Source: an uncultured Fibrobacteraceae bacterium (GTDB lineage Bacteria; Krumholzibacteriota; Krumholzibacteriia; LZORAL124-64-63). Taken from it: 45,941 nucleotides of DNA. A program made the translations under genes and the position numbers. Below the pieces are notes generated by a model. It was not told where the DNA came from. It saw only the letters and a program-made list of their open reading frames with translations, and did not search any database. Shown in pieces: positions 1 to 45,941 of this stretch. The stretch covers positions 1-45,941 of the forward strand of contig CAZVWL010000002.1 in assembly GCA_964630845.1 (NCBI GenBank), given 5' to 3'. Every line of letters begins with the position of its first letter. Within the stretch, counting starts at the first letter, position 1.

Positions 1-75
1 TGCGGTATGCTGTTTGAAGAATGAGAGTTATGCTAGTGGCGGAGGGGCAGTAACATTCTTCGCGGAATAACACAC

Positions 76-501
76 GTGTTGCAGGCAGGAATTCTAGCAA
101 TTCTCAGCGGACTAGCCGCCCAAGCACTAAAAGTGCTAGTCGAACTCGTGCTGCGCAGACGTTGGCGTCCGCGCCTGTTCTTCGCCAACGGCGGCATGCC
201 GTCATCTCACACGGCGACTGTGGTGACGCTCGCGACGCTCGTTGGTGCAGCGGAGGGGGTCCATGCTCCGGTGTTCAGCCTCGTGTTGGTCTTCGCCGCT
301 TATGTGATCTTCGAGGCGACGGGCCTTCGCCAGGAGATCGGACAGCAGGCCCGCCTGCTGAATGACCTCATGGAGACCCTCCGTCGGACGCACCATCTCG
401 ATGTTCAGGATTTGCGCGAGTTCGTTGGGCACACCTGGGCGGAGGTCGCCGGAGGATTGGTGTTCGGGGTCCTGTTCGCGTTGCCGTTCGTTGGTCGATA
501 G
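76..501 (+). CDS. Divergent PAP2 family membrane protein (DUF212; acid phosphatase/vanadium-haloperoxidase-related)
   Basis: GTG start. The motif block NGGMPSSHTATVVTLATLVG ... FEATGLRQEIGQQARLLN ... VGHTWAEVAGGLVFG matches the GGMPSSHSA / DAxGVR / GHTPxEV pattern of this family. The 141 aa length is typical. Confidence 0.8.
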   Translation: MLQAGILAILSGLAAQALKVLVELVLRRRWRPRLFFANGGMPSSHTATVVTLATLVGAAEGVHAPVFSLVLVFAAYVIFEATGLRQEIGQQARLLNDLMETLRRTHHLDVQDLREFVGHTWAEVAGGLVFGVLFALPFVGR

Positions 502-570
502 TCGCGGAGTCCGAGCTATTTTGGCGGGGAGGCTTTTTTTCGGCCCGTCACTAAAGAATAACGCTAGGGC

Positions 571-601
571 TTGACACCGCGGCGCCTCCTGGTGGTAATC
601 T
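571..601 (+). promoter_or_regulatory. Candidate sigma70-type promoter upstream of the ParA-like gene
   Basis: TTGACA (571-576), a 17-nt spacer, then GGTAAT (594-599). TAATCT at 596-601 is an alternative -10 with a 19-nt spacer. It lies in the 215-nt intergenic gap before the gene starting at 720. Confidence 0.3.
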
Positions 602-719
602 GCAGCAGAACGCGGAGGTGTTCCTTCCGCCTCGCCCAGGTTGAGCCGGATTCCAAGGATGGATGACGAGGCATCCGGGCGCGCAGCAGGCTCCGGCTTC
701 ATGACGAAAGGATTTCGTG

Positions 720-1793
720 ATGAGAGTCATTGCGCTTGCGAACCAGAAAGGCGGCTGCGGCAAGACGACGACGGCGGTCAACCTCGCGGCGACGATGGCC
801 CGGCTTGGCCGGCGGGTGCTGCTGGTCGACAACGATCCCCAAGGCCATGCCACGCTCTCGCTCGGCCTGGGCGAGCGAGATTTCTCCTTGTCGACCTTCG
901 ACCTTTACCTGACGAGCGATATCCTCGTCGAGGATGCGTGCGTGCAGGTCGCTGCGAGGCTGGATCTCGTGCCGGCCGGGATCGAGCTCAGCGCGATCGA
1001 ACCGCGCCTGGCAGGCGTTGCTGGAAGAGAGCATCGCCTTCGCGACACGTTCCGGCGTTCCGAAATGCCCTACGACATCGTGTTGATCGATTGCCCGCCG
1101 GCCGTCGGCATGCTCACGTTCAATGCCCTGCTGACCTGTGGCGAGGTGATCGTGCCCGTCGAGGCCAGCACCTACAGCCAGCAAGCGGTCCGCAAGTTCC
1201 TCGAGACCCTGGACGTCCTTCGCGACCGGCGCGGTCATGAGGTGGTGCCGCGTCTGCTTCTGACCAACTATGACCTGCGCGCGCGGTATTGCCGCACCAC
1301 CCGTGACGAGTTGGAGGCGCAGCATGGACCCAGCGTGCTGCAAACCATCGTGCATCCGACCGTGCGGGTGCGCGAAGCCGCCGCCGCCGGCAAGGCCGTG
1401 ATCGACTTCGATCCGACATGCCGAGCTGCCAAGGACTTCCGGGATCTTGCGCAGGAGATGCTGGAACTGGATGTCGACCTCGCCGTGCCGGCCCTCGACC
1501 ACTGGACGGCGCTGCTGCATGGTCCGGAACAGACGCCCGAGGGGGTGCGATTCGTCGCAAGTTTCCCGCGGGCGGTCGACGTCCGGGTCTCCGGCGGATT
1601 CTGCGACTGGTCGTCGGTTGGCATCCCGCTGGCTAAGCGCGGGGATGGACACTGGGAATGCGTGGTGCCGATCGAACCTGGTGACCACGAGTACCGCTTC
1701 ATCGTCGACGGCACCTGGCTGCCCGATCCTCACAACGCCAGGGCGTGCAGCAACGAGTTCGGCGGCTCGAACAGCTTGGTCTCGGTGTCGTAG
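720..1793 (+). CDS. ParA/MinD-family ATPase fused to a C-terminal AMPK-beta/CBM48-like glycogen-binding domain
   Basis: Deviant Walker A motif in RVIALANQKGGCGKTTTAVNLA, then LLVDNDPQGHAT and IVLIDCPP. The C-terminal ~83 aa (nt 1542-1790), VRFVASFPRAVDVRVSGGFCDWSS...GDGHWECVVPIEPGDHEYRFIVDGTWLPDPHN...FGGSNSLVSV, matches the GxFxxW...G.H.YKF.VDG.W..DP pattern of AMPK1_CBM/CBM48. ATG at 720 is preferred over GTG at 717 because AAAGGA lies 8 nt upstream. Confidence 0.85.
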   Translation: MRVIALANQKGGCGKTTTAVNLAATMARLGRRVLLVDNDPQGHATLSLGLGERDFSLSTFDLYLTSDILVEDACVQVAARLDLVPAGIELSAIEPRLAGVAGREHRLRDTFRRSEMPYDIVLIDCPPAVGMLTFNALLTCGEVIVPVEASTYSQQAVRKFLETLDVLRDRRGHEVVPRLLLTNYDLRARYCRTTRDELEAQHGPSVLQTIVHPTVRVREAAAAGKAVIDFDPTCRAAKDFRDLAQEMLELDVDLAVPALDHWTALLHGPEQTPEGVRFVASFPRAVDVRVSGGFCDWSSVGIPLAKRGDGHWECVVPIEPGDHEYRFIVDGTWLPDPHNARACSNEFGGSNSLVSVS

Positions 1794-2112
1794 GATGACC
1801 TCGCCGAACCCTACCAGTGCGACCGCGGCGGGACGCCATCTTGGCGCGGTCGCCGATGTCTTCTTGCCGCTGGAACGGTCGCCCGCGCGGTCGGCGCCGC
1901 AGGAGGCTCCGGACCTTTGCGCCGCCGCGCCCGGCGACGGCGACACGTCGCGCGTGCTCGCCGTATACGCTTCGTTTGGAGCTTGCGGGCGTTTTCGTGA
2001 TCTCGGGGGAGGCATCGGCGACCGGATCGCGCGCTGGGAAGGTGCCGATCGATCGGCGCCTCCGCTGCCGGCACGGTCGACGTTGCTCTGGTGTCCCCGG
2101 GGCGCCGAGGCC

Positions 2113-2391
2113 ATGACCGTCCGTGGGGCGGTGCTGCTCGGGCGGCTTGGCGCCCTGCTGCGCCCGGAGGCGGTGCACGTGCTCTGGTTGGCAGCGGGGT
2201 CGAGGCCGCCGGGCAGGCGGCCGACGGGCCGGCAGGTCCGGCATGCTGCCCGGCTGGCGTCGGCAGCGATCCCGGGGATCGCGGTCGATGTGCATTGCCT
2301 GGGTTGGCTGGAGTCGATCGAACAGGATGCTCGGAGGTTGTTGATCGGGCAACCGGTGACCCATGATGTCCCGTGGCCGCGGCGCCGATGA
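2113..2391 (+). CDS. Hypothetical small protein (start uncertain, may begin further upstream)
   Basis: The frame is open from before 1793 and has high third-position G+C. Its stop overlaps the next start as ATGA (2388-2391), which suggests translational coupling. No recognisable motif and no convincing RBS. The first in-frame ATG is at 2113; GTG near 1951 and TTG near 1864 are alternatives. Confidence 0.3.
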   Translation: MTVRGAVLLGRLGALLRPEAVHVLWLAAGSRPPGRRPTGRQVRHAARLASAAIPGIAVDVHCLGWLESIEQDARRLLIGQPVTHDVPWPRRR

Positions 2392-2942
2392 GATCGAACC
2401 GGGGATCGCGTCGGCTGGTCGTCGCCGTGTTGGCGCTGGGCGGCGTCGCCGGGTTGGTCGCCGACGGTGCGGGGATCGATCTGGTGCTGGTCGGCGCGCT
2501 GCACTCCGGGAGCGACGTGCGTGAGCTGGCCATGCCCGACGTGGCCCGGCGCGCCCTGATCTGGCCGCACGGCGTGGTCAGCGCGCCGGACTCGGTTGAC
2601 TGGCGCGACGACGGTCAGGGAGGGTTGGTCATCACCCTCGTCGATGACAGCCTGGTGGGGCTGGGTCCCGAGGGGCGCTTCGACCTGTCGCCGGGGCGTT
2701 ACGATCTCGACACGCCGCTGCTGCTGACCGACGGCCGCACCACGCTCTACTTGTCGAGCGGTCGGCTGGACGTGACGGGCGGCCAACTGGCCTACAGCCG
2801 GCCCGTCGTGCGACGCAACCCGCGGGGCGATTTCGCGATCGTCGCCGGGTTGCTGGTCGCCATCACGGTGATGCTGCGCGCGGCGCGTCGCAAACGCGGC
2901 GGCCGCCACGAAGCAGGCGGCGGGAGCAGGCGGGGTTCGTGA
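2388..2942 (+). CDS. Hypothetical protein with an N-terminal signal/anchor and a C-terminal TM anchor
   Basis: N-terminal hydrophobic segment RRLVVAVLALGGVAGLV, C-terminal hydrophobic segment FAIVAGLLVAITVML followed by a basic tail. It has an ATGA overlap with the upstream ORF and a GTGA overlap (2939-2942) with the downstream ligase-like gene. The track ORF starts at GTG 2373. Confidence 0.55.
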   Translation: MRSNRGSRRLVVAVLALGGVAGLVADGAGIDLVLVGALHSGSDVRELAMPDVARRALIWPHGVVSAPDSVDWRDDGQGGLVITLVDDSLVGLGPEGRFDLSPGRYDLDTPLLLTDGRTTLYLSSGRLDVTGGQLAYSRPVVRRNPRGDFAIVAGLLVAITVMLRAARRKRGGRHEAGGGSRRGS

Positions 2943-4309
2943 ACCGGCATGCCCTGGCAGACGGCGCTTATTTCCTGGCGCTGCTGGCGTTGCCCCTGGT
3001 CGGGGTCGACCCGATCCACGCGGTGTCGGGGCACGACCTCGGGGCGGGGTTGCAGCCGGCGTATGCATTGCTGGCGTTCGCCTGGGGCGCGCGCTTGTTC
3101 GATGCGCTTCGCGATCGGCACGGTCTGCCACGGATGCTCGGTTTGAGCCGTGCGGCCGTGGCCTGGTGCGTTGCGGTGGCCGCGGCGTTGCTGCTGTCGG
3201 GGCTCGGCTTGGTTGTGGCGCCCGCGCCGCTGCTCGGGCATGAGGCTTGGCCTCGGTTCGCCCGCCAGATCGTGCAGGTGGGCGTCATGATCGCGTTCCT
3301 GATCTATCCCGCCGCCTGGACCCGCGACACCGATCGTTGGGAGCGCACGGTGCGATTGCTGGCGTGGGCGACGATGGGTCAGCTCGCCTACGCCGTGATC
3401 CAGGGCATCCACGTGATGGTGGGGGTGCCTGGCATGGCCTCATTCGAGCGACTGGTCACGAGCAACCCCGCCATCCTTTCGGGCTCGACCTGGCTCTACC
3501 TCGGCGGGTTCACCGAGTTGCCGCGGCTGCGCGGCACGATGTGCGAGCCGCTCTATCTCGGCAGCTTCCTGGTGGGGGTGTTGCCGCTGCTGGCGTGGTC
3601 GGGACGGCGCCGGCTGGCCGCGGCCGGCCTGCTGGTCTTGCTGCTGACCTGGTCGCGCGCGGCTTGGCTGGCGGCGGTGCCGGCGGCTCTGGCCTGGTGG
3701 ATGATGCGGCGACGCGCGGGCCTGGCGTTCGAGGTGAAGAGAGCCTGGTGGCTTGCCGGTGGCGCGCTCGTGCTCGGCCTGGCCGCCGCCGCCTGGGCGG
3801 CCGGCCCCGAGGCGCTCGGTTGGCCGGCGCGGCGATTGCTGCAGACGCTGGACGCCACGGACTGGTCCAACCTCACCCGGTTCTACAGCATGCAGGCGGC
3901 CTGGCGGGCTTGGCTGGAGTCGCCGATCGTCGGCGTCGGTTGGGGGCAGTTCCCGTATCACTTCTACGCCCTGGTCGACCTCGAGGGGCTGCAGAGCCAG
4001 TTCAACTGGCCGGTCGTCAACAGCTGGCCGTTGCTGGTGCTCTGCGAGGCCGGCCTGGTGGGTTTCTGCGTGCTCGTGGTCGCGTGGCTGGCCTTGGCCA
4101 GCCGGACCATCCGAGCCTTGCGCACCGGTAGCCGGGCTGATCGCGGCCGGCTCGCCGCGGCGGCGGCGGGAGGCTTTGGATTAGGACTTCAACTGCTGTT
4201 CTTCTCCCAGTACAACCTGCCGCATCTGTGGGTCGTGCCGGGGCTCTGGTTGGCCGCGCTCGCCACCAGTGAAGACCATGCGGCCGGGGACGAGGGAGGC
4301 CAGCCTTGA
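2939..4309 (+). CDS. O-antigen ligase / O-antigen polymerase (Wzy_C) family polytopic membrane protein
   Basis: About 10-12 hydrophobic segments. The family-typical motif LLVLLLTWSRAAWLAA (xxSRxxWL) is followed by a periplasmic-loop region. It sits between glycan-synthesis genes. Confidence 0.75.
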   Translation: MNRHALADGAYFLALLALPLVGVDPIHAVSGHDLGAGLQPAYALLAFAWGARLFDALRDRHGLPRMLGLSRAAVAWCVAVAAALLLSGLGLVVAPAPLLGHEAWPRFARQIVQVGVMIAFLIYPAAWTRDTDRWERTVRLLAWATMGQLAYAVIQGIHVMVGVPGMASFERLVTSNPAILSGSTWLYLGGFTELPRLRGTMCEPLYLGSFLVGVLPLLAWSGRRRLAAAGLLVLLLTWSRAAWLAAVPAALAWWMMRRRAGLAFEVKRAWWLAGGALVLGLAAAAWAAGPEALGWPARRLLQTLDATDWSNLTRFYSMQAAWRAWLESPIVGVGWGQFPYHFYALVDLEGLQSQFNWPVVNSWPLLVLCEAGLVGFCVLVVAWLALASRTIRALRTGSRADRGRLAAAAAGGFGLGLQLLFFSQYNLPHLWVVPGLWLAALATSEDHAAGDEGGQP

Positions 4310-5466
4310 AGCGGCCGCTCGTCGTCCTCGACGCGCTGCTGCTGCGTCCGCGCTTGACCGGCGTCGAACGTGTCGTGCTCGAGTGGACGCGCGCCCTGGC
4401 CGCCGAGCCTCGCTTCTGCGATTTCGTGGTCCTGTGCACACACCCGGCGCTGCTCGGTCACCTCGAGGGTGTGCCGGGCTGGCGGGTGCTCGATTGCCCG
4501 GGCGCGCGCGGTGGGGCGGTGCGCAAGGCCATGTGGACCCAGATCGCCATGCCGCCGCTGTTGGGGCGGCTCGGTGCGGATCTGCTGCACAGCTTGCAGT
4601 ACCTGACGCCGCTGAGGGCTCCCTGCCCGGTCGTGGCGACGGTGCACGACCTCAGCTTCCGCCGGCACCCGCAAACCATCGAGGCGCACCGCCGCTACTA
4701 CTACGAATGGCTCGTGCCGCGCTGCTTGAGGCGGGCAGCCGCGGTCCTCTGCAGTTCCCAGGCGACCCTTGCCGAGGCGCGGGCCGAGTTTCCCGACCTC
4801 GCCGACAAGCTCGTGGCGACCGCCTGGGGGACGCCAAGCTGGGTCGCCGGCCGACCGCTCGGGCCGGTCGACCGTGGTCCGCAAGCGCCGTTCCTCTTCG
4901 TCGGCACCCTCGAGCCGCGCAAGAATCTCGAACGCCTCCTGGAGGCGTACACGGCGTTGTGCCGCCGGCGCCAGCAGCGGCGACTGGACGTGCCGCCGCT
5001 GCGGCTGGCAGGCGGTCGAGGGTGGCGCGACCGGGCCCTGCGCCGAGCCCTGGCGCCCTTGCTGGCGACCGGCGGCGTGGTCTTGTTGAATCACTGTGAT
5101 CAGGATCAATTGTGGCGGCAGTACAGTCTGGCGCGCGCCTTGCTCATGCCGAGCCTGCACGAGGGTTTCGGCCTGCCGATCCTCGAGGCGATGGCTGCCG
5201 GCACCCCGGTGCTGACGAGCGAACATGGTGCCATGGCGGAAGTTGCCGGCGACGCCGCCTTGTTGGTCGACCCCTGCGACGTGCCGGCGATGGTGGACGC
5301 CCTGGAACGCTTGGTGGACGATTCGGCGCTGCTGGCCGACCTTGCCGAACGAGGCCGGCGCCGGGCATCGCAGTGGAAGTGGTCGGATACAGCGCGGACG
5401 ACCTGCGAGGTCTACCGGCGATTGCTGGATCGGCGCGATCAGGCTGTGGGCCGCGGGACCAGTTAG
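4306..5466 (+). CDS. Glycosyltransferase family 4 (GT-B, GT1/RfaG-like)
   Basis: FLFVGTLEPRKN, then the EX7E region LMPSLHEGFGLPILEAMAAGTPVLTS. TTG start in a TTGA overlap with the upstream stop. Confidence 0.85.
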   Translation: MKRPLVVLDALLLRPRLTGVERVVLEWTRALAAEPRFCDFVVLCTHPALLGHLEGVPGWRVLDCPGARGGAVRKAMWTQIAMPPLLGRLGADLLHSLQYLTPLRAPCPVVATVHDLSFRRHPQTIEAHRRYYYEWLVPRCLRRAAAVLCSSQATLAEARAEFPDLADKLVATAWGTPSWVAGRPLGPVDRGPQAPFLFVGTLEPRKNLERLLEAYTALCRRRQQRRLDVPPLRLAGGRGWRDRALRRALAPLLATGGVVLLNHCDQDQLWRQYSLARALLMPSLHEGFGLPILEAMAAGTPVLTSEHGAMAEVAGDAALLVDPCDVPAMVDALERLVDDSALLADLAERGRRRASQWKWSDTARTTCEVYRRLLDRRDQAVGRGTS

Positions 5467-5553
5467 AGGTTGCCCGACGGGCGGCGTTGCGATAACTTCT
5501 GGCCGCTCAACGGATCGAGCGACGACGGACCGAAGACCGCAGACGGAGGCGCT

Positions 5554-6840
5554 GTGGAGCGAGGGATCGTACTTCTGGTCAGCTTCGGCGTGGCGTTCGT
5601 CATGTCCTGGCTGGTCCAGCCGCATTTCCGCAACCTGGGATTCTTGACCGAGATCGTCGACCATCCCGGTCAGCGGCGGCCGCACCGCGAGCCGGTGCCG
5701 CGCACCGGCGGCATGGCCATCTTCATCTCGTTCTTCTGCGCGCTCTATTTCCTGGAGAATTTTGTCCTGCGCATGGCGTTGCCCTGGCCCTGGCTGATGA
5801 TCCTCATCGGCGCCGGCCTGGTGATCCTCGCGCTCGGCGTCGGCGACGACCGTTTTGGCATCCACGCCGAGAAGAAGCTCTACGGCCAGTTGCTGATCAT
5901 CCTCGGCCTGATGCTGCTGGGGCAGCGGTTCGACGCGATCCACCTGCCGGTCGTGGGCGGGGTCGCGCTCGGCGGCTGGGCCTGGCCGTTCACGATGTTC
6001 TGGTACCTGGGCTTCATCAATTCGATGAACCTGATCGACGGGCTCGACGGGCTGGCCAGCGGCATCAGCGTGCTGGTGGCGCTGTTCCTGGCGGTGCTGG
6101 CGATGGCGGCGGGCGAGGCGACCTCGGCCCTGCTGGCGATGACGCTGGCCGGTTGCACGATGGCCTTCCTCTACTGGAACGTGAGCAGCCGCAAGATCTT
6201 CCTGGGCGACTCGGGCAGCATGTGGATGGGCCTGGTGCTCGCCACGTTGATGCTGAACCTCAGCCGCAGCGCGGCCATCCCGCTGCCGGTGCTGCTGGCG
6301 CCGATGATCGTGCCCATCTGGGACACCGCGACGACGATCCTGCGCCGATACCGCCGGCGCGCGTCGCTGTTCGAGGCGGACGACAACCACCTGCACCACC
6401 GACTGGTGCGGCTGGGATTCAGCCCGGCGCGCGCAGTGGTCACGCTGCTGCTGGTCACCGGCGGCTCGGGCCTCTTCGCGCTCTCGGACGCCCTGAGCCT
6501 GGCGTGGCTGGGGCTGCCGGCGATGGCCGCCTGGATGGCCGCCGTGCAACTGGGCGCGTTGCAGCATCTGCGTAACCGGAGCGCCGGCTGGGACTTCTTC
6601 TCCGAGCTCTCGTACGCCCTCGGCTTCCAGGACCGCATGGTGGCGCCGGCCGGGCTTGGCGAGCGCCGCGTGGCCGAGGTCATCGACTTGCAGGCCGCGC
6701 GCGAACCGCTGCGCGCGGCCAAGCGCGTCGTGGGGGCCCCGGATGGGGACGCCGCGACGCCGCCTGCGTCCGCGGACAACCAGCGGCCGGAGCGCCGCTA
6801 CGAGGATGCCGTTCTGCCCACTTCCCGGGACGTTCGTTGA
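5554..6840 (+). CDS. MraY/WecA-family polyprenyl-phosphate hexose/HexNAc-1-phosphate transferase, with a ~100 aa C-terminal extension
   Basis: HPGQRRPHREPVPRTGGMAIF, NSMNLIDGLDGLASG and IFLGDSGSMWMG are the signature loops of this family. GTG at 5554 is preferred because GGAGG lies 4-5 nt upstream; the track ORF begins at TTG 5470. Confidence 0.85.
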   Translation: MERGIVLLVSFGVAFVMSWLVQPHFRNLGFLTEIVDHPGQRRPHREPVPRTGGMAIFISFFCALYFLENFVLRMALPWPWLMILIGAGLVILALGVGDDRFGIHAEKKLYGQLLIILGLMLLGQRFDAIHLPVVGGVALGGWAWPFTMFWYLGFINSMNLIDGLDGLASGISVLVALFLAVLAMAAGEATSALLAMTLAGCTMAFLYWNVSSRKIFLGDSGSMWMGLVLATLMLNLSRSAAIPLPVLLAPMIVPIWDTATTILRRYRRRASLFEADDNHLHHRLVRLGFSPARAVVTLLLVTGGSGLFALSDALSLAWLGLPAMAAWMAAVQLGALQHLRNRSAGWDFFSELSYALGFQDRMVAPAGLGERRVAEVIDLQAAREPLRAAKRVVGAPDGDAATPPASADNQRPERRYEDAVLPTSRDVR

Positions 6841-7465
6841 CGACCTGCGTCGCGCGGGTCCTGGCGCCGTGCTCGAACTGGGCAGCGGCGACGGCACCTT
6901 CACGGGGCTGATCCAGGCGCACGCTCCCGATCCGGTGACCCTGGACCGTCGTGGACCGCGGCGCGGCTGTCGGCCGAGCGTTTGCGGCGATGCCTTGCGT
7001 CCGCCTCTGCGCGGAGGATTCGCGGTCGTCGTGGCGCCGAACCTCCTGCGCCACCTGTGGCGGCGCGTGCAGCGGTCAGGCCCCCTCGCCTGGCGCGACC
7101 TCGTGGCGCCCGGGGGATGCCTCTGGATTCTCGAGGATCTGCCCGCCGTCGGTCCGGGTCCGACCGGCAATTACCGGGATCTGCAGGGCCTGCTGGCACG
7201 GCTCGACCCCGCCGGGCGCGGGCCGCTGCTCGATTTGCAGACGTTTCGTGATCGCTGCAGCGCCTGGCGCTGGCCGGGCCGCTGGCGCTCGGGCCGCCGC
7301 GGCAATGCCTGGCCCCTGGACGCGGGCGCGGTGGTCGCCTGGCTTGGGTCCGAGTCGCGCGAGCCGGGCGGCGAGGTCGACCGGCTGGTGAGCGCGATCG
7401 ACCGCGAAGGCCTATCGTGTGGCGACATGTGGTGGGCGCGCTGGCAGCCGGAGGAGACCTCGTGA
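6806..7465 (+). CDS. Class I SAM-dependent methyltransferase (start uncertain)
   Basis: Motif I-like VLELGSGDGTFTG, then CGDALRPPLRGGFAVVVAPNLLRHL (acidic and hydrophobic post-I/II motifs). It overlaps the 3' end of the upstream gene in another frame. Its stop overlaps the next start as GTGA. Confidence 0.6.
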   Translation: MPFCPLPGTFVDDLRRAGPGAVLELGSGDGTFTGLIQAHAPDPVTLDRRGPRRGCRPSVCGDALRPPLRGGFAVVVAPNLLRHLWRRVQRSGPLAWRDLVAPGGCLWILEDLPAVGPGPTGNYRDLQGLLARLDPAGRGPLLDLQTFRDRCSAWRWPGRWRSGRRGNAWPLDAGAVVAWLGSESREPGGEVDRLVSAIDREGLSCGDMWWARWQPEETS

Positions 7466-8805
7466 GCCGGTTGGCGATCCTGATCTGCGTGCTCGGCGGC
7501 GCGATCGTCGCGGGCACCGGCCTGGTCTGGGGGCAGCATCGGACCGCGGTCGACTGGACACGTTCGCGAGGGCTCGTGCTCTCGAGCGATGACTGGGGGC
7601 TTTGCGGGCTGCTGCCGGACACGACGGCGATCGCCGATCTGGATCGCGACGTCCTGGCGCCGGGCAACATTCCGGACGTCTACTGGCACACGACGCTCGA
7701 GGACAGCGCCATGGTCGTGGCGCTGGGCGAGGTGTTGGCGCGACATCGTGGTCGCGATGGGCTGCCGGCGGTCCTGCAGGCCAACTACGTGCTGGCGGCC
7801 CTCGCCTACGATCAGGATGCGCCGGACAGCGCCGCGGCCTGGTCGCTCCACGAGCTGCCGTCTCTGCCGCCGGGCTATGCGCGACCGGGGCTCTGGCAGG
7901 CGGTCGGCGCGGTGCGCGCAGCCGGACTCTGGCATCCGGAGCTGCACGGTCGCCTGCACTACGACCCGGCGATGCGTCGCGAGCGCACGGCCGAGTCGCC
8001 GGCGGTGCAACGGGCGGCCGCCAAGCACATCCTCGCGTTTCCCGGCATCGACACCGCCTGGGAACTGGGCCCCTGGCGAGACGGGCCCACGCTCGACCAT
8101 GAGCTGGACCGCAACCTCGCCGTCTTCGAGGCGCTCTTCGGCGGTCGGCCGCGCTCGGTGATCGCGCCGGACTACCACTGGTACGACGATCACGAGCGGC
8201 GCTGGGTGTCGCGGGGATTGCGCGTGATCCAGGGTCAGCGCCAGCAGCAGCGCGTCGATTGGCAAGGTCGCGAGGGACGATTGCGCAAGGTGGCGCACCG
8301 TGCGTGGACGCGCTGGTGGCATGCCGACCGCACGTACATCGACCGCAACTGCCTCTTCGAGCCGGTCCAGCAATCGCCCACCCATGCGACGACCGAGCGC
8401 GCTTATCGGGACGTGCTGGACGCGTGGCGACGTGGCGAAGCCGCGGTGCTGCAGGCCCATCGTGTCAACTTCGCGCACCTCGACGAGCCGGTGCGCCGGC
8501 ACGGGCTGTCCGAGATCGACGGACTCCTGAGCCGGCTCGTGCGACGCGAGCCGGTTTTCTTGGTCGACGGCGAGGTGGCAGACCTGGCGCGGCGGGGCAC
8601 GTCGTGGTCCGTTCGCGGCGATCGCCTGGTCGTGCGGAACCATACCCGGGCGCGCCGGCTGGTCGCGATTCCGGCCGCGGTCGTGGCCATGGCGAGGCGC
8701 GATCATGAAGAAGCCTCGACCGTGCCGCCAAGAGGCTGGACCGTCAGCCTGGGCCCGGGTGAAACGCTTGTGATCGATGCGTTTAGAGGCCCCTCGGGAT
8801 TATAG
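7462..8805 (+). CDS. Hypothetical N-terminally anchored protein (function unknown; possibly carbohydrate-esterase/deacetylase-like fold)
   Basis: GTG at 7462 is preceded by GGAGGAGA and lies in a GTGA overlap. TM segment LAILICVLGGAIVAGTGLVW. High GC3 coding frame. The deacetylase-fold idea rests only on weak patterns (SSDDWG, HGRLHYD, APDYHWYDD). Confidence 0.65.
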   Translation: MSRLAILICVLGGAIVAGTGLVWGQHRTAVDWTRSRGLVLSSDDWGLCGLLPDTTAIADLDRDVLAPGNIPDVYWHTTLEDSAMVVALGEVLARHRGRDGLPAVLQANYVLAALAYDQDAPDSAAAWSLHELPSLPPGYARPGLWQAVGAVRAAGLWHPELHGRLHYDPAMRRERTAESPAVQRAAAKHILAFPGIDTAWELGPWRDGPTLDHELDRNLAVFEALFGGRPRSVIAPDYHWYDDHERRWVSRGLRVIQGQRQQQRVDWQGREGRLRKVAHRAWTRWWHADRTYIDRNCLFEPVQQSPTHATTERAYRDVLDAWRRGEAAVLQAHRVNFAHLDEPVRRHGLSEIDGLLSRLVRREPVFLVDGEVADLARRGTSWSVRGDRLVVRNHTRARRLVAIPAAVVAMARRDHEEASTVPPRGWTVSLGPGETLVIDAFRGPSGL

Positions 8806-8826
8806 AAAACCATTAAAGTCCAATAA

Positions 8827-8855
8827 TTGACATGTAACCTTTTTTGTGATACAGT
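8827..8855 (+). promoter_or_regulatory. Strong sigma70-like promoter with extended -10, in an AT-rich island
   Basis: TTGACA (8827-8832), a 17-nt spacer ending in TGA, then TACAGT (8850-8855), which gives a TGnTACAGT extended -10. It lies about 100 nt upstream of the ATG at 8957 in a locally AT-rich segment (8806-8860). Confidence 0.55.
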
Positions 8856-8956
8856 CATGCGAGTTGCCACGCTTGCGGTTGGGTCCGTACGGGCTTGCCC
8901 GTGCCGTCGAGGACGTCTCAAACGGTCTATTCTGCCCGGACTTCAGGAGGAAATGG

Positions 8957-11900
8957 ATGTTTTCCAACCTGCCGCTCACGATCCCTCGCCTGCCGATCAT
9001 CCTTGCCCTGACCCTGACCTTCGTGACGCCGCTGGCGGCCGATGCGGCAGCCCCGTTGCACGAAGGGTCACTTGCGGCGGATCGATACGATTGGGTCGAG
9101 CGCCAGGACGGCACCTTCCAACTCGTGCTCGACGGCGGCCGGCCGCTGGACGTCACGGACGAAGCCGCGCTCCCGGTCCTCGACCTGCTGCTGCTCGTGC
9201 CGGGCGACCTGCCGATCACCGGCGTGCGGATCGAGCCCCTCGCGACGCGGGAACTGGCGCTGCCCGGCCGGCTCGCGACGTCGCCGGCCATGATCACCAG
9301 CGCCGGCGAGGCCGTGCCGGTGCGCGACCTCCTGCCCGAGAACGGCGTGTTTCCCCCGACCTGGGGTCGCTACGGCGGGGTCCATCGCTGGCACGGATAC
9401 CGCCTGCTCGGCGTGACGGTGCACGCCGCCCGGCTGCACGCCGGCGCCGACGGTCGGCCTGACCGCCTGGTCGTGCTCGAGCGCTTCGCGGTCCATGCCC
9501 TGACCGATCCGCAAGCGATGCCGGGGCCGGCCCTCGCGCGCGAGCGGCAGGTGGCCGGAGAACGGGAACGCCTCGAAAGGTTGCTCGTCGACGTGGTCGC
9601 CAATCCTCTGGCCATCGCGTCGTACCAGCGGCCCGAAGGCCTCGTTCAGGACAAGCAGGGCGGGCCGTTCCTGCCCGCGCCCAATCCGAGCCTCGAGGGC
9701 AGCGGCGTCCGCTACCTGATCATCACGACCGAGGCGTTCGCCGCCGAGTTCCAGCGTCTGGCCGATCATCGGACCGCCACCGGCGTGCCGACGAAGGTCG
9801 TCACCCGCGAATGGATCGAGAGCACGCAGCGTCGCGGCGTGGATTTCCCGGCGACCCTGCGCATGTTCCTGCAGGAGGCCTACGCGAAGTGGGGCCTCGA
9901 GTTCCTGCTGATCGGGGGCGATACCGAGGTGCTGCCGACACGCTTCGTGCGCAGCACGTACTACCCCTTCGGCGGCTTCACCGACATCCCGACCGACCTC
10001 TACTTCTCCGCGCTCGACGGCGACTGGAACGCCAATGGCAACGGCTGGTTCGCCGAGCCCTTCCTGTCGGCGGCCAGCCCCGGCGACGACGCGGATCTGG
10101 CGCCCGAGCTGCACGTCGGCCGCGCCACGGTGCGGACGGTCAACGGCGCGCGGCAGTTCGTCGACAAGATCCTGACCTACGACACGACGCCGGTGGGCGC
10201 GGCCTGGGCGAACCGATCGCTGTTCGCGGCCGAGGTGCTCTTCCCGACGAACTGGAACCCCGGCGATCCGATCTCCCTCGACGGCGCCATGTATCCGCAC
10301 ATGCTGATCAACAACATCCTGGTGCCCTGCGGCGCCATGGAATACTGGCGTATGTACGAGACCAACGGCAACTATCCGCGCGACGAGCAGCTCTCGCGGG
10401 TGCTGTTCCGCCAGCGGCTCAACACCGGTCAATACGGCCAGGTGCACCAGTTCGGTCATGGCCACTTCTTCAACATGTCGATGGGCGACGCGAGCTTCAC
10501 CGTCGCCGACGCCGATGGTCTGACCAACGCGCCGGCGTTCTTCCTGCTCTTCGCGCTCAACTGCGCGTCGGCCGCCTACGACGTCTCGTGCCTCATGGAG
10601 CGATTCGTCGAAAACCCCAACGGCGGCTCGATCATGTCGATCGGCGCGGTGCGCTCGGCCTTCCCGCAGACTTCGTTCAACCACCAGAACTTCTTCTACA
10701 ATCGGATGATCTGCCAGGGCGAGCGACGGTCGGCGGCAGCGATCACCGCGGCCCGGCTGGCGTACATCGCCAACACCTACAACAACACGGTCGACCGTTG
10801 GACCCAGCTGAACATCGCCGTCATCGGCGACCCGGTCGTCAGCATCTGGACGGCTTCTCCGCGGCAACCGGACCTCGCGTTGCCCGGGCAGATCGCCGTC
10901 GGCGAGCAGGCGATCACGGTGACCGTCACCGTCGACGGCGTCCCGGTGGTCGGCGCCGATGTCGGCCTGCACAAGGCAGGCGAGACCTATGCGTGGGGCG
11001 TGACCGACGCCAGCGGCACGGTCGTGGCCACCGTGATCCCGCAGACCGCCGGGGATCTCGTCGTGACCGTGTCGGGCAAGGACCTCGCCCGCACCTCGGC
11101 GACCATCCCCGTCACCGGGGGCGCCACCTACGTGCGGCTCGACGAGATCCTCGTCAGCGACCCCGCCGGCAACGGCAACGGCAAGCCCGAAGCGGGCGAA
11201 ACGTTGCAACTGCGTTTCGTGCTGACCGACGTCGGCGGCGCCGGCGCGACGAGCGTCGGCCTGGTGGTCACGACCAGCGATTCCAACCTGTCGATCATCG
11301 ATGGTGGTGCGGTCGTGCCGAACATCCCGGCCGGCGGCAGCGTGGCCACGACCGATCCGATCGTCGTGTCGACCGCGCCGGACCTGCGCGACGGCACCAG
11401 CGTGAGGCTGCGGCTGAACGTCGTCAGCCCGGGGGGCAGCTGGGTGAGCCACGGCGAACTGGAGATCCTGGCGCCCGAACCGCAGATCACGCGGCTTGTG
11501 GTCGACGACAGCGTGTTCGGCAATGGCAACGGCATCGCCGAGAGCGGCGAGCGGCTGGTGCTGCGGCCGTACGTGAAGAATTACGGCGCCGGGCGCCTCG
11601 ATCAGCTCACGATCACCCTCGCGGCCGCCGATCCGGGCGTGACCCTGCACGCGACCGAAGCGACGATCGTTGGTCTCGGCCTGCTGCAGGACAACACCTA
11701 CAGCTCGGGCAGCCTGTCGCTTTCGTTGGCCGACATCGGCGCGCCGACGCCGGCCTCGTTGACCTTCGTGGACAATCACGGGCGCACGTTCGAGCAGCCC
11801 CTCGAGTTCAACCCGCCGCCGGCGCCCGAACTGCCCGCGGCCGATGGCGCCGGCGCGTCGGACACGATCGCCCTGCGCTGGGATCCGGTGGGCGGCGGTC

Positions 11901-13765
11901 GCACGCTGGGCTACAATGTGTACCGCGCCACGTCCGAGAGCGGACCGTTCGTGCGGGCCAATCCGGACCTCCTCATGCGCACGTCGTATTTTGAGGACCG
12001 GGGGCTGCAGCAACTCGCCCCGTACTGGTACCGGATCGCGGCCGTCGACACGTTCATGATCGAAGGCGGCCTCTCCCCGGTGGTGTTCCAGAGCACGATG
12101 CCGGCCGAGCTGACGAATTTCCCGCTGCCGTTCCAGCTGCAGACGAGCGGGCATCTGGCGGTCGGCGACGTGACCGGCGACGGCCAGCTCGAGATCGTGC
12201 TCGCCTCGGACGAAGTCTACGTCTGGCGCGCGGACGGCACCGAATTGCTTGACGGCGACGATAATGCCCAGACTACCGGTCCATTCACGAACATCCAGGG
12301 CCAGTTCGAGCCGTCCGGTGTGGCGCTCGGCGATCTCGACGATATCGCCGGCCTCGAGATCGTCGTCAGCGAGCGCCTGCTCGCCCGTAAGATCTACGCC
12401 TATCGCAAGGACGGCAGCCTGTTGCCGGGCTGGCCGCGGACGCTGCGGGACTCCTGGAACTGGGCGACGCCGGCCATCGGCGACGTGACCGGAGACGGCC
12501 ACAACGAGGTCGTGGTCAACGACACCGGCGGCCGGACGTTCGTCTGGCGCCGCGACGGCACCGAATTGCGCGACGGCGACAACAACCCCGCGACCGATGG
12601 CGTGTTCGTGGTGCGGACCGAGAGCTGGGGATACTCGTCGCCGGCGTTGTTCGATCTCGATGGCGACGGCGCCTGCGAGATCATCTTCGGCACCCGTTAC
12701 GCCAACAGCACCAATGGCCTGCAAGCCTACCGCTACGACGGCACCCAGCGGCATCCCTTCCCCATCGGCACCGGGACCGAGGCGATCCTCTGCAGTCCCG
12801 CCATCGCCGACGTCGATCAGGACGGTCAGAAGGAGATCATCTTCTACACCACCGGCGGCCGATTGTTCGTGGTCCACGCGGACGGGACGTTATATACCGG
12901 ATTCCCCAAGAGCCTCGGCGTCACCTCGACGCTCGATCCGGGACCGAGCCCGGCGGTCGGCGATTTCAACGGCGACGGCTTCCTGGACATCCTCTGTCCG
13001 ATCAACGTGAATTCGACGACGCTGTACATGGCCGTGGTGAGCACCAACGACCAGGCCGGCACCTCGGGCCAATTGCTGCCCGGCTGGCCCGTCTTGCTGC
13101 CGGCCAGCACCGAGGGCAGCCCCGTCGTCGGCGACATCGACGGCGACGGCGTGCCCGACATCATCCAGCCGATCGGCAACGACAACATGGAGACCCCGGA
13201 CCTGATCTGCGCGCTGAAGGCTGACGGCACGCCGGTCAACGGGTTCCCGATCCGGCTCTCGAGCTTCCCGCGCGCGACCCCGACCCTCTGCGACCTGAAC
13301 GGCGACGGCCGCATCAACATCGTGTACGGCAGCTGGGACCGGTTGCTGCACGTCTGGGACATGCCGTTCCCGTACGATCCCCGCAACGTGCCCTGGCCGA
13401 CGTTCCAGGGCGATGTCCAGCGCACCGGCGTCGCCCCGCTCGTCAGCCCGACCTCGGTCGCCGATGAACCGACCGTTCCGCGCGCGTTCACGGTGCTGCC
13501 GCCGTTCCCGAACCCCTTCAACCCCACGACCACGTTGCGGTTCTACGTTGCCGAGGGCCTTGACGCCCGCCTCGACGTGGCTGTCTTCGACCTTCGCGGT
13601 CGCCGGGTGCGCGAGTTGCACGGCGGACCGGCCGCCCCCGGCTGGCACGAGCTGAGCTGGGACGGCCGCGACGACTCCGGGCGCGGCCAGGCCAGCGGCG
13701 TCTACTTCGTGCAGGCGCGGCAGGGCGCGGCCAGCCAGACGTTCAAGCTCTCGCTCGTCAAGTGA
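8957..13765 (+). CDS. Giant secreted peptidase C25 (gingipain-like) protein with Ig-like/FN3-like domains, an FG-GAP/VCBS repeat region and a T9SS/FlgD-type C-terminal sorting domain
   Basis: AGGAGG RBS at 8945-8950. Signal peptide MFSNLPLTIPRLPIILALTLTFVTPLAADA. C25 region (~9707-10849) has RYLIITTEAFAAEF, FLLIGGDTEVLP, DLYFSALDGDWNANGNGWF, and a candidate catalytic dyad: His in FGHGHF (10457-10459) and Cys in ALNCAS (10562-10564). About seven GDVTGDG/GDIDGDG-type FG-GAP repeats lie at ~12130-13360. The C-terminal domain (13486-13762) reads FPNPFNPTTTLRF...GVYFVQAR...FKLSLVK. Confidence 0.9.
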   Translation: MFSNLPLTIPRLPIILALTLTFVTPLAADAAAPLHEGSLAADRYDWVERQDGTFQLVLDGGRPLDVTDEAALPVLDLLLLVPGDLPITGVRIEPLATRELALPGRLATSPAMITSAGEAVPVRDLLPENGVFPPTWGRYGGVHRWHGYRLLGVTVHAARLHAGADGRPDRLVVLERFAVHALTDPQAMPGPALARERQVAGERERLERLLVDVVANPLAIASYQRPEGLVQDKQGGPFLPAPNPSLEGSGVRYLIITTEAFAAEFQRLADHRTATGVPTKVVTREWIESTQRRGVDFPATLRMFLQEAYAKWGLEFLLIGGDTEVLPTRFVRSTYYPFGGFTDIPTDLYFSALDGDWNANGNGWFAEPFLSAASPGDDADLAPELHVGRATVRTVNGARQFVDKILTYDTTPVGAAWANRSLFAAEVLFPTNWNPGDPISLDGAMYPHMLINNILVPCGAMEYWRMYETNGNYPRDEQLSRVLFRQRLNTGQYGQVHQFGHGHFFNMSMGDASFTVADADGLTNAPAFFLLFALNCASAAYDVSCLMERFVENPNGGSIMSIGAVRSAFPQTSFNHQNFFYNRMICQGERRSAAAITAARLAYIANTYNNTVDRWTQLNIAVIGDPVVSIWTASPRQPDLALPGQIAVGEQAITVTVTVDGVPVVGADVGLHKAGETYAWGVTDASGTVVATVIPQTAGDLVVTVSGKDLARTSATIPVTGGATYVRLDEILVSDPAGNGNGKPEAGETLQLRFVLTDVGGAGATSVGLVVTTSDSNLSIIDGGAVVPNIPAGGSVATTDPIVVSTAPDLRDGTSVRLRLNVVSPGGSWVSHGELEILAPEPQITRLVVDDSVFGNGNGIAESGERLVLRPYVKNYGAGRLDQLTITLAAADPGVTLHATEATIVGLGLLQDNTYSSGSLSLSLADIGAPTPASLTFVDNHGRTFEQPLEFNPPPAPELPAADGAGASDTIALRWDPVGGGRTLGYNVYRATSESGPFVRANPDLLMRTSYFEDRGLQQLAPYWYRIAAVDTFMIEGGLSPVVFQSTMPAELTNFPLPFQLQTSGHLAVGDVTGDGQLEIVLASDEVYVWRADGTELLDGDDNAQTTGPFTNIQGQFEPSGVALGDLDDIAGLEIVVSERLLARKIYAYRKDGSLLPGWPRTLRDSWNWATPAIGDVTGDGHNEVVVNDTGGRTFVWRRDGTELRDGDNNPATDGVFVVRTESWGYSSPALFDLDGDGACEIIFGTRYANSTNGLQAYRYDGTQRHPFPIGTGTEAILCSPAIADVDQDGQKEIIFYTTGGRLFVVHADGTLYTGFPKSLGVTSTLDPGPSPAVGDFNGDGFLDILCPINVNSTTLYMAVVSTNDQAGTSGQLLPGWPVLLPASTEGSPVVGDIDGDGVPDIIQPIGNDNMETPDLICALKADGTPVNGFPIRLSSFPRATPTLCDLNGDGRINIVYGSWDRLLHVWDMPFPYDPRNVPWPTFQGDVQRTGVAPLVSPTSVADEPTVPRAFTVLPPFPNPFNPTTTLRFYVAEGLDARLDVAVFDLRGRRVRELHGGPAAPGWHELSWDGRDDSGRGQASGVYFVQARQGAASQTFKLSLVK

Positions 13766-13798
13766 CAAGCGGCCGCCCGGGCGGCCACGCGACGATCA

Positions 13799-13833
13799 AG
13801 CCCCGGCCGGCAGCGGCCGGGGCTTCGTCGTCT
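13799..13833 (+). terminator. Candidate intrinsic terminator hairpin downstream of the C25 gene
   Basis: Perfect 11-bp stem AGCCCCGGCCG / CGGCCGGGGCT with a 4-nt loop (GCAG) at 13799-13824, followed by a T-containing tail TCGTCGTCT that is not a clean U-tract. A second 16-nt GC palindrome lies at 13771-13786. Confidence 0.45.
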
Positions 13834-13955
13834 GCCGCCAGATACCGGTTCCGTGGTGGACGGAGTTGGTGTAGAAGGTAGACGGATGCGTCCAGTTGAG
13901 GGACGACCTGGCCGGCCGGGCCGCCGGCGGCCGGGCGAACGGGCGGGTGACGAAC

Positions 13956-15650
13956 ATGACGACCGATCAGAGGACCAGGACCGCACCGCGGCCGCGCTCG
14001 TCCCGACGCCTGGCGCTGGCGGTGCTCGTGCTGGTCGGTCTGGCTCTGGCGTTCTTCGGGCTCGACCGCGTCCGGCACCACCCGACCGCCACCCATCCGG
14101 TCGGGCTCGAGAACGACTCCGGCCGACCCGTCTTCGGCGGCACGGCGGTGATCGCGTTGCCGGACGAGCCGGACGTGCTGAATTCGTTGACGCGGACCTC
14201 GGCCGTCGCCGGCATGGTGCTGGCCCTCGTGCAGGCGAGCCTCGTGGAGATGGGGGAAGACCAGCGCTGGTATCCCGAGATCGCCGAACGCTGGTCGGCC
14301 GCGCCCGACAGCCTGTCGATCACCTACACGCTGCGGCCGTGGTCCTGGGAGGACGGCGAACCGTTGACGAGCGAGGACGTGCGGCTGTCCTGCGAACTTC
14401 TGAAGGACCCGCGCGTCGCCAGCCCGCGCGCCGACCTGTTGCGGGCCGTCACGCGGGTCAGCGCGCCGGATCCGGAGACGGTGCGCTACGAATTCGTTCG
14501 CCCGCAGGCCGATCCGGTGCAGGCGACGGCGCACGCCATCTTGCCGGCCCATCGCGTGCGCGACCTCGACCCGGGCGCGGTCGCGCAATGGCCGCTCAAT
14601 CGCGCGCCGCTCGCCTCGGGGCCGTTCCGGCTGGTCGCCTGGCAGCCCGGGCAGCAGCTGGAGCTGGAGCCGAATCCTCGCTACGGCGGCCAGGCGCCCC
14701 GATTGCGTCGGGTGGTGCTGCGCATCTTGCCGGACGAGACCGCGCGCATCCTGGCCCTGGAAGCCGGCGAGGTCGACCTCGTCTTCGATGTGCCGCACCA
14801 CGCCGCGCGGCGTCTGCGGCAGCGCTCCGACCTCTCGGTGGTCGAGGTCGATGGGCGCGTCTTCGGGTTCCTGCTGTGGAACGTGCGGCGGCCGACGCTC
14901 CGGCAACCGGAGGTGCGACGAGCCCTGTCGCTGGCGCTCGATCGCGAGCGCTTCGTCGGCGACCTGCTCGGTGGGTACGCCCGCCCGGCGGCGTCGTACC
15001 TGCCACCCGTGCTCTGGAACCACCACCCTCAGCTGCAGGCCGATCCGTACAGGCCCGACTCGGCGCGCGCGCTGCTCGAGGCCGCAGGCTGGCGCTTGCC
15101 GGCCGCGGCGTCGGTGCGCGAGCGCGATGGCGAGAGCTTGCGCCTGGACGTGATCTACAGGGGAGGGGACGCGCAACGCGACCACGGCGCCGCGCTCGTC
15201 AGCCAGAACCTCGGGGCGGTCGGCGTCGCGGTCGCGTTGCGGGCGATGGAACTGGGCACGGCGCTGGAGTTCCTGCGCACGGGTCGCTTCGACGCGTACC
15301 TCGGCGAGTTCCAGGCGAACCTGTACGCGGATCCGACGGCGCTCGTCGGCTCCGGCGCCACCGACCGTTTCAACTTCGGCGGTTACGCCAATGCGCGCGT
15401 CGATTCGCTCTTGCACGCGGCGCTCAATGAACCGGAGCGGGAGCACAGCCTGCCCATCTGGTACGCGTTGCAAGAGGAGCTGGCGTCGGATCAGCCGGCG
15501 GCGGTGCTCTACTATCCGCGGCAGCTCGTGGTCCACAGCCGGCGTTTGCGGGACGTGCGGCCACACATGCTGTCGCCGTTGAACAACCTGGCCGAGTGGT
15601 GGATCCCGCCCGCGGACCGTCGTTGGCAGGATCCCGGCGAGGTCCGGTAA
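13956..15650 (+). CDS. ABC-transporter substrate-binding protein, family 5 (peptide/nickel, OppA/DppA-like); orphan, with no permease or ATPase gene nearby
   Basis: Basic N-terminus plus hydrophobic anchor (SSRRLALAVLVLVGLALAFF). Family-typical blocks: GGTAVIALPDEPDVLNSL, YTLRPWSWEDGEPLTSEDV, GPFRLVAWQPGQQLELEPNPRY, EAGEVDLV and RRALSLALDRE. Confidence 0.85.
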   Translation: MTTDQRTRTAPRPRSSRRLALAVLVLVGLALAFFGLDRVRHHPTATHPVGLENDSGRPVFGGTAVIALPDEPDVLNSLTRTSAVAGMVLALVQASLVEMGEDQRWYPEIAERWSAAPDSLSITYTLRPWSWEDGEPLTSEDVRLSCELLKDPRVASPRADLLRAVTRVSAPDPETVRYEFVRPQADPVQATAHAILPAHRVRDLDPGAVAQWPLNRAPLASGPFRLVAWQPGQQLELEPNPRYGGQAPRLRRVVLRILPDETARILALEAGEVDLVFDVPHHAARRLRQRSDLSVVEVDGRVFGFLLWNVRRPTLRQPEVRRALSLALDRERFVGDLLGGYARPAASYLPPVLWNHHPQLQADPYRPDSARALLEAAGWRLPAAASVRERDGESLRLDVIYRGGDAQRDHGAALVSQNLGAVGVAVALRAMELGTALEFLRTGRFDAYLGEFQANLYADPTALVGSGATDRFNFGGYANARVDSLLHAALNEPEREHSLPIWYALQEELASDQPAAVLYYPRQLVVHSRRLRDVRPHMLSPLNNLAEWWIPPADRRWQDPGEVR

Positions 15651-15709
15651 TATCTATGACAAGCATCTGTTGACGCTGGTTCCTCCCGGCATTACGGTTG
15701 TTGCATGGA

Positions 15710-15721
15710 GGTAATATTACC
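15710..15721. promoter_or_regulatory. Perfect 12-bp palindrome GGTAATATTACC just upstream of the histone-like gene (candidate operator or leader hairpin)
   Basis: GGTAATATTACC at 15710-15721 ends 17 nt before the ATG at 15739. The half-site GGTAATAT recurs at 15646-15653. A possible promoter, TTGACG (15670-15675), 17 nt, TACGGT, lies upstream. Confidence 0.3.
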
Positions 15722-15738
15722 TGAACCAGGGAGCTGCC

Positions 15739-16416
15739 ATGTCAGCCGATTTGCAGAAACTGCTGTCCCAGTTGAGTCGCGACGATCTTCAGCACCTGCT
15801 GGCGGCGAAAGAGGAGCTGGAGGCGTTGCAGCAGAGGCGGGACGAACTGCGCCGGGAACTGGAAGAGGTGGAAGCGAGGCTGGCCGGCGTGCTCGGCGCG
15901 ACGGTGAGGGGTCGGGCCAAGACGGCGGCGCGAACCGGCAAGGTGGTGGCGAAGAAGCGCAAGAAGGCCACGCGTCAGCGAGCGGCGAAGAAGGGTGCGG
16001 CCAGCGCCGCGGCGAGCCCGGCGGAGTCGACCGGTGGCGCGCGCGCGAAGAAGGCCAAGAAGAAGATCACGAAGAAGTCCGCGAAGAAGTCGGCCAAGAA
16101 ATCGACCAAGAAGTCGGCGAAGAAGTCCACGAAGAAGGTCGCCAAGAAGGCGTCCCGGAACGTCGCGGCGAAGCCTGCACGGCGGCGGACTGCCGCGACA
16201 ACGGCCGGCGCCGAGCCGCGTGTGAAGCTGGAAGATGTCGTCGTCGGCGTTCTGGAACAGCATGGCTCGCCGATGCCGTTCCAGGAACTGCTCGCGACGA
16301 TCGTCGAGGGGCAGCTCGTGGCCAGCCGCAGCGCGAACTTCGCCAACGTCCTGCGACGCACGATCTCGATGAGCGAGCGGATCAAGTGGGTCGCGCGCGG
16401 GGTCTACGGCCTCTAG
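15739..16416 (+). CDS. Histone H1-like / nucleoid-associated protein: N-terminal coiled coil, Lys/Ala-rich KKSA repeats, C-terminal HARE-HTH-like winged helix
   Basis: N-terminal heptad-like LQKLLSQLSRDDLQHLLAAKEELEALQQRRDELRRELEEVEARL. Central KKITKKSAKKSAKKSTKKSAKKSTKKVAKKAS. C-terminal LEDVVVGVLEQHGSPMPFQELLATIVEGQL...NVLRRTISMSERIKWVARGVYGL resembles the HARE-HTH pattern, which ends in RGxYGL. AGGGAG RBS. Confidence 0.8.
   Translation: MSADLQKLLSQLSRDDLQHLLAAKEELEALQQRRDELRRELEEVEARLAGVLGATVRGRAKTAARTGKVVAKKRKKATRQRAAKKGAASAAASPAESTGGARAKKAKKKITKKSAKKSAKKSTKKSAKKSTKKVAKKASRNVAAKPARRRTAATTAGAEPRVKLEDVVVGVLEQHGSPMPFQELLATIVEGQLVASRSANFANVLRRTISMSERIKWVARGVYGL
16072..16149 (+). repeat. 12-nt in-frame tandem repeat (about 6.5 copies) encoding (K-K-S/V-A/T)n
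   Basis: AAGAAGTCCGCG AAGAAGTCGGCC AAGAAATCGACC AAGAAGTCGGCG AAGAAGTCCACG AAGAAGGTCGCC AAGAAG, read directly from the sequence inside the CDS at 15739-16416. Confidence 0.9.
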
Positions 16417-16433
16417 ATCAGACCCGCGGGCGT

Positions 16434-16452
16434 CCGCACCGACTGGGTGCGG
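16434..16452. terminator. Hairpin between convergent genes (candidate bidirectional terminator)
   Basis: CCGCACC (16434-16440), loop GACTG, GGTGCGG (16446-16452), nested inside an outer GACCCGC/GCGGGTC pair (16421-16427 / 16449-16455). It lies in the 41-nt gap between the stops at 16416 (+) and 16458 (-). There is no U-tract. Confidence 0.35.
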
Positions 16453-16457
16453 GTCGA

Positions 16458-16802
16458 TCAGCCGGGCGGCCAGCCGAACTGGCGGCCGCCCAGCAGATGC
16501 AGGTGCAGGTGCGGCACCGTCTGGCAGCCGTCGGGCCCGCAGTTGATGACCAGGCGATAGCCGGACTCCGCCAGGCCGAGGTCGGCCGCCACGCGCGCGG
16601 CCGCCACCTGCAGCCGTCCGATCAGGTCGGCGTCGGATGCCGCGAGGTCGGTCATGGCGGCGATGTGGCGCCGCGGGATCAGCAGCACGTGCACCGGCGC
16701 TTGCGGGTGCAGGTCCCGGAACGCAAGGATATCGGCGTCCGCGTAAACCGCGTTGCACGGAATCTCTCCGGCGGCGATCCGGCAGAAGATGCATTCTGAC
16801 AT
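16458..16802 (-). CDS. HIT-family (histidine triad) nucleotide-binding protein
   Basis: MSECIFCRIAAGEIPCNAVYADADILAFRDLHPQAPVHVLLIPRRH ... VPHLHLHLLGG contains the HxHxHxx histidine triad. The protein is 114 aa; only the 3' part of the 452-aa track ORF is real. Confidence 0.9.
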   Translation of the reverse strand: MSECIFCRIAAGEIPCNAVYADADILAFRDLHPQAPVHVLLIPRRHIAAMTDLAASDADLIGRLQVAAARVAADLGLAESGYRLVINCGPDGCQTVPHLHLHLLGGRQFGWPPG

Positions 16803-16898
16803 CGTGGTGTCCTTTCGGGTCGCGCGCCCCGGCGGGCGTCGCGGTGCCGACGCTACCACGACGCCGGCGTGCAAGGCAAGGCCGGCACTGCCAGGAGC

Positions 16899-17855
16899 AT
16901 GCGCGTGCGTGTCCTCGTCATCGGCTACAACGCCCTGGACATCACGGTTGACGCCGGCGGCCTGCCTCACACCGACACGAAGCACGAGGTTGCCGGCATC
17001 TTGATCGGCGGCGGCGGACCGGCCGCGACCGCCGCGGTGTGCCTGGCGCGACTGGGCGCCGACGTGTCGCTGGTGACGGTCTTCGGGGACGACGAAGGAG
17101 CGGCCCTGCAGCGGCGCGAGCTGGACGCCGCCGGGGTGGACCTCGCGCGGTGCGTCATCAGGCCGGGTTTCCCCTCGGCGCGGGCCGTGATCCTGGTCGA
17201 TCCGGCAGCGGCGGCCCGCACGATCTTCTGGTCGAGGGGAGGTCTGCCGCCGCTGGCGATGGGCGAGGTCGACCCGGCCTGGCTCGATGATTACGACCTT
17301 CTCTATTGCGACGGCCACGAGCCGCTGGTTGCCGCGAGCCTCGCGCAACGAGCACGCTCGAGGGGTTTGCCGGTGGTGCTGGATGCGGGTTCGGTCCGTC
17401 CGGGCACCGCGGAGCTGTTGCCGCATTGCACGGATGTCATCGCGTCGTCGTCGTTCGTTCCGGCGTTCACCGGCTGCGTGGAGCCGGAGATGGGGCTGCG
17501 ACGCCTGCAGTCGATCGTGCGCGGCCGCGTGGCCGCGACGTACGGGGCCGCGGGGGTGCTGGCGCTGGCGGTCGAGCCGCCGCAGGCAGCGTTCCACGTG
17601 CCGGCCTACGAGGTGGCGGTGCGCGACACGACCGGCGCCGGCGATGCGTTCCATGCCGGCTACGCCTTCGCCCGCCTGCGCGGCGACGACTGGCCGGACG
17701 GCCTCGATTTCGGCGCGGCGGTCGCGGCGCTCAAGTGCCGCGACTGGGGCGGCCGGCTCGGATTGCCGACCCTCGCCGAGGTGCGCGACTTGATGAACAA
17801 CGGGACGAGGCGCCATGACGCGCCGCCCGGGCGGCTGGTGCCGCCCGCCCGATAG
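16899..17855 (+). CDS. PfkB-family carbohydrate/nucleoside kinase (ribokinase-like)
   Basis: MRVRVLVIGYNALDI ... GGGGPAATAAVCLARLG ... the C-terminal signature VRDTTGAGDAFHAGYAF (DTxGAGD). ATG at 16899 is preferred over 16869. The gene is divergent from the HIT gene. Confidence 0.85.
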   Translation: MRVRVLVIGYNALDITVDAGGLPHTDTKHEVAGILIGGGGPAATAAVCLARLGADVSLVTVFGDDEGAALQRRELDAAGVDLARCVIRPGFPSARAVILVDPAAAARTIFWSRGGLPPLAMGEVDPAWLDDYDLLYCDGHEPLVAASLAQRARSRGLPVVLDAGSVRPGTAELLPHCTDVIASSSFVPAFTGCVEPEMGLRRLQSIVRGRVAATYGAAGVLALAVEPPQAAFHVPAYEVAVRDTTGAGDAFHAGYAFARLRGDDWPDGLDFGAAVAALKCRDWGGRLGLPTLAEVRDLMNNGTRRHDAPPGRLVPPAR

Positions 17856-17890
17856 CGCTGGACATTCGCCACGCTTTTGCCTACATTGGC

Positions 17891-17905
17891 GAACAGGTAG
17901 CGAAC
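17891..17905. promoter_or_regulatory. Candidate LexA operator of the direct-repeat GAAC-N7-GAAC type
   Basis: GAAC AGGTAGC GAAC at 17891-17905, 85 nt upstream of the lexA ATG. It has the same architecture as the alphaproteobacterial SOS box (GTTC-N7-GTTC on the other strand). No CTGT-N8-ACAG or GAAC-N4-GTTC box was seen in this gap. Confidence 0.4.
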
Positions 17906-17989
17906 CGGCACCTGGAGGCCGATGGCTCGGGGCGTCGGCAACGCCGTCGTTACCTTGCGCATCGCGGTCGTTGTTTCCTGGAGGTCGCC

Positions 17990-18598
17990 ATGTCCCTGAC
18001 CCGTCGGCAGGCCGAGATCCTCGAGTTCATCCGTGATCACCGCCAGGAGCACGGCTACGCGCCCACCCTGCAGGAGATCGGCCAACGTTTCGGCCTGTCC
18101 TCCCCGGCGACGGTGCACAAACACGTCAGCCATCTGGTCAGCAAGGGCTACCTGCGCCGTGAACGTCGCAACGCCAGCCGCGACCTGGCGCCGGTCGAGG
18201 AGGCCGTGCGAGGCGCGCGCGCGGTCGCCGTGCCGCTGCTCGGCACCGTGGCCGCCGGCCTGCCGATCGAGGTGCTGCCGGAAGCCGAAGAACTGGTGCT
18301 GCCGGAGGCCTGGCTAGGCCGCAAACGCACGTTCGCGCTTCGCGTCAAGGGCGATTCGATGATCGACGAGCAGATCCGCGACGGGGACGTCGTCGTGGTC
18401 GAGGAGCGCGAAACGGCGCGCAACGGCGAGACCGTCATCGCCCTGGTCGACGGCGAGAGCGCCACGGTCAAGCAGTACCAGCGCCGCGGCGCCGTGATCC
18501 GCCTGGTGCCCGCCAACCCGGCCATGCAACCGCTCGAGTTCGATGAGGAACGTGTCCAGATCCAGGGCGTGGTCGTCGGGGTGTTGCGCCGATTCTGA
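17990..18598 (+). CDS. lexA: LexA repressor (SOS regulator, S24 self-cleaving peptidase)
   Basis: MSLTRRQAEILEFIRDHRQEHGYAPTLQEIGQRFGLSSPATVHKHVSHLVSKGYL (winged HTH), a cleavage-region VAAGLPI, and the catalytic block VKGDSMIDEQIRDGDVVVV ... VKQY. The protein is 202 aa. Confidence 0.95.
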   Translation: MSLTRRQAEILEFIRDHRQEHGYAPTLQEIGQRFGLSSPATVHKHVSHLVSKGYLRRERRNASRDLAPVEEAVRGARAVAVPLLGTVAAGLPIEVLPEAEELVLPEAWLGRKRTFALRVKGDSMIDEQIRDGDVVVVEERETARNGETVIALVDGESATVKQYQRRGAVIRLVPANPAMQPLEFDEERVQIQGVVVGVLRRF

Positions 18599-18620
18599 CC
18601 GCCGGCCGCCCAGGCGCCGG

Positions 18621-18649
18621 TTGACGCTTGCCGGGACGCCGGTTAGAGT
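18621..18649 (+). promoter_or_regulatory. Candidate promoter for hsp20-lon
   Basis: TTGACG (18621-18626), a 17-nt spacer, then TAGAGT (18644-18649), in the gap between lexA and hsp20. Confidence 0.3.
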
Positions 18650-18703
18650 TGCCGGCAGGCCTCGCAAGCAGAAGCGCGAGCGCCGGGCCGCAGGAGGCGG
18701 AAC

Positions 18704-19138
18704 ATGTCGCGATCCGGCCGCAAGGGCGGGCAGGACGAGTTCTTCGAGATCCTCGTGACGACCTACAGCCAGCGGGGAGCGTCCCTGTCCGCCGACGCCG
18801 AGCTGTGCTGGCGACCGGCGACGGACGTCTACGAGACCGATGACGGCTTCGTCGTCCAGATCGACCTTGCCGGCCTCGAACCATCCGACATCGAGGTGGT
18901 GGTCGAGGGGAGCAGCCTGGTCGTGCGCGGCGTGCGCGGCGAGTCGGCGGACCCCGGCCGTAAACACTTCCACACGATGGAGATCAACGTCGGACCGTTC
19001 GTGCGACGGATCCCCTTGCCGCCTTTTGTCGATTCGATGAGCGCCAGCGCCAGTTACCGCGCCGGTTTCCTGTGCGTGAATTTCCGCAAAGGCGAGCCGC
19101 GGCAGGCTCGCCGGCGCCAGATCGCCGTGGACCGCTGA
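18704..19138 (+). CDS. Hsp20/alpha-crystallin family small heat-shock protein
   Basis: WRPATDVYETDDGFVVQIDLAGLEPSDIEVVVEGSSLVVRGVR ... the C-terminal YRAGFLCVNF matches the alpha-crystallin domain pattern. AGGAGG RBS. Confidence 0.85.
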   Translation: MSRSGRKGGQDEFFEILVTTYSQRGASLSADAELCWRPATDVYETDDGFVVQIDLAGLEPSDIEVVVEGSSLVVRGVRGESADPGRKHFHTMEINVGPFVRRIPLPPFVDSMSASASYRAGFLCVNFRKGEPRQARRRQIAVDR

Positions 19139-19159
19139 GAGCGGCGGAGGAAGCAGCCC

Positions 19160-21571
19160 ATGTCCGACAGCGCCACCGGCCGTTCCCCGGCCCAGGCCAC
19201 CCAGGTTGCCGCCCTGCCGGCGGTCCTGCCGATCCTGCCGATCAGCGAGGCCGTGATCTTCCCGTACATGATGGTGCCGCTCGTGCTGAGCGACGAGAAC
19301 CTGATCAAGCTGGCCGACGAATGCCTGGCCGGAGACAAGATCCTCGGCGCGTTCGCGCAGCGGGCCCAGGACGGCTCCGATGACGCGCCCGCGGACGACG
19401 AGCCGGCGTCGGACGACGACGACTCGACGAGCGAAGCCGACCAGATCTACCGCGTCGGCACGGCCGTGCGCATCCAGAAGATGCTCCGTTTTCCGGATGG
19501 CAGCATGCGCCTGCTCGGGCAAGGCATCGCGCGTTGCCGCATCGAGGCGATCCTGCAGGAGGAGCCCTACCTGCGCGCGGCCGTCTCGCCCGTGCTCGAG
19601 GACGACGACGACGACTCGCAGACGCTCGCCTACATGCGCGGCGTGGCCAACAACTTCCTGAAGATCATCGACGCCAGCGAGAACCTCAGCGACGAGCTGA
19701 AGGTCGTCGTGATGAACATCGACGACCCCGGGCGCCTGGCCGACCTCGTCGCGACCAACCTGGACATCGACGTCGCCGAGAAGCAGGAGGTCCTCGAGGA
19801 GAGCTCGCCGCGGCGGCGCCTGCAGTTGCTGACGAAGCTGGTGATGCGCGAGCTGGACGTGCTGGAACTCGGCCAGCAGCTGCAGACCAAGGTGCGCAAG
19901 TCGATCGACAAGGACCAGCGCGAGTACTACCTGCGCCAGCAGCTCAAGGCGATCCGCCGCGAGCTGGGCGACGAGGACGAGGGCTCGGTCGAGCTGGACG
20001 AGCTGCGGGAGCGCCTCGCCGACGCCCGCCTGCCCGAGCGGGTGCGCGCCGCGGCGACGCGCGAGCTCGACCGCCTGTCGCGCATGTCGCCGGGCGCGAG
20101 CGAGTACACCGTCAGCAAGACCTACCTCGACTGGCTGCTCGAACTGCCGTGGCTGAACGCGAGCGAGGACAAGCTCGACCTCGCCCGCGCCGAGGAGATC
20201 CTCGAGCGCGACCACTACGGCCTGGCCGACGTCAAGGAACGGATCCTCGAGTTCCTGGCCGTGCGCAAGCTGAAGGGCGATCACCGCGGCCCGATCCTCT
20301 GCCTGCAGGGTCCGCCCGGCGTGGGCAAGACCTCGCTGGGACGCAGCATCGCCGAGGCCGTCGGGCGCAAGTTCTTCCGCTTTTCGCTCGGCGGCATGCG
20401 CGACGAGGCCGAGATCCGTGGCCACCGCCGCACGTACGTCGGCGCCATGCCGGGGCGCCTGATCACCGGCATCAAGGAGTGCGGGACCAACAACCCGCTG
20501 ATCATGCTCGACGAGATCGACAAGCTGGGCCAGGACTTCCGCGGCGACCCCGCCAGCGCGCTGCTCGAGGTGCTCGACCCGGAGCAGAACCACGACTTCA
20601 CCGACCACTACCTGGCGTTGCCGTTCGACCTCTCCAAGGTCCTGTTCATCACCACGGCCAACATGCTGGACACCATCCCGCGACCGCTGCTCGACCGCAT
20701 GGAGACCATCCAGCTGCCCGGATACACGAACCTGGAGAAGCTGCAGATCGCGCGGCGTTACCTGGTGCCACGGCAGGTCTCGGAGAACGGTCTGACCCGC
20801 AAGAAGATCACGTTCACCAACGCCGGCCTGATGCAGATCATCGAGAAGCACACGCGCGAGGCCGGCGTGCGCGAGCTGGAGCGCAAGATCGGCGCGGTCT
20901 GCCGCAAGGCGGCCCGCAAGGTGGCGCGGGGGGGGCGCAAGCCGCACACCATCGGCGTCAAGAACCTCGAGGCGTACCTCGGTCCGGCCACCTACACCGG
21001 CGATCGACTGCGCCGGCGGGCCACGCCGGGCGTGGTCACGGGCCTGGCGTGGACGCCGGTGGGTGGCAAGATCCTGTACATCGAGGGCCTGAGCCTGCCC
21101 GGCGGCAACGGCAGCCTGAAGCTCACCGGGCAGCTGGGCAGCGTGATGCAGGAGTCCGCGACCGCGGCGTTCAGCTACCTCCGCAGCCGCTTCGGCGGCC
21201 AGAGCGAGCACGCCGCGTTCTTCACGCACGACGTGCACATCCACGTGCCGGCCGGGGCGATCCCCAAGGACGGGCCCTCGGCGGGCATCGCCATGGCCAC
21301 GGTCTTGCTTTCGTTGCTGCTGAAACGCCCGGTGGACCGGCGCACCGCGATGACCGGCGAGATGACGCTGACCGGTCAGGTGCTGGCCATCGGCGGCCTT
21401 CTGGAGAAGGTGCTCGCGGCGCATCGCGTCGGCGTGCGGCGGGTGATCCTGCCCGAGACGAACATGGTCGACCTCGCCGCGATCCCCGCCGAGGTCCGCG
21501 AGGTGATCGAGTTCGTGCCGGTGGCGCACGTCGATCAGGTCTGGCAGGCGGTGTTTCCGGACGCGCCTTGA
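19160..21571 (+). CDS. lon: ATP-dependent Lon protease (LonA)
   Basis: LON N-domain ([21 protein letters not shown]), Walker [20 protein letters not shown], Walker [11 protein letters not shown], and the protease Ser motif [17 protein letters not shown]. The protein is 803 aa. Confidence 0.95.
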
Positions 21572-21607
21572 TGGCGCGCGCGGTCGGCGCCCGAAAGGGA
21601 AGGATCC

Positions 21608-22735
21608 GTGCTCGAGAAGCTGAAGGAAATCCTGCGACGACGGCGACCGCCAGAACCGTTCCGCGTGCCTGGCCAGATCGACGACGGCGCGCGCGTGCTC
21701 GTGCTGGCCGGCCCGGCGCTGAGCGATCTCGTGTTCCACATGCCGCTCTTGGCCGGCATCCGTCGGGCTTGGCCCGGCGCCAGCCTCGACTTCCTGGTGC
21801 CGGAGGAACTGGCGCCTCTGGTCGTGCCGAGCGGGCTGGCGCGCCAGGTGATGGTCTACAACGAGAAGCAGCTTTCGAGCGGCTGGAAACCGGCTGCCCG
21901 CAACCTGCAACGCACGCTGGCGGCGGCGCGATACGACGTGAGCTTCGTCGTTTCCGACGCGCCGACCTCGACGCTGGAGGCCCTCGGCCTGGCCAGCGGG
22001 GCCGCGCTGCGGTACGGGCCATCACACGCCGGCAGCTGGCCGGCGGTGAACCTGGAACTGCGGCAGACGCCGCAGACCGAACTGTACCCGGGCGATCGGC
22101 CGACCGTGCTGGCGCCGCTGCTGGGACTTCCCACCGGACGCTTGCGCACGAGCTGGCCGCTGCCTGCCGACAAGCTGCGCCAGGTGGCGCAGCTCGTGCA
22201 CTTCAACAAGCCTCGCCCCGACGAACTGCTCGTCGGCGTCGACCCCGGACCGGACATGGACGGCCGGGCGTTGTCGAAGGAGAACCTGCTGTACCTCGTG
22301 CAGCAGCTGAAGAGTCAGCTGAGCTGCCGGATCCTGCCGTTGAGCGGCCCGTCGGGTGCCGAGCGTCGCCGGCAGTTCGAGGCCGGCCTCACCTCGCCGA
22401 TCCCGCCCGCGTTCAACCGGGACACGATCCTGGACACGGTCCTCCTGCTCTGCCAGTGCGACCTCTTCCTGGCGGGCAACACCGACCTGTTTCACGTCGC
22501 CGTCGCCGAGGGCGTGCCGGCGCTCGGTCTGTTCGGCGAGCAGGTCGCGCCGCGCTGGGAACCCCGGTCGCGGCCGCGCTGCGAGGTCCTGCGCGTCACC
22601 CGCGGGGAGCGGATCGAGGTCGGCGACCTGATCGGCGCGGTCACGCGGGTCCGTGCCCGCGGCGAGCAACCGGGTGTCGCCGCGACGCCGAGCGGGGATC
22701 CTGCCGCCAACCCGCTGCCGGCCCCGGGGGCATGA
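21608..22735 (+). CDS. Glycosyltransferase family 9-like protein (divergent heptosyltransferase-like)
   Basis: GT9-type N-terminus RVLVLAGPALSDLVFHMPLLAGIRRAWPGASLDFLV and a degenerate C-terminal motif CDLFLAGNTDLFHVAVAEGVPALGLFG, compared with the canonical GNDSGxMHLAAAxxxPxxxLFG. GTG start. Confidence 0.65.
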   Translation: MLEKLKEILRRRRPPEPFRVPGQIDDGARVLVLAGPALSDLVFHMPLLAGIRRAWPGASLDFLVPEELAPLVVPSGLARQVMVYNEKQLSSGWKPAARNLQRTLAAARYDVSFVVSDAPTSTLEALGLASGAALRYGPSHAGSWPAVNLELRQTPQTELYPGDRPTVLAPLLGLPTGRLRTSWPLPADKLRQVAQLVHFNKPRPDELLVGVDPGPDMDGRALSKENLLYLVQQLKSQLSCRILPLSGPSGAERRRQFEAGLTSPIPPAFNRDTILDTVLLLCQCDLFLAGNTDLFHVAVAEGVPALGLFGEQVAPRWEPRSRPRCEVLRVTRGERIEVGDLIGAVTRVRARGEQPGVAATPSGDPAANPLPAPGA

Positions 22736-23844
22736 GCACCCGCGGCGCCCGGGGCGAGCATGTGCTCGTCGTGTTGCCGAACTGGCTCGGCGATCTGGTC
22801 ATGGCGATGCCGCTGGTGGACCTGCTGGTCGAGGCGCGCGACCCTCAGGGTCGCCGCTTGCGGGTCACCGCGTGCGTCAGGCGCCGCTGGGCGCCGCTGA
22901 TCAGCCACGATGGGCGGCTCGACCAGGTGATCACCTACGAACGCACGGGCGTGCACGCCGGGCTGCGAGGCGTCGGCCGCCTGGCGGCCGAGTGGCGCGC
23001 GACCGGCGCCGGCTCGGTCGTCATCTGCCCGCCATCGTTGCGGACCGCGCTGGTGGCGTGGCTCGCGCGCATCCCGCGCCGCATCGGCGAACGCCGCGAC
23101 GGCCGGGGCCCCTTGCTCACCCTGCCGCTCGTGCCGCTGCAGCCGCGCGGCCGCCTGCATCACGGCGACGAGCTGCGTCGGCTCGGCCTCGTGCTCCTGG
23201 AAGCGCTCGGGGTGCCTGCGCCACCGGTCGCCGCAGCGGCGCCCTGGCCGCGGTTGCCGGGTCTGAAAGACCTGGCGCCCACCCTGCTCGGCGCCGGCCC
23301 GCCCTTGTGGGTCATCGCGCCCGGCGCCACCTTCGGCCCGGCCAAGAACTGGCCGGCGGCGAGGGTGGCCGAGTTCCTGCAGCTGGCGGTCGCCGGGCGT
23401 GGCGTGCGCGTGGCGATCGTGGGCGACACCGCCGCGGCGGCCATCGTCCAGGACTTGCGCCGGCGGACGGCCGACCTGCCCTGGCGCGGCGAGACCCCGG
23501 GCCCGGCCGCGGTGATCGATCTCGTCGGCGCCACGACCCTGATCGACCTCGCCGCGCTGTTGAAGTCCTCGGCCGCCTTCATCGGCAACGACAGCGGCGT
23601 GATGCACCTCGCGGCGGCCCTGGACGTGCCGACGCTCGGCCTGTTCGGGTCGAGCAACCCGACCTGGACCGGGCCGCGCGGGCCGCGTGCCGCCGCGATC
23701 ACGGCGACCGGGTTTGCCTGCCAGCCGTGTTATCGCAGCACCTGCAACCAGCCGGTCTTCTGCCTGGACACGCTCGGCGCCGACGCCGTGCTGGCCCGGC
23801 TCGACGCGCTGTTGGCCGCGCCGTCGCCGGAGCGGTCGCCATGA
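22732..23844 (+). CDS. Glycosyltransferase family 9 (ADP-heptose:LPS heptosyltransferase, WaaF/WaaC-like)
   Basis: HVLVVLPNWLGDLVMAMPLVDLL ... FGPAKNWP ... FIGNDSGVMHLAAALDVPTLGLFGSSNPTWTGP. ATGA overlap with the upstream stop. Only the last 370 aa of the 1436-aa track ORF are real. Confidence 0.85.
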   Translation: MSTRGARGEHVLVVLPNWLGDLVMAMPLVDLLVEARDPQGRRLRVTACVRRRWAPLISHDGRLDQVITYERTGVHAGLRGVGRLAAEWRATGAGSVVICPPSLRTALVAWLARIPRRIGERRDGRGPLLTLPLVPLQPRGRLHHGDELRRLGLVLLEALGVPAPPVAAAAPWPRLPGLKDLAPTLLGAGPPLWVIAPGATFGPAKNWPAARVAEFLQLAVAGRGVRVAIVGDTAAAAIVQDLRRRTADLPWRGETPGPAAVIDLVGATTLIDLAALLKSSAAFIGNDSGVMHLAAALDVPTLGLFGSSNPTWTGPRGPRAAAITATGFACQPCYRSTCNQPVFCLDTLGADAVLARLDALLAAPSPERSP

Positions 23845-24434
23845 CCCGGTGGTCCGCCCCGTCCGGCGGCGCGCGCGCGGGTGCCCTGGATCGTCCGGTC
23901 CTGTTCCTGGACCGCGACGGCGTCCTGCTCGTGGAGAAGGACTACCTGAGCGATCCCGCCGGCGTCGAGTTCCTGCCGGGCGTGCCCGCGGCCCTCGCTC
24001 GGGCGCGCGAGGCGGGTTTCCTGCTGATCGGCGTGTCCAACCAGTCGGGCCTCGGCCGCGGTCGCATCGCGCCCGAGGCCTTCGCGGCGGTGATGCGCCG
24101 GTTCACCGCTGCTCTCGCCGACCTGGGTTGCGCCCTCGACGCGTTCTATTATTGCCCGCACGCGCCCAGCGACGGCTGCGCGTGCCGCAAGCCTCGCCCG
24201 GGGTTGCTCGAAGAGGCGGCGACGTCGTTCCTGTGGGATCCGCAGCGGGCCTGGATGATCGGCGACAAGGTCTCGGATGTCGACCTCGCGCGTGGCGCGG
24301 GGCTGCGGCCGGTCCTCGTGCGCACCGGCTACGGGTCGCAACAAGCGGAGAAGCTGGGCGACCGCCGCGAGGTGCTGATCGTCGACGACCTCGCGGCGGC
24401 GGTCGCGGCGATCCTCGCGGAGGCGCGCGCTTGA
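23841..24434 (+). CDS. gmhB: D-glycero-D-manno-heptose 1,7-bisphosphate phosphatase (HAD-IIIA)
   Basis: DxD nucleophile motif VLFLDRDGVL, GVSNQSGLGRGRI, the zinc-loop YYCPHAPSDGCACRKPRPGLL, and MIGDKVSDVDLA. ATGA overlap with the upstream gene. Confidence 0.88.
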   Translation: MTRWSAPSGGARAGALDRPVLFLDRDGVLLVEKDYLSDPAGVEFLPGVPAALARAREAGFLLIGVSNQSGLGRGRIAPEAFAAVMRRFTAALADLGCALDAFYYCPHAPSDGCACRKPRPGLLEEAATSFLWDPQRAWMIGDKVSDVDLARGAGLRPVLVRTGYGSQQAEKLGDRREVLIVDDLAAAVAAILAEARA

Positions 24435-25579
24435 GCTGGCTCCTGGACGGGCGGCCTCTGCGACGGGTCCTGATCACGCGCCTGCGATACCTCGGCGACG
24501 TGGCGATGTCCACGGTCCTGCTGGCGGCGTTGCGACGCGGCGATCCGGCGCTGCAGCTGGATTATCTCTGCGAGGCGGCGTACGCGCCGCTGCTGGACGG
24601 CCACCCGCTGCTTGCGAACGTGCACGCCCTGGCGGTACGCCGCACCGGCCGCGATGCCCAGGCCCGACGCCCGGTCGGGCAAGGGTTGCAGCCCGGCGCG
24701 TCGGCCGGCACCCTGGGTTCGGTGGCGCGCCTGCGCCGGGCGCGGTACGACCTCGCCGTCGATCTGCTGTTCAACCCGCGCAGCGCGTGGCTGCTGCGCA
24801 TGGCCGGCGTGCCCGCGCGCATCGGCGGCGAGCCGCGCGGTTACCGGCGCCGCCTCTACACGCACCTCGTCCCGTCGCCGTCGGTCGCCGACGCGCCCCA
24901 GCTGTTCGCGCGGGCGCAAGGCGGCCTCGGCGAGCACCTCGCGCGCCTGCAGCCGCTCCGTCACGCGGACGGCCGCCGGTTTGTCGACTGGTTCGTCGAC
25001 ACGTTCCAGCCCGGCGACCTCGCGCCGCAGGTCGCGCGGCCGCCGCTCTCGCCGCCGGTCCAGGCGCTGCTCGCCGGAGCCGGCGTCGGCCCGGGCGGCT
25101 TCACGCTGCTGGCCCCCACGGCCACCTGGCCGACCAAGGCGTGGCCGCAGCGGCACTGGCTCGACCTCGCGGGCAAGCTGCGCGGCGATGGCCATGCGGT
25201 GGTCGTGCTCGGGGCGCCGGGCGCGACGGCCGCCGGCCATCCGCTCGCCGCGGCCGGCGTCGCGGTCCTGCCCGGACTGCCGCTGCGCGAGGCGCTGGGG
25301 GTGGTCGCGGCCGCACGGCTGCTGGTCAGCGTCGACGGCGGCATCATGCACGCCGGCGTGGCGATGGGCGTCGCGACGGTCGCGCTGTTCGGGCCCACCG
25401 ATCCGGCGCTGTGGTTCCCGTACGAGACGCTCGGCCCTTACCGGGTGCTGGCCACGCGCCCGACCTGCCACCCCTGCCATCGGCACGACTGCGATGCCTT
25501 CGTCTGCCTGCCGGATCTGTCACCGGCGGCGGTCCACGGGGCGGTCCGCCGGCTCCTTGCCGGAGGCCCGGTGACGTGA
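24431..25579 (+). CDS. Glycosyltransferase family 9 (heptosyltransferase-like)
   Basis: RRVLITRLRYLGDVAMSTVLLAALRR ... PTATWPTKAWPQRHW ... VSVDGGIMHAGVAMGVATVALFGPTDPALWFP. TTG start in a TTGA overlap. Confidence 0.8.
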   Translation: MSWLLDGRPLRRVLITRLRYLGDVAMSTVLLAALRRGDPALQLDYLCEAAYAPLLDGHPLLANVHALAVRRTGRDAQARRPVGQGLQPGASAGTLGSVARLRRARYDLAVDLLFNPRSAWLLRMAGVPARIGGEPRGYRRRLYTHLVPSPSVADAPQLFARAQGGLGEHLARLQPLRHADGRRFVDWFVDTFQPGDLAPQVARPPLSPPVQALLAGAGVGPGGFTLLAPTATWPTKAWPQRHWLDLAGKLRGDGHAVVVLGAPGATAAGHPLAAAGVAVLPGLPLREALGVVAAARLLVSVDGGIMHAGVAMGVATVALFGPTDPALWFPYETLGPYRVLATRPTCHPCHRHDCDAFVCLPDLSPAAVHGAVRRLLAGGPVT

Positions 25580-26655
25580 AGCTCCGCACGCCACCACGCA
25601 AGATCCTCGTGATCCGGCGCAAGGGACTTGGCGATGCGATGGTCACGCTGCCGGCGGTCTGGCAGCTGGCGGCCGCGTTTAGTGGCGCCCGGCTGGACCT
25701 CGTGATCGACCGCCCGTTCGTGCCCTTGCTGGCCGACCTCGCCCAGGGCCTGCGCGTGCTCCCGTGGCCGCCGTCGCCGCCGTCGCGCCAGCCGTGGTGG
25801 ACGCTCCTGCGGGCCGAGAACTACGACCTCGTGCTCGATTATCTCGGCAGCCCGCGCACGGCGCTGTGGACGGCGCTGTCGGGCGCGCCGCTGCGGGTGG
25901 GGTACGACCTGCCGCGCCGGCGCTGGGCCTACAACCTGCGGGTGCCTCGCAACCGCCGCGAGGATCGGCCGGTGGTCCAGTTCGCCGGCGAGGCCTTCCT
26001 CGACCCGCTCAGGGCGCTGGGCTTCGACCCGCCGCCCTGGCGGCCGGGCGCCGCGTCGTCGTTCTCCTCCCGCGGGCTGGGCGATCGTTATCGAGACTGG
26101 CTGGCCACGCTTCCGACCGACGGCCGCCCGCTGGCGGCGCTGGTCTTCAGCGCGACGTGGGCGGCCAAAGCCTGGCCGGCGCGCGAGGCGGCCGCGCTCT
26201 GGCGATCGCTCGACGGTGCCGGGGTCGTGCCGGTGCTGATCTGCGGTCCAGGCGACGAGGCGCTCGCGACCGCCCTGCGCGCGGAGGCGCCGCAGGCACG
26301 GTTCGCCCCGCCGACGACCCTGCCGGAACTGGCGCATCTGCTGAGCCGGTGCGCGGTCTGCGTCGGCACCGACAACGGACCGCGCCACCTGGCGGCCCTG
26401 CTCGGGGTGCCGACGGTGACGTTGTTCGGCCCCACCGACCCCAGGGGATGGAACCCCGCCGACCCGCGGCATGTTGCTGTCACCAGAGGCGTGCCCTGCG
26501 CGCCGTGCGACCTCACCGTGTGTCCGGTCGCCGGCCATCCGTGCCTCGACGACCTGCCCGCCGGCGAGGTCGCGCCGGTGGTGCAACGCTTGCTCGCCGC
26601 GACGGCGCGCCGTCCGGCGAGAGGATCGGGGCTCGAGAACGAGGAGACATCATGA
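25576..26655 (+). CDS. Glycosyltransferase family 9 (heptosyltransferase-like)
   Basis: KILVIRRKGLGDAMVTLPAVWQL ... SATWAAKAWP ... CVGTDNGPRHLAALLGVPTVTLFGPTDPRGWNP. GTG start in a GTGA overlap. Confidence 0.8.
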   Translation: MKLRTPPRKILVIRRKGLGDAMVTLPAVWQLAAAFSGARLDLVIDRPFVPLLADLAQGLRVLPWPPSPPSRQPWWTLLRAENYDLVLDYLGSPRTALWTALSGAPLRVGYDLPRRRWAYNLRVPRNRREDRPVVQFAGEAFLDPLRALGFDPPPWRPGAASSFSSRGLGDRYRDWLATLPTDGRPLAALVFSATWAAKAWPAREAAALWRSLDGAGVVPVLICGPGDEALATALRAEAPQARFAPPTTLPELAHLLSRCAVCVGTDNGPRHLAALLGVPTVTLFGPTDPRGWNPADPRHVAVTRGVPCAPCDLTVCPVAGHPCLDDLPAGEVAPVVQRLLAATARRPARGSGLENEETS

Positions 26656-27482
26656 CGTTGCGCAGCGGGATCGGTCGGCGACGGATGGCGGCGCGTGCGA
26701 GTGGGCCGGCCCTGGTCCTGGCCCTGATGGCGGGCCTCGCGGCCGGCGCTTCGCCCGTCAACGACGGCGATGCCGCCGCCTTGACGCGGCTCGAGCGGCC
26801 GCCGTTCAGAGTCGGCGAACGCCTGGTCTTTTCGCTCGACTACGGGCTGGTCAACGCGGGCGAGGGCACGCTCGAGGTGGCCGGCACGGTGACGTTCCAA
26901 GATCAACCCTGCTACCGGATCGAGAGCACCGCGAGCAGCAACCGCTTCTTCTCGGGCATCTACCGCGTGCGCGACAAGGTCGTCAGCTACACCGACCGCG
27001 ACGGCCTGTTCAGCCGCTACTTCATGAAACGGCTGCGCGAAGGCACCTTCAAGCGCACCGAGGAGATCGTCTTCGACCACGAGGCCGGCCTGGCCCGTTA
27101 TCACGACGGCAAGCAGTACGAGATCGCTCCCGGCGTGCACGACGTGCTGTCCGCATTCTACTACGTGCGCATGCTGGACCTCGAGGTCGGCCGTGATGTA
27201 TTCTTGACCGTGCACGACAGCCGCAAGACCTACGACATGCGGATCATCGTCCATCGCCGGCAGGCCGTCGATTCGGTCCTCGGCACGGTCGACTGCTTCG
27301 CGATCCAGCCGGTGATGCTGGGCGACGGGCTCTTCAAGCACGAGGGCGAGCTGATGATCTACCTGACGGCCGACCAGCGGCGGCTGCCGGTGCGGATGAC
27401 CACGCGCCTGCCGGTCGGCTCCATCGTGGCCACGCTCGTTCAGCACGATCCCGGCCAGACGGACGAGGCCGATCGTGACTGA
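26652..27482 (+). CDS. DUF3108-like secreted/outer-membrane-associated protein
   Basis: Signal peptide (RRRMAARASGPALVLALMAGLAAGA), then FRVGERLVFSLDYGLVNAGEGTLEV ... CYRIES ... RLPVRM, as in the DUF3108 beta-barrel-like family. ATGA overlap with the upstream gene. Confidence 0.65.
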   Translation: MTLRSGIGRRRMAARASGPALVLALMAGLAAGASPVNDGDAAALTRLERPPFRVGERLVFSLDYGLVNAGEGTLEVAGTVTFQDQPCYRIESTASSNRFFSGIYRVRDKVVSYTDRDGLFSRYFMKRLREGTFKRTEEIVFDHEAGLARYHDGKQYEIAPGVHDVLSAFYYVRMLDLEVGRDVFLTVHDSRKTYDMRIIVHRRQAVDSVLGTVDCFAIQPVMLGDGLFKHEGELMIYLTADQRRLPVRMTTRLPVGSIVATLVQHDPGQTDEADRD

Positions 27483-29067
27483 ACGGGTCGGCAGCGGCGC
27501 CACCGCCGGCGGATCCCTGGTGCCGCCGGAGGGCTGGGCCAGCGTCCGGGAGCGAGGCTCGGGCGGCTGCGGTGCCGGATACCTGGTCCTGGTCACCGCC
27601 CTGGCCGCCCTGCTGCGTCTGTGGCGGCTGGACGGCATGTCGCTGTGGATCGACGAGGTCATGACCTGGAACCTCGTCACGCCGGACCATGGTCTGAGCT
27701 TCGGCGAGATCATGCGCCTGGCCTACCAGGGGCCGCTGTATCCGGCCGTGTTGTGGCCGCTCGTGCGCTGGCACGAGGCCGACGTCGTGCTTCGCCTGCC
27801 GGCCGCGTTGGCCGGCATCGCGGTCGTGCCGCTGTTCGGGGCCTTCGTCGCCCGTCTTTGGGACCGCATGGCGGGACGCCTGGCCGCCTTGCTGATGGCG
27901 CTCAGCCCGTTCGCCGTCTGGTACGCCCAGGAAGGGCGCGGCTACAGCTTCGTGATCCTGTTCGCCGTGCTGGCGGGCCTCGTGATGCAGGCCGCGGTCA
28001 GGCGCGGCGCGACGCTCGGTCGCATGCTCCTCTTGGCCCTGCTGGTCGCGGCCGGCATCACCAGCAACAATTCTTTCCTCATCTTGCTGGTCGCGTTCGG
28101 CCTGACCGTGCTGGTCGCCGCGCGGCCTTGGCAGGCGGGCCAGTGGCTGCGCTGGGGCATCGGGCTTGGCGGCGGCGTCGCCTTGGCGTCGCCGTGGCTG
28201 CTCGCGGCGGCCGGCATCTGGGAACTGGGACGCGTCGTGCCGGGCGTCGACACGGGCGAGGCGTTGCGCGGCGACACGACGTTCAGCCTCTGGGCGCTGC
28301 CGTTCTCGGGCCACGCGTTCTTCTACGGGTTCACGCTCGGGCCGTCGCTCACCGAACTGCACGCACCCGATCGGCTGGCGATGGTCCGAGAACACGCCCC
28401 GCTGGTGGCCGCGGGAGGCCTCGTGGCCGCCGCGGCCCTGCTGTTCGGCGCGCGCCGGCTGGGTCGGTCGCGGGCCTGGTTGCTGCTCTGGATCGCGGTG
28501 CCGATCGTGGTGGTCGTGTTGCTCGCGGCCCGCAACGTCAAGCCGTTCAACGTGCGCTACCTCGCGACCGCGTTCCCCTGGGTGCTGGCGATCGCGGCGG
28601 CGGGCATCGCCGGCCTGCCCGCGCGCGGGCGCGGGCTGCTGGCCGGCGCCCTCTGCGTGCTGAGCCTGGTGTCGCTGGGCGCTTACTTCCACGACGCCCG
28701 GCACGCGAAGGAGGACGTGCGGGGAGCGGTCGCGGCGATCACCGCGATGCCCGGTTCGGATCGGCCGCTGCTGGTGCCGGCCGTCGGCCCGGTGGTCCGC
28801 CACTACTGGCGAGGCACGAGTCCGGTGATCGGTCTCTACGGCGAGCCGCGGCCGGCCGATCCTGCGGCCGCCGACGCGATCGTGGCGCGGCGGCTGGCGG
28901 GACTGGACGAGGCCTGGATCGTCTGGGCGCGAACCTGGGACGTCGACCCGCGCCACCTGCTGCCCGGCGCGCTCGCCCGCGCCGGCACGCTCGAACGCGT
29001 GCACAGCGGCCCGCAGGTCGCGGTCGATCTCTGGCGCCGGCGGCCGGCGGCGGAGTCGGCGCCATGA
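27475..29067 (+). CDS. GT-C fold glycosyltransferase (GT39/GT83, ArnT/PMT_2-like) polytopic membrane protein
   Basis: LLRLWRLDGMSLWIDEVMTWN (the DE motif in the first loop), LRLPAALAGIAVVPLFGAFV, LSPFAVWYAQEGRGYS, and more than 10 hydrophobic segments followed by a soluble C-terminal domain. Confidence 0.75.
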   Translation: MTERVGSGATAGGSLVPPEGWASVRERGSGGCGAGYLVLVTALAALLRLWRLDGMSLWIDEVMTWNLVTPDHGLSFGEIMRLAYQGPLYPAVLWPLVRWHEADVVLRLPAALAGIAVVPLFGAFVARLWDRMAGRLAALLMALSPFAVWYAQEGRGYSFVILFAVLAGLVMQAAVRRGATLGRMLLLALLVAAGITSNNSFLILLVAFGLTVLVAARPWQAGQWLRWGIGLGGGVALASPWLLAAAGIWELGRVVPGVDTGEALRGDTTFSLWALPFSGHAFFYGFTLGPSLTELHAPDRLAMVREHAPLVAAGGLVAAAALLFGARRLGRSRAWLLLWIAVPIVVVVLLAARNVKPFNVRYLATAFPWVLAIAAAGIAGLPARGRGLLAGALCVLSLVSLGAYFHDARHAKEDVRGAVAAITAMPGSDRPLLVPAVGPVVRHYWRGTSPVIGLYGEPRPADPAAADAIVARRLAGLDEAWIVWARTWDVDPRHLLPGALARAGTLERVHSGPQVAVDLWRRRPAAESAP

Positions 29068-29753
29068 GCCTGGGCAATTTCTACGACGATCGCGGCGGGT
29101 ACGACGCCTTCATCGCGGACGTCAAGGCCGGCTACGATCGGCCGCTGGGTTCGGTCTACCGCGTCGTCAAGCGCCTGGTCGACCTTGTCGGCGCGTTGTC
29201 CGGCCTGGGCCTGCTGCTGCCCCTGCTGCCGCTGATCGTGGCGATGATCAAGCTCGAGAGCAGGGGCCCGGTCCTGTTCCTGCAGGTGCGTGTCGGCCAA
29301 CGGGGCAAACTCTTCCGCTGCTACAAGTTCCGCTCGATGACCGTGGACGCCGAAGAGCGCAAACAGGAGCTGGCGCACCTCAACGAGTTCTGCGGCGCCG
29401 CGTTCAAGATCAAGAACGACCCACGCATCACGAACGTCGGCCGCTTCTTGCGACGCAGCAGCCTCGACGAGTTCCCGCAGCTCTGGAACGTGCTGGTCGG
29501 CGACATGTCGATCGTGGGTCCGCGGCCGCAGATCCCGGCCGAGGTCGCCGAGTACTCGCCGCCACAGGCGTTGCGGCTGCTGGCCCGGCCGGGGTTGACG
29601 TGCCTGTGGCAGGTGTCCGGCCGCAGCCAGCTCGATTTCGACGAGTGGATGGAACTCGACCGCGAGTACGTGCGCCGGCGCAGCCTGCGTTACGAGCTGG
29701 AGATCCTGCTGCGCACCCTGCCGGCGGTGATCGAACGCAAGGGCGCCTACTGA
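29064..29753 (+). CDS. Monotopic phosphoglycosyl transferase (bacterial sugar transferase, PglC/WbaP C-terminal-type)
   Basis: KRLVDLVGALSGLGLLLPLLPLIVAMIKLESRGPVLFLQVRVGQRGKLFRCYKFRSM ... KNDPRITNVGRFLRRSSLDEFPQLWNVLVGDMSIVGPRP. ATGA overlap with the upstream gene. Confidence 0.9.
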   Translation: MSLGNFYDDRGGYDAFIADVKAGYDRPLGSVYRVVKRLVDLVGALSGLGLLLPLLPLIVAMIKLESRGPVLFLQVRVGQRGKLFRCYKFRSMTVDAEERKQELAHLNEFCGAAFKIKNDPRITNVGRFLRRSSLDEFPQLWNVLVGDMSIVGPRPQIPAEVAEYSPPQALRLLARPGLTCLWQVSGRSQLDFDEWMELDREYVRRRSLRYELEILLRTLPAVIERKGAY

Positions 29754-29778
29754 GCGCGGCGGCGCGCCGGGAGCTGGC

Positions 29779-30156
29779 ATGACCGTTCATGGCCTGGGCA
29801 CCGACATCGTCAGCGTCGCCCGCATCGCCGGCCTGGTGCAACGGCACGGTCCGCGCTTCCTGGATCGGGTCTTCCGGCCCGACGAGCAGCGGGTGCTCGC
29901 GCGGACCGGCGCCGCGGCGATGGCCGGCCTCGCGGCGCGCTGGGCGGCCAAGGAGGCCTTCGTCAAGGCCCTCGGGCCGCACGCCGCCGGGGTGCCTTAC
30001 CGCGATGTGGAGGTGATCCGGTCGCCGTCCGGCGCGCCGACGCTGCGCCTGCATGGAGCGGCGCAGAAGGCCCTGGACGCCGTCGGCGCCAGGCGCGCCC
30101 TGGTCACGCTCAGCCACGAGCACGACCATGCCGTGGCCACCGTCCTGCTCGTGTGA
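29779..30156 (+). CDS. acpS: Holo-[acyl-carrier-protein] synthase (4'-phosphopantetheinyl transferase)
   Basis: HGLGTDIVSVARI ... RWAAKEAFVKALG ... VTLSHEHDHAVATVLL. The protein is 125 aa. Confidence 0.88.
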   Translation: MTVHGLGTDIVSVARIAGLVQRHGPRFLDRVFRPDEQRVLARTGAAAMAGLAARWAAKEAFVKALGPHAAGVPYRDVEVIRSPSGAPTLRLHGAAQKALDAVGARRALVTLSHEHDHAVATVLLV

Positions 30157-30254
30157 TCCTGCCGGCGGTCGTGTCCCGGCTCTTGTCAGCCACGCCGTGA
30201 GCCTCTATGCTTGCGCTCCGATCTGCGACCGACGTGTAGTATTGCCGGCGCGAG

Positions 30255-31181
30255 GTGCTCAGACCCGTGACGAAGCTGGATTTCCTGCTCATCGACGTGT
30301 TCACCGACCGCGCCTTCGGCGGCAGTCGGCTGACCGTCTTCGCGGGCGGCGACGGGTTGACGCCCGGCCTGATGCACCGCCTGGCAAGGGAGATGGGTCC
30401 GGGCGAAACGGCGTTCCTGCTGGGAGCGCCGCCACCTGGCGGCAACCGGGGGCGCCTGCGGGTGTTCACGCCTCAGGTGGAACTGCCGTTCGCGGGACAT
30501 TCGCTGCTGGGCGCCACCTATGCGCTGGACGTGCTCGCCAAACGACGGCCGACCGACCACGAGGCGCCCTTCACCTGGGACCTGGAAACCGGCCACTACC
30601 AGGTGGTCACGCGGCAGACCGATCACGGCCTGATCTACAGCCTGCGCCACGACGCGCCGTCCTACCTGGGCGAGTACTACCATCGCGGCAAGGTCGCGCG
30701 GGCCCTCGGCCTGGAGGAAGGCGAACTGGCGATCACCGGGCTGCCCTGCGAGATCATCTCCACCGGGCTGCCGATCCACGTGGTGCCGGTCGGATCGCTC
30801 GCCGCGGTCCGGCGCGCATCGCTGCGCAAGGCCGAGGCCGACGCCATCGCGCGCGACCTCGGCTTCGGCGACCTCTTTCTGTTCACCTTCGAGACCGAGA
30901 CGGCCGGGGCGCTCGTGCACTGCCGCATGTTCGCGCCGCACCTGGGCATTCCCGAGGACCCCGCCAGCGGCGCCGCCTTCGGCGCGCTGGCCGCCTACCT
31001 GGTCAAGCACCGCCTGGCCCGCGCCACCGAACGGCTCGCCTTCATCGGCGAGCAGGGCCTGGAGATGGGTCGACCCAGCCGCCTCTTCGTCGAGGCGGCC
31101 ATCGAAGCCGGCCGCGCCGTGGACATCCACGTCGGCGGCCATTGCGTCCTGGTCGGGCGCGGGCAGATCCACCTGCCCTGA
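30255..31181 (+). CDS. PhzF-family isomerase-like protein
   Basis: LDFLLIDVFTDRAFGGSRLTVF ... ETAFL ... ELPFAGHSLLG ... CRMFAPHLGIPEDPASGAA. GTG at 30255; the in-frame GTG at 30267 is an alternative start. Confidence 0.8.
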   Translation: MLRPVTKLDFLLIDVFTDRAFGGSRLTVFAGGDGLTPGLMHRLAREMGPGETAFLLGAPPPGGNRGRLRVFTPQVELPFAGHSLLGATYALDVLAKRRPTDHEAPFTWDLETGHYQVVTRQTDHGLIYSLRHDAPSYLGEYYHRGKVARALGLEEGELAITGLPCEIISTGLPIHVVPVGSLAAVRRASLRKAEADAIARDLGFGDLFLFTFETETAGALVHCRMFAPHLGIPEDPASGAAFGALAAYLVKHRLARATERLAFIGEQGLEMGRPSRLFVEAAIEAGRAVDIHVGGHCVLVGRGQIHLP

Positions 31182-31238
31182 GCCGACGCCAAGCGCGGCG
31201 GGCAGGCCCGCCGCCTCAACCGCACGGAGGATCGCCGC

Positions 31239-32894
31239 ATGACCCGTTCCGCCGGACTGTCTCCCGAGATGACCGAGATGGTGGTGCAGACGCTCAGGCA
31301 GGTGGTGCAGCGCGAGCTGCCGGACGCCCGGGTGCTCGAGCTGGACGAGAAGGACATCTTCCCGCTCGACCTCATCCACAAGCTGCTGTCGCCCGAGGTC
31401 GGCCTGCACTTGATCTTCCTGCCCGAATCGGCCGGGGGACTCGGCGGCGGCGCGCGCGACATCTGCCGCGTGAGCGAGGAGATGGCGGCGGTGGACCTCG
31501 GCGTGGCCACCGCGTTCCTGGCGATCTGCCTGGGCACCGACCCCATCCTGGTCGGCGGCACACCGGCCCAGCAGGCCCACTGGCTGCCGCGCATCGCGCA
31601 GGGCCTGATCGTCGCCTACGGCGTGACCGAACCCGAGGCGGGCAGCAACGTGGCCGCCCTCAAGACGGTCGCCGATCCGATCACGGGCCCCGACGGCGTG
31701 GTCACCCATTACCGGCTCAACGGCGTCAAGCAGTGGATCACCAACGGCGGCGTGGCCGACCTCTACACGATCCTCGCCAAGACACCGGGCGGGCCGTCGT
31801 TCTTCGTCGTGGAGAAGGGCACGCCGGGCCTTTCGGCGGGCAAGCACGAGGAGAAGCACGGCATCCGCGCCTCGAACACCTCGGCGGTGATCCTCGAGGA
31901 CGTCGTGGTGCCCGCGGCCAACCTGGTCGGCGACGTCGAGGGCGAGGGCCTCAAGCAGGCCAACGCCGTCTTCGGTTACACCCGCCTGATGGTCGGCGCC
32001 TTCGGCCTCGGCGGCGGCCAGGGGGCGCTCGACCGCGCCCTGCGCTACGGCCGCGAACGCATCCAGTTCGGCACGCCGCTGGTCGAGAAGCAGGGGTACC
32101 TGCTGAAGCTCATCGCGCCCCACTGGATCGACCTCTGCGCCGGCCGCGCCTACGTCGAGGCGATCGCCGCGCGCATCGACGCCGGCGAGACCGCGTTGCA
32201 GGTCGAGGGGTCGGTGGCCAAGCTCTGGTGCACCGAGGCCGGCAACCGCGCGGCCGACGCCGCCATCCAGGCGCTCGGCGGCTACGGTTACAGCCGCGAG
32301 TACATGGTCGAGAAGATCCGCCGCGACGTGCGCATCACCTCGATCTACGAGGGCACCAGCGAGATCCAGCAGAACATCATCGGCATGTTCCGCTGGAAGG
32401 AGACCGTGCGCGGCAAGGGAGCGCTCTACGAGCAGCTGGCGGCCGCCAGCCTGGCGGTCCATGCCGCGCAACCCGATTGCGGGGCCGACCTCGCCGCCGC
32501 CGCCCTGCGCGGCGTGAACCTGGCGATCCTCGACGCCCACGAGACCAAGACCGTGCGCCAGCAGCTCGCCCAGTTCGCGCTGGCCGACGTGATCTGCCGC
32601 GCGGAGGTCGCCGCCGCCCTGTCGGCGCGCGCGGCCGAGCGACGGGCCGCAGGCGCGCCCGATGCCGACCTGCTGGCGGCGGCCGGCCGCGTGTTCGGGC
32701 GCCAGGCGGTGCTCGCCGTCCGCGACCTGGCGTTCCTGGTGGCCAGCGGGTTCGCGCCGGCCGGCGACGCCGAGGCGGCCGCTCGCGGCGAGGCGCTGGC
32801 GGCTCGCGTCACGGCGCCGCTGGCGGCGGGGTCGCTCGCCGGGATGTGGTCCGACCTCGCGCTCGTCGGCGACCTCCTCAAGCGCGGCGAATAG
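31239..32894 (+). CDS. Acyl-CoA dehydrogenase with a ~170-aa Ala-rich helical C-terminal extension
   Basis: AYGVTEPEAGSNVAALKT, QWITNGGVADLYT, FGTPLVEKQ, ALGGYGYSREYMVEKIRRDVRITSIYEGTSEIQ. The extension runs from about nt 32391. The stop lies 2 nt before the next start. Confidence 0.88.
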   Translation: MTRSAGLSPEMTEMVVQTLRQVVQRELPDARVLELDEKDIFPLDLIHKLLSPEVGLHLIFLPESAGGLGGGARDICRVSEEMAAVDLGVATAFLAICLGTDPILVGGTPAQQAHWLPRIAQGLIVAYGVTEPEAGSNVAALKTVADPITGPDGVVTHYRLNGVKQWITNGGVADLYTILAKTPGGPSFFVVEKGTPGLSAGKHEEKHGIRASNTSAVILEDVVVPAANLVGDVEGEGLKQANAVFGYTRLMVGAFGLGGGQGALDRALRYGRERIQFGTPLVEKQGYLLKLIAPHWIDLCAGRAYVEAIAARIDAGETALQVEGSVAKLWCTEAGNRAADAAIQALGGYGYSREYMVEKIRRDVRITSIYEGTSEIQQNIIGMFRWKETVRGKGALYEQLAAASLAVHAAQPDCGADLAAAALRGVNLAILDAHETKTVRQQLAQFALADVICRAEVAAALSARAAERRAAGAPDADLLAAAGRVFGRQAVLAVRDLAFLVASGFAPAGDAEAAARGEALAARVTAPLAAGSLAGMWSDLALVGDLLKRGE

Positions 32895-32896
32895 CC

Positions 32897-35020
32897 ATGG
32901 CCGCGGCCGCCACGCGGCGCCCGGCGGGACTGTCCGAGGCCGACGATCTGCTGCTCGCGGCCTGCGCGCGCGGCCTCGACCGCCGCGGCCTGGTGACGCC
33001 CGCCGTGCTGGTGCTCGGTTCCCTGGGGCCCCTGTCGTTCCTCGGGGGGCAGGCCCTGCGCTGCCTGGCGCCGTTTCTGCAGCTGGCGGCCGAAGGTCGC
33101 GACTGGGACCGCCTCGCGCAGCTGCTGGAGGTGCGTGGGGCGGTCGAACGCCTGCTGGCCCACCTCGAGGCCCTGCCGGGCACGCTGCTGCAGACGCTGG
33201 ACCGCCCGGTGCCCGAAGACGCGGCGCACGCGATCCTCGACTGTGGTTCGACCACGACCAAGGCCGTGCTCGTGGCGCGCCGGGACGGTCGTTATCGCCT
33301 GCTCGGCCGGGCGGAGTCGCCGACGACGGTCGAGGCGCCGACGGCCGACGTGATGGTCGGCGTGTGCTCGGCGTTGCGGCAGCTCGCCGCCGAGACCGGC
33401 CAGGAGATCCTGGACGACGAGGGCGCGTTGCGGGCCGCCACCGGCCCCGCGCATGGGGTCGGCTCGTTGCTGGCGACCAGCAGCGCCGGCGGCGGTCTGC
33501 AGATGATCGTGCTCGGGCTGGTCGACGCGATGACCGCGGCGAGCGCCGAGCGGGCCGCCCTGGGCGCCGGGGCCATCGTCACCGACGTGGTCAGCTACAA
33601 CGACGCCGAGGACGACACGACACGCCTCGAGCGCCTGCGGCGCGCGCGCCCGGACATGGTGCTGCTGGCCGGCGGCACCGACGGCGGCGCCCGCGCGCAG
33701 GTCGTCGCGCTGGCCGAGCAGCTGGCGGCCGCCGAGCTGCGACCCCGCTGGGGTGACGGGCCCTTGCCGGTCGTCTACGCGGGCAACGCGGAGGCCGCCG
33801 CCGCCGTGGTCGAGGCCCTCGCCGGGCGGGCCGAGGTCGCCGTCGCGCCGAACCTGAGGCCCGCGCTGGAGGCCGAGCGCCTCGATCCGGTGCGCGCGGT
33901 CCTGCACGAGGTCTTCCTGCGCCACGTGATGGCCCGCGCGCCCGGCTACCCTGGCCTGCAGCGGCTCTGCACCGCGCCCGTGCTGCCGACACCGGCGGGA
34001 TTCGGCGAGGCGCTGGCGTTGCTGGCCGACCGACGCGAGGGCGATGCCGTCGCCGTGGACCTCGGCGGCGCGACCTGCGACGTGTTCAGCGTGCGCGACC
34101 GGCGGGTGTATCGCAGCGTGTCGGCGAACGTCGGCCTCAGCTTCAGCCTCGGCGCGGTGTGCGACCGCGCCGGGTGGGAGCAGGTCGCGCGCTGGCTGCC
34201 CATGTCGGTCGGGGCCGACGACCTGCGTGACCGCGTCCGCAACAAGATGATCCGGCCGACGACCATCCCGCAGACGCCCGAGGATCTGCTGGTCGAACAG
34301 GCGGCCGCGCGCGAGGCCCTGCGTCTGGCCATGCAGGATCACGCGCGGGCGCTGCAGCCGATCTCGAGCGGCCGGGACGGCCCGACCGGCGTGGCCGCGC
34401 TGGCGGAGGTGCGGCCCGGCCCGACCGGCGTCGACTGGCCGGGCGTGCGCCTGCTGATCGGATCCGGCGGCCCCCTGGCGCACGCGCCTCGGCGCAGCCA
34501 GGCCGCCGCCATGCTCATCGACGCCTGCCGGCCGGAGGGCCTGACCGAGCTGGCGGTCGATTCGGTCTTCGTCTTGCCGCACCTCGGCGCCTTGCGCCAG
34601 GTCGACGAACGGGCCGCCGTCGACGTGCTCGAGGCCGACGCGCTGGTGGCGCTGGGGGTCTGCCTGGCGCCGGTCGGCGACGCGCCGGTTGCGGTCGGCG
34701 AGGTCCTGGCCGAGGTCGAACTCGTGGCGACAGGCGACGACGCGCCGCCCGTGGTCTGCACGCTGCACGGCGGCGACCTGCTGCGCCTGCCGCTGGCCAC
34801 GGATCAGGAACGGCGCCTGGCCGTGCGGCCGCGCCCGGGCTGGGATTTCGGCGGCGGGCGCGGTCGCCCCGTGGAAGCGCTGGTCCGTGGCGGCGCCGTC
34901 GGGGTGGTGCTCGACGGGCGCGGCAAGCTGCTCGCCTGGCCGCCGGCCGAACTGGCGCGACGGGAGCAGGTGTACCGCTGGTTGACGGCGCTGGACGCCA
35001 TGCCCGAGGGGGTGGTGTGA
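32897..35020 (+). CDS. GlmL/MutL-family ASKHA-fold ATPase (glutamate-mutase-L-like) with a ~110-aa N-terminal extension; orphan, with no B12 mutase nearby
   Basis: ILDCGSTTTKAVLV (phosphate-1), SSAGGGLQMIVLGLVDAMTAASAERAALGAGAIV, PDMVLLAGGTDGG, VVYAGN, NLRP...VRAVLHEVFLRHV, VLPTPAGFGEA, and VAVDLGGATCDVFSV (second ASKHA lobe). The N-terminal extension carries the hydrophobic segment LVTPAVLVLGSLGPLSFLGG. Only the last 707 aa of the 1655-aa track ORF are real. Confidence 0.8.
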   Translation: MAAAATRRPAGLSEADDLLLAACARGLDRRGLVTPAVLVLGSLGPLSFLGGQALRCLAPFLQLAAEGRDWDRLAQLLEVRGAVERLLAHLEALPGTLLQTLDRPVPEDAAHAILDCGSTTTKAVLVARRDGRYRLLGRAESPTTVEAPTADVMVGVCSALRQLAAETGQEILDDEGALRAATGPAHGVGSLLATSSAGGGLQMIVLGLVDAMTAASAERAALGAGAIVTDVVSYNDAEDDTTRLERLRRARPDMVLLAGGTDGGARAQVVALAEQLAAAELRPRWGDGPLPVVYAGNAEAAAAVVEALAGRAEVAVAPNLRPALEAERLDPVRAVLHEVFLRHVMARAPGYPGLQRLCTAPVLPTPAGFGEALALLADRREGDAVAVDLGGATCDVFSVRDRRVYRSVSANVGLSFSLGAVCDRAGWEQVARWLPMSVGADDLRDRVRNKMIRPTTIPQTPEDLLVEQAAAREALRLAMQDHARALQPISSGRDGPTGVAALAEVRPGPTGVDWPGVRLLIGSGGPLAHAPRRSQAAAMLIDACRPEGLTELAVDSVFVLPHLGALRQVDERAAVDVLEADALVALGVCLAPVGDAPVAVGEVLAEVELVATGDDAPPVVCTLHGGDLLRLPLATDQERRLAVRPRPGWDFGGGRGRPVEALVRGGAVGVVLDGRGKLLAWPPAELARREQVYRWLTALDAMPEGVV

Positions 35021-36165
35021 TGAGCGTCGGGCGCGTCGGCCCCATCGCCGAACCCGGCGCCGTCCTGCGACGGTCGCGGCTGCTGCCGGCGGCCGGCGAG
35101 GTGCTGCTGGACGTCGGCGACCGCGTCGAATGGAACACCACGGTCGCGCGCGCGCCGGGACGTGGCCGGCTGCACACGATCAACGCCGCGCGCATCCTCG
35201 ACATCCCGCCCGGCGAGGTGCCGGGAGCGCTCGTGGTGACGGTGGGCGCCGCGGTCGAGGTCGGCGAGGTCGTGGCCAGGACGCGGGGCCTCTGGGGGCT
35301 GTTCGCCGCGGTTTGCCGGGCGCCCGTCGCGGGTACGGTGGCGGCGGTCTCGCCACACACCGGGCGCATCCTGCTCGAGGAACCGGGCGCGCAGATCGCC
35401 GTGCAGGCGTTCCTGCCGGGCATCGTGGCCGCGGTGGTGCCGGACCGCGGCGTGACGGTGGCCGGCTGGGCGGCGCGCATCGCGGGCGTGTTCGGGGCCG
35501 GCGGCGAACGCTCGGGGCCTCTGCGGCAGGTGGTGGGGCGGGCGGATGCCGTGCTCGACGCGGCGCAACTCGACGAGGGCCTAACCGGCGCGGTCATCTT
35601 CGGTGGTTCCCTGGTGACGGCGGCGGCGTTGCAGCGGGCGGCGGCGCTCGGCGTCGTCGGCCTGATCACCGGCGGCGTGCACGATCGCGACCTGACGGCG
35701 CTGCTCGGGCAGCCCAGCGTGCTGGCCGACACCACGGCAGCCGACCCGCCGCTGACCATCGTCGTGGTGGGGGGCTTCGGCCGCGTGCCGCTGTGGGACG
35801 ACGTGTTCACGCTGCTGCGCGCCCACGCCGGGCGCCGGGCCTGCGTGGTGGGGCGCACGAGGGTGCGGGCGGGAGCCGAGCGGCCGGAGGTCATCATTCC
35901 GCTGGACGGCGGACCGGAGCAAGCGTCGGCCCCGGTCTTGGCGGCCCCTACGCTGACGCCCGGCTGCCGGGTGCTCGTCGCGCGGGGTCCCTGGTTCGGC
36001 TGCACCGGCCGGGTCGGGCGGCTGCCCGCCGAACCTTGCCGGATCGAGAGCGAGGCGCGCTGCCCGGTCGCGGACGTCGATCTCGACCGGGGTGGCACGG
36101 CGCGCGTCGCCCTGGCCAATCTCGAACTCCTCGGCGGTCCGCAAGCGATCGGAGGTGGAGGATGA
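35017..36165 (+). CDS. Hypothetical protein: lipoyl/biotinyl-like barrel-sandwich hybrid motifs plus a C-terminal KOW-like motif
   Basis: GTGA overlap (or the ATG at 35020). VLLDVGDRVEWNTTVA and VTVGAAVEVGEVVARTRG...CRAPVAGTVAAVSPHTGRILLE fit the V.xGdxVxxGxxLa...aPvsGtV pattern. There is no AMKM biotinylation site. The C-terminal GCRVLVARGPWFGCTGRVGRL is KOW-like. I recognise no named family. Confidence 0.6.
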   Translation: MMSVGRVGPIAEPGAVLRRSRLLPAAGEVLLDVGDRVEWNTTVARAPGRGRLHTINAARILDIPPGEVPGALVVTVGAAVEVGEVVARTRGLWGLFAAVCRAPVAGTVAAVSPHTGRILLEEPGAQIAVQAFLPGIVAAVVPDRGVTVAGWAARIAGVFGAGGERSGPLRQVVGRADAVLDAAQLDEGLTGAVIFGGSLVTAAALQRAAALGVVGLITGGVHDRDLTALLGQPSVLADTTAADPPLTIVVVGGFGRVPLWDDVFTLLRAHAGRRACVVGRTRVRAGAERPEVIIPLDGGPEQASAPVLAAPTLTPGCRVLVARGPWFGCTGRVGRLPAEPCRIESEARCPVADVDLDRGGTARVALANLELLGGPQAIGGGG

Positions 36166-36971
36166 GCGGCTGGTGGGACCCCGCGACCTGGAACCTCGCC
36201 GTGACCCTGGCCGCCGTCGCGGGCCTCATCGGCTGGGGCATCTGGCGCACGCGCCGTCGCGGGTTGCCTGCCGTGCGACGCATCGCCGGCGTCGAGGCCA
36301 TCACGGCCGCCGTCGGCCGGGCGACCGAACTGGGCCGGCCGGTCTTCTACGTGGCCGGCACGCAGGACCTCGACGACGTGCAGACCGTGGCCAGTCTGGG
36401 CATCCTGGGCGCGGTCGGGCGTTTGACCGCGCGTCATGGCTGCACCCTGGTGATGCCGACGGACCGCAGCCTGGTGCTGGCCACCGCGCGCGAGGTCCTG
36501 CGCGAGAGCTACACGCAGACCGGCCGGCCGGACGGCTACTCGCCGGACATGGTCACGTACATCTCGGACGACCAGTTCGGCTTCGCCGCCCGCGTCGACG
36601 GCATGATCGCCCGCCAGAAGCCCGCCGCCTGCTTCCTGCAAGGAGCGTTCTACGCCGAGGCGCTGCTGCTCGCGGAGGCTGGCGCCCAGGTGGGCGCGGT
36701 GCAGGTCGCCGGCACCGCCATGAGCCACCAGCTGCCGTTTCTGGTGGCCGCTTGCGATCACGTGCTGATCGGCGAGGAGTTCTTCGCCGCGGAGGCTTAT
36801 CTCAGCGGCGATGGGCAGAAGCTCGGCAGCCTGCGCGGTCAGGACCTGCTGAAGGACGTCGTGATCGTGCTGGTGCTCGCGGGATCGGCGCTGGTCGGCG
36901 CGGCCTCGTTGACCGAGAGCGCGTGGCTTATGACCGCGCGCGATGCGTTGCTGAGGCTGCTGCAGCCATGA
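36162..36971 (+). CDS. Hypothetical N-terminally anchored protein (paralogue of the 37695-38585 product)
   Basis: ATGA overlap. TM segment WNLAVTLAAVAGLIGWGIW, a domain with GRPVFYVAGTQD and VAGTAMSHQLPFLVAACDHVLIGEEFFAAEAY, and a C-terminal hydrophobic segment VVIVLVLAGSALVGAA. Confidence 0.6.
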   Translation: MSGWWDPATWNLAVTLAAVAGLIGWGIWRTRRRGLPAVRRIAGVEAITAAVGRATELGRPVFYVAGTQDLDDVQTVASLGILGAVGRLTARHGCTLVMPTDRSLVLATAREVLRESYTQTGRPDGYSPDMVTYISDDQFGFAARVDGMIARQKPAACFLQGAFYAEALLLAEAGAQVGAVQVAGTAMSHQLPFLVAACDHVLIGEEFFAAEAYLSGDGQKLGSLRGQDLLKDVVIVLVLAGSALVGAASLTESAWLMTARDALLRLLQP

Positions 36972-36987
36972 CGAAGGAGTCCGGCGC

Positions 36988-37698
36988 GTGAAACGCCTCA
37001 TGCCCAGGATCATCACCTCGGCGGTCGGCATCCTGCTGATCCTGACCGCCCTGGGTAGCCGGCCCGGAGCCGACGGCGCCGGGCCCTGGCCGGCACACGT
37101 GTTCGACTACGTGGATCGCAACTTCTCCGTCTGGTTCAACATCCTGGCCGTCTTCGCCTTCATCCTCGGCGGGGCGAGCCTGCTCAAGAGCCACCTCGTG
37201 CGTGTGCTGCAGCGGCGTCCCGACTGGCCGTATTCGCTCGTGACCCTGGTCTCGTTCGTCGGGGTGCTCGTGATCGGGCTGCTGAAGCTGGGAGGGGCGC
37301 CCGGCCTGCAAGGTGAGGTCACCGCCCCGGACGCCTGGCTGCGGACGGTGTTCGTCGCGCTCTACGAGCCGCTGATGGCCACGCTCTTCTCCCTGCTCGC
37401 CTTCTTCGTGGCGTCGGCGGCCTACCGGGCCTTCCGGCTTCGCTCACGAGAAGCGTCGATCCTGCTCGGCGCGGCAGCCATCGTGCTCTTGGGGCGCACC
37501 CCCCTCGGCACCTGGCTGAGCGACCTGTTGCCGCGCAGCCTCGGATTTCTCCGCCTCGACACGCTGTCCATGTGGCTGATGCGGGTCCCGAACGTGGCCG
37601 GTCAGCGCGCGATCCTCATCGGCATCGCCATCGGCGTGGCGGCCCTCACGCTGCGCATCCTCGCCGGGCGAGGCGAGGTCGAAGGAGAGCGCTCATGA
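36988..37698 (+). CDS. Hypothetical polytopic membrane protein (about 6 TM segments)
   Basis: GTG start with a GAAGGAG RBS 7 nt upstream. Hydrophobic segments include IITSAVGILLILTAL, WFNILAVFAFILGGASLL, LVTLVSFVGVLVIGLL, LMATLFSLLAFFVASAAY, ILLGAAAIVLLG and AILIGIAIGVAALTL. Confidence 0.6.
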   Translation: MKRLMPRIITSAVGILLILTALGSRPGADGAGPWPAHVFDYVDRNFSVWFNILAVFAFILGGASLLKSHLVRVLQRRPDWPYSLVTLVSFVGVLVIGLLKLGGAPGLQGEVTAPDAWLRTVFVALYEPLMATLFSLLAFFVASAAYRAFRLRSREASILLGAAAIVLLGRTPLGTWLSDLLPRSLGFLRLDTLSMWLMRVPNVAGQRAILIGIAIGVAALTLRILAGRGEVEGERS

Positions 37699-38585
37699 CC
37701 CCGCCCGCGCGCGGCGACCTGCGCGCCCGACTCGGCCGGCTCGACCGCCGCTGGCTCTACGCGGCGCTGCTGATCGCCCTGGCTGCCACGCTCGTGCTGC
37801 AGCCGCTCTTCCCGGAGACGCCCTCGGTGTTCACGCGGCCGGTCTTCGCGCGAGTCGAGGCCCTGCAGCCCGGCACGCCGGTGCTCGTCTCGCTGGACTA
37901 CAGCCCCGCCTCGGCGCCGGAAATCGAACCCATGGCGCAGGCGGTCACGCGCCACCTGCTGCTGCGCGGCGCGCGTCCGGTGTTCGTCACGCTCTGGCCC
38001 GAGGGCAACAACATGATGCAGCGGCTGCGCGACCAGGTGCTCGCGCCCGAGTTCCCCGATCTGGTCGAAGGCCGCGATTTCGTCGCCCTCGGCTACAAGG
38101 CCGGCGGTCGCATGGTGATCAACGCGTTGCGCCAAGACCTCGCCGCCATGTACACGACCGATCTGCGCGGCGTGCCGCTCGATTCGCTGCCGGCCCTGAC
38201 GGGCATCGCCCGGCTCGCCGACTTCCCGCTCTTGATCGCCCTCTCGGGAGGCACGCCGGGCTTGAAGGAGTGGGTCCTGTACGGCGGCGACCCGACCGGC
38301 ATCCCGATCGCCGGCGGCTGCACGGCGATCGGCACGCCGGAGTTCCTGGCCTACTTCCCGGGCCAGCTGTTGGGACTGCTGGGAGGTCTGAAAGGCGCGA
38401 GCGAGTACGAGCACGCGCTCGCCCAGCGATTCGAGGATCGCGCCATCCCGCGCCGAGCCGGCCGCGCCATGGGACCACAAACGGTGGCCCACGTCCTGAT
38501 CCTGATGTTCCTCGTGTTCGGCAACCTGGACTACCTGCGACGCCGCCGTCGCTCCGGTCGCGGCGTCGACGGAGGCGGGCCATGA
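37695..38585 (+). CDS. Hypothetical bitopic protein (paralogue of the 36162-36971 product)
   Basis: ATGA overlap. TM segment WLYAALLIALAATLVL, a domain with GARPVFVTLWPEG and AGGCTAIGTPEFLAYFPGQLLGLLGGLKGASEYE, and a C-terminal TM segment VAHVLILMFLVFGNL. Confidence 0.6.
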   Translation: MTPPARGDLRARLGRLDRRWLYAALLIALAATLVLQPLFPETPSVFTRPVFARVEALQPGTPVLVSLDYSPASAPEIEPMAQAVTRHLLLRGARPVFVTLWPEGNNMMQRLRDQVLAPEFPDLVEGRDFVALGYKAGGRMVINALRQDLAAMYTTDLRGVPLDSLPALTGIARLADFPLLIALSGGTPGLKEWVLYGGDPTGIPIAGGCTAIGTPEFLAYFPGQLLGLLGGLKGASEYEHALAQRFEDRAIPRRAGRAMGPQTVAHVLILMFLVFGNLDYLRRRRRSGRGVDGGGP

Positions 38586-39259
38586 GCACCAGCTTCGAGG
38601 TCTGGGTCGGCGCCGCGTTGACCCTGATGGTCTTCAGCTTCTTGTGGCGCGACAACCCGTTCTACAAGGTCGCCGAACACCTGTTCGTCGGCGTCTCGGC
38701 CGGTTACTGGATGGTGATGGGGTTCTGGTCGACGCTGTGGCCGAACGCCATCGTCAAGCTCGCGCCGGCGGCCGCGCGCCTGACCGACCCGACGGCGGAG
38801 GTCGGCCCGCGCGAACCACTGGTCCTCATCCCGCTGCTGCTCGGCTGCCTCATGTTGCTGCGATTGTGGCCGCGCATGTCCTGGCTCGGGCGCTGGCCGA
38901 CGGCGTTCGCCGTCGGCACGACGCTTGGCTACAACGTCGTGCGCTACCTACGATCGGACTTCCTGGCCCAGATCAACGCGGCGATCTCGCCGGGCCTGGT
39001 CGTGCTGGCCGCTGACGGTGGCGTGAACTGGGCGGCGACGCTCGACCAGTGGGTGCTCGTGGCCGGCACCGCCTGCGGGCTGGTGTACTTCACCTACACG
39101 CGCGGCAGCGGCGGCCTGCGCGGCGGCCTCGCTCGCGGCGGGCTCATGGTGTTGATGATCGCCTTCGGCGCCAGCTTCGCGTATGCGGTGATGGCCCGGG
39201 TCGCGGTGCTGGTCGGCCGGCTGCAATTCCTTCTCGGCGACTGGCTCGGCGTGCTTTGA
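38582..39259 (+). CDS. Hypothetical polytopic membrane protein (about 6 TM segments)
   Basis: ATGA overlap. Hydrophobic segments include VWVGAALTLMVFSFLW, LFVGVSAGYWMVMGFW, LVLIPLLLGCLMLL, PTAFAVGTTLGY, WVLVAGTACGLVYF and GGLMVLMIAFGASFAYAVM. Confidence 0.6.
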   Translation: MSTSFEVWVGAALTLMVFSFLWRDNPFYKVAEHLFVGVSAGYWMVMGFWSTLWPNAIVKLAPAAARLTDPTAEVGPREPLVLIPLLLGCLMLLRLWPRMSWLGRWPTAFAVGTTLGYNVVRYLRSDFLAQINAAISPGLVVLAADGGVNWAATLDQWVLVAGTACGLVYFTYTRGSGGLRGGLARGGLMVLMIAFGASFAYAVMARVAVLVGRLQFLLGDWLGVL

Positions 39260-39343
39260 CGCTCGGCCCGGTTGATTCGGTCCGCGCGGCGCGTTACAAT
39301 TCTACCCCGTCGTCTTCACCGTACGTCCGCCGCGGGAGCGCCC

Positions 39344-40237
39344 ATGTCAGCCGATATGCCCGGCCTCGTCCAACAGATCGCGCACTTCGAGGCCCGTCTA
39401 CGCGATGACCCGAAGTCGCGCGCCTTCCTGCCGCTGGCCGACCTCTATCGGCGCACCGGCAAGCTCGAACGCGCCCGCCAGCTGCTCGCCGGCGGCCTCG
39501 AAGCCGATCCCGCCTGCGTCTCGGCCCGCGCGGCGCTCGGCGACGTGCTGGTCAGCCTGGGCGACCTCGCCGCCGCCCGCGGGCAACTGCAAGAGGTGCT
39601 CGACCGCGACCCCCAGAATCTGCTCGCCCTGCGCCTGCTGGCCGGCGACGCCGCCACGCGTGGCGAGTGGGAGACCGCGCGCACGTTGGCCGAACGCCTG
39701 CTGCGCCTGCTTCCCGAGGATGCCGAGGTCCGCAAGCTGTTGCGCGAGGTGCGCGGCCGCATGACGGCAGCGCCTGCGCCGCCGCGTCCGGTATCGCCCG
39801 CGCCGGTCCTGCCCTCGCCCCAAGCCGATCGCGGCGATCAGACCGCCGACGGCGCGCTCGGCATCGGCAGCGGCTTGGAGACGCCCACGCTGGCCGACCT
39901 CTACCGCCGCCAGGGCTACCCCGAGAAAGCGCGGGCCATCGTGATGCGGATCCTGGCGGCCGAACCCGGCCGCCGCGATGCCCTGGAGGTGCTGGCCCGG
40001 CTGGACGGGAGCACGCCTCCAGACGTGAACACCCCCGTGCCGCCTTCCGCCCCGACGGCCACGGGCACGCCGGACCAGCACGTCCCGGCCAGCCCGCCCA
40101 CGGTCGCCGGCCGGGCCAACGGCACGCCGTTGCGAACGGCGCCGGACATCGTGGCCGGGCGAGCGGCCGCCCGCCCGGACGACCTGGATCGTTTTCGGGC
40201 CTGGCTCGACCGCGCTGCCGACGCGCGGGACCCCTGA
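39344..40237 (+). CDS. TPR-repeat protein with a Pro-rich linker
   Basis: Repeated A/L/Y-rich 34-mers (FLPLADLYRRTGKLERARQLLAGGLEADPACVSARAALGDVL...; LADLYRRQGYPEKARAIVMRILAAEP). The linker reads APAPPRPVSPAPVLPSP. ATG at 39344 with GGGAGCG upstream; the track ORF starts at 39272. Confidence 0.7.
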   Translation: MSADMPGLVQQIAHFEARLRDDPKSRAFLPLADLYRRTGKLERARQLLAGGLEADPACVSARAALGDVLVSLGDLAAARGQLQEVLDRDPQNLLALRLLAGDAATRGEWETARTLAERLLRLLPEDAEVRKLLREVRGRMTAAPAPPRPVSPAPVLPSPQADRGDQTADGALGIGSGLETPTLADLYRRQGYPEKARAIVMRILAAEPGRRDALEVLARLDGSTPPDVNTPVPPSAPTATGTPDQHVPASPPTVAGRANGTPLRTAPDIVAGRAAARPDDLDRFRAWLDRAADARDP

Positions 40238-40332
40238 ACGGCCCCATTGCCGCGCGCAGGCACACCGTATATCGTGATGGCTTCCCGGCGGGCGATCAAC
40301 CCGCGTTCATGATGGTCAAAGGAGAGGGTGAC

Positions 40333-40890
40333 GTGGCCGATACCAGCGACTTCCGCACTGGCTTCACCTTGCGGTTCAAAGGCGAACTGTGGAGCATCAT
40401 GGATTTCCTGCACGTCAAGCCGGGCAAAGGCGGCGCCTTCGTGCGCACGAAGCTCAAGGGCGTCACCAGCGGCAAGGTCATCGAGGAAACGTTCCGCGCC
40501 GGTGAGAAGATCGACGAGGTGCGCCTGGAACGCCGCGACTACCAGTACCTCTACAACGACGGCGAATTCTACACGTTCATGAACATGGAGACCTACGAGC
40601 AGGTGCAACTGCCGGTCGAAATGCTCGGAGACCTGCCGCTCTACGTCAAGGAAAGCGACATCTGCAGCGTCCTCTCGCACGAGGACAAGCCGCTGACGGT
40701 CATCCCCCCGTTCACGGTCGAGTTGAAGGTCAAGCAGACCGATCCCGGCGTGCGAGGCGACACCGCTCAAGGCGGCAGCAAGCCCGCGACGATGGAGACC
40801 GGCCTGGTCGTCCAGGTGCCGCTGTTCATCGAGGAAGGGGCCGTGTTGAAGATCGACACCCGGACGGGCAAATATCTCGGCCGCGCCTAG
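40333..40890 (+). CDS. efp: Translation elongation factor P
   Basis: VADTSDFRTGFTLRFKGELWSIMDFLHVKPGKGGAFVRTKLKGVTSGKVIEETFRAGEKI ... TDPGVRGDTAQGGSKPATMETGLVVQVPLFIEEG. The protein is 185 aa. GTG at 40333 has GGAGAGG about 6 nt upstream. The modifiable loop carries Lys (KPGKGG). Confidence 0.93.
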   Translation: MADTSDFRTGFTLRFKGELWSIMDFLHVKPGKGGAFVRTKLKGVTSGKVIEETFRAGEKIDEVRLERRDYQYLYNDGEFYTFMNMETYEQVQLPVEMLGDLPLYVKESDICSVLSHEDKPLTVIPPFTVELKVKQTDPGVRGDTAQGGSKPATMETGLVVQVPLFIEEGAVLKIDTRTGKYLGRA

Positions 40891-40964
40891 CGGAACCGGC
40901 TTGCCAGGCTTGCGTGCCGCGGCGATGATGTCCCGGCAAGGATCCCAGTTCCCAGGAGGAGCCC

Positions 40965-41408
40965 ATGGACATCGCGAAGCTACGCGCCCTGGTCGACCTG
41001 GTCGTCGAGTCGGGTGTCGCCGAACTGACCGTCGAGTCGGATGACCTCAAGGTCACGGTCAAGGCCTACGGCGGGGCCGCAACGCCGCCGACAGCCTCGT
41101 TCGCGGCGTCGACGCCGTCGATCTCGGCCGTGGTCGCCGCCCCGGCCACCCCGGCCGCCGACACCTCGACGCGCCCGGTGACCTCGCCGATCGTCGGCAC
41201 TTTTTACCGCGCGGCGACTCCCGGTGGCCCCAACTTCGTGGAAGTCGGGCAGAGGGTCGTCGTCGGGCAGACGCTGGGCATCGTCGAGGCGATGAAGGTG
41301 ATGAACGAGATCGAGGCGGAGTTCGGGGGGATCGTCCGCGAGGTCTGCGTCGAGAACGGTCAACCCGTGGAAGCCGAAGCCGTCCTTTTCCGCGTCGAAC
41401 CGGCCTGA
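40965..41408 (+). CDS. accB: Acetyl-CoA carboxylase biotin carboxyl carrier protein
   Basis: Ala/Pro-rich linker, then SPIVGTFYRAATPGGPNFVEVGQRVVVGQTLGIVEAMKVMNEIEAE, which contains the EAMKM-type biotinyl-Lys motif. AGGAGGA RBS. Confidence 0.92.
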   Translation: MDIAKLRALVDLVVESGVAELTVESDDLKVTVKAYGGAATPPTASFAASTPSISAVVAAPATPAADTSTRPVTSPIVGTFYRAATPGGPNFVEVGQRVVVGQTLGIVEAMKVMNEIEAEFGGIVREVCVENGQPVEAEAVLFRVEPA

Positions 41409-41509
41409 CGAAGCCTCAAGGTGCCGCCACTTCGGCCGATCATTGCCGTGATCGCCCGCGCCTCCGCGCGGACGCTGCACAACGGTGATGCCCGGCCAGG
41501 AGTGGTGCC

Positions 41510-42664
41510 GTGTCTCTCGATATCAAACGTATTCTCAAGGACATGATCACCCGGGGCGCGAGCGACCTCCACCTGAAGGTGGCCTCCCCGCCCAACCTGC
41601 GAGTCAACGGCCGTCTGGTCATGCTCGATTATCCCGCCCCGACGGTGCAGGACATGATCGCGGTCGCCCAGCAGATCCTCACCCCGACGCAGCGGGAGCA
41701 GTTCGAGAAGACCCGCGAGATCGACTTCGCCTTCGGCGTGCCGGGCGTCGCCCGTTTTCGCGCTAATTTCTACGTGCAGCGAGGGTCCATCGCCATGGTC
41801 TTCCGGCACGTCCCCGTCGAGATCCACACCCTCGATGATCTCGGCCTGCCGCCCGTGCTGCGCGACCTGGCCCTGAAACCGCGGGGCCTGATCCTGATCA
41901 CAGGCACGGTGGGTTCGGGCAAGAGCACGACCCTGGCCAGCCTGGTCGACATCATCAACACCGAGTGCGCCAGCCATGTCATCACCATCGAGGACCCCAT
42001 CGAGTTCCTGCACAAGGACAAGCAGAGCATCATCAGCCAGCGCGAGATCGGCGCCGACACGGGCAGCTACGCCGAGGCGCTTCGCCACATCCTGCGCCAG
42101 GATCCTGACTGCATCCTGATCGGCGAGATCCGCGACGCCGATTCGATGAAGGTCGCCTTGACCGCGGCGGACACCGGCCATCTCGTGCTGAGCACGATGC
42201 ACACCATCGACGCCACGCAGACGATCAGCCGGATCATCAGCTTCTTCCCGCCGCATCAGCATCAGGAGATCCGTTATCTGCTGGCGTCCACCCTACAAGC
42301 GGTCGTGTCCCAGCGCTTGGTGCCCGATCCCCAGGGAGTGCGGCGCCATGCCGCCGTCGAGGTGATGATCACCACCAGCACGATCCGCGATTACATCCGC
42401 GAACCCGACAAGACCGTGCTGATTCGCCAGGCCATCCAGGAAGGCTTCGTGCAGTACCAGATGCAAACCTTCGACCAATCGCTGATGATGCTCTACAAGC
42501 AGGGGCGAATCAGCCTCGAGGGCGCGATGCAGGCTTCGAGCAATCCGCATGAGTTCTCGCTGCGCTTGAAGGGGATTCAGGCCAGTAGTGACACGACTTG
42601 GGAGAGGTTTGAGAGGGGGGGAGGGGTGGGGCAGGCCGAGCCCGTCCCCGAAGGCCTCCGCTAG
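41510..42664 (+). CDS. pilT: Type IV pilus retraction (twitching motility) ATPase, PilT family
   Basis: GASDLHLKVASPPNLRVNGRL, Walker A ITGTVGSGKSTTLASL, TIEDPIEF, Walker B / Asp box DPDCILIGEIRD, His box TGHLVLSTMHT, and STIRDYIRE. GTG start with an AGGAG RBS. Confidence 0.85.
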   Translation: MSLDIKRILKDMITRGASDLHLKVASPPNLRVNGRLVMLDYPAPTVQDMIAVAQQILTPTQREQFEKTREIDFAFGVPGVARFRANFYVQRGSIAMVFRHVPVEIHTLDDLGLPPVLRDLALKPRGLILITGTVGSGKSTTLASLVDIINTECASHVITIEDPIEFLHKDKQSIISQREIGADTGSYAEALRHILRQDPDCILIGEIRDADSMKVALTAADTGHLVLSTMHTIDATQTISRIISFFPPHQHQEIRYLLASTLQAVVSQRLVPDPQGVRRHAAVEVMITTSTIRDYIREPDKTVLIRQAIQEGFVQYQMQTFDQSLMMLYKQGRISLEGAMQASSNPHEFSLRLKGIQASSDTTWERFERGGGVGQAEPVPEGLR

Positions 42665-42671
42665 ACTTGTA

Positions 42672-43969
42672 GGTGCCTAGGAGATTGTGTCCGAGGTAGC
42701 CATGTGCCGGTTCGGTGCTCGTCGTATGGCAATGTTCCGGTTGGTTCAGTGAACGGTGCTGGGCCGACACGCCATCCGCCTAGCAGCGAGATTTGGCTCA
42801 GCCGTCACCATGTGGCTCAAAATGCGTACTTTAGCCGATGTCGACCGTTGCGCCCGAGAACAGGTGTCAGCACATCCCGCCAGTAGTATCGCTCCCAGCT
42901 TGCCGGCAACTCGTAATGTGCCGGGAACAATCGCTGACCGAGGATGTCATCAGCCGTCAACACCCGGTCCGCCAATCCCAGGATCATCGCCGGCGTCTCT
43001 CGGCAACGTTTCTCCCAGCGCCGCTTTTCGCAGTTGCGCCACACCGTGAACACCGCCATCCGGTACGCCGACTCCTGGCGGCGCTTCGAGAACGCGATCG
43101 TCTCGCGGCGATGATTTGCGCTACAATGCCGCATAAACATGTCTAGCACGTTCACTTCGAAGAGCTCGTTGCGCCGATCTCGTCGCTTCCGGCTACTGGT
43201 CTGGCGGTGCTCCACCTGACATTGCAGTCCCCGAATGACCCTCGCATATGCTTGGTGCTCGTCACTGCGAACGATCGCTTGCCCGGTACCGCGCAACGCC
43301 GATTCCAGCAATTCCCGGGTAGCGTTCTGCACCGCCTTCGGGTCGGGGCGGCCGTGCTTGGCTTCTAACTCCTGGCGACGCCTTTTCTGGTGCTCAGTCA
43401 TGCGGCCGCTGCGTCGCAACGGAGCGTCGTTGAAGTGAATGATGAAACTGGAGTTGCAGTCGACGGCGTGCAGGTGCTCGAAGGGGTGGAACTGACTGTA
43501 CTCGAAGCAGGCGATACCGTCGATGGCGATGTCAGCGAAAGGTGACGCTTGCTGTAGGAGGTGTCGCTGGAAGAGCAGGCAGTGTCGACCGAGGCGACCG
43601 AGCTGTCGGTCGACGGTTCCTGGGGCGCATCGGTTGGGCCTGGCGAACTGTCTGTTGGCCATGGCGCCGACCGTGTGATTGTAGATCTTGGCCAGCAGGG
43701 ACGGACGTTTTAGCCAGTAACTGGTTGAGAATGTTTGGTTTGAAAAGGATCTACGGCAGGCAAGGCATCGATACCGTTGGACGGTGTGTGGTTTGATATG
43801 GCGGCGAAAGAAGCCGGCTTTTCGGTATGGCCAGTGGCCGGGTTGAGGCATATGGTAGGGGCACTCCGGGTTGGGGCAGTGCGGAGGGGTCCAGTCCGGG
43901 TCGTGAGTTCGGTCTTGATGCATGCCCCTTCTGGGCAAGGACTGGGCCCGACACAATCTTGTAGGCACA
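42672..43969 (-). mobile_element. Insertion sequence (IS1-like, family uncertain) with imperfect terminal inverted repeats and one transposase gene
   Basis: Core inverted repeat: CCTAGGAGATTGTGTCCG (42676-42693) against the reverse complement of 43948-43965, CCTACAAGATTGTGTCGG, 15/18 identical. It can be extended outward by GGTG/TGTG (3/4). Visibly lower G+C than the flanks. It contains a Zn-ribbon transposase ORF. I found no target-site duplication. Confidence 0.6.
42817..43923 (-). CDS. DDE-type transposase with an N-terminal zinc ribbon (IS1-like C-terminal signature)
   Basis: CPNPECPYH...[12 protein letters not shown] (CxxC...CxxC). The C-terminal [38 protein letters not shown] resembles the IS1 InsB pattern NxxLRxxxxRLxRKTxxFSK. 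The start is set at MHQDRT (43923) so that the CDS lies inside the IRs; the track ORF extends to 43974. Confidence 0.6.
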
Positions 43970-43983
43970 ACCAAAGGGTCGGT

Positions 43984-45337
<1,354 letters not shown>

Positions 45338-45366
<29 letters not shown>

Positions 45367-45941
45367 CCGCTCCGGCGGCTCCTGGTGGGAAGCGCCCTGG
45401 TTGTCCGGCCTGATCCTCGTCGTCCTGTCCGTCTACCTGGGTCTGAGCCTGAGCGGGGCCGAGGTGGCGTGGTGGGCATGGCTCGACGGCGAACGCCTGC
45501 CCAACCCGCTGACGAGCGACAATCCTGGCGGACCGGTCGGTGCCGTCCTCGCGTTCGTGTTGCGTCTCTTGTTCGGGGTGGGCGCCGCGTGGCTCGTTGC
45601 GGCCTTGCTCGTGATCGTCGGCGTGGAAGCGCTGGCGGGAAGGCGTGGCCTGTCCCGCGCGCTGCTGCTGCGCGCCCTGCCGCTCTGGCTGGCGGCGGTG
45701 GCCTGGCTCGGGCAGCCCGGCTGGCCGCTGGCGGCGGGGCAGTCCGAGCGCTGGGCAGGCCTGGCGGGCGTGGCGGCGGCGCGCGGGCTGGCGGCGCTGT
45801 TCGGCGACTGGGGAGGCCGGTTGCTGCTGAGCCTGGCCCTGTTGCTGACCGTGCTGCTGGTGCTGCGACCGTGGCTAGGCTGGCTGGGCCGGCCTCTGAC
45901 GGCGCTCGCGGTCGCCGGCGGTCGGGCCCTGGCGTGGGTGG
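45338..45941 (+). CDS. ftsK: DNA translocase FtsK, N-terminal membrane domain (partial; continues past the window end)
   Basis: I translated the open frame by hand, since it has no stop in the window and is therefore absent from the track: [38 protein letters not shown]...[34 protein letters not shown]... This matches the FtsK 4TM N-terminus, including the NxxGxxGAxxA...FG motif. The ATG at 45338 overlaps the accC 3' end by 29 nt. Confidence 0.55.

Follow-up and report, generated by a model that had tools for sequence, protein, structure and literature searches.

Proteins of the GlmL/MutL family have been described as chaperones that reactivate glutamate mutase (PMC4682846). GlmL relatives have also been curated in the context of ornithine degradation (NF040744), contrary to the first-pass annotation of the present DNA, which had restricted the family to glutamate mutase operons. 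In the present study, a GlmL-type ATPase was analysed in an operon within a stretch of 45,941 nucleotides (the window), where it is preceded by an acyl-CoA dehydrogenase (ACAD) and followed by a barrel-sandwich-hybrid protein (BSH) and a cassette of four membrane proteins (DUF6754, M5, M6 and M7). This operon matches no described system and probably encodes an unstudied membrane machine. Our preferred reading, to which we assign a probability of roughly 0.4, is an undescribed, widely conserved inner-membrane complex with an ASKHA ATPase/adaptor unit and a putative function. No paper mentioning the module was found in the literature searched and the downstream proteins fall in no characterised family, consistent with the initial impression of an architecture not described before. 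The features are listed below, with the junctions as read from the sequence.

31239..32894, + strand: ACAD, 551 aa, with Pfam Acyl-CoA_dh_N/M/1 domains and a C-terminal helical extension of ~170 aa
32892-32894, + strand: stop codon TAG of ACAD, followed by CC and then ATG at 32897
32897..33232, + strand: SP domain, residues 1-112 of the 707-aa product, moderately hydrophobic, motif PA(I/V)L.LES..PL.F.G.Q
33233..34636, + strand: GlmL/MutL-type ASKHA ATPase core, residues 113-580, PF13941
34637..35020, + strand: ATPase C-terminal extension, residues 581-707, clade-specific, conserved motif GG.VG..LD.RGR
35017, + strand: GTGA overlap of ATPase and BSH, with an in-frame ATG at 35020
35017..36165, + strand: BSH, 382 aa, no signal peptide or TM segment; barrel-sandwich-hybrid/β N-terminus, α/β centre, KOW-like C-terminal barrel
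36162, 37695 and 38582, + strand: ATGA overlaps
36162..36971, + strand: DUF6754 protein, 269 aa; TM helix, cytoplasmic six-stranded Rossmann-like domain, C-terminal TM helix
before GTG 36988, + strand: the sole spacer, 16 nt, CGAAGGAGTCCGGCGC
36988..37698, + strand: M5, 236 aa, six-TM protein with six hydrophobic segments
37695..38585, + strand: M6, 296 aa; N-terminal TM, predicted periplasmic domain of ~220 aa, C-terminal TM (hydropathy, K/R counts)
38582..39259, + strand: M7, 225 aa, about six TM segments (hydropathy peaks)

Operon layout and gene products

The gene boundaries, the GTGA and ATGA overlaps and the GAAGGAG-containing spacer given in the first-pass annotation were correct in every detail checked against the sequence. 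The module genes are translationally coupled, with four-base overlaps between genes of the window, and promoter-like sites were seen only before PhzF and after M7; ACAD probably shares their transcript. Gene calls made independently on the related contig L161 gave a gene set and sizes identical to those of the window. The arrangement, which is kept across many phyla, is no chance string of open reading frames. The genes acpS, accB and accC are found near the module, and pilT, at 41510, is not part of the unit. Searches with Pfam, NCBIfam, PDB and PADLOC revealed no gene belonging to an established transporter, respiratory or defence system; no component of the PADLOC defence models matched at E 0.01 or better, and none of the six products matched a P-loop nucleotide-binding subunit or an ABC/ECF transmembrane family in Pfam or NCBIfam.

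Several features of the individual proteins were revealed. First, residues 113-580 of the 707-aa product match PF13941 (MutL) with 368.9 bits against a gathering score of 27 (E 4.8e-110), and all six expected GlmL/MutL motifs were located, namely DCGSTTTK, SSAGGGLQM, LLAGGTDGG, VYAGN, LPTPAGF and DLGGATCDV at residues 115, 195, 256, 293, 363 and 388. A GSGGP motif is also present; it is invariant across the clade together with DCGSTTTK and DLGGATCDV, and 21 relatives show no variation in the ASKHA phosphate-1 and phosphate-2 motifs. The window ATPase scored well under the curated NCBIfam cut-offs for GlmL (NF040745, 214.7 vs 475), Or-4 (NF040744, 189.8 vs 600) and glmL_fam (TIGR01319, 135 vs 204). 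For the other 20 relatives the best E-values were 7.4e-72, 3.6e-68 and 1.3e-54, only best E-values being listed, and the corresponding bit scores are deduced to be well below the cut-offs. The C-terminal extension of ~125 aa, which has no Pfam match and no PDB relative, could be aligned in all 21 module-type relatives from several phyla. Judged by sequence, the module-type ATPases form a distinct GlmL subgroup, under all NCBIfam GlmL cut-offs and with a conserved C-terminal extension of their own. The window open reading frames that were scanned, on either side of 22.7-27.4 kb, include no gene for a mutase, an aminomutase or B12, and no mutase-like cluster was found among the conserved neighbours in 160 related loci. 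A GlmL-type ATPase without a B12 mutase partner is seen in the window, as first noted, and likewise in ~86 related loci.

Second, the extra N-terminal segment of the ATPase with its hydrophobic stretch is indeed present, but it corresponds to a conserved small protein of its own (SP), which is fused to the ATPase only in the window and in loci L001, L002 and L161. In L163 it is a separate 127-aa gene, and in other lineages a separate gene of ~100-140 aa. Jackhmmer recovered the SP family, which has no Pfam match, in 56-60 of 164 loci. The SP gene separates BSH from DUF6754 in L118 and L140, and adjoins a cassette without GlmL-BSH in L043 and L055. A 2-TM protein (TMP) is a module member in other loci and is missing from the window. 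SP and TMP occur with either unit, GlmL-BSH or the cassette, and SP, by its positions and its fusion to GlmL, is the apparent link between the two.

Third, the annotated barrel-sandwich motifs of BSH without a modifiable Lys, and its KOW-like C-terminus, were backed by a sub-threshold RnfC_N match (21.3 bits, Pfam gathering score 25.6) and by the AF2 model (pLDDT 78.5), which in Foldseek matched Spt5/NusG KOW domains and T. maritima NusG. The C-terminal ~55 residues form a KOW/Tudor-like barrel, with a Foldseek probability of about 1.0 to isolated KOW domains; nothing informative was obtained by Foldseek for the whole protein. A PDB search with the BSH profile reached NusG/Spt5 and RNAP β' with E-values of 0.01-0.04. 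Alignment columns are on average 61% identical across 26 relatives, in which the motifs FG.GGE, TEGFG and GATQIRAG are near-invariant; the window protein departs from two of them (VGGFG for TEGFG, and GRTRVRAGA for GATQIRAGV). These comparisons place BSH in no known family, and the "NusG" label that JGI attaches to its homologues is based solely on the KOW domain.

Fourth, three of the four membrane proteins could not be assigned to a named family, as the first-pass annotation had indicated for all four; the fourth belongs to Pfam DUF6754 (PF20539, E 1e-93, 313.6 bits vs a gathering score of 27), a family without assigned function for which no mention was found in the literature searched. The DUF6754 model (pLDDT 92.5; hydropathy peaks at 12-28 and 233-249) gave weak, generic Rossmann-type matches in Foldseek and no informative whole-protein match. 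In Rossmann-like folds, the loops after the β-strands are the usual site of ligand binding. The invariant residues of DUF6754, mapped from the alignment onto the AF2 model, lie in these loops and at the C-terminal edge of the sheet, and its Rossmann-like domain probably binds a ligand. M5, M6 and M7 had no Pfam, NCBIfam or PDB match, either for the window proteins or for 26 relatives of each, and profile searches gave no confident match of the membrane proteins to a characterised transporter or respiratory family, in line with the earlier assessment. No homology was found between M5 and M7. The positive-inside rule predicts an N-in/C-in topology for M5, which has a conserved, predicted-cytoplasmic LAFFVASA.YRAFR motif; in M7, the first TM segment is followed by a conserved FSFL(Y/W)(K/R)DNPFYK.AEH motif. 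In both proteins the conserved polar motifs are on the predicted cytoplasmic side, and the TM segments contain no invariant acidic residues. M6 is Arg-rich at both termini.

Distribution and synteny

A scan of 185,579 species-representative genomes recovered the module in at least about 590; the phylum labels of the carriers belong mostly to the FCB group, Planctomycetota or Acidobacteriota, and one Singulisphaera-labelled assembly is included. The order DUF6754-M5-M6-M7 is constant in 72-76 of 80 loci, under about 12 phylum-level labels in the records, and synteny is kept across phyla. At many loci the cassette occurs in two or three tandem paralogous copies, and third-position copies cluster together across loci, marking the duplication as ancient. 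Of the 31 loci with at least 5 kb available on both sides, 18 have GlmL and BSH flanking the cassette. Neither GlmL nor BSH occurs without the other in the DUF6754-anchored set, and they are encoded on the same strand as the cassette, divergently or downstream, depending on the locus. Loci with the two units side by side come from Planctomycetota, Zixibacteria, Fermentibacteria, Acidobacteriota, Marinimicrobia and Krumholzibacteriota, and these varied layouts point to selection rather than to the inheritance of a single layout. Co-occurrence of the downstream genes with GlmL was observed across phyla, and that with ACAD in the window's own lineage only (4/80).

The six genes first regarded as welded together are tightly packed in the window but are separable elsewhere, and it is possible, if somewhat doubtful, that two independent and often adjacent systems are present: a general ATP-dependent GlmL-BSH pair (with SP and TMP), cytoplasmic or peripheral to the membrane and acting for example as an envelope-related chaperone or regulator that is also found beside Tol-Pal, and a cassette that forms a self-sufficient complex or secondary transporter. 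In 13 of the 31 loci, such as the Gemmatimonadota locus L162, no GlmL-BSH lies within about 10 kb of the cassette; within 8-10 kb, 5 of 16 loci have GlmL-BSH but no cassette, and another 5 of the 16 have BSH with neither GlmL nor the cassette. Five loci of one lineage (L087, L095, L098, L101 and L138) have GlmL-BSH directly upstream of a Tol-Pal-like gene run, and in L109 and L142 a lone BSH has accA-like and era-like neighbours, these identities being read from N-terminal sequences rather than from a profile scan. Against such independence are the adjacency of the units in several layouts across those phyla, the four-base overlaps in the window, the association of SP and TMP with either unit, and the SP-GlmL fusion.

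Proposed mechanism and alternatives

Herein, we propose how the preferred reading, a membrane complex served by an ASKHA ATPase/adaptor unit, might operate. The membrane unit would be a four-subunit inner-membrane complex, in which DUF6754 contributes a cytoplasmic Rossmann-like domain tethered to the membrane, M6 a periplasmic domain anchored in it, and M5 and M7 two unrelated subunits of ~6 TM segments. The cytoplasmic unit would consist of the GlmL-type ASKHA ATPase and the BSH adaptor, with SP as the connector to the membrane unit. BSH and SP may relay ATP binding and hydrolysis by the ATPase to the DUF6754 domain and to the conserved loops of M5 and M7 on the cytoplasmic side, and a conformational cycle of the membrane complex might thereby be driven or gated. 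This cycle could move or assemble a non-ionic, probably hydrophobic or envelope-destined cargo toward the periplasmic domain of M6. Two or three paralogous cassettes seem to share a single ATPase-adaptor pair in other phyla. The ATP-driven membrane complex of the first-pass annotation is in agreement with the invariant ASKHA motifs and the conserved synteny, and it is still something that we infer. More tentatively, the module may represent a new class of envelope machine with an ASKHA motor instead of a P-loop ATPase or ion-driven stator, in which the GlmL-type ATPase, the BSH/KOW adaptor and the SP tether power one to three paralogous four-subunit complexes, by which a hydrophobic component of the envelope would be moved or assembled in or across the inner membrane.

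It is unlikely that the module is a membrane-bound enzyme rather than a translocase, in which the GlmL-type protein, as a relative of hydantoinase and oxoprolinase, would phosphorylate or otherwise activate a small molecule that the Rossmann-like domain of DUF6754 binds at the membrane surface. The ATPase does have a weak Pfam match to Hydantoinase_A, and the invariant loops of DUF6754 and the invariant motifs of BSH are enzyme-like; however, no partner can be assigned to a catalytic family, several near-invariant residues are lost from the window BSH, and neither the periplasmic domain nor the pair of polytopic subunits would be accounted for.

An acyl-CoA- or lipid-handling complex coupled functionally to ACAD is very improbable. 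ACAD carries all three of its Pfam domains, scores far under the cut-offs of all NCBIfam ACAD equivalogs, and ends 2 nt before the ATPase start; it is kept upstream of the module solely in L001, L002, L003, L009, L161 and L163, and acpS, accB and accC are near. Of the 80 DUF6754-anchored loci, however, only 4 carry it, each closely related to the window (in addition to the relatives L161 and L163), and no ACAD family is among the conserved neighbours of 80 BSH-anchored loci. ACAD is an operon neighbour in the window's own lineage only, not a module component, and acyl or cofactor handling tied to it, as once suggested, is unlikely as a general function. Finally, a conventional GlmL-type reactivase or chaperone for a B12 mutase encoded elsewhere in the genome, although favoured by the strong MutL membership and the reported role of the family (PMC4682846), is scarcely credible given that the three curated cut-offs are far from reached in all 21 relatives, that an additional C-terminal domain is conserved, and that the constant partner is BSH, with no mutase-like neighbour family in ~86 loci and no B12 gene in the part of the window scanned.

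Comparison with known systems

The module comprises seven or eight co-evolving families, of which five lack any family assignment and one is only a DUF. If the ATPase does energise the cassette, this would be the first membrane machine built on a GlmL-type ASKHA ATPase, and the view of GlmL/MutL, now treated only as a B12 mutase helper, would change. On a conservative reading, testable components are provided for many "hypothetical" genes of Planctomycetota, Zixibacteria, Ignavibacteria, Gemmatimonadota and related candidate phyla, and the misleading database labels "glutamate mutase L" and "NusG" are corrected. Genetics may be feasible in cultured carriers, as the Singulisphaera-labelled assembly suggests.

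Compared with GlmL/MutL (PF13941; NF040745, NF040744, TIGR01319), the window ATPase shares the ASKHA fold over about 450 residues with intact phosphate motifs, but it lies under every curated cut-off, has the C-terminal extension and, in this lineage, the fused SP; module ATPases are never beside a mutase, and their constant neighbour is BSH/KOW, often with the cassette. BSH resembles the barrel-sandwich of RnfC/NqrA and the SBHM of RNAP β' in its G(D/E)xVxxGxxL-type hairpin and sub-threshold matches, whereas it lacks the NADH/FMN-binding, SLBB and Fe-S modules, and the hairpin has no modifiable Lys. An Rnf/Nqr oxidoreductase was rejected: besides RnfC_N (21.3 < 25.6), no other RnfC module matched BSH, RnfA/D/E/G were not found, and M5, M6 and M7 gave no Pfam or NCBIfam match in the window or in 26 relatives each. 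NusG/Spt5 shares the KOW-like fold of the BSH C-terminus and was likewise rejected, with no NusG/NGN Pfam match in BSH and a gene context unrelated to transcription. A type IV pilus or T2SS platform was also discarded, as no PilM/N/O or GspL/M Pfam family was matched and pilT (41510) is outside the unit.

Two further systems serve as functional analogies only. Like ECF/ABC transporters with a shared energising module, one ATPase unit stands beside one to three paralogous membrane modules, and the conserved cytoplasmic motifs of the membrane subunits are possible docking sites; unlike them, the module has an ASKHA-fold rather than a P-loop ATPase, and its membrane proteins match no ABC/ECF family. 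Although there is no sequence kinship with PilM-PilN-PilO or FtsA and no pilus or divisome gene in the conserved set, the module resembles these systems in that a short peptide or a small protein would bring an actin-fold ATPase to bitopic or polytopic partners in the inner membrane.

Gene layout and transcription

Direct reading of the junctions bore out in full the block of seven plus-strand genes described in the first-pass annotation, and all six GlmL motifs it cited were found in the 707-aa ATPase. The block comprises an acyl-CoA dehydrogenase gene (ACAD) followed by the module, i.e. a GlmL-type ATPase, a barrel-sandwich/KOW protein (BSH) and a four-gene membrane cassette (DUF6754-M5-M6-M7), arranged as follows:

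31239-32894, plus strand: ACAD, an ordinary three-domain enzyme with a C-terminal extension
32892-32899, plus strand: ACAD/ATPase junction, TAG-cc-ATG
32897-35020, plus strand: ATPase, Pfam MutL/PF13941
35017, plus strand: ATPase/BSH junction, GTGA
35017-36165, plus strand: BSH, with a sub-threshold RnfC_N match
36162, 37695 and 38582, plus strand: remaining overlaps, ATGA
36162-36971, plus strand: DUF6754 protein, Pfam DUF6754, E 1e-93
before GTG 36988, plus strand: sole spacer, 16 nt, CGAAGGAGTCCGGCGC
36988-37698, plus strand: M5, six TM segments, invariant cytoplasmic AFFVASA.YRAFR motif
37695-38585, plus strand: M6, a ~220-aa domain between two TM helices
38582-39259, plus strand: M7, about six TM segments, invariant FSFL.(K/R)DNPFYK.AEH motif

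Gene calling carried out independently on L161, a related contig of 2.4 Mb, gave the same genes and sizes, and the gene set is conserved and translationally coupled. Sigma-70-like promoter matches in the region were located at 30183-30211, upstream of a PhzF-like gene, and at 39272-39300, immediately behind the final gene of the block, and none was observed inside it; this placement is consistent with a single transcript. The G+C content of the window is approximately 70%, and the closest relatives among the matches listed are labelled Candidatus Krumholzibacteriota, the DUF6754 protein being 79% identical.

Several other features were observed elsewhere in the window. At 705-1793 (plus strand), a ParA/MinD-type ATPase (AAA_31, CbiA) carries a glycogen-binding module (AMPK1_CBM/CBM48) fused at its C-terminus, which is an unusual combination, and the 1644-aa protein encoded at 8831-13765 (plus strand) has a Peptidase_C25 (gingipain-like) domain, FG-GAP repeats and, at its C-terminus, a FlgD_ig domain. 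In the region 22700-27400, G+C is about 75%, long ORFs overlap one another in several frames of both strands, and the frame of highest GC3 changes several times.

A distinct GlmL subgroup and its partners

The ATPase matched Pfam MutL/PF13941 strongly (369 bits, residues 113-580), and its assignment as a GlmL-type protein stood at this level. However, the scores fell far below the cut-offs of the curated GlmL model (215 against 475), the ornithine-pathway Or-4 model (190 against 600) and the glmL_fam subfamily model (135 against 204), and the best E-values of 20 relatives from other phyla against these models were 7.4e-72 or weaker. A C-terminal extension of ~125 aa with a GG.VG..LD.RGR motif, for which no Pfam family was found, is common to all 21 of the ATPases compared (21/21), and a profile search against all PDB sequences detected no solved structure for this clade. 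The module contains a distinct GlmL subgroup in which BSH is the constant partner and no mutase was found.

The extra N-terminal segment reported for the ATPase is present; the first 112 residues of the window ATPase represent a separate family, herein the small protein (SP), that is fused here. SP is otherwise a gene of ~100-140 aa, observed in 56-60 of the 164 loci, usually just upstream of GlmL, between BSH and DUF6754 in L118 and L140, and adjoining the cassette without GlmL-BSH in two loci (L043, L055). The fusion is limited to the window, L001, L002 and L161, and the sister locus L163 shows the layout ACAD, 141-aa protein, SP (127 aa), MutL (617 aa), BSH and cassette. A 2-TM protein of 141-154 aa (TMP), composed of two TM segments and a small C-terminal domain, occurs in 36 loci, always with SP (e.g. 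L163:6215-6640, L164:5575-6039), and is not present in the window. No Pfam family was found for SP or TMP, and the bacterial-PH hints for TMP were insignificant.

In the AF2 model of BSH (pLDDT 78.5), the N-terminal half is β-rich, an α/β domain occupies the centre and the C-terminus forms a small barrel. Foldseek and profile searches identified the barrel as KOW-like (Spt5, NusG) and weakly recognised the N-terminus as a sandwich-barrel hybrid (SBHM). The hairpin alignment revealed no invariant Lys, and a swinging-arm cofactor is therefore unlikely; the absence of a modifiable Lys and the KOW-like C-terminus had both been predicted from the sequence. The BSH profile reached a best E of about 0.01 against all PDB sequences, through the KOW and SBHM parts only. 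The family is strongly conserved, with a mean column identity of 61% and the motifs FG.GGE, TEGFG and GATQIRAGV.RPE, and the window BSH has diverged at several conserved motif positions. Residues near-invariant in other phyla but replaced in the window and L001 include TEGFG to VGGFG, NGATQIRAGV to VGRTRVRAGA and GVAITGSE to VLADTTAA, which hints that function might be relaxed or altered in this lineage.

In the BSH-anchored scan of metagenome contigs, GlmL lay upstream of BSH in 33 of the 46 loci whose upstream sequence covers at least 3 kb. In the 16 loci flanked by at least 8 kb on each side, GlmL, BSH and cassettes were observed in 6, GlmL and BSH only in 5, and BSH alone in 5. In L109 (9839-13824) and L142 (9923-13827), BSH homologues that have no GlmL or cassette within 10 kb precede the gene of a predicted outer-membrane protein and accA-like and era-like genes, and the L142 homologue comes after a dnaK/grpE/dnaJ-like run, as identified from N-terminal sequences, not by profile scan; the BSH family therefore extends beyond the module. 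The tandem duplication GlmL-BSH-SP-GlmL-BSH was observed in metagenome contigs L115:4391-11071, L119:4224-11077, L139 and L128. In one metagenomic lineage (L087:698-9703, L095:2051-11032, L098, L101, L138), GlmL, a ~265-aa secreted protein without a Pfam family and BSH directly precede a TolQ-TolR-TolA-TolB-Pal-CpoB-like run, as judged from N-terminal sequences rather than a profile scan; no cassette was found in the flanks covered.

The membrane cassette and its distribution

Synteny was kept in related genomes. A DUF6754-anchored scan using one genome per species confirmed at least 589 stretches as relatives, and among the 80 loci kept, labelled Krumholzibacteriota, Zixibacteria, Ignavibacteria, Planctomycetota, Gemmatimonadota, Eisenbacteria, Fermentibacteria, Cloacimonadota, Marinimicrobia, Acidobacteriota and others, the order DUF6754-M5-M6-M7 was retained in 72-76. 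The four-gene membrane cassette is fixed. Tandem arrays of two or three cassettes occur in many Zixibacteria and Ignavibacteria loci, and the cassette paralogues are ancient, because third-position copies cluster with each other across loci. Loci of these types with three cassettes behind a single GlmL-BSH pair are L017 (5886-17977), L057, L044, L072, L063, L025, L014, L012, L005, L019 and L062.

Throughout this set, the GlmL-type and BSH genes were both present or both absent. Co-occurrence with the membrane genes across phyla was partial: GlmL-BSH flanks the cassette in 18 of the 31 loci that extend at least 5 kb to either side, upstream on the same strand, divergent or downstream, whereas the cassette stands alone in the other 13, including Eisenbacteria-labelled loci, and likewise at the Gemmatimonadota locus L162.

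The first-pass annotation placed none of the four membrane proteins in a named family. For DUF6754 this did not hold, as the protein has a Pfam name. For M5, M6 and M7 it did: the window proteins matched nothing in Pfam, NCBIfam, PDB sequences or PADLOC, 26 diverse relatives of each gave no consistent Pfam family, and precomputed Pfam annotation on related contigs was empty. Profiles of DUF6754, M5, M6, M7 and the GlmL clade reached nothing better than E of about 0.01 against all PDB sequences. Homology between M5 and M7, and between DUF6754 and M6, was rejected by hhalign. At a threshold of 1.5, Kyte-Doolittle scanning finds too many TM segments in soluble proteins rich in Ala and Val and too few in DUF6754 and M7, and hydropathy calls were therefore combined with AF2 helices and alignments.

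In the AF2 model of the DUF6754 protein (pLDDT 92.5), a TM helix is followed by a six-stranded β/α Rossmann-like domain, and one of the C-terminal helices is a second TM segment. The soluble domain is predicted to be cytoplasmic because a basic stretch comes after the first TM helix, and the extra N-terminal region of ~130-200 aa with an FN3-like match in many homologues would lie outside the cell. The invariant residues sit on loops after β-strands, where this fold usually binds its ligand. The M6 domain is predicted to be periplasmic because both termini are Arg-rich. For DUF6754, Foldseek returned only generic Rossmann-like proteins (Moco carrier protein, DprA, RCK and others; best E 3.5e-3), and for BSH nothing beyond T. 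maritima NusG and the KOW domain; neither set assigns a function.

Function and comparison with known systems

Herein, we tentatively propose, with a probability of roughly 0.4, that the cassette proteins assemble in the inner membrane into a complex in which two proteins make up the TM core, a ligand-binding domain faces the cytoplasm and another domain lies in the periplasm. In this reading, the ATPase, BSH and SP would dock on the conserved cytoplasmic motifs of the membrane proteins and link a conformational cycle to ATP turnover. The cargo would not be an ion, because the TM segments lack invariant acidic residues. The fusion and variable position of SP, the best sequence-level evidence, suggest that the ATPase and membrane units interact. 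The main rival, two separable systems that are often co-located, is somewhat less likely; it draws on the stand-alone occurrences of the units. A membrane-bound enzyme complex is less probable still.

A lipid function coupled to the ACAD is rated low. The general link to the module once suggested for the ACAD did not survive, as it lies upstream only in the window's lineage (L001, L002, L003, L009, L161, L163). The enzyme reached no NCBIfam equivalog cut-off. In the window's lineage (window 29779-31181 and 39272-45366; L161, L163), the syntenic run reads GT9, PMT_2, Bac_transf, AcpS, PhzF, ACAD, module, TPR, EF-P, AccB, PilT, AccC and FtsK; the module therefore lies among fatty-acid synthesis genes there. 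A classical B12 reactivase, the role known for GlmL/MutL as a chaperone of glutamate mutase reactivation (PMC4682846), is very improbable for a subgroup lacking the mutase.

The GlmL/MutL family has been counted among the non-polymerising actin-fold enzymes (PMC5597319). The literature searched contained nothing on DUF6754, on PF13941 in such a context or on the module, and 5 of the 8 families of the module have no family model. A known defence system was rejected, as PADLOC gave no match, and nothing linked the module to a characterised family of transport, respiration, secretion or defence proteins. On the features tested, with M5, M6 and M7 compared by sequence, the module appears to fit no known kind of system, and we regard it as a probably categorically new one with a putative function.
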